NCBI GenBank assembly: GCA_017654855.1
Contig: CM030334.1
Span: forward strand, 3,844,001 to 3,908,000
Source: Podospora anserina
Taxonomy: Eukaryota
Direction: 5' to 3'
Length of the DNA stretch: 64,000 nt
Every line of letters starts with the position of its first letter. The first letter of the stretch is position 1. The notes beneath the pieces were generated by a model. It was not told the DNA's origin. It saw nothing but the letters and a program-made list of their open reading frames with translations, and did no database searches. Shown in pieces: positions 1-64,000 of the stretch. A program made the translations under genes and the position numbers.

Positions 1-370
1 CAGACAAGTAATGAGGCATGGACGCCATGGCACTCCCGACATCTTCGACCTTGGTGCATGCTGAGAGAGCTTTGACTTTGGCATCGCCGATATTGTCGTT
101 GAGGCTGCCGGTGAGGAGGAGGACGCGGACGAGGACGAGGATGAGGAGAACGGTCCATCGGTTGAACCAGAGCTGAGAGAGCCTGGCGCGGAGGCCGAGG
201 TAAGGAGTGACGGTGGGATCGGTGTGGGCGTGTGGTTGAAGCTTGGGAGCGGCCTGATTTTGCTGACTTCTATCGAGGTCGATCATCTCCCAGGAGTTGG
301 CGTTGAGGCTGGCGGGAACAGGCGGCACCGGGGTTGGCCCTCCGGCCCTGCCCTTCTCGTCGTAGGTCAT
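1..370 (-). CDS. PRM1: Plasma-membrane fusion protein Prm1, 5' part; gene runs off the left edge
   Basis: Missing from the ORF track. Manual translation from ATG 370 gives [11 protein letters not shown]...[69 protein letters not shown], the characteristic N-terminus of ascomycete Prm1. Confidence 0.92.
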
Positions 371-612
371 TTTGTTATAAGGAAACTAGTGAAGGTATCT
401 TGATCCAGCCAAGAATAATGGATTGTTGTGTGTATCGTGTATCTCGTTGCCGTATGTATGTATGTACCTCGATGATATCGTTGATGAGTATGGAAACCGA
501 AATAGGAAACTGAGTAGCAAATAAGAAGTCAAGGAAATGGAAAAAGAAAATGACAGAAGAAAAATGACAGACTCAAGCAAGCCAGGTGAGCATGATTGAG
601 GGTGAACTGCCA

Positions 613-700
613 CGCGAAACAACAGTGGCGATGGACAATGGAGGAAAAGAGACAATGGGACTGTGTCGCGAAACAATGACGAGGGGCAGGTGTTGACAAT
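613..700. promoter_or_regulatory. Cluster of ACAAT (HMG-box-like) cores and a duplicated CGCGAAACAA upstream of PRM1
   Basis: ACAAT at 635, 652, 673 and 696; CGCGAAACAA at 613-622 and 667-676; about 240-330 bp upstream of the PRM1 ATG. Function inferred. Confidence 0.45.
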
Positions 701-2096
701 AAGAGAAAGCGAATGAATAGTGAATACACGGCCCGCACATGACCCAGGGCCCCAGACGATAGAGACAGGGCTGCTCTTTGTCGGTGTCGACAAAGCCATA
801 CAAGGTGAATTGCAACGCCATCTTGAAGCGCTCGCCTTAAGCGCCGGGGGCATGTGAGCCAGTCGTTTCTCCGTCCGGGGTCCTCCGGGGCGGCTGCCGA
901 AACCACGTCGTCAAACTGCGAGGCGACCTTACATGACGGTCAGTCTCTGTTGATTGAACAGGATAAAAGTGGCTGAACCCGATCTTGCATTCAACGGTCT
1001 TGTCACATCGTGGGAGGAAACTCTGCGAGATCTGGCATCGGCTGTCACCAGGGCACTACCCGTCACGGAACCGGAGGATTTTGAGAGTTGAGTGTCCGCA
1101 TGATTGACTGCTGGTGTTTGTTGTGTTGTGCATATCCATGTGTCGGCTCTGCGTGCCAGCCCAGTCGTCGCTCATGGCTAGGATGATGATGGAACTTGAA
1201 GAAGATGACGATGCGAAACTGGAGGTGAATTATTGGAGTTGCTCAGTTGTGGTTCAAACCGCACCATCGAATGCCAAGCCACACCTGCCTGCTGCCCTGA
1301 GGCCAGCCACCCGCCTCACTTGCTGCCCGTTATTCTGCCTTCCAGCATATCGTACTTCAATACCTTGAAAGCTGATTCTTCCGATGATTCTCCATTCAAC
1401 ATCTCAACTTACTTACACCATTGAGGTGACTCATCAAGTTGACCTCGCAGAGATCCCTTTATGAGCCGTCACTCTCAGAGTTGTGCCAAGAGTCAAGACC
1501 AGACGGACGAGCTTGCCAATTGATTGGTTGACGTTGCTCAGGAACGGCGGCTACCAGCGATCCACTTTGCCGGGGCGGGAGCTGTCAGCCAATCAACCAT
1601 CCAAGATCCCTAGCTTTAATTCTCAAAATAGCTTTCTTGCCATCTCTTTGTTTTCTAAGACCACGCGACAATAACGCCTGGGGAAATTTGGTTTCGTCGG
1701 GGATATTATCTCATTCTGGAGCTACTAGTTTATCTTGGTGGCCGAAGCCAGGACATATCAATGCCATGCGCAACATGAGTGTAGAGAGTCAAAAACAATC
1801 TGCAAGGGAACTCGGTAGCAGAGTATTGATTTGATTAGCTGATGAGAGCAGAGCGAGTGACAGTTTCCAGGTAATGCTTTCTTGTCTTTATGCTCATCAT
1901 AGCTTCGCCATTCTGTTTGGCCTGCTCTTCCAGCCAAGAGAAATCATGTCGATATTCCTAGGGGTAAAGCCGTAAGGCAGCTGGAGCATGTTGAAGAAAA
2001 GCTTGAGCAAGATGAACCAAATCGAGACGGACATGTTCAGAAATACACGTAAGATGTATACACATAAATTTACATTGCTTCGCATCTGCTCATCCT

Positions 2097-2960
2097 CTAC
2101 ACCTTCGCCTTCTTAGGGGCCTTCTTCGGTGCAGGTTTCTCCTTCATGAAGCCCTCATCCTTGGCCGCCTCGACCTCGCCCAGTTCGAGAATCTGCTCAC
2201 TACCTGTCTCCGCCAATATGGCATCCGTCTCCTTGATATACGCCTCCTTGCCCGCCTCATCCACCACCCTCCCATCCGGAAGCACATGCTGCCCAGTCGA
2301 CGCTTCCGATCCCGTCACACCCAGCTTCTTCTTGGTATAAAACTGAATCTGCTTCTGCTCCATTTTGTACCTCTTGTTCTCCTCCCTCACCTGCTTCTCC
2401 AACACCCCGTCCACCAACCCCAACTGTTTCCTCTCGGCGGCGAACCTCTGCTTGACAGCCCTGGTCTGCATGATTCTCCAGCGTAACCTCCAGCCCCACG
2501 GACCCAGCTCCTTGATCCTGTTGGGCTTGATCCCCAAGAGGTACTCATCCAGCCCGCCGACCTTGTCAATGGTCCGGAGGACCCGGGTGGTCAGCCTCGT
2601 CTGGACCCAGGTGCGGAGGGAGAGGGAAAAGAGGCGCTTGCGGTGGACGTTGGGGCGCCATGTTCGGCGGGTCTTGATCTCGTTCTTCTCGGAGACGTTG
2701 TTGCCGTAGCGGATGGTGGCGTGGCCGTAGAGGCCGGTGTTGGACTGCTTGTAGTAGAGGCGGGGTCCGAGAGGGTAGGGGGGGATATGGGGGGCTTGGC
2801 CGGTGGGTGAGGGGATGGGGCCGCCGGAAGGTCTGTTTTGGTTGTAGAGTTGGGAGAGGGTGGTGGAGAAGGAGCGGATGGGGAGGGTGAATGTGCCGGT
2901 GGTGGTAGTGGTGGTTGTCGCCGCGCGGAGGCAGGTTCTCGCTGGGAGGAGGGCTGACAT
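2097..2960 (-). CDS. MRPL24: Mitochondrial large-subunit ribosomal protein bL28m (yeast Mrpl24 homolog)
   Basis: Likely start MSALLPARTCLR with a presequence-like Arg/Thr/Ser-rich N-terminus. L28 motif GLYGHATIRYGNNVSEKNEIKTRRTWRPNV...RVLRTIDKVGGLDEYLL. Confidence 0.9.
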   Translation of the reverse strand: MSALLPARTCLRAATTTTTTTGTFTLPIRSFSTTLSQLYNQNRPSGGPIPSPTGQAPHIPPYPLGPRLYYKQSNTGLYGHATIRYGNNVSEKNEIKTRRTWRPNVHRKRLFSLSLRTWVQTRLTTRVLRTIDKVGGLDEYLLGIKPNRIKELGPWGWRLRWRIMQTRAVKQRFAAERKQLGLVDGVLEKQVREENKRYKMEQKQIQFYTKKKLGVTGSEASTGQHVLPDGRVVDEAGKEAYIKETDAILAETGSEQILELGEVEAAKDEGFMKEKPAPKKAPKKAKV

Positions 2961-3343
2961 TGTGATGTGGTGTGCTGCCCACAGGGGGCAATTTGGCGGT
3001 GTGAAAAAGGGAAAAACTATCGCGGTAGCATTGGCTGGGGTCGGGTTGGTGCACGAGGCGCAATTGACGGAGTGGGCGCACAACTCGCAGGCGACTGACG
3101 ATAGCAGCGACGACGGCGACGGCGACGACGAGGTTGAGCTCCAAAAATTCGAGCAGCCGAAATGCATGGGTTGTGGCAGCCGGTGCCGGTTGCCCATGGT
3201 TGGGTGTCCAGGAGCTTGGACCACCCACTCTCAGCACTCACTCACTCTCAGGGACCCTTGTCTCTCACTCATCGCGACTCTCACTCATCGACGACTTACA
3301 CCTTCTTTCAACCCATCTTTTTCAAAACAAAAAAACAGCCAAA

Positions 3344-4509
3344 ATGATACCCCCTATTGACGATCTGGTTCTGCAGCAAAATCCCGAATTTGCAGCTCTT
3401 TACACCACCCTCACAACAGTCATCCTCAATCCCGATGCCTCCACACGAAAAGACCCCAAGGCCAAAAAGCGAGCTGCGGTGAGAAAGGTGCCGCTTACAC
3501 CTCTTTTTGTCGACCATGTTCACATAGGTACTGACCCCCGAACCAGGAACTCGACACCCACCGGCTCAAAACAGCCAAACATCACCTCCTCATCAACGCC
3601 ATCTCCACCGCCCACCCAACAACAGAACAACCACCCCCTCCAGCCCAAGAAAAACCATCCCTCCTCCGCCACCGCTCAACCCGCTCCCGCTCCGAATCCC
3701 AACCCCTGAAACCATCCGGTCCCCTCCCGCCACCCCTCCCCCTGGCCCAACCAAAACCCCCTCCCCTCCCTCAGTCCCTTCTCGACCTCCTCCTCCTCCT
3801 ACCCCCCCTTTTGTCCCCCAGCTCCCCCATCCCTCCCCCCCAGCTCCCCCTCTTGCTATCCTCCCCCCCATTCTCCCTCCTCCCCTCCCACGTCCCCCTC
3901 CTCTCCTCGTTCTTGTCTCAAACCCTCCACACCAGCGCCTTAACCCTCGCCCGCCTCTCCCAACCAAACATCAACCCCTCCTTCCTCCACCGCTCCATCC
4001 CTTCCCTCCCAGCCTTCACCCTCACCCAGCTCGAAACCCTCCACCACAAGAAATACTCCCTCCTCCGCTCCCGCCTCTCCCTCGCCGTCTCGGTCAGCAG
4101 CCTCCTCGATCAGCAGATCCTCATCCTCTCCAAGCTGATCAGGTCCCTCGAGGCCAAACACGGTCCCATATCTCGATGGCTAGAATACTCGGCCTCGGAA
4201 AGGGCCCTTGTCGCGCAGAAGCAAGAGCTCGAGATCAAATCTGTCGGTCGGGCGCTCAAAAAAGAGGTTTACAGTCCAGAAGTGGCCACAGCGTTGGGGA
4301 ATTACTCTCGACATCTGAGGGATGCCAAGTCGCGGTTAGGAGAGAGAATCAAGGGGCTGGAGGGGGAGCTGGGGGAGTATCACCACCAAGACGCAAGCAC
4401 GGAAAGGGAAAAGACGAGGAAAATGAGGGAAATGGCGAGGGTGTATGCTGACATGGGGAGGCAGTTGGACGAGGTCAGAAAGGATTTGGAGAGGTTGGAT
4501 ACTGCTTGA
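3344..4509 (+). CDS. Coiled-coil protein, probable augmin subunit HAUS4/Aug4; intron 3488-3546
   Basis: Exon 1 MIPPIDDLVLQQNPEFAALYTTLTTVILNPDAST splices (GT...ctgac...CAG) into ELDTHRLK and the 3811-4509 frame. The N-terminal NPxFxxL and C-terminal YSPEVATAL...LGEY...MARVYADM...KDLERL pattern resembles HAUS4 by eye. Confidence 0.6.
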
Positions 4510-4726
4510 GAGGGAGAATCAAATCAAATCAAACCATGCTTCTTTTTGTGTACAAGCCCAATCCCATCCATCGTCTATAGATACGATAAATCTTTGTCTA
4601 CATGACAAGGCATCTTTTGTCTTCCCTTCACACACACGCGCGCGCAAAAAAACAAACTCCCAACCATCCAAAATGTACTCCGGAAATTTTTCATGTTTTA
4701 CTTCATTACATTATTTTTACAGGTGT

Positions 4727-6360
4727 TCAACCGGTAACCTTGAAGATGGCCTCGGCCAGTCTCCCGACGTTGCCGGTGGTGATGCCAGCAACCGAGATTC
4801 TGCCGTCGCGGGTGGCGTAGACGCTGTGCTCCTTGGCCAGCGCATCCATCTGCTCGGGCGACAGGCCAGTGTAGGCAAACATGCCAATCTGGCTGGTGAT
4901 GTGGCTCCAGTCGTGCTTGCTGCCGAGCTTCTCGAGGTTCTCCTTGAGGAGGGCACGCATGGTGATGATGCGATCGGCCATCTCCTTGACCTCGACGAGC
5001 CACTGGTCGTAGAGGGCGGGGGTGTTGAGGATCTCGGCGGCGATGCGGGCACCGTGGATGGGGGGGTTGGAGTACATGGGGCGGACGAGGATCTTGATCT
5101 GGGAGTCGACGCGCTTCTTCTCCTCGGCGTTCTCGCAGACGATGGAGAAGGCACCGATGCGCTCGCCGTAGAGACCCATGTTCTTGGCGAACGACTGGGA
5201 GAGAGCAACGTTGTGACCCTGGGCGACAAAGTGGCGGACGGCAAAGGCATCCTTGTGGATGTCACCCGAGGCAAAGCCCTGGTAGGCCATGTCGAAGAAG
5301 GAGTAGTGACCCTTGGCCTTGACGGCCGCCTCGATCTCCTTCCACTGCTCGGGAGTAGGGTCGACACCGGTGGGGTTGTGGGCGCAGGCGTGGAAGAGGA
5401 AGATGGAGCCGTTGGGGGCCTTGTTGATGTCGGCGATCATGCCCTCGAAGTCGAGGCCGATGGTCTCCTTGTTGTAGTAGGCGTACTTCTCCACGGCGAG
5501 GCCGGAATCCTTGAAGACGGCGGCGTGGTTGGCCCATGAGGGCTGGGGAATGTAGATGGTCTTTGCGCCGGGGAAGAACCTGGCGAGGAAAGCGCCGCCA
5601 ATGCGGAGGGCGCCAGTACCGGAGATGGACTGGGTGATGGCGACACGGTCGAGGGCCGGGGAGTCCTTGCCATAGGCGAGAACGGCAGCAGCCTTGGTGA
5701 ACTCGGGGACACCGGTGATGCCAGCGTACTCCTTGTTGAGGCGCGAGGCAATCACCTTCTCCTCAGCCTGACGGACAGAGGGCAGGACATAGGGCTTTCC
5801 AGCGTCATCGCGGTAGGCGCCGACACCTTGTGGGGGGGTTGTTAGTCTCGCGCGCGGGATATTCGCTTTTGGGGACGGGAACGGAACGAACCGAGGTTGA
5901 TCTTCTTGTCGAAAGTGTCGGCCTTGAAAGCTTCCGTGATACCTGGAGACGAGCAACAGACGTCAGTTTTCGGTCTTGGGTCTGTGACGCCTTGCGCAAA
6001 GGCAACCGGGAGGAACAAACACACCAAGAATGGCCTGTGAAAAGTCATTGACGGGTCCCGGTGGTTAGCAAAACGTCATACGGCACTGGACACTACCTCA
6101 TGCGCGCGCGAGGAACCGTCGGGAAGACTGGTAGTAGGGTGACAGGAAACATACATCCTGTTGCAGAAGAACGTTAGCTACTGACAGTTGCGCAAAGGCA
6201 ACCACGCCGTTGACGCCGTTGACACGGTTGGACAGATCAACCAAAAACATACTGGGGGACCTTGAGGGACATTGGCCCACGTAGAAGCAGCGCGGAGGGT
6301 GAACTGGGCGCGGCCAGCAAGGGCGGCCCGGCGCGAAACCACTCTGAGGGAGGAAAGCAT
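4727..6360 (-). CDS. GOT2: Mitochondrial aspartate aminotransferase; exons 6360-6253, 6157-6155, 6034-6025, 5942-5892, 5826-4727
   Basis: Presequence [14 protein letters not shown]; the spliced model gives [19 protein letters not shown]...[12 protein letters not shown]; motifs [22 protein letters not shown] lysine [12 protein letters not shown] and GRIS. Confidence 0.96.
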
Positions 6361-7427
6361 CTTGCGTCTCGTCTGTCTCTCTGAGGAGGTGTCAGTGTCG
6401 AGGTGAAGGAGAGAGAAACAACACAGAAATGACGGTTGGGAAGGTGTGGATTTTACCTCGCCGGTCTGGCAGTTCTAGAGTCTACCGAGTTTCTTGGGTA
6501 GTGAGCTGTGGTTCGATGCGCCTTCGAAATGGGGGGGGGTTCAAGTGGCTTGTGGGTGGGTGGTTCCCCGTCACATCACCTGTTGGAGGTGGGGCAGAAA
6601 AGTTTTTGACCAATTGTTGTGCTGGAAACCCGAGCAGCATCCCACGAACGGTGCCGCCACGGAGCAGGATTCCGTCCACCCCCGACCTCGGCCGAGCTAC
6701 CCCGGCCTCAATGTGACTCTTTCTGGCGGCTGAATGCAATCCAGCTGTCATCTTTTCTCTTTTTGCTCTCCCTTATGGCCATCAATCAGCGAGGCTGCAG
6801 CTGAGAGTCAGGACTTGTTTCGGCGTTTAGGGTTCAACCACAGCTTTTGGGGAAATGGAGGGGAATGAGGGGTAGCTGTTGATGTTGCTGGGCCAACCAC
6901 TCTAACACCGATTTACTAGGGAGGTAGCTGACATGTGAACACCATGAAGGCCTATTCACTGCTTCAGAGGTTGTGAGATGACAAGTTAATCGATGAGATC
7001 AGATGAAGTTGCCTTCCACTTCAGTTCTGTGTAATGGCTGATTCGGTGTTTGGGAAATCGTCATCGCGTTTGCCTTCGGTCTCACCTCTCACGGCAACCA
7101 CATCATCACAATGCAACGCTGGCGTGTGCGAGCCGGAATAGGGGCTCAGGGGTAAGGGTCAGCACACACTCCCTCTACTAATCGGGCTCGATGCATCTAC
7201 GGGTGCAACCAGCATGGCAATCATGGAAATTCTTGACGCCAGTTGGTAGCAAACACGGGTGTCGCAATGTCACTGTCATCCCATCCACGTATCTGCTTAA
7301 ACATCACCCACCAGTATAAGTTGACCCCTGAGCACGCCATCATCTACTATCACCATCATCAAAGACAGTTCAAGACTGCTACATCACCATCACCACCACC
7401 ACCACCACTACCACCACCACCACCACA

Positions 7428-8567
7428 ATGCATCTCCACCCAACCATCCCGCTTGTCGTCTTCCTGGCTCGGGCCTCGGCCCAGGTTCACAGGATGGAGT
7501 TCGCCGACTCCTCCTCCCCCTCCATGCGCTTGCTGGCCGCCGAGTGCCCTGCAACAGCTGAGATGCCCAAGTGCGCCGTATGTTTTCCCTCTATTATACC
7601 CTCGGTTTGACACTAACACGAAAACCAGATCAGCTGCATCGACACGGCCGCGTCCTCCAACGGCTGCCCAACCGCCTCCGACCTCACCTGCCAGTGCAAC
7701 AACTGGGCCGCCATCCAGCAAGCCGCCGCCCCCTGCGTCATCGCCGCCTGCGCGGCAAAAGCCCCCGATGTCCTCTCCATCGCGAGCGAGATCTGCTCCC
7801 AGTGCGCCGGCGTCCCGGTCGCCCAGACCATGAACGGGGAGGCGAACTTGCAGTGGGCGGCTGCTCAGCCTACGGGGAAGGCGTCGGTTCGTCGTAGTCA
7901 GGAGGGCCAGCTTCGCGATTGGGAGGATCTCTGGGTGGATGAGGAAGGGAAGGGGTGGGTGACCTTGCCGAGGAGGGCTGTCGTTGGTGCCGTGGCCAAG
8001 GAGACGGGACGGCCGGTGGTGCCGAGGGAGGTTTTGGAGCAAGACGGAGACAGGAAGATGCTGGCCCGGGCTGACCGCAAGCCGTTGGGACCGATCGACA
8101 TCAACTCCCTTGACCTTTCAGAAACGGGTCCCGAGCTCCCTGGCTTTGGGTCTGGCAAGTCAACGGACCCTGAGGAGCCTGACTTTGGCACTGACGGCGC
8201 CCTCTCTTTCCACTGGGAGGGCCCGGAGCTTCCTGACTTTGAGTCTGACGAGTCCCAGGCCGGCTTTGGGTTTGAAAAGTCTAAGAGTCCCGAGCTGCCC
8301 GATTTTGGCGGCGAGCCCACTGAACTTCACCCTTGCTGGCCAGCAGGCTACCGGGGCTCTGGAAGCTTGCGGTCGTGTGATGACTTGCCCGACCACGACG
8401 GTGACAACCTTGGCGGAGCTGAGGAGAAGGATTTCGAGCGGACGAGATCCCGCACGTGGAAGAGAAAGACTGATCTTGTTTATGAAAAGGAGCAGGAGAG
8501 GTTGAGGCAGTTGAAGGATATGAAGGAGCAGGAGGAGCAGGGTGAGCAGATGAAGTGGACGTGGTAG
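7428..8567 (+). CDS. Secreted CFEM-domain protein with an acidic PELP(D/G)F-repeat tail; intron 7578-7628
   Basis: Signal peptide MHLHPTIPLVVFLARASA; spliced PKCAISCIDTAASSNGCPTASDLTCQCNN...APCVIAAC...EICSQC matches the CFEM cysteine spacing; in frame with the 7830-8567 ORF. Confidence 0.8.
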
Positions 8568-8731
8568 AACGCAAACAGGAATGCCTTCACTGAGGGAGGT
8601 GGGTGCAAGAAGGACTGAAAAGAAGGATTTAGATTGATGATGGTTATGGTATCATTAAATTCATGCTGATCGCTCTACCTCGCACTCCCCGTCTATGTCT
8701 TATCTCTGTGTCTGTACCCATTTTCTACCAC

Positions 8732-9897
8732 TCAAAGGGAAGCCTTGGCCTCCGGCTCGTTCTCCAAGACGAATCTGTATCTCGGCGCTCCCTTCTCGAA
8801 ATCGATAATAGCCTGGTTGGCGTCCTTCATGGGGATGGTAGAAATCCACGGCTTGACACCCTTGGCGAGGGCCAAGTCGAACATCTCCCTGATGTCATCC
8901 GGGCTGCCGATCAAACTGCCAGTGATCTTGATGCGCTTGAAGATCAAGGGCTTCTGCTGGAAGGTTGGGAAGCCGTCATCGGGCAGACCGACCTGCACAA
9001 AGACACCGTCAAACTTGAGCAGGTTGAAGTAGTCCTGTACCGGCATGTCGGTCTGGCTGACAGTGCAGACGATCAAATCGATGGTGTTGGCGTGGGTCTT
9101 GCCCCATCTGGGGTCCTCGGCGGTAGCGATGAACTCGTCAGCGCCCATCTTGAGGGCGTCCTCTTTCTTGGCGTTTGTTCTAGAGATGACAACGACCTTG
9201 TCCGCACCGAGAGCCTTGGCCCACATGACACCAAAGTGGCCGAGGCCACCGAGACCGACGATACCGACTGTCTTGCCGGGACCGGCGCCGTGGTGCTTGA
9301 GGGGAGCGTAGGTGGTCACACCACCGCACAACATCGGAGCGGCCTCGGCGCTGGAGATGCCCTCGGGAATCTTGACGGCGAAGCGGGCGGGAACGCGGTT
9401 GTAGGTGGCGTAACCGCCGTAGGACTTGCCGCCGTTGAGGTAGACGCCGTTGTAGGTACCGACGTGCTTGTTGGGGCAGTAGTTCTCCTGGCCAGACTCG
9501 CAGGCCTCGCAAGGCTTGCCCATGCGGCTGCAGCAAGAGTCGGACTGGGCACCGACACCCACGCGGTCGCCCAGAGCGAGGTGCTTGACTTGAGAACCGA
9601 CTCTGACGACCTTGCCGACGATTTCGTGACCAACGCAGCATGGGTAGAGAGTTGGGCCCTGGTGTTTCACGTTAGCATTCCGTGCTGGCTCGGGAGTCTC
9701 GGAAAGATTTGGTGAGGACAACATACCCATCCGGAGCGGAGAGTGTGAAGGTCGCTGCCGCAGATACCGCAGTGAGAGATCTTGATATCGATGTCGGTCT
9801 CCTCCCAAGGCTTGGGCTCAAACTCGCCCCATTGCATCTTGCCCTCGGCCGAGCTGGCATCGAGGCCAAGCCATCCTTCAAACTTGTAGTCGGTCAT
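8732..9897 (-). CDS. NADP-dependent zinc alcohol dehydrogenase (CAD/Adh6-like MDR family); intron 9659-9726
   Basis: CGICGSDLH, GHEIVG, structural-zinc cysteines (CxxC...C), APMLCGGVT and Rossmann motif GLGGLG. Confidence 0.93.
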
Positions 9898-11559
9898 TTT
9901 TGATTATTTCGAAAGGGCGGCTGAGTTCAAGTCTGGGAAAAGACTAGGCAAGTAAGGGTATCAAAGATGAGGTAGAGGTAGAGGCGATGATGAAAGAACA
10001 GGACCAGACACAAAACTCAGAGTGAGTGAGGAAACGACGAGATATATACCACCCTTCCCCTTCCCTTCTCCTCCGCGGCATCCATTACCAATGCCCAGAA
10101 CCATGAGCGACTCCATAGATTGCGCTCGAATCCATTTTTCTGTTTCGAAATCTCCACCTTGCCGAGTATCAAAATTAGTAATGCAGCTTGTTGTACGGGG
10201 CTGTCACGGACTGAATAGTGCATCTTCACGATACAGGTAGTTGTTCCGGCACCGGGGCCTCCCTGTTGCTACCTAATCTTTTTCCGGTAATTCTTTTCGC
10301 CCAAGAAAGCACGTCTTTTCTTTGCAGAAAAGCCATCTCGAGTGGTACCTATCTTACCAAGCGTGGCAAAACAGTAAGCTAGCGCCAAACAGAAGAAAAA
10401 AATCCCATGTTATTGTTCCAGGACCACGTTTCTAAATTCCGAAAATTCCGACAGGGCGGGATGACGAAATCGTCGATAAGGCGAGCACATGGTGGAGTTT
10501 AGATAAAGTCGGTGGATAGCGATCTATCGTGGGTATCCAGTCAGAGGTGAATCGTGACGGCGCCAGCAAAATCGAGTCAAGGATTTGCCTCCGACGCCAA
10601 AAGACCGAGTCTCGGGAAGTGGGGCCCAACTCGACATGGTTGTTTCAACATTTTCAACATGACTTTTGATTAAGGTAAGATCTTTGTAAAGAGGATCAAG
10701 GTTTGTAGATTAGACGGCCCAAGCTCTATAAAGACTCGGTGGCCAACATTAGGTAAGCTATGTGTAGGGTAGTCCCTATATCTTGTGGACATCAACTTGA
10801 ATTTCACCAGATATCAAAAGATGGAAACGAATGAGGGTTGATATTGTTGAAATCAATAGTCAGTTAGACGCAAAATGATCTGAGTTCACCTTCCGTCTTG
10901 ACGGCTACCTCCCGTCCCAGATTACATTACAGGATTTGATTCTTTTGAGTAATTTGTATTGGCCTTTTGGGTAATGCGAGTTGCGCTTGAGGGAGACGGC
11001 GGCCCAAGGACAAAGCCATGGAAACGAGGGTTGGTCAATGTTGGGGATATGATTATGAAGGACAGACTCAAGGGGATATGACTGAACGGGCAGTAACTGT
11101 ATGATGGGTTGCTGGTTGGGGTGTTGCTGTTCGGGGTGGATACTGTGTAGGTGAGGCATTGCATAGTATCGGGGATGAGGTTGGATGAGATCAAAGCGCA
11201 GGCGGGTAACGATGCCGTGAAAGTTGATGTTAAGCTGGAGCCTAGAGCTTATTGCGGTTTAGGTTTAGGGCGTGTGCAACATTGGTATAGCGATGTGTGT
11301 TGTCGGCACAGGGGTGTGATGACAGCCAACACCAGCTGCAGATTCTGACCAGGGTGCCAACTCGTCCGCTGCCTTGGGTCAATGTTACCACCTCAATAAG
11401 CGCACGTATGGGATGTCACTTCGTCGACCAGGTTTCTGGGCTCGGCAGGCAAAGTCGTCTTATAAAAACCAAATCAACATCCCGTTTTCTCACCACACAC
11501 AAACACAAACACCAACACCAACATCAACATTAACATCAACATCAGCATCAACAGACAAG

Positions 11560-12561
11560 ATGCACCTTCATCACCTCGCCCTCCTCGGGGCCATCCCCCT
11601 ATCACTGGCTCACCCATCCCCGTCAACCCCCTCCATCACCGAACTCTTCGCCTACCCCCCCACAAACCCCATCTTCCTCGAAAACCTCCTCCCCCTCCCG
11701 GACTCCCGCCTCTTACTCTCCTCCTTCTCCCCCTCCCTCCTCCTTTTCTCTCCCAACTCCCCCACAACCCCAACCGCCCTCACCCCCTTCCCAAACTGCA
11801 CCTCCTACACAGGCCTAACCTCCCTCTCCCCCACCACCTACGCCGTCACAGGCGGCGTCATGGCCGGCCTCGGTTTCGACCCCACCACAACCGCCCTCCA
11901 CATCTTCTCCCTCCCCCCCAACTCCACCACCCCCACCCTCCTGAACTCCATCCCCCTCAACTACCCCCTCCCCAACGGCCTCCTCGCCCTCCCTTCCAAC
12001 AAAAGCATCATCCTCTCAGCCGACTCCCTCACCGGCTCCATCCTCCGGATCGACACAACAACCAACACCGTCACCACAATCCTCCAATCCCCCCAGCTCC
12101 TCGGCGGCACAGTCTTCCCCCTCGGCATCAACGGCCTCGCCGCCCGGCCCCTGTTCGACGGATACCTCTACTTCACCGTTTCCGGCCAGGGGTATTTCGG
12201 GAGGATCAAGCTCTCCAACCAGGGGTACATCCCCTCGGGCAGCCAGATCCAAGTGCTGGCCCAGATTCAGGACCCCGGGTGGGTCAACGCGTTTGACGAT
12301 CTCGATTTCGACCACACCGGCAAGAGCGCCTACATCGCCTGGCAGAGGGGGAGGGTCGTCAAGGTTACTCAGGGCGCATGGGGACAGCAGTGGACGCAGG
12401 AGGCTATCGTCAATGGGACCGAGGATGTGACGCTGAAGGGTGTTACGGCGGTGAAATTCGCGAAGGGCTGGTCGGGGAGGAAGGTCTTGTTTGCTACCAC
12501 CGGGGGACTGGAGGGGGAGAATGATCAGGTGGGAGGGCAGGTGGTGAGGATTGATCTCTAG
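11560..12561 (+). CDS. Secreted six-bladed beta-propeller (SMP-30/gluconolactonase-like, NHL-like fungal family)
   Basis: Signal peptide MHLHHLALLGAIPLSLA; propeller-type motifs FLENLLPLPDSRLLLS, PNGL...ADS.TGSILRID, GINGL...YLYFT, FDDLDFD and GGQVVRIDL. Confidence 0.75.
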   Translation: MHLHHLALLGAIPLSLAHPSPSTPSITELFAYPPTNPIFLENLLPLPDSRLLLSSFSPSLLLFSPNSPTTPTALTPFPNCTSYTGLTSLSPTTYAVTGGVMAGLGFDPTTTALHIFSLPPNSTTPTLLNSIPLNYPLPNGLLALPSNKSIILSADSLTGSILRIDTTTNTVTTILQSPQLLGGTVFPLGINGLAARPLFDGYLYFTVSGQGYFGRIKLSNQGYIPSGSQIQVLAQIQDPGWVNAFDDLDFDHTGKSAYIAWQRGRVVKVTQGAWGQQWTQEAIVNGTEDVTLKGVTAVKFAKGWSGRKVLFATTGGLEGENDQVGGQVVRIDL

Positions 12562-12821
12562 GGCTGCCGACGGCAAAGAACGATAGAAACAGAGGGACAA
12601 AGTCAGAAATAATGCATGTTGCCACAAGTCTTCTATCACCATGACCAGATATATATATATACATATATATATATATAAATATATGCATATATATGCCCCC
12701 TTTGATCCTTCTAATGCCACCATTAACAAGTATGCGCCTCCCATGACGGCTAAATGATACAAAACGGCCAACTCCAGACCTACCCAACCGTGTACAGTGC
12801 ACATCATTCATCACCTGACTC

Positions 12822-15800
12822 CTATATCCTTCCCCCGTCCAGCACTTCCCTCCCGAGGATCTCAACCTCGCCCGTCTCCCCTGTCCTTCTCCTTTCCACG
12901 ACCCATCGTTTTCCCTCATCACCGTCAGCCATCGTGTAAGAAATGCTATCCGCCGACCCCTTGTGTCGATGCCCCATGACCGGCCGTTGCCTTTCCCCTT
13001 CACCAACAACAAAGCCCTCTGTCCCCGTGCTCCTTTCCCCCGGCCCCTTCTCCCCCGCAGCACCATGAACATTAACCCCCTCAACAACCGGCAAAGCAGG
13101 CGCCAACCCCCTCCCGGTAACCGTCCTCTCCTCCTGCTCCTCCTCCTCCTCCTCCCCATCCTCCAGCACGGGCGAGCAAGCAAACGCGCTCCCGCTCCCG
13201 GCGGCAATACCCGGACTAGGCACCAAGACCGGCAACTGCACCCCCGGCGGCGGGGCAAACATGCCCATGCCTATGCCCATGCCCATGCCCATGCCCATCC
13301 CCACCGGCATCCCCATCATACCCATCTGATTGACATCCATACCTCCAATCCCCGGCGGCCGCTGCGGCAAAGGCGACACCACCGCCCCATTGATCCCATT
13401 AGCCCCCTGGTTATTGTTCCCAAAACCACCTGCAGTAAAAGCAGCCATCTGTGGCGCCGGACTCGCCGTCCCCTCCCCTCCCCCCTCCCCAACATCAGAA
13501 CTACTCCAAACCGAAAAGGCACTCCCCTTCCTACCGTGACCTATCGATCCGGCGTGCAGGTGCCCACCGAACGGTGACTCCGACGGTCCCCTCTCCGACT
13601 TTGGACTCCCCTCCCTCGAGCTGACTTGTGAGCCCCCGCCGCCGGCACCAAACGCCCGGTTTCTCGCCTTCATGTAAGCAGCCACACTCAGCGAATTCTC
13701 GTCGTCCCCCAGCAGCGCCAGCTGCGCCAGACCCGGACTGTTGATCGTGAGTGAGTTTCTTCCCGTGTCGCTCCCTATCGCGGGGGGGAGCGTCAGGGAC
13801 ATGATCGAGTTACGGTTCGAGTACTCTGACCGCTCCGTGATGGGCGTCAAGTTTGGTTCTCGGCAGACGATGCGCCCGCTCTTGCTGCGGCCTAACCCCC
13901 CAGCCGGGCCAAAATACCCGCCGTTGGCATAAGAAAACAAATTCTCGGCACTGAGGTCGGCCTGCTGGCCGTTGGAGTTGTTGCCGCTGCTGCTGTTGTT
14001 GTGATGCCCGTAGCCCCCTTGCGGCATGGGGGCAGAGTAAAAGCCAAACTCTTGGCCATACCACCCGTCCGAGTCGTTGGCGAGCGCCTCAGCATTGGCT
14101 TCGGCAATGATGGCATCATCGTCAAAGTCGTAGTCGTCTTGGTAGCCGCCGCCATAGTCGTCATAGTCCTTCTCGTAGTCATCAAAGCTGACCTCTTTTT
14201 CGTAGTCGTCCAGGATTGCGTCGAGGTTGTTGGCTGACTCGGCCGAGTCAGTTGGAGATGTTACGGTGAGCTCAGCTTCGGGTGTTGGTGACGAGTTGCG
14301 ACGGAATTTCCCCGAGGCCGCAGCCTTCTGAGCGGCTTCGGCGAGGGCAGCTTGGTATGCCAAGTCTTGGCCCGGGAAAGGCGACATTTCTGGTGGCTGA
14401 GGAGCCAGTTGGAATGCGGGTAATGGTTCCGCAGCTACCTTGTGTTCGGACTCAACGACCGGCTGCTGAGCCGCGGCGCTGATGGAGGTGTGGCCAGTGG
14501 ACGCCGCAGCCCCTAAAGCCCCTGACGGATCCGATGTCGTGTCAGAGGTGCGGTTGGAAGCCCCAAGCTGCGCAGCACGCATGGCTTCCTGGGCTTGCGC
14601 AAAGGCACCAGGTATTGGACGCCCGTATTTGTCTGTATCGTTATTGTCAAAGATGGACTCGTCAATGACAAATCCATCACCGGTAAAATCCAGCTCATCA
14701 GCCAGCCCGTCGTCAAAGTAAATGTCATCGTCAAGCCTCCTCCTCTCCGGTGCTGGGTTCGGAGCGATTTCGGCTTCGGGCACAGGTTCGGGTTGAGACT
14801 CCGGCACAGATTCGAGCGCAGGTTCCGGGACAGCCTCAGGGGCGGACTCAACAACCGACAGGCTGGTGGGCCGATGAGTAGGCTGTTCCAACGTCGCACC
14901 TCCAGGCTCATCCCCTGGCTGAATGCTCAACCCGTCCATGGCCTCCTCCAACTTTGGCAAGGTCGAAGGGTCCGGAAAGGCGGGCGTCAGCAGACCTGGT
15001 GTCGTGTCCTTGGTCATGGCGTAGCCAATAACTGTCCCATTGCCATCTCGTGGAGTCGGCAGCTGCATCCCTGCCGGGCTATGAGGGCTGGCCACCGCCG
15101 AGGCTGGGTTCGAGCGCTGAAAGACAAATCCGGCAAAGTTCTCCTGGTCATTGTCCGGATCGCCAGCGGCTTCGGGGTCCTCTTCTTCTTCTTCTTCTTC
15201 AATGTCATAATCCATACTCACACACGGTATGTCCTCTTCGAACCCGTCATCGTCCATCATGGCGTCATAGTCAAAATCCTCGTCAAAGTCATCGAATCGC
15301 GAGTCGCGCTGGCCCAGTGCTATATCGTCAGCGGGCTTCTTCTCCTGTTCACGCATACGATGGCGCTCTTCCAAAAGCTTTTCCTGTTTGGCAGCTCCAA
15401 TCATGTCAAAACTGAACCTCGACGAGGTGCTCTTCATGTGTTTTGGAATGGCAGACCGCACCGAGCTCTTCATGGAGAGCTTGGAGATGGAAAACGAGCG
15501 TGAGGCGGTGGTCCTGACCGATGCTTTCGAGTCCAATGGAGCACCAGCACCGATGGTAGTGGCCGCCGAGGTGGCCGACGACGAAGTCCGGGTGGACATG
15601 GCAGGCTCATCTTTGGGAGGTACGGGTGGCACTGCTTCTTCAGAAGCTGGAGGGAGCGTCCAGCCCCCATCAGCACTGCGCGTGCTTTCTGGGATGACCT
15701 CCTCTTGAAGGCGGTGACCGACATCACCAGGATCTGTCCGCGCACCCGGCGTGTCCGCAATCGCGGGCGTTTCTACCTGTGAAGCTGTGGTCGAAGCACT

Positions 15801-16562
15801 TAAAGCACCTTCGGTACTAGGGGTTACTCTTTTCGGGCGTGGGGCGCTGAAATCGTGGATTCTGGTGCCCCTGATGCTCACGTCTGGTGTTGGCGTCTTC
15901 ACCACCGCTTGTGACTCTGGTGGCTGATTGCTTGTTTTTCTCCTCAGCAATAATGATGACATGGAATTTCGCAAAAATGGTAGACTCTTCCTCCCCTTGG
16001 GAGCAGGTTCCGAAGGCGCTCCCGACGGCTGTGTAAGAGCGGTGTCACTAGACCCGCGGGCCCCGGACGGCCGAGCAGAGGATCCTCCTGATCCCAGCTG
16101 AAGATCTGTCGGAGCAAAGAAGGATGACGATTTGGAAGACTTGGACGGTTTGACGGCTGTCAGAGCTGGCCGGGCAGCAAGACCGGTGTTGATGGGCGGC
16201 GGCGGGGCCTTTGTTCTCGAGAATCGTTTTTCCGGCAGCGAGGTAGCCAAAGACGACTGAGCATTATCCGGTGCCGTCGACTCCTGCATGGTCCTCCTAA
16301 GCTGATGCAGGGCTACTCCTCCCAAGAATCCGGTGCTGTTTCCATCGAAGGCTGAGCGAGCGGGAGGCGACTGGGTGCTGTTGTTGACAGGTGTGCGACC
16401 GAGGTCGGGGTCGGCCGAGGAGACTCGCGCAAGCGGCTGTAGGGTGTTGTTGTCAGCGTCATGGTGGTGGCCAGCAGCGGCTTCCCATGTCGCAATCTGG
16501 TCGGGGGTGGGCTCGGAGGGGTTGGACGGGGCTCGTCGGTGGAATCGCAGGTGTGACAGCAT
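12822..16562 (-). CDS. Large acidic, low-complexity fungal protein of unknown function
   Basis: Uninterrupted 1246-aa ORF with conserved-looking islands (RGTRIHDFSAPRP, SRFSFDMIG, EANAEALANDSDGWYGQEFGFY, EPNLTPITERSEYS, RWVVERRRT) in a disordered background. Confidence 0.85.
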   Translation of the reverse strand: MLSHLRFHRRAPSNPSEPTPDQIATWEAAAGHHHDADNNTLQPLARVSSADPDLGRTPVNNSTQSPPARSAFDGNSTGFLGGVALHQLRRTMQESTAPDNAQSSLATSLPEKRFSRTKAPPPPINTGLAARPALTAVKPSKSSKSSSFFAPTDLQLGSGGSSARPSGARGSSDTALTQPSGAPSEPAPKGRKSLPFLRNSMSSLLLRRKTSNQPPESQAVVKTPTPDVSIRGTRIHDFSAPRPKRVTPSTEGALSASTTASQVETPAIADTPGARTDPGDVGHRLQEEVIPESTRSADGGWTLPPASEEAVPPVPPKDEPAMSTRTSSSATSAATTIGAGAPLDSKASVRTTASRSFSISKLSMKSSVRSAIPKHMKSTSSRFSFDMIGAAKQEKLLEERHRMREQEKKPADDIALGQRDSRFDDFDEDFDYDAMMDDDGFEEDIPCVSMDYDIEEEEEEEDPEAAGDPDNDQENFAGFVFQRSNPASAVASPHSPAGMQLPTPRDGNGTVIGYAMTKDTTPGLLTPAFPDPSTLPKLEEAMDGLSIQPGDEPGGATLEQPTHRPTSLSVVESAPEAVPEPALESVPESQPEPVPEAEIAPNPAPERRRLDDDIYFDDGLADELDFTGDGFVIDESIFDNNDTDKYGRPIPGAFAQAQEAMRAAQLGASNRTSDTTSDPSGALGAAASTGHTSISAAAQQPVVESEHKVAAEPLPAFQLAPQPPEMSPFPGQDLAYQAALAEAAQKAAASGKFRRNSSPTPEAELTVTSPTDSAESANNLDAILDDYEKEVSFDDYEKDYDDYGGGYQDDYDFDDDAIIAEANAEALANDSDGWYGQEFGFYSAPMPQGGYGHHNNSSSGNNSNGQQADLSAENLFSYANGGYFGPAGGLGRSKSGRIVCREPNLTPITERSEYSNRNSIMSLTLPPAIGSDTGRNSLTINSPGLAQLALLGDDENSLSVAAYMKARNRAFGAGGGGSQVSSREGSPKSERGPSESPFGGHLHAGSIGHGRKGSAFSVWSSSDVGEGGGEGTASPAPQMAAFTAGGFGNNNQGANGINGAVVSPLPQRPPGIGGMDVNQMGMMGMPVGMGMGMGMGIGMGMFAPPPGVQLPVLVPSPGIAAGSGSAFACSPVLEDGEEEEEEQEERTVTGRGLAPALPVVEGVNVHGAAGEKGPGERSTGTEGFVVGEGERQRPVMGHRHKGSADSISYTMADGDEGKRWVVERRRTGETGEVEILGREVLDGGRI

Positions 16563-17119
16563 TTTCTACTTCTTCAAGACACAACAAGACCTGGCAAAGC
16601 AGGCGGGGGTCTAAAACATTGAATCGCGACAGCGTAACGCGATCCCAGCTCGGATCGCGGACTGGTGGAGGGAGGGGGGGTATCGTGTATCGTGGGTGGC
16701 GCCACTGTAGGAGAGAGACAGTGTTTGACGTTGGAACTTGTGTATGTATACAATTCAACACATTTGAGAGCAAAAGAAGCGAGCGACAGGCGAATTGAAG
16801 AAGAAGAAGAAGAAGAAGAAGGAAGATCAGTTTTGGTGAAGATGGGTTGATGCGACGGAACAAACTCATGGAATCCTTGGCGGTCCACTTGGTAGTGTCT
16901 GTCAACGGCCGAGGGGTCAGTGCGTTTAGTGGGTTGGTGGGGGGGACTTTGTTATCAACGACGGCTTCTGTCGAGTGCTATGGTGCTATGGTGCTATGGT
17001 ACGGTTGACCATTTCCAGTTGAAGGATGTGTTCATCTGGAAGTGTATTTTATTGGGTAGCTAGGTAGGTAGGTATCTCCCTATCATTCATGGTGGTACTG
17101 ACACAGCACACCTTGAGCT

Positions 17120-17800
17120 TTGGAGCTCTCTGCCAAGCTCCAGGGCATCAGATACGGAGCTCAACAGTGCGGTTCATCCCAAGATACAAGTCCCGGACTA
17201 AAGACGAACAAGAGGTTTTATCTCGCGGTGGGGATGCAGCTTATGCAGCAGATGACGGGGGTTAATATTGTGACTTGTTATGCGCCAACGCTGTACAAGA
17301 CCGGGTTAGGGATGAGCGAGGAAAAGGCCTTGCTGTTAGGGGGTTTACGCAGGCGTGATATGTCTTGGCTTCTTTTGTCACTTGGGTATGCTATCGACAG
17401 AGTTGGGAGGAGGAAACTATTGATGAGCATGGCGTTTGGAATGGGAGTGGTTTTGGTCGGGGAGGGGCATTAGCAACAGCAGCGGATTCACATCTAGGAA
17501 CGATCACGACAAGTGGCTTGTCTGTTTCTATTTGAACGGTGCTTTACCTGGGGATGGATGGCGTGCGTGTGGGTGTGCCCTCCGGAAATTCTACCGTTGA
17601 GCATCAGAGCCAAGAGTTCGGCGTGGGCGGCGGCGGCCGTCTTTATGGGGAATTGGATCGTGGTAGAGGTGACACCGGTTGGGATCGCTAACGATGGGCT
17701 GGACGTTTTCATCTGACACGGGCCGGGTTCAACGCGGTCAAGGGCATTGTTATCTGGCTGTTTTACCCCGAGACGGGAGGACATGCCGCTGGAGGCCGTT
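17120..17800 (+). pseudogene. Degenerate MFS sugar-porter fragment (C-terminal half)
   Basis: QLMQQMTGVNIVTCYAP, AIDRVGRRKLL and WGWMACVWVCPPEILPLSIRAK are sugar-porter signatures. They are interrupted by stops (17471, 17714) and apparent frameshifts, and no N-terminal half is visible. Confidence 0.85.
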
Positions 17801-18473
17801 GATCTTGTTTTACTGGTCCGGCTCAGCGTGTCACGACCGAGGACAGCGATGCGTGGTTCGGCAGGCTGCAGTGGGACAGGGTGAGGGTAGCTGAGGAAGC
17901 TGTCAGGGTCAGTAGACTCAACAGAGAAGGGGAGAGACAGCCTCTCCTGTCCTCTTGAGTGTGTATCTCTCGAGACCCGGATGAGCTGTCAGTCTCAAAA
18001 GACCAGACGAACTTCTTGACTCTCCAAACATGAAACACGCCCAAACGGGAATAGCGGCACACACCCCACGAAGCTTGGCACAGGCTAAAAGACAACGTCA
18101 CAGGCCAGTCCCGGTCTCGTGTGTCAGGGTGGGTGTGTGGTGTGTAAGTGCCGTTCCAAGAATTTGACCCAAAGGGAAGAGGGAAGACGGGAGAAAAGAG
18201 GTCGTCATTTTTGCCTCTTTCTCCCTGTCTTTCGAGTTACTCAAAAGCAAGCTTCTGCTCTTGTTATTATCTGTGTCCTCGTCGCACCCGAAGTTGCGCA
18301 CAACCGCTGCGGACCACAACACAATGCCCCACCTTCTTGCCTCTGTGCGTTGAGCATTCTCGTATCGCTTCTGCTTCCACTTGATCGGCCATCATCTTTT
18401 TCGATTCGATACCACTTTCTTTTTCATTTTTCGACTACTGTTTTTGCTCTTTCTTCTACAGAGGCCGCAAAAC

Positions 18474-19295
18474 ATGGCCGACCAGCCAGTAGCCCCCGCC
18501 CGAGCCAGCACCCTCGAGATGGAACGAATCCGCTACGACCCCGAATGGGAGATCCCCACCAACTACCCCCCTCGCAAAAAGCCCGAGAACCCCCTCCTCG
18601 CAAAGATCAAGTCGACCTTTACCACCACCACTCCCTCAACCCTCCCGCCACCAGCAGCATCAGCACCAGCCGTCGTCAACATCGACTCAAAAGAAACCTC
18701 CCTCCCCCCATCCACCTCCCACTCGGCCAACGGCGTCCCCCTTCCCCCGGGTAAACAACACCCCGGCCTCCTAAACAGGTACCTCCCCCCAGAAAAGCGC
18801 TGCTTTGGTCATCTCACCCGCCGTACCTTCCTCCTGCTCCTCCTCGCCATCCTTTTCATCCTGGCCCTCGCCCTTGGTCTAGGCCTCGGCTTAGGTCTCC
18901 GACACCGTCAGTCCGAATCCATCCCCCTCCCCTGGACCTCGGCCGGAAAGGGGGTACAAACCGGCTCCCTGACCTTTTACGACCCCTCCTCTGCCGCCGG
19001 AGCATGCGGGTGGTACAGCTCCGATAACGACTCTGTTGTTGCTGTTTCGCATGCTCTATTCGATGCTGGGTTGGATGCCTCGGGGACGAAAAACTCGAAT
19101 GGGAACGTGCTCTGTGGACGGATGATACGAGTTTGGGAGGAGGGAAAGGAGGGGGATAAGAAGGTGGTGGAGGTTGTGGATCGGTGTACCGGTTGTGAGG
19201 TTAGGGATTTGGATTTGGGGGATGGGGTTTTTGGGGGGGTTACCGGGCAGGGGCAGGATAGGGGGCGGGTGAGGGGGGGGTGGGAGTGGGTTTAA
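18474..19295 (+). CDS. Membrane-anchored RlpA-like double-psi beta-barrel (expansin/Asp f7-like) protein
   Basis: Single TM segment FLLLLLAILFILALALGLGLGLGL followed by GSLTFYD...GACG...VVAVS...LCGRMI...VVDRCTGC...DLDL. Confidence 0.85.
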   Translation: MADQPVAPARASTLEMERIRYDPEWEIPTNYPPRKKPENPLLAKIKSTFTTTTPSTLPPPAASAPAVVNIDSKETSLPPSTSHSANGVPLPPGKQHPGLLNRYLPPEKRCFGHLTRRTFLLLLLAILFILALALGLGLGLGLRHRQSESIPLPWTSAGKGVQTGSLTFYDPSSAAGACGWYSSDNDSVVAVSHALFDAGLDASGTKNSNGNVLCGRMIRVWEEGKEGDKKVVEVVDRCTGCEVRDLDLGDGVFGGVTGQGQDRGRVRGGWEWV

Positions 19296-19879
19296 ACTTT
19301 TTTTGTTCCTCTCTTATTCTTCCTTCTGTTCTTGTGTTGGTGGAGTATGGAGTTTTGGAGGAGAGGGGGATAATGGATGGGTTGGGTTATTGGGACAGCG
19401 TATTTCTTTCTTTTCTTTTGTTTGTTTTTTTGCTATGTAATAACACTAGGGACTGGATTGGCAAGGGGTACTTCGGGGAGAAAATCAATGGACAGCACAC
19501 AAGGGAAACAGGACTTGGAAGGTATGGGAAATGATACCGCACACGGGTTGGCGATGGGAAGAAAAGAGCAGGTTGCAATGGTCGCCTACATAAGGCAGTC
19601 GACGGACAGTTCTAGCGGCTGCTGAATATATCATTTACGCTCTGGCAGCAATGTGACTTTTGGCAGAAGTGTGAAATGCGTTAATGTGTCAATGCGGTAA
19701 TTGACTGTCCTAGGAACCTGGCTTCTCTTTACCGCGGACATAATTCCTCCCTTTTCCATTCATGAAGAGAGAACCTTTACGGAACCCCTTATTCATCTCA
19801 TCAGTGCCTCCCTCCCTCCCTATTTACTTACCTCTCCTATAAAATAACAAAAGGCTTTAAAAGAAAAATAATAAGCGTT

Positions 19880-20257
19880 TACATTATTTTTGAAGGCCTT
19901 TAAAAAATCTTTTACAGCCCTTAAACTGTATTTTAAGCCTTTTTAACTATCTTTTAAGACCTCTTAACTAAATTTTCTTTTAACTTGTTTTAACTATGTT
20001 TTAACGTCTTTTAACTATGTTTTAACGTCCTTTAACTATATTTTAACGTCTTTTAACTGTATGTTAGAGCTTATTAAATATCTTTTACCCCTTAAATAGC
20101 CATGCTTTGCAATATACTTAAATTCTATATCAAGGGGGGGTGTTGGTAAGTTAAACAGGGGGCTCCGTATAGGTTCTCTCTTTATGAAGCAGTCACCAGA
20201 TATCACAAGTTCACACTGCATCACTGGTCTTTTTGCATCCACAATTTCCATTTCCAC
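19880..20257 (-). pseudogene. AT-rich, RIP-like relic with a 21-bp tandem repeat encoding heptads
   Basis: Repeat unit TTTTAACTATGTTTTAACGTC around 19990-20060; minus frame reads IQLKDVK-I*LKDVK-T*LKDVK-T*LKQVK with TAG where the first unit has CAG. Confidence 0.55.
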
Positions 20258-21372
20258 CGCCTCCCCTCATCCAAACATCCAGATATATACATTATATCCC
20301 CCTCTATCCTCCCTCAGCTCCACTACCACCATTAAATACATTACATATACTTCGTCTCTTGTACTGTTAGACATGCTACAACTAACCCGTCTCTTCTGTT
20401 CCATGTCCATTTGAATCGGTCCAGCCCATCCTTTTTTTTTCTGTCATGTCGCCTTCTGTTTGAGTCTGTGTTGTGTCTGTGTCACCCCAAATACCAATCC
20501 TTTCTTGTCCAGTGATAAACCCAAACCAAACCAAACCAAACCAAACCAAACGCCCATTATCCAATTCCCTTGAAGCAAAAAAAAAAACAAGAAAAAAAAA
20601 ACCCAAGAAACAATTTCCAATCTGATATCTTTGTAAAACCGACAGACAAAGACTTCATAAGCGTCATTTGATGATGCCACATGTTGGCTTGAACAGGTGG
20701 AAAAAAAAAAAAACAAAGGCGCCTGACTGGTTCAGGCTTCTTCTTGTGCCGAAATATTGCCCCTTCCCCCCGGAAATGCTCAATGCGTGCGCGACGAATG
20801 ATATAAAGAAACAATGAGATGTGTAAACATGTACAAAATCGAAGTGAAAAATAAAAAATGGGTTGACAATCTGGTGTGTGTGTTGGATGGCCTTCTCAGC
20901 CATGGTTTCTTCTTCCGTAAGCAAAACCGCGTGGTTGACAAGTGTAAACGTTGTATATAGCGCAAGTGATAATCCCCGGTCTTTCTTCACCTCGCAGGAT
21001 CCAATCTGCTTCTTGTTGTTGCTCTGGGTATCTTCCACCCCGTTGATGCAAAAAAAGAAGGTCATTGATTGAGGATCCGGCAAGAAAAAGAAAAAAAGGC
21101 TACTCCAACCAGAGAAACGTATCCCCGTCGATCGATCAATTGACTGATGAAATGAGTGAACCCATATCGGGAGGGAGGGGGGGTAAAAGCCTAGAGCGAT
21201 GGCTTCTTGAATTGTGAAAGTGAGAGAGAAATAGACCGAAAAATGCCGAGCAGTAAACCGCCCCGGCTGGGAAAAGGATGGAAAAGCACGGTTATACACC
21301 CTGCGCTTCCGTAAAGAAAAGGACTTTTTTTGGTGTTAGGTTTGTTCTTTTTTTTTTTTGGGTGGGAAAGGG

Positions 21373-21373
21373 G

Positions 21374-21417
<44 letters not shown>
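21373..21417. repeat. (GTT)15 microsatellite downstream of the KLAP1-like gene
   Basis: Perfect trinucleotide run read directly from the sequence. Confidence 0.95.
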
Positions 21418-21419
<2 letters not shown>

Positions 21420-21524
21420 GTAGTGTAAGGTGGTGATAAAACGAGATAGCAAAACCCATCTATCGCGGTACGCTAAGGCGGTCGAAGAAAACAACGCAAA
21501 AGGAACAAGATAGCCGACACTGAT

Positions 21525-23790
21525 CTAGTGCCCCCCAACCGGAAAGGCAAGGTCAAATGGCATGTCGTGCAAGTCATCACGGGTGTGCATCATGGCGGGC
21601 GGGAGCATGTCGTTGACAAACATGCCGGCCTGGGTGAGAGTGGCCGTCGACGAGACTGGAGAAGTGTAGTTGGAGGTGTCGATGCTCATCATCGAAGAGG
21701 ACGGCATGCCCTGCTGGAGCTGATGTCCCTGCGATGGACCACAGTCCGCAAAACCGGCCGAAGAGATTGGCAGGCCATGAAAAGAGGCGGCAAAGACCGA
21801 GGTGTCGAGCGGATACAGATCGGAGAGCTGCGATCCAAGCTCGCCTTGGAGACCCTGTGATGAAAGATCCTGACCGAATCCCCCACCAAGTCCGGCGTAG
21901 ACGGCCATGTTGCTGTAGGCGTCCATGCCGAGAAGGTTGGGTGGCACACCATAAGCCTGCGCGCCGAGTTCATTGTCAATGTCCTCTTGTTCGACCTGGC
22001 CCACCGAGTCGCTCCCGTCAGGACCGAGGGCACCCTCCTGGTCCATCGGCACTGTCACCTCCATCATCCACAGCTTGAGCTCCGACATGGGGGGCCAATC
22101 GCCGCCGCCCTTGCCGCCGCGCTTCTCTTCCTCCATCTTGGCGGCCGAGCTGGCGCCTTTGGCACCATTCTTGGAACCAGCACCCTTCCGTGCCTTGACC
22201 TTGAAGTGGGTGCGTCTCAAGTGAGCAGCAGCATTGTAATAAGCGCCGTACTGCTTAAAGGCCGAACATTGCTTGCAATCCGACAGAGGCTTGGCGGCCG
22301 TCTCTGCGTGCGGGATGCCGAGCAGGCCAGGGTCCTGGCAAATCCACTTCTTGACCATGCTCTTGTGTTTGGCTTCGGTGTGACGGCGCAGCTCGTGCTC
22401 ACCCCGGAACCCTTCGGGGTTCTCGTTGCACTGGTGGCAGCGGACCTTGGGGTGCTTGGGGCGCTCATACTTGGTCTTGGTGATGACGGCCTTGGGGTCC
22501 TTCTTGTTGGTGGCCGATGCGGGTTGTTCCTTCTTGACGACATCTGGCTTTGGCTGAAGTTGACGAGACTTGGCGTTGACGTTCTGGCGAGCAAGAGATT
22601 CTTTGGCGCGGACCTTGAGGGAATTATTTGACTTGGTGCTGTCTCTGGAGACCGAACGCTCCATGCCGAGGTCATCGTTCATGTACCCCGCATTGAGTTC
22701 CTGGATGGCCGCCGACGAGATGGAGTGAGAGCTCGACTGGGAGGAGGGCGACTTCTTCATCTGATGTTGGTGAAGCATCGAGTCGATGGGCGCAGAAGAA
22801 GGATAGGCACCGACAAAGTGGGCGCTGGGGCCGGTTCCCATGTGAAGGTCTGTGGCCGACCTCTTTCCAAGCAACGAAGGTTGATGATACGGCGGCTGAC
22901 TCGGGCCAAAGCTGTCTTGTCGAGCTTGTCCATTGGTGGAATGCTGTGACCGAATGCGGACCATCTCAAGTTGGGACAGGATGGCTGCGTTGTTGTCGTT
23001 GAAGTTGCTGTTGCATCTTGACATGGCCGTGGTTCCGACAGATGGGCCCGAGGTCAAAGAACCACAAGCCGATGGCATGCCTGAGTCGGGATAATGTGAT
23101 GCCTCTTGGGGCGACAACATTCTGGAGGAAGGGATGGCGATGGGCGAGACGCTGGAAAGGTCTCCTCCCATATCCCGCATCGAGAGAAAATCGGCAACAT
23201 CCATCTCTCTGCCCGTTGGTGTTGGTTGGAGCTGGGAATGTGACTGGAAGAAGGCGTTGACGGGCTGCTGCATCTGACCCTGACCAAGATACTGCTCAAG
23301 CATGGCCGAACTGGGACCCGACAGACTGCCGCTGGGGACACCTGGTTGAATGGACATATTTGAGCTGGACCTCCCCATGCCCGTGCCAGAGGATGGACCG
23401 GCATTGTGTGTGGTCTTGGAACGCTTCATGGGACGGCTCTGGTCCTGGCACCATTGGTGAGCATGAGCAAAAGAGTGGGTTGGGTCTCGGAGTTTCGTTA
23501 CTTACCTGTGACTGGACGTGATCCAGCTGAAGGGAAACACTGTCAGCAGCAGCAATGCCGGGGGCAGCCGTCACACTGCGGGGTATCGTGTTGCTTCTTG
23601 ATCGTCCATTGTCGGCGAGAACTGGTCGTGACGGAGCGATCTGGTAGTTGCCGGGGACAGACTCAAAGTCGAGGGCGGCAGCTGTGGCCGAGGACCGGGA
23701 CGTCCGGGCTCTGCTGAGCTGGCTCATGATCTCTTGCTTCTCGTGCTCTTTTTGTCGAAGCAATGCTTCTAACCTTTGGACCTGGCTCAT
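21525..23790 (-). CDS. Putative zinc-finger transcription regulator (KLAP1/DUF7896-like); intron 23445-23505
   Basis: Exon 1 MSQVQRLEALL...VQSQ|gtaagt splices to DQSRPMKRSK. Contains HPKVRCHQCNENPEGFRGEHELRRHTEAKH, CKQC...YYNAAAHLRRTHF and KRGGKGGGDWPPM. Confidence 0.8.
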
Positions 23791-26700
23791 TCTGGTCGCC
23801 TTTCAGCGTGTCAAGAGTAGGTGAGGCGAGGAGAGGTAGGGCGGACCGAGTGGGAAGAGAATAAAGTCGGCCGGCGACAAGTGGATGTACGTATGTAGAT
23901 ATGTATGTATGGTATGGTATGGTATGGTATGGTTGGTTGGTTGGTTGTATGTGTGTGTATGTGTGTGTGTGTGTTGGAAGTAAAAGACTCGGGATGAGTC
24001 AAAAGATGGAATGGGAAGTTGCAGATACAAATGTAAGTTGTTGTAAGTCAATGTCAATGTATAATAATAATGATTGAAGAAGGGAAAAGATTGGCGCAAC
24101 GAGGAGCGAGCAAATGATATTTATCGAGCAGATGCTCACGAGGCTTCGTTGGATATGGCACGCAACGACGAGACCTACCAGGTGCCGAGGGGGTCTGGGG
24201 TCAGCTAGCTTAGTGTCGATTTCGAAACGGAGTTTCTTGGAGGGCATGAGGTGGAGGAGGGGGGAGGATGGGAGTATACAATATGATCAGGTAGACATGG
24301 GCATGCAGGTGGTGTGGCCTACCACGATACTTGATACCAGGTACCTCGATAGAGATCCAGAATGGTGACGACTTGTTGGACCAGGGATCAACGGTATGCT
24401 TGGTCACACCAAATGTGAGCTGGGAAAGGGAGATCTTCTCCCCGATTAGCGGGCTGCTCGTTCTGTTTCTGGGCATTGTCACCCCCAAAAAAAAAAGCAA
24501 TCTCACCCCAAGCAAACGGGCCCAGGATGTGACGGGATGGATCTGCCACCTCACCTCACGACGATAAACTCCTGGAATTGCAAGTCCCGTCGATTGCTTA
24601 TTCATGATGATAATACTTCCAACTCATCTCTGCAGGTGAGATGGATGGATGGATGGATGAATGGATTAGATGGATGGATGGAATCCTCAAAGAAGACTGG
24701 AAGGAAGAAGGCTGCTTCCATCCCCCGGCAACTTCCACGACAGGTTCTCTTGCGTAGACTAGTGGTGGGAGGTGTGCGCCCGGTTGCGGAGGGGAACAGT
24801 CATATTCCCCATCTCCCAATCGTTATCGAAGCCATATTCTGGCTGGGCTCTGTCCCGCGGGTGCATCCCATCGTTTTCGCGGGGGCGGCTCAGCAGCCAG
24901 TATCCAGTAGGGGCAAATAACCCGAGGGGGGAAGAGACGGAAACAGACGAGAGAGAGATAGTGAAGAGAAAAAGATGAATCATCAAGGAGGGGGAGGAAG
25001 GGGAGGGAGAGGTGATGTGTTGGCTGCCCGGTGGTGGCCGTAAGGGTTCCTGTCGCGGCAAGTTGCACCCAACGGTCCAGTCACAGTTAGCGGTCGTGTG
25101 CTGGCTAGCGCGCCAGGGAACCGCTGAAGCACACCCGTCGAGCCACGGCTCCACTGGCTCTCAGGGCAGTTCCAGGTTCCATTCTCTAATATCGTCACCA
25201 CTGTCGCTGTCGTGCTACTGCTGCACAGAAGGGCTTTCCAGCTTCTCAACCCCCACAGCTTCGACGAGGTTGAATATTCTCCGATACCTGTTGTCTACTG
25301 CATGTCCCCCGCCTCCTCTCTCCCAAATTGCAGATGCCGTCGTGGGTCCACACGAGATCCATGAGTCGATCCTTGGGCACCGTTGCAACTTCTCAGTTCG
25401 GTCACCTACATTTCACACATCATATTATATCTGATCGATGTAGGAGACAAGGAGAGAAGAGAAGATTTCTCTGCTTCTGCCACTAGAACAGAATCGGGCT
25501 CGGTCGACCACTCTCAAAGAGTCGAGATGCATGTGTCGCCTGTGGCACGCTCTGCTGTCAGCGAATCCCGCCCATCCCTCGCTGCTGAGCCAAGCATCCG
25601 GTGGGCGTCACGATCGTCCTGATTGGCCCAAAAAGTGAGGCAAGCACTGCTGGGATGTCTCTACTGGATGAAAACGTCCGGCCAGGGCGGGCCTTTTCGG
25701 GCACATCCTCATCATGTACTATTCACGTAACCCAAGCCACAACTGACAAGACTGACAAGACTGAGAAGACCAGATGTGGCTGCATCAATATCTCCTCCCT
25801 CGGGTCAATTGGTGTGGTGGTGTTGGGCTCCAATCCCCCCCTCCCCCCCCCGGGCAGTTGTGGCTTGTGGGTGTGCATGACCTCTCTGAGGTGGATGAGC
25901 TGGCATCGTGGCATTCCAATGCCTGAGCGATTGACACGTTTCTAGCTTCCAAGATAGCCGAGCCTCACCGCGGCGGCGAAGCACTGTGGCACTCCTTCAC
26001 CTTTCCTGCCCGACATCATACCTAGCATTGACGTCGTCACCGAAGCCCACCCTACAGACATGTACCTGCAGCAACCCCTCCGGAATCAGGGACTCGCGAT
26101 ACGAGATGCCACGAAGCTGCCCGGCTTTGCTTCTTGCTTCTTGCTTCTTGCTTGTTGCTTGCTTGCTGCGAGTCATCGTCGACTCCGCCAGAAATCTGCA
26201 GATAAGCCCAAAGACCACAATTGTTCTGTTTCCCCTCCGAAGCGCGGGATAATTAACAAAAGATGCCGGTCGCCGCATTCCGGACTCCGCCCCGCAAGGC
26301 TCTATAAAACACAAACACGCCCGGGTCCCTGCTGGGGACTGTCAGATGACTCAATAATGCTCAATGCTTCCAGATAACCTGGGGAAGCACCAAACACGGC
26401 GGAGAAAAGAGGCTCTGCCGAGTGGAGAGCAGCAGTGCTGCCGGCAGGTGAAACAGCGTCGTGCTATGGCGGGACAACCTTTGAATGACATCCATGACAG
26501 CCCGGGCGGGAGAGAAGTAGACGGCTAGCGGCATACCTCCTCGTTGACCGCTTTGTATCGTCTGCGATATGTCTTGCCTCGGTAATGTCCCAAATAAGCC
26601 ACCTGGCGCTTGCTGGCATATTGAAGCCCTCACCGGTCACGGATGCTCTCTCGGCGCGCGATATTAAAAAATAAGATACCGCAAGATGCGGAGTGACCCA

Positions 26701-27464
26701 CCCACGGCCGAACGGCGCCGGCCCTCAAAGTCCGAAAACTGGACCCCATCAAGCCCCGTCTTGGCGTTCCGGTTCAGAGCTTCTCCAGGGTGACAACAGA
26801 GGACCCAATCATGTCGTGCCACTTCACGATGGTTGCCTGCCATTTCCGACCCTCCCTCAGCGCGTATCGATAGAGCATTCTGGACCAGATGAGGGGGCGA
26901 GTGGTTCTCGAATGATGTCGACTGCCGAGATTGCTGCCGACAAAAGCACTGCTGGGGATGCCCGGTCCGTTCAGACACTTGATCAATTCGGCTGCGCTGT
27001 CACCTGGACGGCATGAACCAGTTGTCAAAAATACAGTTGACTCATGAGGGGAACACCGGGAAGCGCGCTTGATTTCAAAATCCAAAGCTGGCATTTCGAT
27101 GCTGGGACTTACACAAGGTAAATGCTTGAGCTCGGTCAGCGAGACTGCCAATTCCACCGCAACAGCCGACCCTCTGGCGGTGAGAATTCCCTCCATTCGC
27201 AAAGCGATAATCGTAAGAGTCACAGGTTATGAGGAGACAGAATTTGTCACCAAACTTCCAGAATTTGAGAGGGGCCATGGGATGAACGTTGGTGAAGAAG
27301 CACAAGATGGCGGGCAAAAACATCCCGCCGATGACATAATCTTGGCACCCCCGGTTCAGTGCTCCGATAAGGCTCCTTATCGGGCGCAACAGTGCTGTGG
27401 CAGCGCGATGCCAACAGCTGTCATCAACGGGAGCAAGTGGCATCAACGAGAGGCCCTTCAATAG

Positions 27465-27509
27465 CAGCAACAACAACAGCAACAACAGCAACAACAACAA
27501 CAACAACAA
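27465..27509. repeat. CAA/CAG trinucleotide repeat just upstream of YOS9
   Basis: cagcaacaacaacagcaacaacagcaacaacaacaacaacaacaa read directly from the sequence. Confidence 0.9.
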
Positions 27510-27577
27510 AAGAAATTATTTCTGAATGTGAGCCCGAGGCTGGGGCTGCCACTGTCATTGCGACAACATCACACACA

Positions 27578-29300
27578 ATGCGCCGGCTCAATCTGGTTCT
27601 CCTGGCTTCGCTGCAGCTCTGCAGAGCTCGACAGCCCAGCTTTAGCATTCACGAGGATCTGCTGGCCCATCCACAGGTATGTCATTGGTCATTGTTAGCC
27701 GTCAAATAGCAACACCAGCTCACAATTCGACTGTTTTTGTTTTCCTTTTTATAAGTTCGAGATTGTCTTTTCCGATCAATTCATTTCCGAAGCCGACGCT
27801 CTCGCTCTCCTCGACACACAATCATCGTCCTCCCCAGCTCCCTCTCCAACCCCATCATCCCAGACCGAGCTCGCCAGCCCGTCCACAGAGACAGATGCCA
27901 GCAATGGCCAACAACAAAACCCCGAAGACACCGACGATGATTCCAACCCGGTCTCCGAGACGTACGAGCTGATCAACTCTGCCCCGTGGAAATATCTCTG
28001 CACCGTACCCGTCCTCGCTCCCCCTCCAACACTCAACCAAACCGCCACCGAGCTCGCCAAGGCCGAAGAAGCTCGGGAAATGTCCCGTGCCTCGGCCAGG
28101 GGATGGGAGCTCATGAGTGGTCTTGACGGACATTGTCTCTACTTTATGAGTGGTTGGTGGAGCTATTCTTTCTGCTACGGCAAAGACGTTGTTCAGTTCC
28201 ATGCTCTGCCACGAGGCACCGAAGGGGGCCCGCCTGTCCGGGATGACAGCAGCCAGGAGTATGTGCTGGGAAGGGCGCTACCCGCTTCCGAGCAACCAAA
28301 GGACGGGCAAGAAAAGGGCTTGGCCCCTCCCAACTCGGAGCTACAGGTCAAGGGCGACCAACGATACCTCGTCCAGAAGTTCGAGGGTGGTACCATTTGC
28401 GATCTCACCAACAAACCACGCACCATTGAGGTGCAGTATCACTGCCATCCCGGCGTGGCAGGGGACAGGATTAGCTGGATCAAAGAGGTTACGATTTGCA
28501 CCTACCTCATGGTGGTGCAGACCCCACGACTCTGCGATGATGTGGCTTTTCTCCCACCAAAGGTCACCAAAAGACATCCCGTTACCTGCAAGCAAATCGT
28601 CAGCAGCGAAGAGGAGGAGTCGGCATGGAGATATCAGAAGCAGGTCGAGGCCGGCGGTGTGCTCGAGGGCGCTGGCGAGAGAGCCAGGCTCAAGGTTGGC
28701 CGCCCTAATGGTGGAGCCGACAGCAACCCCTTTTCGGGCATGACCATCGGGGGCGTGGTGGTGGGGGGACAAAAGATCCTGGGAGGAAAAGTGAATGCCG
28801 ATGGAACCCCGGCGTTTAAGCTCATGCCTCCCCGACACGTATCCGCCCTCTCTACGCCCAAGGCGGCGACCGTGACCCATGTTTTGCTCGCCAAAGAGAA
28901 GGAAGGGGCCCCTATTGAAAGGCTCAGTCCGGAAAAGCTAGAGGAGCTGGGGATCAAGGATGCGTTCTTGGACGAGATGGAGGCCCAGTTGGAGGCGGTA
29001 TCCGGCGGTGAGGGGTGGAGAGTAGAAGTAGTGGACGCGCCTGGCCAGGAGCGACAGTATGTGGTCTATCAAATGCTCGACAACGGCGCCGACGCAATCG
29101 ACCTGGAGAAGAAGCACACTTTGCCTCCTGGTGGTGCCGAAGACCAAAAGACCAAGGGCGAGAGGCAGAAGACGGCGACCAAGAAGCAAAAGCCAAAGGC
29201 CAAGAAGACCGCCGGGCAACAGGAAAAGACGGAAGGCAAAAAACCGCGTCTCGATGACGACGAGGAAGGGTCCAAAGAGGAGTTCAAGGATGAGCTGTAA
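27578..29300 (+). CDS. YOS9: ER lectin OS-9/Yos9 homolog (ERAD); intron 27677-27755
   Basis: Signal peptide MRRLNLVLLASLQLCRA, FSIHEDLLAHPQ|FEIVFS, MRH domain CLYFMSGWWSYSFCY...QFH...GTICDLT...EVQYHC...IKEVTICTY and C-terminal KDEL. Confidence 0.93.
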
Positions 29301-30268
29301 GGTACCCGTTATGTATATTGGCACTAGTTGCATATATTGACAGTCATCAAACTACTTTTCTTTCTGGAACAGCTGCCGCCGGGGGAGTCCGCATTATGGG
29401 GCTTGCCTCGGTTTGTTCAAAGTGCCCGGAATCTGCTCCGGCGCCTCCCTCCTACATTACATAACCCATCATTGCAAGAGCCTCATCAACCAACCACCCA
29501 TTCAGAAGACTGCCGGGAAGAAAACAAGTGTTTTATGGGGCATTTGCCACTGGCCAGGGGTAATATGTAGCCATGTCCCCACCTTTGCAGGACTAATTCT
29601 TGCTCCTGCAGGTGGCGATGTGAAGTCTTTTTTTCTTCTTTTTTTCACAGCGCGCGCTGGACGCATGTATAATGACGACCAGCTTTTCACAATCACTTTG
29701 TCCCTTCTTTCTTTTCCCTCTTCTCTCTCTCTTTTTGCTTGATGACCACCAACAGCACCTTCAAGCCGATTCTGCGCGACTGAGTTGTCAGACTCCGGAC
29801 TGGGACAAGCATCCGTTGGGTTTGCGGTGATCATCGCCGTTGGGTTGGAAGCGAGCGAAAGGGGGTGTCTTGGCATCCGTCATACCCTTCCCTCTTCCCA
29901 TCCCGCGCTCCTGCCGCCTATCTTTTCGAGCAAGGGGTCTCTTCCAAGCACACGGACCCTTTTCTCTAATTGTTTTTCGAGAATCCGGACTCCCGAGACA
30001 TCGTAACGACAAGGAAGCATCATCACCGGCCCGGCAAGAGGATACTTAACAGTTGCTGTCAAGAGTGGGAAGCCATCCGGTTGGCTCACTGTCTTATCTT
30101 TGAGATTGAGTGGGAAAAAAAGAAAAGAAATAAAAAGTTGGGATGAACGGATAGACACGTTGGCATATTACGCGATATTACATCAGACGAACGCTTATAT
30201 TGAGCCCTGGCCCTGGTCAACGGAAACGGCAGTTGAAACGGGAATCACAGGGGGTTAGGTGGGAAGAA

Positions 30269-32446
30269 ATGGACACACATATGGATCATATCAAAACGGA
30301 GGACGAGGAAGACCAGGGGCACGGGCTACCGCACCCGACTCCGTCATCGCAGGCACGACAGACACCGGCACCAACAAAACGACAGCCTAGCTTGACTGAG
30401 TCCAGCCGAGGGGGTAGGAGGACAGCATCAAGCTTGACGGCCAACAGAAAGGTTTGCGACCATTGCAGGACGAGACGGATAAAATGCGATTACCAATTCC
30501 CTTGCCAGCAGTGCCTCAATGCCGCCTTGGTGTGCAAAAGGGACCAGGTCCCACGGAAAAGAGGTCCCAAGCCAGGTCATGGTCGAGTCCTTGACAGGAT
30601 ACGGTCAAAAGAGGAGGAAGTGCTGGGGATAGCGTCGAGGGAGAGCAGCGTCGAGTATGTTTTATTCAGCACGATGGGCATTTCGTAAACTGACCCCGGA
30701 CGAGAAACAGCTTTGAGACCACCCCGAGCAGTCTCGGCACCCCTCAGTCCACGCCTCCTGACACGCCCTTTCCGAATCCGTCTGCTGACGCCCAACATGG
30801 CCGCTCTGGACGGCAGAGATACCATCATCTCATCCCGCTGTGTGTTGAGGTTTACACGGCTCACCTGTACCCTCTCCTCCCTGTAGTTCACCTACCCACG
30901 CTGCAGAGCTACTGCTGTCAACCCTCGGTTCCGCCATCTCAGAGGACGCTACTGCTCGCCTTATCGGCTCTCACGTCCCTTCATGTTGCATCTCTTCCAC
31001 CACCCTCCCGGCCCCCATCAGGGAGTAATACCGACTGGATCAGCGCAGCAAAGTCGTTTCTGGAAGAATGCTTGGCCACACGCCAGGCATACGACTATGT
31101 TGCTCACCTCCAGCTGAACGATATTTTGACGTCGTTTCTGCTGTCCAGACTTTACATTGAAATGGGGAACAGCCGAAAAGCCTGGGTGTATCTGCGAGAA
31201 ACAGGTGCTCTGGCGGCCGAGTTTGGTCTGGATCGGGAAGATGGATATGCAGGTTCGGAAGGAGAAGATGACCTGGCGAGGAGGAGGCTGTTCTGGGCAG
31301 TTCTGATTTCCGAGAGGTAAGTTTCGTGACCACTACGGGACGAGGACGTCTGCTGACAGGAACAGGGAATTTGCCATCCTGAGAAACAAGCCCATCACGA
31401 GCTTCAGACGGAAACCAGAACTGCCAACTTTTGGATACCGGTATGAAGATCCGGGTGTCCATGCTGGCTTGCTACAGCTGGCGGAGGTATACAAGCCGGT
31501 TGGTGAGGACTTTGTCGCTGCGTGGAACGACACCTCCCCCCAAAACGAAGACTCGCCGGCCGCTCACAACATGAAAGCCGCAAAGCTGCTGGAGCTCCAA
31601 CGCCGTCTGTCACAGGTGACAGAGTCAGGGGAGGAGGCGACAGAAATGCAAAGGGTGCATCTCACGATTACTCGTCAGTGGCTGAAGCTGGTTACTTGGC
31701 AACTGTCGTTCCGCGCCCACCTGCTGTCGTTCGGCAACGTCCACGAAAGCATGCGGTTCACTTATCCGCTCATCATCGCCCACGAGACGTTGTCGTTTTT
31801 GAACTCGCTGCCGCCAGGGCGCTGCTACAGTAGGATTTCGACCATGGAAAAGATTTACGAGATTGGCATCTGGTGGCTCAATGTCGTCGGGGCTGTGGAT
31901 AACCTCGAGCTTGGGAGGCACGGTGCCAAGACAGATGATAACCTTCTGGACGCTTTTGTCAGGGTTCTCAGCGTCGGCGAACAGAGCAGGGTACTGTTTG
32001 CAGAACGGCTCAAGATGTTTGCCGCTGCTGGCGACAAGTCAGACCTCAGTTACATGGTGGGCAGGAAGTTCTCCCAAGAGGTGAGGGAGCAAGGACACAA
32101 AGAGATCAAGACGGAGGAGCCGGAGCCGAGATCTGTGCCGCGAACAGCACACAGCAGCAGTAGATACCACCACGGCGGGCCGTCGCTGGCGGTGGACACG
32201 CCCTCACCGGCGACCAATGGGCCTCCAACGGCACCTCACACCAACGAGACACCGCCGCCGCCGTGGTTCCAGGGGTACAATAACAGTGCCATCACCACGC
32301 CTACCAGCTCTGGGTGGGCGTCGACGACGTCAGAGGTGAACAGTCCGGAGATTTTGTTCAGTCCTGACATTGTCAGTCCCGGGCCGGGAGCGACGAGCTT
32401 TGGGTATTTTCGCTTTCCGGGGCCGAAGCCAGGGGAGGGGGCTTGA
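30269..32446 (+). CDS. Zn(II)2Cys6 transcription factor with fungal middle-homology region; introns about 30655-30710 and 31317-31365
   Basis: CDHCRTRRIKCDYQFPCQQCLNAALVC binuclear cluster plus RKRGPK; HLYPLLPVV, RRRLFWAVLISER and TRQWLKLVTWQ. Confidence 0.9.
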
Positions 32447-32779
32447 CATGGGTGTTTGCTAGATCATAATGTTTGTATATGAACCCGCCAAAAAAATACA
32501 AAGTAGAGGAAGCGATTTCCATTCATCACGAACACTTGTCCAATTCTGATTAACCCCAACCCCCGATTGACAAAGTGGAAACATCACGCGGGAACAAAGA
32601 CATGACGAAAAGAAGATGTATATATATAATATTAAAAAAATGACCAATAAACCAAAACAATGCATGCATGCTATGTACTGTATCCGAGTTCTTTCGTTCC
32701 TGCACCTTTTCTTACCCCTCCCCCCCCCAGCCCCTTCTTTTTGTTCCTTTTCCTCTGGGTATATCTACCTCCCTCAAAA

Positions 32780-35700
32780 CTACTGCAACATCTGCTGCAT
32801 AGCATTAACTCTATACCCCTCCCTCCGTCCCATCAACTCCTCATGCGTCCCCTTATCCACCACCTCGCCCCCCTCCACCACAAAAATCACATCCGCCTTC
32901 TTCACGGTGTGCAGCCTGTGCGTAATAGCCAGCACGGTCGTCCCCCGCGCGACTTTATCCAACCCCTCCTGCAGCGCCGCTTCAGAGGCAGCATCCAAAG
33001 CCGAAGTGCTCTCGTCAAGCAGCAACAACCTCGGCTTGCGAACCAACGCTCTCGCGATGGCAAGTCTCTGCCTCTGCCCACCGGACAAGCGACCGGCGGA
33101 GGCGCCGCACTGGGTGTCGTACCCCTCCGGCATGGCCATGATCACGTCGTGGATGTTGGCTAGCTTGCACGCCTCCTCGATCTCCTCCTGGGTGGGGACG
33201 TGGTCGGGTTTGGAGCCGAGGGAGACGTTGAACCGGATGGTGCCGTCGAACAAGGCCGGGTCTTGCGGGACAATGGCGATGGAGTCTTTGATGGAGGCGA
33301 CGGAAGAGGTGACGTCTACGTTGTCGAGCAGGATTGAGCCCGACGAGGGGGAGTAGAGGTTCTGGACGAGGGACATGATTGTTGATTTTCCTGCTCCGGA
33401 CGGGCCGACGAGGCCGACGAATTGACCGGGGGTGATGGTGAAGGAGACGTTCTTGAGGGTCCGGTGGTCTGGGCGGGAGGGGTAGGAGAAGGTGACGTTG
33501 GTGAAGGTGATTTTCATGCCTGGTTCACCACCAGTAGCGGCCTTGGCTGCCGAGGAGAGGGCAGACTCCGGGTCGGAAGAGGGGCCGGGCTTGCCGTGCG
33601 GGCCACGCTTGGAGTCGATCTCGTTGTTTGTTCCCAGTGCCAAAACGTTCATGATGCGGGAGAAGGCGGTGCGGGCGCGGGAGAACTCGGGGGCGAGGGT
33701 GAACATTTGGCCCCAGAGCTGGGCGCTGACGAGCATGGAGACGACGATGATGAAGAATTGGGTTTGGTTGGCCTCGCCCGACATGATCTTTTGCGAACCC
33801 CACCAGTAGGCGAAGGCGTAGATCAAAAAGGACATGCTGTTGCTGATGGCGAGCCAGACGTTGGTGAAGGCTGCCGCGCGGACCATTTCGTCGCGGGTGT
33901 TCTTCAGGAGACGGGCGTACGAGCCCATGACCTCCTTTTCGAGGGACAAGGCGGCGACGGTCTTGATGGATTGGACGGCTTCGACGGCCACACCGGTTGC
34001 CTTGGCGTAGGAGGCCGCGTGGCGCTCTTCGTAGCGGGCGAGCTGGCGGAGTTGCATGAAGCCCGCCCCGAGGAGGATCGGGACGACGGAGAGACAGACG
34101 ATGGCAATCTTCCACTGGATGATGTGCGAGAGGATGATGGCGACGAAGAAGTTGACGATGATGGCAAAGACGGTGCCGATGGTGCTACCCGAGAAACCAC
34201 CGATGGCGGCGCTGTCTTTGGTGATGATGTCAAGCAGGGAAGTAGGGTTGCGGCCGCCGGATTGATGCCATTCGACACCCTGCTCCATTAGGCTTCTGAA
34301 ACTGAGCACGCGGATGGCATACAGCATTCTCTCGGCAATGAGACCAAAGCAGGACCACGCAAAGAAGTTGGCCAGGAGCTCAATGCAGGCCAACATGAAG
34401 AGCAAACCACCAAAGAACTTTCCGAGGTCGAGGATGTCCTCGGGCGAGTTCTCGCACGGGTTGAGAGCACCAACGGTGAAACCAAAGATGAGACCAGATC
34501 CGGAGAAAGTACCACCGACAATGACAGCCGCGAAGACAGCCAGAAGCAACCAGGGGAAAGAAGGCTTGACAAGACGGGCCAGACCAGCAAACACGGATCC
34601 CCAGCCGGCCTCCTTCTCCTTCTCCTCCTTGTCACTGGCCGCCTTTTCAGCAGCAGACTCATCCCTGCTGGAGATGGAAGCAGCAAGAACCTTGGCTGTC
34701 TCCTCCTCTTCCTCGTCAACGACAACAACATCCTTCTTCTCGCTGATCTCAGCAACAGCCGAAGCAGCAGCCTCCTGGTTACCCAAGCTCTGCAGCTTGG
34801 CCATGGCAAAGAACTTGCCATCTTCTCTCGCCATCAGCTCGTCGTACACCCCCTCCTCCACAACCTCACCCGCCTCCAGAACAACAATCTTGTCCGCATT
34901 ACGAACGGTACTCAACCTATGAGCAATGGAAATTACCGTCCTCCCCTCGGCAGCCCGCTCAACAGCAAGCTGGATCTTTTTCTCAGAAGTCGAATCCAGC
35001 GCTGCAGTGGCCTCGTCCAGCAGCAAAATCTTGGGATCTCTAATCAAGGCACGCGCGAGCGCCACTCGCTGTCTTTGGCCACCAGACACCAAAGACCCCT
35101 TGGGCCCAGCAAAAGTACCGTAGCCCTTTTCCAGATTGGAGATGAAGTTGTGCGCGTCAGCCTGGACGGCAGCCTCCTTGACAAGACGGATGACTTCCTG
35201 CACCGCAGGGTTGGCAACGCTACTGTCGTCAACGGCATCCTTGCCCTTCTTGGCCAGCTCGGCGAGCTCGCCACCTTCTACCACCGCCTTGAGAGCTTGG
35301 TGTTCTGGCTTGGGGGAGTTGACCAGACCGAGAGCGATGTTCTCAAGGATGGAGCGGTCGAGAAGAGAAGGTTCTTGCTGGACGAGAGAGATAAAACTGC
35401 GGAGGTGGGACACGTTCAGTGTCTTGATGTCTGTGCCGTCCAGGGTGATGACACCAGAATCGGGATCCTGCAGACGGGCGACGAGGGCGGCGATGGTGGA
35501 TTTACCGCTTCCCGAAAGACCGACGAGGGCGGTGTGCTTGCCTGCCGGGAGGACAAGGTTGACGTTGCGGAGGACTGGCTGCTCGGCGCGGGAGGGGTAG
35601 GCAAAGGAGACGTTTTCGAGCTGTATGTGGCCGGTGGTGGTCTCAACCGGCAAAAAGGCGCCTTCGGAGGAAGTGCCGTCGATGGTGGAGGGGGCGTTGA

Positions 35701-37042
35701 TGTCGGCCATCAGACGAGAAAAGGCAGTGGAGGCGCTGCCGAGGATGGGGAGGATGGGGGCGATGTTGCCGAGACAGACGCAGGCTTTCAGGGAGTGTTA
35801 GTTGTTGACAGTCAGTAAAAAAGGGAGAGAGAGAGAAAAACATACCATCAACCAACAAGAACACCACAGTATAAATCTGACCAACAGTTTCGGTTCCCTC
35901 GCCCCTGATGGTATCAACAACCATGCGACTACCCTGCCAGAAGGCCAGAGCATTGGCGCTGTACGCAATAAAGTACAGCATACCAGCCTGCATGGCAGCA
36001 GCAATGCCCTTTTTGACACCAGCACCTCTAGCCACGGCGACATGCTCGGCAAACTTCTTTTCCAGTCTGCCAGCCATACCGAACGACTGCACGACACCGA
36101 CGTGCTGAAGCGCCTCACCGGCAATGTTGCTGGCGGCAGTCTGGGAAGAAGCACTGATGACCATGAACTTGGTGACAAAAAAGCCACCGCCCATCGCCAT
36201 GAGCAAGAACGCCGGGATGAGCGAGACCAAAATCCCGGCCAACTTTGCCTGCTTGATGAACGCGACGACGTAGCAGGCGAAGAAGAAACTGGTCGAGGCG
36301 ATCAAAACGCCCACCTTTTCGGAAGTACCGGCCTGGACAGCAGTCATGTCGCCCTGTAGTCTGGTCGAGACCTCACCGCTGGCGGCAGATCGCGCGTCGA
36401 AGAACCCGGGGGGCTGTCTCAGCAAAGCCTGGACATACTGCCCTCTGAGTCTCTGAGCGAGACGCTGGGAGAAGAGAGACCAGGACAGGACGTAAACGTA
36501 GATGCAAACCAAGGCAGCAATGGCAATATACACCAGCTTGAGGACCTTGTCGTTGATGGAAGCCTCATAGGCGAAAGGGTCGTTGACGCCGTTGATGGAG
36601 GTGGAAGTGGAGGTGAGGTCAGAGTCGCCGGCCGCACAGGTGGCATCGTTCATGTTGTCGACGAGCTCACCAAAGATGATGCCCATCAGGGGGAAGGGGA
36701 TACCGGCACCGGCGGCGGAGATGACGCCGGTGATGAGAAGACAGACGTCGATCCATGTTGGCGACGCGGAAGCAAAGATCTTGAGCCAGACGAGGAGGCC
36801 ACCTTGGGGCTGGAGAGATGTTAGGGATCGAGTCAAATGTAAACAATGAGTGAAGCTATTCAGGGGCCGAAAAGGGGGATTTAGGGGCAGACACAGAAAA
36901 GACTTACGGCTTGTTCGGCAGCTGCCGGCGCATCAGAAGCACTTCCAGTGGTGGTAGGGGCAAGTGCCTTCTCCTTATCAGCGGCCGCATCACTCGCTGC
37001 AGCGCTGTGCGGACGCTTCTCTCCGGAAGCCTCGACCGCCAT
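32780..37042 (-). CDS. ABC-B (MDR-type) full-size transporter, probable siderophore exporter (SitT-like); introns 36810-36907 and 35785-35845
   Basis: TMD-NBD-TMD-NBD architecture; Walker A GLSGSGKS and GPSGAGKS, signatures VSGGQRQR and LSGGQRQR, Walker B LLLDEAT and LLLDEST. Substrate inferred from the adjacent siderophore NRPS. Confidence 0.92.
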
Positions 37043-37460
37043 TGTACCTGCTTTTTTACCGTGTTGCTTCCACGGCGGGGGGGGGGCAGGTTCTCTTGGC
37101 GAAATCAGGCCACTTTTTCTGGACAAGAGAGAGAAGAGATTGTGCGTGGGAAGAGATCACAATCTGAAAGGGGACATGGGAAGAGAAACACAACACAGGC
37201 CAAAAAGAAGTTATGGCGGGATGAATACCCCCGTCTCCCGGGGGCGTTGATCTTTTCCCTGGGGGAAACACATTTCAGGCAATTTTTTTTTGGTCTCCTT
37301 ACTACCTTATTCTGGTGACCAATTCACTGTATGTTTCCCCCACTCACCCCAGTCACTTCAGCGGCCGAAACAGTGAGGTGACCTTCCCCCAGCAAAACGA
37401 CAGCGGAAGCTTCCGGTTCTACCCACCACCCATTGACCCCGATTCCGGCCTTGGCGAGGG

Positions 37461-38212
37461 CGGATCTGATTAGGTGAACGGCCGGATCTGATAAAAAATT
37501 TGTTGCGCTGGGCGGCCCCCACCTGATAGTCTTCGATGTGACCCTCGAGTTGCGTCCTTTTTAATTACCTTGGTATGCGGTCGTCCTGCATGGTTCCTGC
37601 TTTGCTGTCCCTTGATCGGATGAAGTAGGCATCACGGTATGTATCTTGTGAAAAGATTACTTATTTGTGGGAGATTTGAACGGAATTGCACCAGATCACC
37701 GCCGGTCTTCGAGGTCTTCATCCGACTTTCTTGTGTGACCAGGGGCAAGGGGAGCTGACCCAGTTTAAAGTTATCTGATCCGAAGAATCTCCACTGTTCG
37801 GCTCCATGCAAACGAGCCATTTTAACGCTCGCCATCCCAGCCACCGAACACCCCTGTAAACATTCTTTCTTGCCCACCATCCGAACTCCTGCTGCTGCTT
37901 TTTCTCGCAACATTGGTCTTTTGGTTTTCTGTCTGCTGTATTACCGTTGATCCCCACCATCTTCAATGTCGACAGAGGTACAATGGCGTAACTCGTGTGT
38001 AATGATGGTCCGTAACACCACCCAAGCTGGGGGCAACGACCTCGTCAAACATCTTTGAACATCCCTCCCGAAGCACAAAACTTCCCCAAGTCTTGGCCCG
38101 GAGATATCGCCGCTTTGGGATTCCGGTGGAGCATTACGTTATGGACATGGATGAACCGACAACAGCCCACCCTGCTAGTTTCCACCTGTGCATTATCACG
38201 ATCATCTGATAA
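37461..38212. promoter_or_regulatory. SreA/SRE-type iron-repression boxes (ATCWGATAA) upstream of the ABC transporter
   Basis: CGGATCTGATTA 37461-37472, CGGATCTGATAA 37483-37494, TTATCTGATCCG 37771-37782 (reverse strand) and ATCTGATAA 38204-38212. These match the established Aspergillus SreA consensus. Confidence 0.8.
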
Positions 38213-38659
38213 AAATTCTTCGTCTATGGCTCCATCACCCTTTCTCCACGGATCATCGACTCGGCCACACTGTCGTCATGTCCGAGAAAGGCCGTCGGAC
38301 ACGGTCACCGAGCGGTAGCTTCACGGGTGAAAGGGTCGTCTGGAGTTGCCCACGGTGAACTGGCACATTGTGGATTCCGCTTGTGCCTGACAGCGAGCCA
38401 CGGCATTGTCTCATCTGAACCTCGAATTCGGATCGAGACACGGCAGAGGAGACACAAGTGTGGTGGTGTCTGCTGTGCGTGAAACGTTTCTCAGAGAGGG
38501 GAGATGGGCCTGGAATGCCCTCTCAATGCAACCACCTTCGTACTCGTATGCTTCTCCGTGTTGGCGCCATCAACTGTCAAAGCTGTCAATTTTGGAGCCT
38601 TCATCGGCCATCTACCGGTGACAAGCTTCTTCTAGCACAGATCTAGAAGTGCGTGTCTA

Positions 38660-38683
38660 TTATGGTCTAACCTCAACGTCTGG

Positions 38684-38724
<41 letters not shown>

Positions 38725-39781
38725 GAACCTGTTGTTGGCGCTGCTGCTGCTGCTGCTGCTGTTGCTTCCTCTCCTCCTCCCACTCCGCCCACACCTCCCC
38801 CAACTTTCTCCCATCAACCTTGACTCCATACACACCCTGCGGCAGCTTCACCATGAGCGGTACCTCCACGTCCTCTTTGGTCCCCAACACGGCCGCCTCG
38901 TGAACCACCTGGGCTATATCCGCGGGGACTCTCCTGAAGCCCTTTCTGAAGTACACGTTTTCCGATGTGGGCGTCGCTTCGAGGTAGATGGGCAGTCCGA
39001 TAGTGTTTCCGAGGTCAACAATGGCCTGGACAAGAGCAGAGCCAGCTCCCTTGCCTTGGTGCTTGGGGTCAACGGCAAAAGCGTGGATGTCTGTTGCGGT
39101 GATGATATTAGCGAGATGCTTAACGTGATGGGAAAGCCACAGGCAGCAAAATGAGGTCCCCGAAAGACCACCCCAGACTAAAAGCGCCACTTGGATGCGC
39201 TGCAACGCTCAACGTGCCCTCCCAGGAAACAATACAGCACGTGGTCTCTGCAGGAAGCACAAGAGTCTCTCTCGCAAGAAAATTCCAGCAATGGAAATAT
39301 CAAGCGAGCTGCTGCTGTGTTCACATGGCATTTTTGTCCAGAAATCGAGATCAGATAGAAAAAGAAAAAAAAAACACTCACAAACATACGGCCTCCCCCC
39401 CATAATCCTCTCCCTCGCACTCCAAAGCCCGTCCAGCACCCTCTCCGCCCGTGTCCTCTGCTCCCCGTGAAGCCACCCAATCTCTGGCATCTTGCGCTCC
39501 TCTTCTGTTCTAGGCTTGACAAACACGTCGCAGAGGGCCATGCCGATGATCTCACCCGTCTCCGAGTCGACACACTTGTAGGTGTACTGCGTCTCGGAGG
39601 TGTGCCACCATTGCAGGGTGCCGTTGGTGTGCGCCTCGCGAAACTCCTCGGACGTGACGCCCGAGGGGAAGAGGATGTCGAGCAATAAAGAGCCGGAGGG
39701 GTCGGTGGTGAAGGCGGCAAAGTAGGCGTCGTAGCAGGGCCGGATGTCGGGGATGAGGGCTGGGAGGACGAGGTAAGGCAT
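38660..39781 (-). CDS. GNAT N-acetyltransferase with poly-Gln C-terminus, probable siderophore acetylase (SidG-like role); intron 39091-39381
   Basis: MPYLVLPALIPD...GEIIGMA...GGRPYV|YIHAFAVDPKHQGKGAGSALV...LPIYLEATP...YFRKGF covers GNAT motifs A and B; located between the ABC transporter and the NRPS. Confidence 0.85.
38683..38766 (-). repeat. Coding CAA/CAG microsatellite (poly-Q tail of the GNAT)
   Basis: (GTT)n and (GCT)n runs on the + strand encode QQQQQQQQRQQQVQQQQQQQQQQQQQQ. Confidence 0.9.
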
Positions 39782-41313
39782 TTTGGGCGGTTTGTCTCTC
39801 TTACCGTAATATGTGGAGGAATGTATAAGAGGTATAAACATGAGGTGAAGTATAAGACTAACAAACACCAAGACAGAACAACAACACCCTCAACTCAACA
39901 CACCGCGACAAAAGCAGACAAGAAGCACAAGATATATCACCCCCTGGGACCATCGAGGCCCTCACTCGTCTTACTCGTCTCACCTCTCTCTACCTACCCC
40001 ATTCCTCACCATCAAAAAAACCGCAACCGCCGCATATCCTGTGTGCACATTACCTTGATGCAACCTCACCCTCACCGAACCGCAGATCCCTTTTCGCACC
40101 TCACAAAACGTAAGCGGCGTTTGCAAATTCATCTACTATAACCCACAACGGCATATTGCCGCCCTGACAAGTAAAATGTACAGTGCCAATCACTTCACCT
40201 TTCCAGGTCCCCTAGTGACGGGCAATGCCGCAAAACTACCGCATCTCGGAGGTAAGATGCTGCATCGCCAACAGAGAAGCCGCGTCAACATAGCCGATAT
40301 GAATGCCTACCTACCTCCTCCGCCGCCGCGCGCGGGATGATGAAGATGTGATGATCGCTACGTTAGGTAGGTACCTCCTGATGGTACGCTTGCGGGGATA
40401 CTCCATAGGTGGAATCCCTTCCGGTTTGTTGAGATCTCACCTACTCACCCACAAAGTGACAGTGGGACTGGATCTCGCAACAACACAACAACAACAACCA
40501 AGCAGCTGTAGGGGTGGTAACGTAGCCGTGACTGCTGTAAGAGAATCCCTCCTTCCTAAAGCATCATCAAACTCCAGAATCAGGGCACGCGTGATGATGA
40601 TGATCATCATCATCTCAAAAAAAATGGCAAATCCTTCGGGCAGATCCCGATCAGAAGGATCGTCTCTTTTCTCCGTGGCTTGAGTTGACCCGTGACACCG
40701 CCCCGGGAAGAAGGGGCGGCTTTGCGGCCTTGGAAGAGAGTTAAATAGTAGCGAGACTCTCTCTGGATATCTTGACTGAGAAGCAAGCCAAGCACCATGT
40801 CTGTTGTCGTCAGTGGCTACCGGCCGTGGTTGCACAATCTCAATTTCTAGGGACTCGCATGGAGGGGAGCTCATGACTTCAAGATTTGTCTTGCTCTCCA
40901 TGCTCCCCAGTCATCGGCCTCAAAAACGCTGGCTTGTCATTCTTGACGACTCAATGCTCGGTGTTAACATCACCGCTGTGACAAAACCCGCGTCGTGTTG
41001 GCCCGAAGCCGAAACCGGAGCAACCCCCCAAGGTGCGGCTCATAGCGGGCGGCAATAAGGACGCCTCCTTGGCTCAGAGGAAAAGCCAGCCCCTTTCATT
41101 TACACAACCACAACTCCAAGTTGCCCAAACACTCACCGCACCTTGAACCTCTTCCAGTATCGCAGTCCTGCAGGAATCTCAAGATCAGCACTCCCCCTCC
41201 TCAAAACCAACTCCGACAAACCCGCCATCTCAAAAATCTCGCTCAAAACTTCAACCCTCGGCATTGACGTCCCTCGATGGAGCCACAACCCCACCCAATG
41301 ACACGATGCCCAG

Positions 41314-41330
41314 TAAAGTTATCTGATCCG
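41314..41330 (-). promoter_or_regulatory. SreA-type box in the divergent GNAT/NRPS promoter
   Basis: TAAAGTTATCTGATCCG (reverse CGGATCAGATAACTTTA), identical to 37766-37782. Confidence 0.7.
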
Positions 41331-42616
41331 TCCCTCGTCCAGGGACCCCCTGTTGACCAAATCCACTCCACACGCTCTCCTGAACCCCTGTCAAGATATT
41401 GAATCGGGGGTTTCAGCAACGGCTTTTTTTCTGATGTTTTTTTCCCCTCACCCCACCTCCCTTCACACCCTTTCTTGATCACCACCACCTACCACCACCA
41501 CCTACCGCATGTTCTGGGAGCACAGGACTTCTGCCACCACCACCACTACTCTACTCACCCATCCAATGAGCAATAGCAAGCCACACCTTCCCCTACCCAC
41601 TGCATTGGTCAATGGTTCGGGGCCACATCCAAATGAGGGAATGCCCTTCATGAGAAACGCTCGGCCGACTGTCTTCCGCAGCGTGACATCACATACTACA
41701 TACACACACACCATCACCTTGAACCCCTTTTTGCCTGTTTTTGTTTGTTATAGGTTAATACCGTACGTACGTACATACACACCTGTATCCTTCTCGTACC
41801 GCATCGCACATCTTTGCCTGCAGCAAGGCAACAATGGGATGGGATGGGATATCCCTCTCGCCACATGCCCGGCCACGCCATCTTCACAGATCCGTACCCA
41901 CTTGTTCGCAGAGAGCAAAAGCCCATGAACCTGGTCACACACATGGCCAAGTCTCGCTTGCGGAGACAAAAGGGAGCTAGAGGCCGGCGAGGAAGCCATC
42001 TCGGTGCATCGGTCGAGTCGATACCGCACCCTCCTTCCCGTCTTGCATCCAGGAAAGTAGTTGCTAGTCCCGACCACCGGCGTGTCATCTTGCCGTATTC
42101 AAGGGCTCGAGAATCACGAGCCAATGTCCAACAAACCTGAACCTAGCCCCAGACCCTTCAAGAGCGGGGTTTTTTTTTTCTTGTCGTAAGGTCTAGTAGT
42201 GAAGACCCGGGAATGGGGTATCATTCCGGCTAGTATCCAGCACCCATACATATCCAAACATGGATGGGTTGGATTCGCTAGTCTAGCAGATGCAGGTTCA
42301 CCAAAGTGAAAAGTTGCCGGTCGTACCTGGTCTTTCCCTCTCCTGCTTTCTTTCCTTTTTCCTGTCCTCTGTATCAAGAACTGCAAGAAGAGTGTCACCC
42401 CGATTATTGTACCTCTCTTGTCAGCATTCTCCCTCGAACAAAAAGTAGCAGAAAGGGATATCCCGCTGCCCACCCCCATGCGTTGATCCTGTCCTGTAAG
42501 GTCACTACACGCTACCACGACACGGCAAAGAACCTCTCGACACAAGATAGAAAGCGGGAATTAACCGACAGTCGTGTCCCTTCCCGTAGCCAGCTCGGCA
42601 AAACATACCAGACAAT

Positions 42617-45600
42617 ATGCATCTCGCCCAGCACGCACCCGGCATCCTGGGTGGCCTCCGCCGCGATGCCATGCAGCTCGACACCCAGACCATTCCTCTA
42701 GACTCTGTTACCAGGACGCTACCAGTACCCGAATCAGAGTCTGCTCTCGACGCCCTTCTTCTCGCCTGGGGTGCTCTCCTCCAAAGACAACGAGGCGACG
42801 ACGACAGAGTAGAACAGTTCTCCTGGGGCCACAAGTCGCAAAGCTCACCATCAGAGATCTCCACCCGCTTTTCCCTCAGGGCTCTCGGTCTCGAATTGAC
42901 CAGGTCACGATCAGAGTCTGTATCAACCTTCCTCCAGGCCGTCAAGACCTCAACCGAGAACATCGCCCGCCCAGGGCTCCTCTACCTCTTCTTCAACGAC
43001 GAGAAGGAGACCTCCTTTCCCCAAAAAGAGACGGCTGGACCATCTGTATGTACTCCACCGTTTGCCCCCCCGCCCCTGAAACACGACTGACTGACAATCC
43101 CCAGCAATTCGACTTCCAACTCCGTGTCTCCAAGCATGCTTCTGCCCTCACCCTCGAGGGCGTTTACCCTACCACCGAAAAGCCCGACTCCCTCAACTCC
43201 CGGCAGGCCGGAGACAGACTCGACACCCTAATTCAACTTGTTAATATCATCACCACTCAGCCCGAAGCCCCCATCTCGGCCCTCCTCGAGCCCCTCGGCC
43301 GTGACCTCGACCAAATATGGGCCTGGAACGCCGAAATGCCCCCTCTGATCGACCGGACGATGCAAGACATCATCTCTGAGCAGGCCGCCGCTCGCCCGGA
43401 CAAGATTGCGCTTTCCTCGTGGGATGGCCAATGGACCTACGCCGAGCTCGAGCTCATGTCTACCCGCCTGGCGCATCACCTCGTTTCTCAGGGCATCACA
43501 GTTGGTGTTAATGTACCGCTATGCTTCGAAAAGTGCCGGTGGACCATCGTCGCTTTGTTGGCCATCATGAAGGCTGGTGGCGCATTTGCCTTGACGGACC
43601 CAACATCTCAGCCAGAGGGCAGACTGCGCGCCATGGTGGAGCAAACCGGCGGCAAGCTGGTCGTTGCCTCCGCCGCTCAGACTGAGCTGGCGAAGCGTCT
43701 TGTTCCTGAAGATGGCAGCCAGGTGGTAACGGTGAACGAGGAGCTGTTCCAGTCTTTCTCCACCATCGAGGGCGAGCTCCCCCCATTGCCCACTATCCCG
43801 ACTGTCACCTCTCCTCTCTACATCCAGTTCACCTCTGGCAGCACAGGCAAGCCCAAGGGTGTCGTTGTTTCTCACGCCAACTTCACCAGCGGTGCCATTC
43901 CCCGTGCTGAGGCGGTGGGGTACAAGTCTTCTACCAAGTGCTTCGAGTTTGCCAGTTATGCCTTCGATGTCAGCATCGATTGCATGCTCTGCACTCTGTC
44001 AGTCGGTGGTACCATCTGCATCCCCTCTGATGCCGACCGCATGAATGACCTTGGCGGTGCCATCAGGGCTAGTGGCGCCAATATGGCGCACATGACACCC
44101 AGTGTTGCGCGTGTGCTCGATCCCGCCGTGATTGCTGAGCTTGACGTCTTGGGATTGGGCGGTGAAGCCATCTCGGCTTCTGATGCGGCTGCGTGGAGCA
44201 AGGGCAAGACCAGCGTCATTATCGCGTATGGCCCCTCCGAATGCACTGTCGGCTGCACTGTCAACAACACCTTTGCCAAGAACAAGGACGAGCGCAAGGT
44301 GTTTACGACCGGAAACATTGGCCGTGGTGTCGGCGGTGTAGGCTGGATTGTCGACCCCGAGGACCACGACCGTCTGGTTCCTGTCGGATCAGTCGGCGAG
44401 CTGCTGGTGGAAGGCCCCGTCGTCGGTCTTGGTTACTTGGGTGAGGCCGAGAAGACGGCTGAGGTGTTTATTGAGGACCCTGTATGGTTGGTTGCCGGAC
44501 ACAAAGAGATCCCTGGCAGAACCGGCCGGCTCTACAAGACTGGTGATCTTGTTCGGTACGATGCTGATGGGTCTGGTGACTTTGTCTTCATCGGCCGCAA
44601 GGATGCTCAAGTCAAGCTCCGTGGACAGCGTGTTGAGTTGGTTGAGATTGAGCACCATCTCCGGCACCACCTCCCAAGCCGTGTCAAGATCGCTGCTGAG
44701 GTCATCAAGCCTGCGGGAGCCGAGCCTACTTTGGTGGCCTTTTTGGCCGAGCCTCGCACCAAGAGCGGCACAACCGAGGAATGTGACGAAGCGGAGGCCA
44801 CCTTCTCTGATGAACTGACCAAGGCCCTGACCGGTATCGAGGAAGCGCTTGGCGTCGATCTTCCCCGGTACATGGTCCCCGCGGCATTCATCCCTCTCCG
44901 CGACATGCCAGTGCTGCCTTCTGCCAAGATCGATCGCAAGAAGCTTCGTGCGCTTGGTGGCGCCATGACGCGCGAGCAGATCACTGGCAGCGCCCGCAAG
45001 AACAAGAGCAGCGAAGGTGGTGCCCCTTCGACCGAGATGGAGCGGATGCTGGCTGCTGTGTGGAAGTCGTTGCTTGGGGACCATACCGACATCACTGTTA
45101 GCGACAGCTTCTTTGCTCTCGGCGGAGACTCTCTCAGGGCCATGAGACTCGTTCCCGCTGCTCGCGCTGAAGGCATTGTTCTGTCGGTTGCCGATGTCTT
45201 CCGGTACCCTGTCCTCCGGGATATGGCTGTGGTTGCTAAGAAGGCAGAGGCTGGAAGCGGTGGTGCTGCTGCTGACGTCCCACCCTTCTCCCTGATCGAC
45301 AAGGCCTGGTCTGCTGAGGCGGCAAAGACCGAGGTCAGCCAGCTTTGCGAGGTTGACAAGGCCGATATCGAGGATGTCTATCCCTGCACACCGCTCCAAG
45401 AGGCCTTGATGGCGCTCTCTGCCAAGGTCAAGGAGGCCTATGTAGCCCAGCGTGTGCTCAAGATGAACAATGCCAAAGACGCCAAGAAGTTGCAGAATGC
45501 CTTCGAGGCCATCGCCGCCGACTCCGCCATCCTCCGCACTCGTATCGTTCAGGTGTCCGACTACGGTCTCATGCAAGTCTTGATCAGGGAGCCTATCCAG

Positions 45601-48600
45601 TGGCGCACTGCGTCATCGTTGGCCAGGTATCTCGAGGACGACCGTGACGAGGAGATGGGTCTCGGCAAGAAGCTTGTTCGCTACGCCATGATCCGCGAGG
45701 GCGACGTCTATCACTTTGTACTGACCATGCACCACGCTCTCTACGACGGATGGTCGATGCCCCTGGTAGTTGACCGTGTCAACCAGGCCTACCAGGGTGT
45801 TGCTCCGAGAAAGCCAGCGGCCCAGTTCAAGCACTTCATCGACTACCTCAACAACAGGCTTGATCGTGCAGGATGCGACACTTACTGGCGTGAGCAGCTC
45901 GACGGTGCGACGGGTGTTCAGTTCCCCCGGCTTCCCTTTGAGGGCTACCAGACCCAGGCCGACTCCCTCCTCGAAGTCGATATCAAGCTTGATGGCCGGA
46001 AGCTCCCATCAGTGCCCGGCGCCACCATCACTCTTGCCAGCGTGGTTCGCGCGGCGTGGGCTCTGGTGGCCTCCCAGTACTGCAGCGGCAACAACGACAT
46101 TGTTTTCGGCGAGACACTGACTGGTCGCAATGCCCCCATCGTAGGCATCGAAGAGATCGAGGGTCCCATGATCACCACCGTTCCCGTGCGGGTCACCATC
46201 AACCGCGAGTCGTCCGTCGAGCAGTATCTTCAGACCATTGCCGAGCAGATTGTCGGTCAGATCCCATACGAACATGCCGGTCTTCAGCACATCCGCAAGT
46301 TGAGCGACGACGCCCTCCAGGCTTGCGAGCTGCGTACTGGTTTCGTGCTGCATCCCGCAGCTGGCGAGGTCGAGGCTGACGACAAGACACCGGCCAACGG
46401 GTTGGTGCCGGCGGGCGATGGCGAGGCGGCCCAGGAAGCGCTCAAGTTCAACACGTATGCCCTCATGTTGGTGTGCTCCCTTTCTTCCGATGGCTTCTTC
46501 GTGATGGCCAGTTTCGACTCCAAGACGGTCAGCAAGGACACGATGGAGCGAGTGTTGGAGCAGCTCCGGACAGTGGTGCACCAGCTCTGCGAGGGCGATG
46601 CGAAGGAGGTCAAGGTCGGTGACTTGCAGTGTCTGACGGATGCTGACAGCAAAGAAGTTGAGGATATGAGCAAGAAGTTCAAGTTGGAGGGTGCTGACTT
46701 GGATGCGCTTGGGTTGGATCGGGCTGACATTGCCAGTGCCTGGATTGCCGATGCAGCTGACCACACGCGCCCCTCCCCGCGTGGCGCTGTGGGTGAGCTG
46801 TTAGTGGAGACCACCAAGACCCTCAGCGCCCCTGCAGTCGCTGTGCAGACACCACCGCCGCTGTGGCTGAAGAGCACCACTGTCAACGGCGGCCAGATCT
46901 ACAGAACCGGACGACTTGCCAGCTTCGAGTTCAGTGTCGACACTCCTGTTCTTCGCGTGCTCCCCAAGTCGGCCCAGATCAAGCCCGATTTCACTGTCCC
47001 CAAGAAGAAGGCTGCTTCGTCTGGCCCTGCCATCTCTGCTTCCTCTGCCAAGCAAAAGCTGCTCCGGGGCATATGGAGTCGTCTTCTCAAGGTCGATGAG
47101 GACAAGATCTTCCTTGGTGACAGCTTCTTCAACCGTGGTGGCGACTCGATTGCCGCCATGAAGCTCGTCTCCGAGGCCCGTCAGCAGGGAATGCAGCTCA
47201 GCGTCGCGCAGGTCTTTGCCAACCGGACTCTGTATGACATGGCCAATGTCATGCAGCCATCGCCCACTGTCATCACCAACGTTCAAAGGGGCCAGGGCAG
47301 CAGCTCTCCCGCGAGCCCATCCAGTCCCTCCAAGGCCGACTACCAGCCCTTCTCTCTCCTCTTGACCTCCTTCATGCGTCGTATGCAGAGATCGCTGGCC
47401 GACAAGTCATGGAAGATCCTCGATGTTCTCCCCACCAGACCTCTCCAGGAGATTGCCGTCAGGGGTACCGTTGAGCTTCCTCGCTTCTCCATCCGCTATG
47501 AGCTCATGCACTTTGAGGGCATGGTCAACAAGAAGCAGCTCTTCCGTGCCTGCCAAGAGCTTGTCGCCATCAACGAAGTCCTTCGCACCGTCTATGTCCG
47601 CCTTGATGATGTCTGCTACAGCGTGGTGATCGAGAACCCCTTCATTGTCGACATTGTCGAATATGAGATTGACGGTGACGATGTCGAGGAGTTTGCCGGC
47701 AAGGTCAGCAGACTGGATGCCCAAACCAAGATGCCTTATGGTTCTTCCTTCGTCAAGTGGTTCTTTGTCACCAACGGCACCAAGAGCACCCTTGTCTTCC
47801 GCCTGTCCCACGCCCAGTACGATGAGATTTGCCTTCCCATCTTCCTCAATCAGCTCCAGCAGCTGTACCAGGACCCCAAGTCGGTCTCTCCATCGTACCC
47901 CTTCTCCACCTTTGTCGACCACACCATCCAAGAGGGCATTCCCGCTGCCATCCCCTACTGGCGCGACCTCCTTGCCGGTTCTGAGGGTATTTCTCTCTTG
48001 AGACCTGACACCCCCATCACCGACCGCCGCCACTTTGCCATCCACAAGCCCGTCAACATCGCCGCCCGCAGCCGCGACGTGACCGTAGCTACCCTTCCCT
48101 CCGCAGCCTGGGCTTTGACCTTTGCCCGTCTGCTCAAGGTCAAGGACGTGGTATTCGGCGAAGTCGCCTCCGGCCGCAGCGTCGACATACCCGGCATCCC
48201 CGACGCCAACGCCATCGCCGGCCCCTGCTGGCAGTACGTCCTTACCCGCGTCAAGTTCGATGGCGACGTCCCCATTCGCACCGGCTACGACCTGCTCGAG
48301 GCCCTCCAGACCCAGCACATGATGACTTCTTCGCACGACTGCATGGGTCTGGAGGAGATTGTCCGGAACTGCACAGACTGGGATCCTGAGGAGGTGACCT
48401 GGTTCGACACGGTCGTTCACCAGGATGTGGCCCACGTCGAGACCTTGTCATTCTTGGACCGCAAGGCCAAGTTTGAGACGCTGTATGCATACGAAGAGCC
48501 GTTGAGGGAGTGGAAGATTCAGGCTTTCCATGATGGGGATACCTTGACCATTGAGGTTATCACTTTTGAGTCGTGGAAGGAAGAGGCGGTGAAGTTGTTG

Positions 48601-48666
48601 GATGATGTTTGTGCTTCGTTGGAGCAGTTGGTGAACAGGCCTGGGGAGGAGTTGAACATTGCATAG
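42617..48666 (+). CDS. NPS6: Extracellular siderophore (coprogen/fusarinine-type) NRPS, SidD/NPS6 family, A-T-C-dA-T-C; intron 43046-43104
   Basis: A domain YIQFTSGSTGKPKG, FDVS, AYGPSE, YKTGDL, GRKDAQVKLRGQRVE; T FFALGGDSL; C MHHALYDGWS; vestigial A (GAVGELLVE...IYRTG); T2 FFNRGGDSI; C2 SHAQYDE. This is the SidD/NPS6 architecture. Confidence 0.92.
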
Positions 48667-48999
48667 GCGTTTTTTTTTCTTTTTTTCTTTTCTTTTTCTT
48701 TGGCCATGTTTGGTTACAGGGATTTCTAGCTGTTGGCGGTATAGTCAATCAGTTTGTGTATGTTGTTTTTTTCTTGTACATTATTTCTGCATGGTTGTGA
48801 TGGGCTGGTACATATCTTGTATAGGATTATTTGGAATATGAAATAGTATTTGTCAAAACTCTACCTCTAATCTTTGCATTCTCCTCATTTCCCTTGTTTG
48901 AATCACTAATGTCGTCTTTTAGGCTGCGTACCTACCTTGAGCACGTAGCCCGCTGTGGGCGATAACTGAACTGCAGGAGTAAAATGTAAGATCACTGTT

Positions 49000-50570
49000 A
49001 GCTTACACCTCTTTGAATATTAAGGGGCCTTCTGACCATCCCTCTAGGCCTACTAACTATCTTATAAAACCTATGAACTATCACTTTAAGGGCCTCTAAC
49101 TATCTCTTGAGGGCTTTGAACAATCTCTTAAGGCCTATTAACTATCCTTCCGGACCTATTTACTATCTTTCAAGGCCTATGAACTATCTTTTGAAGCCTG
49201 TAAAGACCTCGTTAAAAGGGTGCAAGTTTATTCGAGAAGCATGGTTCTACATACTATCATGTACCACCTAACCGGCTTTGCAGTCACCCCACGAAGATTT
49301 GGCTCTATTCTGGGTGTTTTTGCAACGCCATATCCGGCGTGGTACTTACCACAGTTGTTTCTTCAAGGGGGTTGGGTAAGACAGTCTCAAAGATGTTTGC
49401 GGTGTTTGAAATTTCGTCGTGTCGAGCACGTAGCCCAAGGCGAGCTCTTCCCAGTTAGCATGCTTACTCGAACTCGGCTCTCCCCCCAGTACAACTATGT
49501 GCTTCCCGATGACAACCATGGAGTGCCCGCTGCGGGGCGAAGGAAGGCCGTCCATGTTTTAGAGCGAGTCACGCCAGCGACGCTCCGCCATGTCAAAGAT
49601 CCAAAAGTCCTTGAGATCCTCGCCCATCTCTGATCGTCCACCACACACACACATCTTGTTTCCCCCCACAGCTGCCGCGTGACCCTCGCGCCTGGTCGGC
49701 CTTTTCCAGTGCCTGGTATCAGTGGGTATGTGTTCCCATCTGTTGGTTTCAGGCTCGTAGCTCCACATATCGTTGTACCAGGTGTAGCCGTCGGTGCCGC
49801 CGAAGCTAGGTCGCGTGGAGCCTTGGTTAGGATTGCGATTTTTGGGTCGGGGGATAGAAAGCTACGCACATATGCATCTTAGTATTCCACACCACAGTGC
49901 TGTGGTTGGTTCTCGGCGGTGGTGCTGACCTCTCGTCATCTGAGGGTTTCGGCTGTACCCACTGGAGGAGTTCCAGGTCAGTTTCGTTGCGGGAATAGCC
50001 CTCAATCTGCCCGCCAAAGATGACCAGGAACGACCCAACGAGGGTTAAGCTATGTCCATAGCGCCCAGGCGGCCGGGAAACACCAAAAAACGCGCTGGAG
50101 ACGGGAGCTACGCACCAGTGGCATGTTTCTGTTTCCCTTGGTTAGTAGCCCTGACATGAATGAGTACACACACAGGGATGAGAGTCGCTCGCCTCGGTCC
50201 ATCATGTACTGGTTGTTCAGTGTCCGTTTCTTCGATCTTGGCATTACCTCCCCGCAGACACAGAGCATTGCTGGCGAGAACACAGCAGTGCTCTACACGG
50301 GCACTGGGTTTGCGGGCCGACGCAGCGATGGGGATGCAGCGAAGCTCTGAAGACGCTTGGAGTTCGATGTACCACATGTCAGCGAGAACCCGGCGTTCAT
50401 CTAGCATCAAACCACCCATGAGGTATGCGTGGCTTACAGACCCAGTTAAATCCGACCAGTGAAATGCAAACCGCTGAGAGGAGAGCCCCAAGAGCCTATG
50501 CCCGGGGCTGGTGAGCTTGGCAGTGCCTAAACCAGCGCCACCTTTCCACGTGCCAGGCAGGTTTATCACA
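49000..50570 (-). pseudogene. Degenerate Tea1/Kel1-like kelch-repeat gene with a RIP-like heptad tail
   Basis: Blades AYLMGGL...DMWYIE, RPPGRYGHSLTLVGSFLVIFGGQIEG, PPPRTNHSTVVW...FGGTDGYTWYNDMWSYEP, REGHAAAV...GGRSEMGEDL and PSPRSGHSM...LGGEPS...YVLDTTK. In-frame TAA at 49559-49561 and a frameshift near 50220. Confidence 0.85.
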
Positions 50571-50938
50571 CAGATTAAGACTTTCTTTGCCGGAAAACCC
50601 GTTTCTCGTCACGCGTAGCTTTTGAATCTATCACACATTGATGGCGTGGAAGCCAGAAAATTGTCCCAAAGTCTGATCATGTCTTCGACCAGTACAAAGC
50701 GTGCTGTCAATCTTCTTCCAATCCTTTGCTCACCAGTCTACCATCATCTACATCTTAAAATAAACTTATATTTCCTGCCCCCTATCCTACCAACCGACTA
50801 AAACTATAACGCTATTATTAAAAAACCCTGACCGGCCGAATCCGGTTTGGAGGGTCTCAGGTCGTTTGAGTGGCGGATGCTTTATTTTATCGAAGCATTC
50901 GGTCTTTTCACAGATCCAGAGAGGTGACCTAGTTACAG

Positions 50939-51370
50939 GTGCTGACCTTTCTGTCTTGTACTAGACCTCCTCCCGACCCTTCCACAACGCCTTGCGAGCC
51001 AGGAAAAGACATGTCAGATATCATCGCCCGAATCATCGTGCGTGACGAGCAGGTTGATCCGAGGCTATCAATACGTACCTACCAGTTTGAAACACCGAAA
51101 TGGTCGCTATGGCAAAGGCTTCGCGGGACCGCCATTTGTGAATGCAGGAGCTTCTGGTATTGGAATGTCCTGCCGAGACTGGACGACCTGCGGATATCGC
51201 TACAAGAGTTGGTAGGAATGGAGGGACGATACATTAGACCGTTTCTGCGTCGTATGCTTCACGCAAAGTACGAGGCTGATTGGGCTCACAAAGAGTACGA
51301 AGGTGATTGGGATCACGAAGAGTGGAGTGGAGATTGTGATCAGGAAGGTGATTCTGATTGGTCATTGTAA
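50939..51370 (+). CDS. Possible last exon of a small hypothetical protein with an acidic Trp-repeat tail
   Basis: Protein-like ORF after a ctgac...tag acceptor; tail YEADWAHKE-YEGDWDHEE-WSGDCDQE-GDSDW. The upstream exon is unclear. Confidence 0.35.
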   Translation: MLTFLSCTRPPPDPSTTPCEPGKDMSDIIARIIVRDEQVDPRLSIRTYQFETPKWSLWQRLRGTAICECRSFWYWNVLPRLDDLRISLQELVGMEGRYIRPFLRRMLHAKYEADWAHKEYEGDWDHEEWSGDCDQEGDSDWSL

Positions 51371-51955
51371 TTGGGGACTGAGGGGTTGGTTTGCATATAG
51401 AAGCAATTTACAGACTTGTCTTGATCTTAACGCAACCTCCTGATTGCCCTAGAGATTCAAAGATCGACCTGGTATTATTTTCACCCATCATGAGGTTCTC
51501 TTTGGAGAAGCGTAATTCTAACTTTGAGGATATGCGGGGTCCGAAGCTCAACTTCAGCCTTTTTTGTTAGACTTTTTTCGCGTCTGCAAAGTGGACATAG
51601 GGAGCCTGAGGCTCGTGACTCTACTGTACAGAAGCCTATCATCATGGAAATGACTTTGATACTTTGGGTGGTGTTAAGGGTTAGCCATGTGGGTCAAATG
51701 GTGGTTTTGGGTTTGACACAGATGGATGTGTGAAACCTAATACTGCGCTGAACTCTACCTTAACCGTTTGTTAAATTATTACCTTCACGATTCATTTTTA
51801 TTTCTTGATTCGTTTCTCCCTTGTCCCTCAACCATCATCATCATATACCATTTGTCAACGACAGCCAGTAGCCACTCCCTCGCGTGCAGACGATATATCT
51901 GAAGTCAGCGTCCTGACCAATCACCGCTCACTAAGGCCAGTCGGTCGTCTACAAA

Positions 51956-53042
51956 ATGACTATCTTGGACAAGTTCTCGCATCGGGTACAAAAATCGTCG
52001 TTGAATATCCTCCAAAGACTTCCTAGGCCCTGCAATGTCTTCTCGGAGCACTTGGTAAAGGAGGCACAGCCAGAAGCGGTTGCTCAAATACCAGAGGGCG
52101 AAGAGAAGGAATGCCTCGAACACGAGCTGGAGGATAGTGAAGAGGAATGGGTACGCAGGTGCCAGGTAAGACTCCATGTAACGCCATGCGTTGATTGTGG
52201 TATCATTATCGGAATCTAACAGGCCTACCTACAGGCAATCCACCGGGATGGCGGAGCGTGTAATATAGAGGCAGTTACCTGCAACTTCCACTGTCAGCAC
52301 CACGAAGAACTCAGACAAGCACTCCAGCGACAGATCAACGAAGGTAAGGAGAGGGTCGAAGGGTGCTATCAGAGACTGCCTTTTGAAGAGTTGGAGAGCG
52401 AGCACTTCCCGGGTGGAAGCGGAGAAGCCTTGGAGGCTCTCAACTTCCACAACTCCGTCATCGCCCGCCGCTACCTGGTCACGATGATATTTTACCCCAA
52501 CCCTTATCCTACGTGGTGTGAACCCGAGGATGGCCACTTTCAATACATCCGCTCTCTGCAGTGGCGTCGGGACGCACTGGTTGATTTCGTGCGGGAGCAG
52601 AGGGAGAAAGAGGGCTTCGACCTTTCTGCGTACAAGTCGGTGGAAAGATGGGTTGCTGATTTGGCTGAAGAGCATCATCTCTTTGACCAGCCTGAACGGT
52701 AAGTGGATGACTGCACCCAAGTTCTCGTGCCCGTCCAATGTCAAACTAATCTAACGACTGTGGTTTTCTAGGGACTTGCCAAGAGAAGGAATGGAATATG
52801 GCTGCGATTCGAAGGGTGTTCTCGCCAAGATTGTGGAAAGAACCCACGAGCATGATCCCCGCCAGGAGAAACCACAAAAGCCGAAACCATACGTGCGGAC
52901 AGAAGAGGAGTGGAATGAGTGGATTGAAAAGACGAATAGGGAATATTGTCTTGATACTAGCCGTGACGAGGAGGAGGCTGCTAGACAACTTGAATGGGCC
53001 GAAGAATCGGTCGATTTTGTGCCAGATGAAACTCCCTGGTAG
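51956..53042 (+). CDS. Uncharacterised protein of about 314 aa with a Cys/His zinc-knuckle-like motif; exons 51956-52165, 52235-52698, 52772-53042
   Basis: Two canonical introns (gtaag...ctaac...ag) join three ORF pieces into one open frame containing RCQAIHRDGGACNIEAVTCNFHCQHH. Supported by a paralog at 54410 with the same intron sites. Confidence 0.75.
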
Positions 53043-54409
53043 AGGCCCGATGGCTTCTGGAGTGCTGAACACACACCTTGGATAACATGTTGAATGCATT
53101 CTTTGCGTTTACTCTTTCTGACATATTATACATTACAACCTCACTTTGCTGTTTTGCTACGATTGAGCTCTGGCTTAGGGGCTTTGGCCTTTTTTTTTTT
53201 TTCCTGACAGGGTGTGTTTGGAAGATTCCAAGTTGTTCAAGGTTTGACAGCATTTTTTAACGTTTTTGTTTCAAACTATTGGGTGAAGATTTTCTCGAGT
53301 TACCAATAAACATCCTGAAAATCTTGATGTGCCTCACAAGTCGTCCGTCCATGTCCCGTCACATTGACCGATTGAAATTTTACTCTGTCGCATCAAGCTC
53401 AGGGTCCAAACATCATTATGGTTGCAACTATAGACTTTCCACCTCATCTATATCCAGTGAACTCTATGATTAATAAAGACACATTACGAAGACATGTGGC
53501 CTCAGAATCCCGCGGGTATTGCACTAGACAAACCTTCACTTGGCTTTCCGGTGGCTTCGCAATCTGGTTGGGCGTGCATGAGAGTTACCAGACACATTTA
53601 AGTTAGGAGAGCATGACGGACCCAAACACCTCGTTGCCTGTCGAGCAACTAAGACATGGAGAAGGCCCATTGTTGATCACGAAGTCATTGGTGATGATGA
53701 AGATTTAGCAGTGACAGTTAGCTACCTTACCTTATATTTATATGTTTTCCGTACAGTATTTCGGTCCTAGTATTTGTTGCTCAAACTTTCAATTAGTAGG
53801 TACTATAGCTTTTTAGACCAAGCCATTATTGACAGTAAACCTAACAGAAGAGGTCTCTGGCTAGTTTCCTTGTAGGGACTGATCCTGTCTTGGCTTTTGT
53901 CGTGGAAGAACAGCATCACACCTCTGAACTGAGCTAGGTAGGGATCGATTCCATATATCAACTCACGCTTATCAACTTGGGTTTTTATGCCGGACGGAGG
54001 TCGGGTGACTGCTTATGATGGTGGTTGGACGTACGATATTCACTGAGTATCAACCGCTATTCATCAAGCATTCACTGCAAGCCAGGAAGAGCATACTCAT
54101 TATAGTTCAACACATATACAACGCTTTCAGGCTTATTTGCCCCACAGATATATCACAGGTGCCCCCAACCTAAAATTCCCTTCGATTGGTTTGGCATGGC
54201 TAGAGCCTAATAGTATAGATATAAAATAACCTTTTTCATGAAGCAACTGTCGGCGTTCTCTCTCTTTTCTCTCCCACCTTCTCTTTATTCAGCTGCATTC
54301 TATCAGTATTACTTGCTAGGTCACTTGTATCACTAACTCTAACAAGGAGTCCTTCACAAATCAATTCCCGTGAACTCAAGACCACGTACAAACCAGCTGG
54401 GACACCAAA

Positions 54410-55071
54410 ATGGCCTCCGAAGACTCGTTCCCAAGCGATAAATGCAAGGTAAGCTTTCCCGCCTCCACACGGTACCTGGACCAATACTCTTATCATTCAC
54501 AGGCGCTTCACAAAGACGCTTTTCGCTGCGAGCAGCCGACAGCGTCCGAGTCTCCATGGTGTCATAAGCACCAAAGGCAGAAGATGTCATCTACGGGTTG
54601 ACTTAATAGCACAAGGGGTAGGTTAATACTTACGACTACCTTAAGATCTCGCCTTTAAATAATCCCGCGCATGCTGGCGAGGTACTTACCTTCTATAACC
54701 AAGTTATTGCGTTAAGGATCCTTACGTCTATCTGCTTCTTCCCTTCGGTGGAGGGAATTGATCGTGGCCACAATATATGGCTTACCCATCTGGGTCGCAG
54801 AAGGGACAGCGCTATGTTCGCAGCTAGGAAGTATCGTCTGGAAGGCCTCTCCGTCGATCTGGAACCTTACATCTCAGTGAGCGAGTGGATTCAGCGCCTT
54901 AGACAGCAACATGATCTTCTCGAGGATCCAGATCGGTAAGGACCATTGTGATCCATAATCCTGTTTAGTTTTGATATAGTCACTATTTTGGCCTCCAGGA
55001 ACCGTGAAGATGCAATCCCATGGGAGTGTCAATGGGTGGAAGATGATCAACGAAGTCCGTTTCCTTGGTAG
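54410..55071 (+). pseudogene. Pseudogenised paralog of the 51956-53042 gene; introns 54449-54502 and 54936-54998
   Basis: KCK|ALHKDAFRC...WCHKH, EVLTFYNQVIALRILTSICFFP and GH...RRD...DLEPYISVSEW...HDLLEDPDR| align with the neighbour. Frameshift near 54580 and stops at 54604, 54607 and 54619. Confidence 0.75.
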
Positions 55072-56220
55072 TTGGATCAAGTACGAATACCACGCTACCG
55101 TGAAGCCCACCTTCGTCGTGTTCTCCGGTCTATGGGTACTTGCTTCAAGCGCGAGAAAATAATAGAGAGTTGGTACGAGGCAGTGGAAGGGGATTGGGGA
55201 GAGACAAAATAAGGGGATTGGTAGCGAGACTTGGACGCGTGAGTTAGGTACAAAAAAGAGCAGGACAGGCAAAGCACAAGGAAAGCACTCACTTCACAGA
55301 GCTATCCTAGTCTGGTAATACCTAACTTCAGGTGGTTTCTGCCTTTCAGTCCAGCCAGCTCTTTAGCTAAATCCAAAAGTCAAACCCCAACATGCTTTTA
55401 TTCAGCGCCGCTGTGCTGTTTGTGCCTATGCTCTCCACTATATCTGTATGATCTGGTGGATGGATTTGTTGTCCCTCATTATGGCCCCCTGAACCCCTGA
55501 ATTGGCTTGGCACAGATACGAGGACCCTACCCTTGAGACAAGAAACTGCAAGCAGTGCAGGGTATAACGGCTCCATTAATGTGGTTGTGATGTTTGATAT
55601 CTACTCGTTTAAAATGATCTTCAAAGTCAATCGGGATTTCTCCTTCTGCATGGGAGTGGGTTGGTCACAGCATCCAGCCATGATGATGCGCTCGGCCGTA
55701 ACTCCCATCCTTCCTTCCCAGCCGTGTTCTCATCCCGTTTTGGGCTCCCCGCCTTCGTCATCGTCTGCGGGGCAGGGGCAGGAGAAGCCACTGCCAGGTG
55801 GTCTCAAACACCTGATGACCGGCATGACCCACCCATTCCAACAGTTGGGGAGCACGACAAAGAAATGCCTGAGAAGGCGTCGGTTAACTGGGCAGTCCGG
55901 TGAAGTAATCTCCCCATATTATTGAGTCGTCCCACCTGAGAATGATAAGACTCGCTCCACAGTCTCCGGACCGGTGGCTCTGGCACGACTTCCTGAAATC
56001 CTCGGCCAATCTAAGCAGCTCTGACATCAGGAGCTACTTCATGTTGCTCCGCTGCGGGCCGGGATGCGGATACTCAGAACTTTCATGAGGCCGCAGAGGC
56101 TCTTCAAGTGTGAGCACTAAAGTCCTCTTGTCTTCTTGAACTGAGAAGGGTTATTTTCCCATCAACATACATCACCCAGAACCACAACAAGTAAATCACA
56201 CCAAACAACAGTCGCATCTC

Positions 56221-57266
56221 ATGATCTCTTCCAAGATCGTCTCCTTCCTCGCCGCCGCCCTCGGCGCTGGCTCTGCCCTTGCTTCAGCTATCCCCGCTCT
56301 CGAGAAGAGACAGCGTGCTCCTGGCGCCAGCATCACCTACTACAAGGATGAGAATTTCCAGGGCGACAAGCAGTTCTTTGACAAAGACCGCAAGGATATG
56401 CAGTGTTGTACGTATCTCCTTCTTCTCCGCAACTCCCTTCATTGGAGTCTTCACTGACGATGAGTTTCTGCAATAGACAACCTTCCCAGTGACTGGCAAA
56501 ACACCATCAGCTCCTACACCAACCACAATCAGGTGGACTGGTGCTGTAGATGGTGGACGTGGGTAATCACGGTAACTTCTTGGGGATAACCACGGTTTCT
56601 GAATTGTTGCAGTGAGCTCGACTGTCCCGAGAAGTCGGAGCCCTTGAGCACCCAGACGGCCGACGCGCTGGGTGCCGGCAAGTGGAATGATGCAATCAAG
56701 TCGTATCGATGCGAAGCCAACGCTGAAGAGTTCTACTACAACCCACGTCCCGTGGCGGAGCGTGATGCCGAGCCTGCCATGCCTGAGCTGGAGGTGAAGG
56801 CTCAGGACAACGAGGGCTATGGCAGCGTCACCTTCTGCAAGGACCCCCTGTTCCAGGGCGAATGTTCCAGCTTTGGTCCCCCTGACAAGACTCTGCCTCT
56901 CGGCTCTTGTGGTGAGTGGTACGCCTTTGTGCCTGTAGCTTTGAAATGCTAACACATGTGCCCAAAGTCAACTTTGCCGATGAGTGGAAGGATGCCATCG
57001 ATTCGTTCAGAAACGATGATAACAGCACCTGCTGCTCCTGGTTCACGTACGTAATACGAATCATCTTTGCTGATCAGCACCAGTTTCCTCTTTTTGTCAG
57101 CTAATCATCTTGTCTTAGTGGGCTCGACTGTGATGACAACCGTTTCCAGGCCACAGTTGCCACCAACATTACCGACACATACTTCCACGACCGCATCAAG
57201 GCAATCACATGCTGGGATGTCGCGGATACCGTGAGTTGCATGCGTGATGACTCGCCTGCCAAATAG
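56221..57266 (+). CDS. Secreted Cys-rich protein with two tandem beta/gamma-crystallin-like domains; introns 56408-56476, 56559-56612, 56912-56967, 57047-57118 (3' end uncertain)
   Basis: Signal peptide plus LEKR; Greek-key motifs YKDENFQG and CKDPLFQG; NTISSY, NDAIKSY, KDAIDSF and HDRIKAI; four canonical introns keep the frame open. Confidence 0.8.
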
Positions 57267-58215
57267 GCTACCGCGGCATTGGAGAGATTGAAGGGTGCAC
57301 CCAGCGGGACATGAGGTGATGGAAGGGTCTGGTACGGGGACGATAATATCAATCACATGAGGTGGCATTGAGACTAGGATCTAGATACTCTACCAGAGGT
57401 AGGGAGCTATCTAGACAGGGAATCGTAATCAATTTCGAGATGTCCAATGTCTGTCCACACTTGTTCTTAAGCACCGCAAATAGAGGCACAGCATGCTTAT
57501 TTTCCATGCGGTGGTTGGCGCTTGCATTCCGGTTGGTCTCTTTTCACGCGGGGCTGTTGTTGGCCCTTGAAGATAACAACTGCGCCTCACCGGTGCAGCA
57601 ACTGGGCCGCCAGAACCCCGCTGGTTGTTGGGATGATTTCAGATGCGGCGGGTTTCAAACGGGGGTACTTGTTTCAAACCAAGTACCGGCCTGGGCCCGA
57701 CAAATGCAAATGGACTTTTGTTCACTGACGTCAAGGTCGTGTTGTGGTCTTTCTCGTCGGAGGACAAAAGCACTCTGACAGACGACCGGTCCATCACCCG
57801 CTGCCCACTTCAAGGTCACCCAGCCGGTTTTCACTGCCAGTGCATAAACGAGTATTAGCAGATTTGCGTGCCCTGCATGGCTTGCACTAACAGGGCTCCC
57901 AGCCAGAAGCCTCTGCTGTCCCGTTTCAGACCTCACGACCCCAGACTGCCGAAAGATGGCCACGATCATTCACACCTATTCAGCCATGCCCGTCTTGGAG
58001 CATGGGGACCACGATGGAGTCACCCTTCTGGCATCGACTTCAACCACTGTCAACATTCCCATATAAACAAACGGGCCTCCTTCCCCAGACTGATCGACGC
58101 ACATCTCGAAAACAAAGCAGATCAGGAAAAATACTAGAACATCATCAAGTATTTTGCCCTGTTATTCCCTTCGTTATTAACCCACAAACATCCTCGACTC
58201 GCATTCAACAGTATC

Positions 58216-59393
58216 ATGGACGTCGAGTTCAAGCCCAACAACAACTCCATCACCAGCGAATCTGCCCCACTGATCGAACCTGTCGATAGCGCCAGTGACC
58301 AGGACTTGTTCATGGTTCCCTTGAAAAGACCTTCTCCCAAGTTGCCGTCGTCTCGTTACAGAAACGTCCGCCCTCGCTCGCCTCCGCGCCCTCCAGCCAC
58401 TCTCAAAAGAACGCCCCAACTACCCACTGGGGAGCAGATTAATCAACTCATCGCCATGGCTTATCAAAGTCCACCTCTGTCAGAACGTGCCGGTGATAAG
58501 ATGGACGCCATCGTCAAAACACCACCAACAACAATGTTTGGATCGCCCATGATGTCCCCGGAACAGAACCAAGGACCATCCCTCTCCATGGTTTACCACA
58601 GTCCCCCCATGTCGAGCCGAAACATCAACGACAACCTCAACAGCACCGGTGCCAACTCCACTCCCGCCATCGGCGGTATTTTGTCACCCAACCCGAGTGA
58701 CGACAACCACCACCCGGGAAAGTCATCCCCCAACATGGCCTCCACGACAAACGACAACCCCACCACCGCCCGCAACACCTCCCGTTCTGCCTCCCCCCAG
58801 CAGTCCACCAAAGCATCCTCTGTATACGACGCCCCCGACGACAAGAAGGAAGCCCAACCAACCACCACGACTCAACTCCCCCTCCCATCCCACCCCTCTC
58901 CGCCTCCCGTCCCGCCCCCTCGAGGCCTTACAACCTCTCCCTAACCAAAGCCAACCTAGGCCTCGCCCTCCAACTCAACCCAACCCAAGACAGCAACCTT
59001 CTGGCCCCACCCATCGACCCAAACTGGGCATTAAACCCTGACTCTCCCATGGAGCGCGCCTCCCAGATGCGCGCCACCCCCGACAGTGCTTATGACAGAG
59101 CCAGACAGATGGAGATTAGGCGCTCGGAGTGGAAGCACATCGTTTATCGGTTTCCTGTCAAAGGGTCGGGGCACTGGGTGATTGATTGTGACTTGACCGA
59201 GAGCAGCCACGCCAGGCTGAGCGATGTCGCAGGACGGAGCTCGGAGGGGTTTGAGTGGAATGGGGATTATGAGCTGGCGAACATTTATAGGGTGCTGGCG
59301 CAGGCGCATAGGAAGGTGGGAGAGGAGATGAGGATGGAGAGGATTGGAGAGAGGAAGAAGGGTGTTACTGTGCAGACGGCTGTGGCGGCTTGA
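58216..59393 (+). CDS. Pro/Ser-rich hypothetical protein, apparently one gene split by a 1-nt frameshift near 58890-58920
   Basis: The 58216-58944 ORF overlaps an open frame (SRPYNLSLTKANLGLALQLNP...DSPMERASQ) that runs into the 59049-59393 ORF. No intron is evident. Confidence 0.5.
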
Positions 59394-59916
59394 AGGGGGA
59401 GGTTTCTTTTGATGGGAGTTGATTAGAGCATTGCGATGGTGTTGGGGTTTTGCTATTCTTGTTTTGGTATTTTGTAGTTTTGGACGGTTTTGGATTCAGG
59501 TGTAATTGGAACGATGGAGGGGAAGCTACATAGGATACAATGCTTAAGCTTGGTTGATCTCAAGCAAGAATATCAAGCAAGATGAAAAGTAGTTTTTGAA
59601 TCACACACGCTGTTGTAACACCGGAATCTGGACACAATTCGTCATGTGACTTCTCACGGGTTTATCTGTCCTGAATTAGGTAGAGCTTAGGACTAGCTCA
59701 TCTTCGGCTCCAGTCTATTCACCTCGCTCAGAGACTGCTTAAAGTCTGCTTACCTCGCTTATAGATTATTTAGAATTTACTTACCCTACTTAGAGCTAAT
59801 TTAAATTATGTTGAAATAGGTGCTATTGAGGCCTGTAAATACAGGCTCAAATAGCTATCGGCGCAGTACACTGAGAGCGAAGAAGACTTTGACTGCAGCA
59901 TTCGACAGTTGCCGGG

Positions 59917-60313
59917 TGTGACGAACCCCTATCCAGAACCTCTGAAAGGGACACTGGTTGAAGGCACTTCTGAACAATCCTAGTTCGGTACAGCTAAACA
60001 GTGTACAATAATGGCTTGTCTCAATCACAACAGTTTAGATACCAACGATTGTGACTTGTATTACATACTGCGGAACTGTCTATCTACACCAGTCAGTTTC
60101 TTCGTATATATAGACCTCGGGACCGTGAGGTGCTCGCCCTGCTACGGCCCCGATCACCCTTAGCATCTTGCATCCTGCAAGTGCTCGTGAGCCTTGGCGC
60201 CATAGCACTTTTGTCCAACTCTGATTGGCTGTTCCCTGACTTCCTTAATGATTGGGCTGGGGACGTCCTGCGCCCCACATGTGGCGCGGCCTGCTGTTGG
60301 GTTAACTGTGACA
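59917..60313 (-). repeat. LTR copy 1 (397 bp, TG...CA)
   Basis: TGTGACGAACCCCTATCC...TTAACTGTGACA; the first ~135 bp closely match 61985-62120. Confidence 0.85.
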
Positions 60314-60554
60314 TAAACTCGGTTATCGATTTTACTACTGTTGGAAATACCCTCTAAAAGCTAGCAGAACGAAGGTAACGAAAAAGGACGATTAGAGACG
60401 ATAGGATCCTCTGTCGGACGGTACTACTAGTTAAAACAGTGGTGAAATTATCGAAATACTGATTAGAGAAGCTTAAAAGGGACTTTTAACCTGTTGTACG
60501 TCCGCAGAGATGTGTAATAGTCAATGATATTTTTAGATACTTTTACAAGCAGCT

Positions 60555-60898
60555 TGTCACAGACCAACCATATAGCAAGGCAGAGTGGAGACTGCAGCAA
60601 GCCGTGGTGGCCAATCAAGTGAAAGACAACGGCGGGGCTGCAGGACAGTGGGGCGCTCACTTGTTGATCGAGGTGAGCCAGGTACGGAGGTACTTAGAGG
60701 ATTGAGGTCTATATATACGGAGGAACTGGCTGGTGTAGACAGACAGTTCCGCAGTATGCAATCACAGCTTGTATTCACGGTATCTTGTGTTTACATTGAG
60801 ACATCTTGTTGTGCACTGTTTAGCCGCACCGAACCAATTGTCAGAAGCAGCCTTCAACCAGTATCCCTTTCAGAGGTTCTGTACAGGGGTTCGTCACA
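60555..60898 (+). mobile_element. Solo LTR (344 bp) in opposite orientation with 5-bp TSD CAGCT
   Basis: TGTCACAG...GGGGTTCGTCACA, flanked by CAGCT at 60550-60554 and 60899-60903. Its 3' ~130 bp closely match the reverse complement of the shared segment of the other two LTRs. Confidence 0.92.
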
Positions 60899-61053
60899 CA
60901 GCTCCGGAGAGCAAAAGCCTTCCTTATCCTTCACCAATAAGCAGGCCTCAGGGCCGAAGCCCTGAAGCAACCTGCTTGAATAATCCGCCGGGAGCAATAC
61001 CTCCCACATTTTTCCTTGTAGCTGACGGCTACGATCTCTATAACCTTTACCCC

Positions 61054-61926
61054 TTACGATATGGTTGCTACTGCAGCCTCCTTCTTCCACTTAAGTTGCT
61101 TGGGTGCCCGACAGTCCTTCTTAAAGTGTCCTGTCTTCCCACAGTTAAAACACTTGAGGTTATCCCTGCCCTGGCCCCAGCCCTGAGGCCTGTGTTGCTG
61201 AAAAGCGTCGACCTCTATAGGGCCTGCGTGGGTAGTGCTGGAGTAGCCAGTACTGGGGTATTGCCGTTTGCGCTTATCGTTGGAACGGTTGTTGCCGTAG
61301 TGACCCCGCGTATTGCCTCTCTTCTCCGTGCGACGCTGGAACTGCCTATCGTCGATACGTATGGCCATGGCGATATACTTGTCGATAGTGTCGGGTCTCG
61401 ACTTCATACATAACTCATCCTTTACTTCTTCCTTGAGGCCGTTGTAGAAAAACTGCATCAACCCCGCATCGTTGATTTTGCTGCGTAGGCTGTCGATCTT
61501 GAACGCAGCCGCGTAGTCGGCTGCTGAGCGTGTCTGGCGCAGGCTTGCGAGATTCTCCTGCGCACGCCTTTTCTCATCGTACTCTCCAAACACTTCCTTG
61601 AGTCTGCTGGCTGCGAACAGCACCTTGGACTCCTCGGTGGTGAACATGTCTGGGTAGTGACGAGAATAGGTCTTGAGCTGGATTGGGAACCCTCTAAGCT
61701 CCCCCTTCCCGCCGCCATAGCGCTCTGGTACCGGGAACTTAGCCACCTGTCTCGGGCCTGGGTGGATCGCAGTGATCTGATCCTCGGTCTGCTCGGTCCG
61801 GCCCTCGAGCTCTCGAATGCGTGCGATAAGCTGCTCGAAGGTGGAGATTTCCGATGCGGTGGTATGTCCCGTGGTGGGCGGCGTAGCAGTAACGCCTTCC
61901 ATCTGAACGTTCATGTGGTCGGCCAT
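61054..61926 (-). CDS. gag: Ty3/gypsy Gag (probably internally deleted)
   Basis: PERYGG, KVLFAASRL, LRQTRSAADYAAAF, FYNGLKEEVKDEL, GPIEVD and zinc knuckle CFNCGKTGHFKKDC. Confidence 0.88.
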   Translation of the reverse strand: MADHMNVQMEGVTATPPTTGHTTASEISTFEQLIARIRELEGRTEQTEDQITAIHPGPRQVAKFPVPERYGGGKGELRGFPIQLKTYSRHYPDMFTTEESKVLFAASRLKEVFGEYDEKRRAQENLASLRQTRSAADYAAAFKIDSLRSKINDAGLMQFFYNGLKEEVKDELCMKSRPDTIDKYIAMAIRIDDRQFQRRTEKRGNTRGHYGNNRSNDKRKRQYPSTGYSSTTHAGPIEVDAFQQHRPQGWGQGRDNLKCFNCGKTGHFKKDCRAPKQLKWKKEAAVATIS

Positions 61927-61984
61927 GGTGGTGGTAAGGTAGCATTCAACTTATCTGTGACAGAGTTAAAGTGAATATACAACA

Positions 61985-62707
61985 TATGACGAACCCCTAT
62001 CCAAAACCTCTAAAAGGGATAGTAGTCGAAGGCGCTTCAGAACAATCCTGGTTCGGTACAGCTAAACAGTGTACAACAATGGCTTGTCTCAATCACAATA
62101 ATCAAGATACCAACTGTGACAAGGGCTGCATATCAGGGCTTGGAACCGTGGTTCAATTCAGCTAATAATCTTCAATGGCCTCGAACAGCTTGATGAAGAA
62201 GAAGATTTAGGAATACAAATAGGTCCAGAGGACGCGTCTTTATCCATCATCAAGTGGTCCGTACCCTCAGGCCACTGCCAAGGCCTTTAATATAACCAGT
62301 TGACCAATACCTTTCCTTTGATAGCCGCGAGGCCCTTAATTGCCTCACTTCCAACCACTGGCTCACGGCGTGCAGGTAGATTGCAGTTGGGCCGTGGTGT
62401 GGCGTCACGGCTTGACACTTAGTGGGGCGCGGGGCGCACCACGGACCAATCAGAACAGGATCAATGGGATCGAGGATCGATCCAGGAGAGTCAACCCCAA
62501 AAGGGACAGTATCGATCACTTCTCCCAGCGTAGGCTCACCATGGATCACGGTGCCAAGAGTGATCCTGCGTCACCTTAGGATCACTTTGATCACCACGCT
62601 CCTAGCGCTCCCAGGCGCTCCACCTCCCATTGGTTCCTTTAACGATTGGCTGGGCACGTCCTCTGCCCCGCATACTCTTCAAACTGCCCGCTGGCTTAAC
62701 TGTGACA
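61985..62707 (-). repeat. LTR copy 2 (723 bp), 5' LTR relative to gag
   Basis: TATGACGAACCCCTATCC (G>A versus copy 1)...GGCTTAACTGTGACA; lies about 60 bp upstream of the gag ATG on the minus strand. Confidence 0.8.
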
Positions 62708-64000
62708 CTACGGCACGTTGTCACGAGATAAGTAGGGGCGGCTCGCTTCCATACCTTTCTAGGTAAGACGTATGCTTCGAGTCGATGCTCCGCCTCCCGA
62801 AGGAGAGTGCAGTCTTTAGATTCCCTGTCCGGTTAAGATTTCCACGCAGGTATGGGTCTCGGCCTTTGGGATTATACACAAACAGCACCCCAGCCGGAGC
62901 CGCCTAGCACTACGGTACATCACCACAATAGTGGTCTACATTGTGCTCCCATCTCCTAGCGGGCCTTCTTCCTCAACAAACCCCTCGTCTGCGGTGCATC
63001 AGCTTGTAAGATATCCTCCTTAATCTTCCAGACTTAGTAACAGTGGCCAGGGCAACTCCAGTTCAGCAAGGACGCGTTCGTGCATGCTAATGGGTGTCAC
63101 AATACATGTAAACTGGGATATAGCAATACAGTATCAGTCTATCTGCGTTTATATTACAACTAAGGACCTGACACTGGGTTGCATATAAGGTGTAGCGTTC
63201 GAAAGCGGATTGAATCCGGCGGAAATTTTGGAATCGGAGAACCTTAGGTATTTGAAGCGGTTTTAGTTTGGTGATACCATTAATTTTGTTATTCTGGTGG
63301 ACTTGTTATAAGTGTGGTGAGCGATGGCCTGGATCATAATGACCGGTATTTCCTATAAACTGGGACTGGCAGCTGAGGCCAGGGGAAACTGGATTGGACC
63401 GGTGAATTATCCCGAGAAGTTGTTATCCACGCATGTCTGCATTATGCAATCCTGTGGTACTGTAGTGGTAGCGGGAGTGGACGATGGCCACCCTCTGACC
63501 TAACACTCCTGATCAGGACTCGCCAGGTCTTGACCTCTTACATGCGCGAGAGATATAGTCCCGCCTTACGCTCCAGGAATCCAGTCAGATATTCATTTTC
63601 AAGAACCTTGGCATACGATGGGCGACGACAGTTTGTGGATGCCTGAAGGGACTTGACAAACCGGATATCTTACAGTACAATACTACAGTGACAACGATAC
63701 AGTATAAGGACAATGCTGGCAGCCGGCCCCGAGCGGACCTTCTTTTGAGTTTTGGCCGGTGGTCGCCCCCCCCTCCCCTCACGCCACCCACGGAAAATAC
63801 CGAGAATGCTCAACAACGGCAAGCAGGGTTTGTGGGTTCTCAGTCTCGCTTGCTTCTTTTTATCAACCGCGGCCCTGAAACGTAAGAACTCGGTTGTTAG
63901 TCATAGGTATCCGGGTTGTCGCGGCACTGTTACCAATTTTGAAGGAAAGATAATGCCGACGACACGGGGGTCGACCCCGCTCAACTGTACGACATCGCCA

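What the first reader, a model, noticed from the sequence alone, without database searches (positions are those of the whole stretch)
51956..55071. Tandem pair from an uncharacterised Cys/His-knuckle gene family with identical intron positions
Invisible in the ORF track. The two loci share C-x|A-x-H-x-D-x3-C-x10-C-x2-H with a phase-0 intron at the bar. They also share EALNFHNSVIARRYLVTMIFYP / EVLTFYNQVIALRILTSICFFP, GH-x9-RRD, DLxxYxSVxxW and a phase-2 intron at P[ED]R, and both end in PW-TAG. Copy 1 is intact; copy 2 has a frameshift and three stops consistent with C>T. The knuckle resembles DUF5763-like motifs by eye. An old, divergent family undergoing birth and death in an accessory region suggests a conflict or sexual-cycle role (inference). 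I recognise no known family for it.
Basis: partly seen in the sequence, partly recalled or inferred. Interest (0 to 1): 0.7.

Follow-up and report, generated by a model that had tools for sequence, protein, structure and literature searches.

The report
Zinc-knuckle gene beside its dead paralogue
This is a real pair of neighbouring fungal genes from a tiny, unstudied family found only in Podospora and close relatives: one copy is a working, already catalogued 'hypothetical' gene whose public model seems to miss a zinc-binding cysteine, and the other is a decayed pseudogene.

Summary
Copy 1 (51956-53042) is the Podospora anserina gene Pa_3_11197, listed in databases as an uncharacterised protein. 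They give a 314-aa protein, not the public 309-aa model, which drops five residues including the first cysteine of the knuckle.

Copy 2 (54410-55212, longer than reported) is a pseudogene. Against an intact 280-aa orthologue in Cercophora samala it has three in-frame stops, three frameshifts and a deletion of about 63 codons. Its 'PW-TAG' end is not the ancestral end.

The family is very small. Two paralogue lineages were found, in Podospora, Triangularia, Cercophora and Apiosordaria only, out of 1.84 billion representative proteins. No Pfam family passes its threshold.

The knuckle has the spacing C-x9-C-x10-C-x2-H, the same as the plant WRC zinc finger. It gives only sub-threshold hits to DUF5763 and WRC. 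Behind it lie a helical bundle with no specific structural match and an acidic, tryptophan-rich tail.

Function is untested. I infer a zinc-stabilised binding module on a helical scaffold. A conflict or sexual-cycle role, C>T or RIP decay, and an 'accessory region' have no support. Interest is modest.

The parts
51956..52165 (+). Copy 1 (Pa_3_11197), exon 1: start codon, basic N-terminus, acidic linker and the first Cys of the knuckle (codon 52160-52162).
   Evidence: Translation. The RNA-type contigs run through 52151-52162 as exon. The product is identical to P0010.
52166..52234 (+). Copy 1, intron 1: 69 nt, phase 0, GT..AG. The public 309-aa models instead use a donor 15 nt upstream (52151) and so lose five residues, including the first Cys.
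   Evidence: A joint skipping 69 nt is seen in 2 of the 2 contigs that cross it (runs X1 and X4, one study). P0002 is compared with P0010.
52235..52698 (+). Copy 1, exon 2: the rest of the knuckle (to His93, codon 52301-52303), then the helical core (from about 52415).
52699..52771 (+). Copy 1, intron 2: 73 nt, phase 2, inside the Arg codon of P-E-R.
   Evidence: A joint skipping 73 nt, GT..AG, is seen in runs X3 and X4 (two studies).
52772..53042 (+). Copy 1, exon 3: acidic, Trp-rich tail ending P-W, with TAG at 53040-53042.
54410..54448 (+). Copy 2 (pseudogene), exon 1 relic: start codon and the first Cys of the knuckle.
   Evidence: tblastn of P0013; frames.
54449..54502 (+). Copy 2, intron 1 relic: 54 nt, GT..AG, phase 0, at the same position as in copy 1.
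   Evidence: Gap of 18 codons in the P0013 alignment; sequence.
54503..54935 (+). Copy 2, exon 2 relic: intact knuckle coding, then a frameshift (54584-54585), stops TAA 54604-06, TAG 54607-09 and TAG 54619-21, then a 105-codon stretch (54622-54936) that is still open.
54936..54998 (+). Copy 2, intron 2 relic: 63 nt, GT..AG, phase 2, at the same position as in copy 1.
54999..55212 (+). Copy 2, exon 3 relic. It lacks about 63 codons compared with the Cercophora samala orthologue and shifts frame near 55042. A second frameshift lies near 55109. The ancestral frame ends at TAA 55210-55212.
   Evidence: tblastn segment 55043-55108, E 3e-5; frames and alignment.

Best explanation
SHOWN. The finding is a tandem pair of paralogues from a very small gene family restricted to Podospora and close relatives (Sordariales).

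Copy 1 is the annotated but uncharacterised P. anserina gene Pa_3_11197. That gives a 314-aa acidic protein (pI 4.9) with these parts:
- a short basic N-terminus;
- an acidic linker;
- a Cys3-His knuckle with spacing C-x9-C-x10-C-x2-H;
- an alpha-helical core of about 95 residues;
- an acidic, Trp-rich tail ending in Trp.

The public 309-aa model uses another donor site and deletes the first Cys of the knuckle.

Copy 2 belongs to the sister lineage, which is intact in Cercophora samala. Here it is a pseudogene with three stops, three frameshifts and one large deletion.

INFERRED (about 0.35). The four conserved ligands hold one zinc ion, as the same spacing does in the plant WRC finger. This makes a small rigid knuckle that docks a partner. 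The partner could be a protein or a nucleic acid; the knuckle is not basic, so a protein is at least as likely. The helical bundle and acidic aromatic tail would serve as scaffold and interaction surface. On this reading it is a lineage-specific intracellular adaptor or regulator that can be lost, as the death of copy 2 shows.
For: Identity and annotation: the exon 2 query hits the Podospora cluster at 97%. The cluster holds named members from 6 species, including P. anserina PODANS_3_11197. P0002 equals the window's product except for the five residues.

Splicing: GT..AG joints at 52165|52235 and 52698|52772, and the 314-aa P0010 from a 1197-nt contig.

Paralogy: E 6e-14. The split between lineage A (copy 1 and Triangularia) and lineage B (copy 2, Cercophora and Apiosordaria) has 100/99 support.

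Pseudogene: P0013 against the window gives 61% identity over 153 residues, with stops and frame changes, and 70% over 211 aligned positions.

Restriction: 3 proteins at E<=0.001 among 1.84 billion representatives; 4 at E<=0.1 in the profile search; none in two metagenome scans.

Knuckle:
- The first Cys and the C-x9-C and C-x2-H spacings are kept in all 4 sequences that cover the knuckle.
- None of the substitutions among the four Podospora orthologues compared falls in the knuckle.
- P0013 gives sub-threshold hits to DUF5763 (E 0.016) and WRC (E 0.022).
- WRC has the same CX9CX10CX2H spacing, binds one Zn and needs it to fold (passages of bioRxiv 10.1101/2025.01.03.631214).

Helical core: AlphaFold2 helices with pLDDT of about 70-83 in both models.
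Against: Nothing tests function.
- Both AlphaFold2 models are poor overall (mean pLDDT 48.8 and 53.1). The knuckle itself is modelled at pLDDT of about 30-55, so the geometry of the four ligands is unverified.
- Pfam scores are about half the gathering thresholds. They come only from lineage B; copy 1 and the Triangularia protein give no hit even at E<=10.
- The W-R-C triplet and the basic residues that contact DNA in WRC are missing in copy 1. The knuckle has a net charge of about -1 to +1.
- The second loop is 14 residues, not 10, in Triangularia.
- The RNA status of runs X1-X4 is a guess by the tool, and depth is low (about 2-4).
- No DNA of orthologues was available, so purifying selection was not measured.
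Confidence: 0.6

Rival explanations
1. Copy 1 is a sequence-specific DNA-binding transcription factor of the WRC type. The knuckle would read DNA and the acidic Trp-rich tail would act as an activation domain.
For: The Cys3-His spacing is the same as in WRC, with a sub-threshold WRC hit for the lineage B protein. The tail is acidic and aromatic (net charge -12). The layout, a finger followed by a variable C-terminal activating region, resembles that described for GRFs.
Against: The WRC score is 14.9 bits against a cut-off of 28.6, and copy 1 gives no hit. The Trp-Arg-Cys triplet and flanking arginines that form the DNA surface in WRC are absent from copy 1. The knuckle is not basic. No nuclear localisation signal was tested.
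Confidence: 0.15
2. The gene serves the neighbouring secondary-metabolite genes, for example as a cluster-specific helper or regulator. These are the SidD-like NRPS Pa_3_11200 at 42565-48663 and the ABC transporter at 32783-36932.
For: It lies 3.3 kb downstream of an A-T-C-T-C NRPS, with an ABC transporter further upstream. Pa_3_11200 was named as a SidD look-alike (passage of PMC3495915). Nearby genes Pa_3_11193 and Pa_3_11220 were listed within predicted metabolite clusters up-regulated in a PaRid mutant (passage of PMC6709928).
Against: Proximity is the only evidence. Synteny in Triangularia, Cercophora and Apiosordaria could not be examined. SidD-type clusters are widespread in fungi while this family is confined to four genera. 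Pa_3_11197 does not appear in the supplementary tables searched.
Confidence: 0.1
3. One reading: a fast-turnover family engaged in genetic conflict or with a role in the sexual cycle.
For: Lineage restriction, tandem duplication, loss of one copy, and patchy retention of the two lineages among genera. A retrotransposon gag gene lies 6 kb away.
Against: There is no similarity to any known Podospora conflict or incompatibility family (Pfam none). The gene is kept in all six species of the complex listed, with 7-12 differences in 309 residues among the four orthologues compared. No stage-specific expression data were obtained.
Confidence: 0.08
4. Copy 2 is not dead. Its stops would be repaired in fruiting bodies by A-to-I mRNA editing, as in premature-stop-corrected genes of other Sordariomycetes, or it would be rescued by unusual splicing.
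For: Two of the three stops are TAG, which editing can turn into Trp codons. The core 105 codons are still open and 73% identical to the Cercophora protein. Other notes of this scan on the same genome raised editing-corrected stops as a lead.
Against: Editing cannot mend the three frameshifts or the deletion of about 63 codons. The intact orthologue has Lys, His and Arg, not Trp, at the stop positions. The only GT..AG span over the lesions would be about 36 nt, and it covers sequence that aligns as coding.
Confidence: 0.03

Closest known systems
WRC domain (Pfam PF08879) of plant GRF transcription factors
   Same: Identical ligand spacing C-x9-C-x10-C-x2-H. An Arg precedes the second Cys in lineage B. 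A helix starts at the third Cys in the model. There is a sub-threshold HMM hit. WRC binds one Zn, which it needs in order to fold.
   Different: The score is far under the gathering threshold. There is no Trp-Arg-Cys triplet in copy 1 and no basic DNA-contact surface. The family is fungal and is followed by an unrelated helical domain, with no QLQ domain. The Triangularia member has 14 residues, not 10, in the second loop.
DUF5763 (Pfam PF19067), a 39-residue Cys/His motif of unknown function
   Same: It is the best Pfam hit for both lineage B sequences, almost gap-free over the whole knuckle: residues 10-43 on profile positions 2-34 of 39. An Atlas cluster carrying DUF5763 is also labelled in part with WRC and zf-C3HC3H_KANSL2, so these motif families overlap.
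   Different: Scores are 14.2 and 15.1 bits against a cut-off of 26.3. There is no hit for lineage A. DUF5763 itself has no known function, and no paper in the library mentions it.
Pa_3_11197 / PODANS_3_11197 and its annotated orthologues (QC76x_311197) in the P. anserina species complex
   Same: Copy 1 is this gene. The protein is identical apart from the intron 1 donor.
   Different: The public models are 309 aa (293 in P. pseudocomata) and omit five residues, including the first zinc ligand. RNA-type contigs and a 314-aa public contig product support the longer form.
Premature-stop-corrected 'pseudogenes' repaired by A-to-I editing in Sordariomycetes (recalled; also raised in notes)
   Same: In-frame TAG stops in an otherwise conserved frame of a Sordariales fungus.
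   Different: Copy 2 also has frameshifts and a large deletion, and the stops do not replace Trp.

Membership tests
WRC (PF08879) | Profile score at or above Pfam's gathering cut-off (28.6 bits) | tested here: not met
   P0013 scores 14.9 bits, E 0.022. P0010, P0011 and P0012 give no hit at E<=10.
WRC (PF08879) | Ligand pattern C-x9-C-x10-C-x2-H | tested here: met
   Present in copy 1, copy 2 and P0013. P0011 has x14 in the second loop.
WRC (PF08879) | Conserved Trp-Arg-Cys triplet and arginines that form the DNA-binding surface | tested here: not met
   Copy 1 has Gly-Ala-Cys. Lineage B has Leu/Phe-Arg-Cys. Knuckle net charge is -1 to +1.
WRC (PF08879) | Binds one Zn(II), which is needed for folding | not testable with these tools
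   Needs protein chemistry. The AlphaFold2 knuckle has pLDDT of about 30-55.
DUF5763 (PF19067) | Profile score at or above the gathering cut-off (26.3 bits) | tested here: not met
   14.2 bits for the copy 2 frame and 15.1 bits for P0013. None for lineage A.
Pa_3_11197 orthologue group | Near-identity over the full length to the annotated P. anserina protein | tested here: met
   P0002 equals the window's product except for five residues at the intron 1 donor. The 90% cluster has 10 members.
Editing-corrected premature-stop genes | A stop that replaces a conserved Trp in an otherwise intact frame | tested here: not met
   The orthologue has Lys, His and Arg at the stops, and copy 2 also has three frameshifts and a deletion.
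RIP-mutated duplicate | Raised TpA/ApT together with lowered (CpA+TpG)/(ApC+GpT) | tested here: not met
   Over 53.5-55.5 kb the values are 0.93-1.0 and 1.12-1.18, and the composite index is negative. The copies share only 37% protein identity.

The most novel reading that the evidence does not exclude
The family is a fungal offshoot of the WRC / DUF5763 / KANSL2-type Cys3-His knuckle, fused to a helical domain with no known relatives. It would act as a lineage-specific regulator, possibly of the adjacent SidD-type siderophore genes. The broken copy 2, whose first 45 codons (start codon, intron 1, whole knuckle, then a stop) are still intact, would yield a knuckle-only micro-protein that competes with copy 1.
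Probability: 0.06. Interest if true: 0.55.

Novelty: new variant of a known kind. Interest (0 to 1): 0.3.

Why it matters
The result is modest but concrete.
1. It corrects the public gene model of Pa_3_11197 and its copied orthologue models. The correction restores a conserved cysteine that is probably a zinc ligand.
2. It defines a tiny family with two lineages, with one intact and one dead copy side by side. This is a clean small case of gene birth and death in a model fungus.
3. It shows that the C-x9-C-x10-C-x2-H knuckle, best known from plant GRF factors, occurs in a fungal protein with an otherwise unmatched helical domain. That gives a simple, testable target (zinc binding, localisation, knock-out) in an organism with easy genetics.

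It does not open a long-standing question.

Tried and rejected
Family, fold and structure searches that gave nothing usable:
- Pfam on all exon translations and on P0010, P0011 and P0012: nothing above threshold. A Rep_trans hit on exon 3 (E 0.025) and a Kringle hit (E 0.1) were taken as noise.
- PHROGs: only E>=0.057.
- PDB sequence profile search: one hit at E 2.3.
- ESM Atlas: no usable feature hit for P0010 or P0013. Structure rows all have TM<=0.28 by query.
- Foldseek against PDB with the P0010 model: 0 matches at E<=0.001.
- VIA-align wide search with the P0013 model: best Z 8.3, to a de novo designed helical protein. This is within the range the tool calls common for helical bundles.

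Sequence collections and the genome:
- Metagenome scans with the lineage B alignment and with copy 1 exon 2: pattern matches, but none confirmed.
- No whole genome is held for the window. Other paralogues in the genome, and orthologous DNA, could therefore not be searched.

RNA and literature:
- RNA: no listed holder is on record as RNA. The four runs laid gave no cover over copy 2. This says nothing about whether copy 2 is expressed.
- Literature: 'Pa_3_11197', 'DUF5763' and 'PF19067' occur in 0 papers of the library.
- Pa_3_11197 is absent from the supplementary files searched for PMC6709928 (7 files) and PMC9801653 (3 files).

Other checks:
- Repeats around the pair: only short chance-level matches.
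- The upstream ORF 50933-51370, which also has an acidic Trp-rich end, is unrelated to the family.
- A short intron spanning the copy 2 lesions was considered and rejected.
- Earlier notes of this scan: none for this place or for this sequence.
Full report
**1. What is at the coordinates**

The region holds two related split genes on the + strand.

Copy 1:
- It starts at ATG 51956.
- Exons are 51956-52165, 52235-52698 and 52772-53042. They give 945 nt, that is 314 codons and a TAG.

Copy 2:
- It starts at ATG 54410.
- It has introns at 54449-54502 and 54936-54998.

The core of copy 1 aligns to the open frame of copy 2 at 37% identity over 93 residues, E 6e-14 for the single comparison. A tblastn of family proteins against the whole window finds these two places and nothing else below E 0.004.

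**2. Organism and annotation**

Copy 1's exon 2 hits one protein cluster at 97% identity. The 10 members of the cluster include:
- PODANS_3_11197 of Podospora anserina S mat+;
- 'hypothetical' orthologues from P. pseudopauciseta, P. bellae-mahoneyi, P. pseudocomata, P. comata and P. pseudoanserina.

The P. anserina entry (309 aa) equals the window's product except that it lacks five residues just before intron 1. So copy 1 is Pa_3_11197, already catalogued but uncharacterised. The gene name occurs in none of the papers searched. It also does not occur in the supplementary tables of two P. anserina transcriptome papers.

**3. Splicing**

I laid contigs of four public runs, which the tool guesses to be RNA, on 51500-55600. 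They show two joints and no others:
- One skips 69 nt (52166-52234, GT..AG), in runs X1 and X4.
- One skips 73 nt (52699-52771, GT..AG), in runs X3 and X4.

Both contigs that cross intron 1 carry 52151-52162 as exon, which contradicts the donor used in the public models.

The five restored residues contain the first Cys of the knuckle. That Cys is also present in copy 2, in the Triangularia protein and in the Cercophora protein.

Caveats: the RNA nature of the runs is a guess, depth is 2-4, and the two contigs for intron 1 come from one study.

**4. Copy 2 is a pseudogene, and it is longer than reported**

A profile search found an intact 280-aa relative in Cercophora samala (P0013). Laid on the window, it matches copy 2 at 61% identity over 153 residues, and at 70% over 211 aligned positions in the read-through alignment.

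Against it, copy 2 has these lesions:
- two extra bases at 54584-54585;
- stops at 54604-06, 54607-09 and 54619-21;
- a gap of about 63 codons with a frame change near 55042;
- another frame change near 55109.

Recognisable homology runs to the stop at 55210-55212. The 'PW-TAG' at 55069-55071 therefore lies in a shifted frame and is not the ancestral end.

The three stop positions are Lys, His and Arg in the orthologue. RIP indices over the locus are not RIP-like. A C>T origin therefore has no support.

What is still intact in copy 2:
- the start codon, intron 1 and the whole knuckle (45 codons up to a TGA);
- a 105-codon stretch of the core.

**5. Size and shape of the family**

An exhaustive phmmer search of 1.84 billion representatives with copy 1's exon 2 gave 3 proteins at E<=0.001:
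- the Podospora cluster;
- a 226-aa Triangularia verruculosa protein (49% identity);
- a 98-aa Apiosordaria backusii protein (38% identity).

The profile search added only the Cercophora protein: 4 proteins at E<=0.1 among 4848 candidates. Two metagenome scans confirmed nothing.

A maximum-likelihood tree of six rows splits the family into two lineages with 100/99 support:
- Lineage A: two Podospora copy 1 orthologues and Triangularia.
- Lineage B: copy 2, Cercophora and Apiosordaria.

The duplication therefore predates the divergence of these genera. Each of the other genera has an annotated member of only one lineage. This fits gain and loss, though missed gene models cannot be excluded. The Apiosordaria model, for instance, stops at the TAA inside the unspliced intron 2 donor, judging from where it ends.

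**6. The protein**

P0010 is acidic: pI 4.9, with 68 Asp+Glu against 39 Lys+Arg.

The knuckle is C-x9-C-x10-C-x2-H in copy 1, copy 2 and Cercophora. In Triangularia the second loop has 14 residues. None of the 7-12 substitutions that separate four Podospora orthologues from the P. anserina protein falls in the knuckle.

No Pfam family passes its threshold. The sub-threshold hits are:

| Query | Family | E-value | Bits | Cut-off |
|---|---|---|---|---|
| Copy 2 frame | DUF5763 | 0.031 | 14.2 | 26.3 |
| Cercophora P0013 | DUF5763 | 0.016 | 15.1 | 26.3 |
| Cercophora P0013 | WRC | 0.022 | 14.9 | 28.6 |

Lineage A gives no hit at all.

The WRC finger of plant GRFs has exactly the spacing CX9CX10CX2H. 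It binds one zinc, which it needs in order to fold, and it contacts DNA through its Trp-Arg-Cys triplet and arginines (passages of bioRxiv 10.1101/2025.01.03.631214). Those contact residues are not kept in copy 1. An Atlas cluster labelled DUF5763 is also partly labelled WRC and zf-C3HC3H_KANSL2, so these motif families overlap.

AlphaFold2 gave poor models overall, with mean pLDDT 48.8 for P0010 and 53.1 for P0013. Both show the same set of long helices behind the knuckle at pLDDT of about 70-83. Fold searches returned only generic helical bundles.

**7. Surroundings**

- Upstream lie an A-T-C-T-C NRPS (42565-48663, +) and an ABC transporter (32783-36932, -).
- The NRPS fits Pa_3_11200, named a SidD look-alike in PMC3495915 (passage). 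Its transcript is 7.4 kb (Table S1 of PMC9801653).
- Downstream lies a retrotransposon gag gene with a CCHC knuckle (61057-61950, -) in a mildly RIP-like stretch.
- Nothing links these to the pair except distance.

**8. How it most likely works**

Shown: a transcribed, spliced gene and its dead paralogue, a conserved Cys3-His motif, a helical core and an acidic tail.

Inferred, at about 0.35: the four ligands hold one zinc and form a small docking knuckle. The helical bundle and the acidic aromatic tail provide scaffold and interaction surfaces. This would make a lineage-specific intracellular adaptor or regulator. Because the knuckle is not basic, a protein partner is at least as likely as nucleic acid.

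Rivals, with my odds:
- a true WRC-type DNA-binding factor (0.15);
- a helper of the neighbouring NRPS genes (0.10);
- rescue of copy 2 by RNA editing (0.03). This is rejected because frameshifts and a deletion cannot be edited away, and the stops do not replace Trp.

**9. Verdict**

The thing is a small, unnamed family whose only recognisable element is a variant of a known zinc-knuckle pattern. One copy is already in databases as a hypothetical protein. The useful outputs are:
- the corrected gene model;
- the full anatomy of the pseudogene;
- the definition of the two lineages.

Interest is modest (0.3).

Noticed in passing
window 42565-48663 (+) and 32783-36932 (-): A single-module NRPS (AMP-binding, two PP-binding and two condensation domains) lies near a full-length ABC transporter. 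It fits Pa_3_11200, which a 2012 paper lists as a SidD (fusarinine synthetase) look-alike, so this may be a siderophore-type gene pair.
   Followed up: partly
window 52151 vs 52166: All the public orthologue models listed from six Podospora species use the same upstream donor (five at 309 aa, and a 293-aa one in P. pseudocomata). They probably inherit one mis-called intron, and the P. pseudocomata model also lacks 16 residues of the core.
   Followed up: partly
window 61057-61950 (-), with 59500-62000: A retrotransposon gag ORF with a CCHC zinc knuckle lies in a stretch whose RIP indices are mildly raised (TpA/ApT 1.1-1.2, composite index just above 0). The gene pair itself shows no such signal.
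   Followed up: partly
window 50933-51370 (+): A 145-codon open frame just upstream of copy 1 ends in an acidic, Trp-rich repeat. It has no Pfam family and no similarity to the family studied here. Whether it is a gene is unknown.
   Followed up: partly
window 21528-23501 (-): A 658-codon frame with a strong DUF7896 match (E 2.5e-31), another domain of unknown function.
   Followed up: no
window 51511-52012: RNA-type contigs cover 51511-51752 and 51777-52012, upstream of the copy 1 start codon. This suggests a 5' UTR of at least 180 nt, or an upstream transcript.
   Followed up: no
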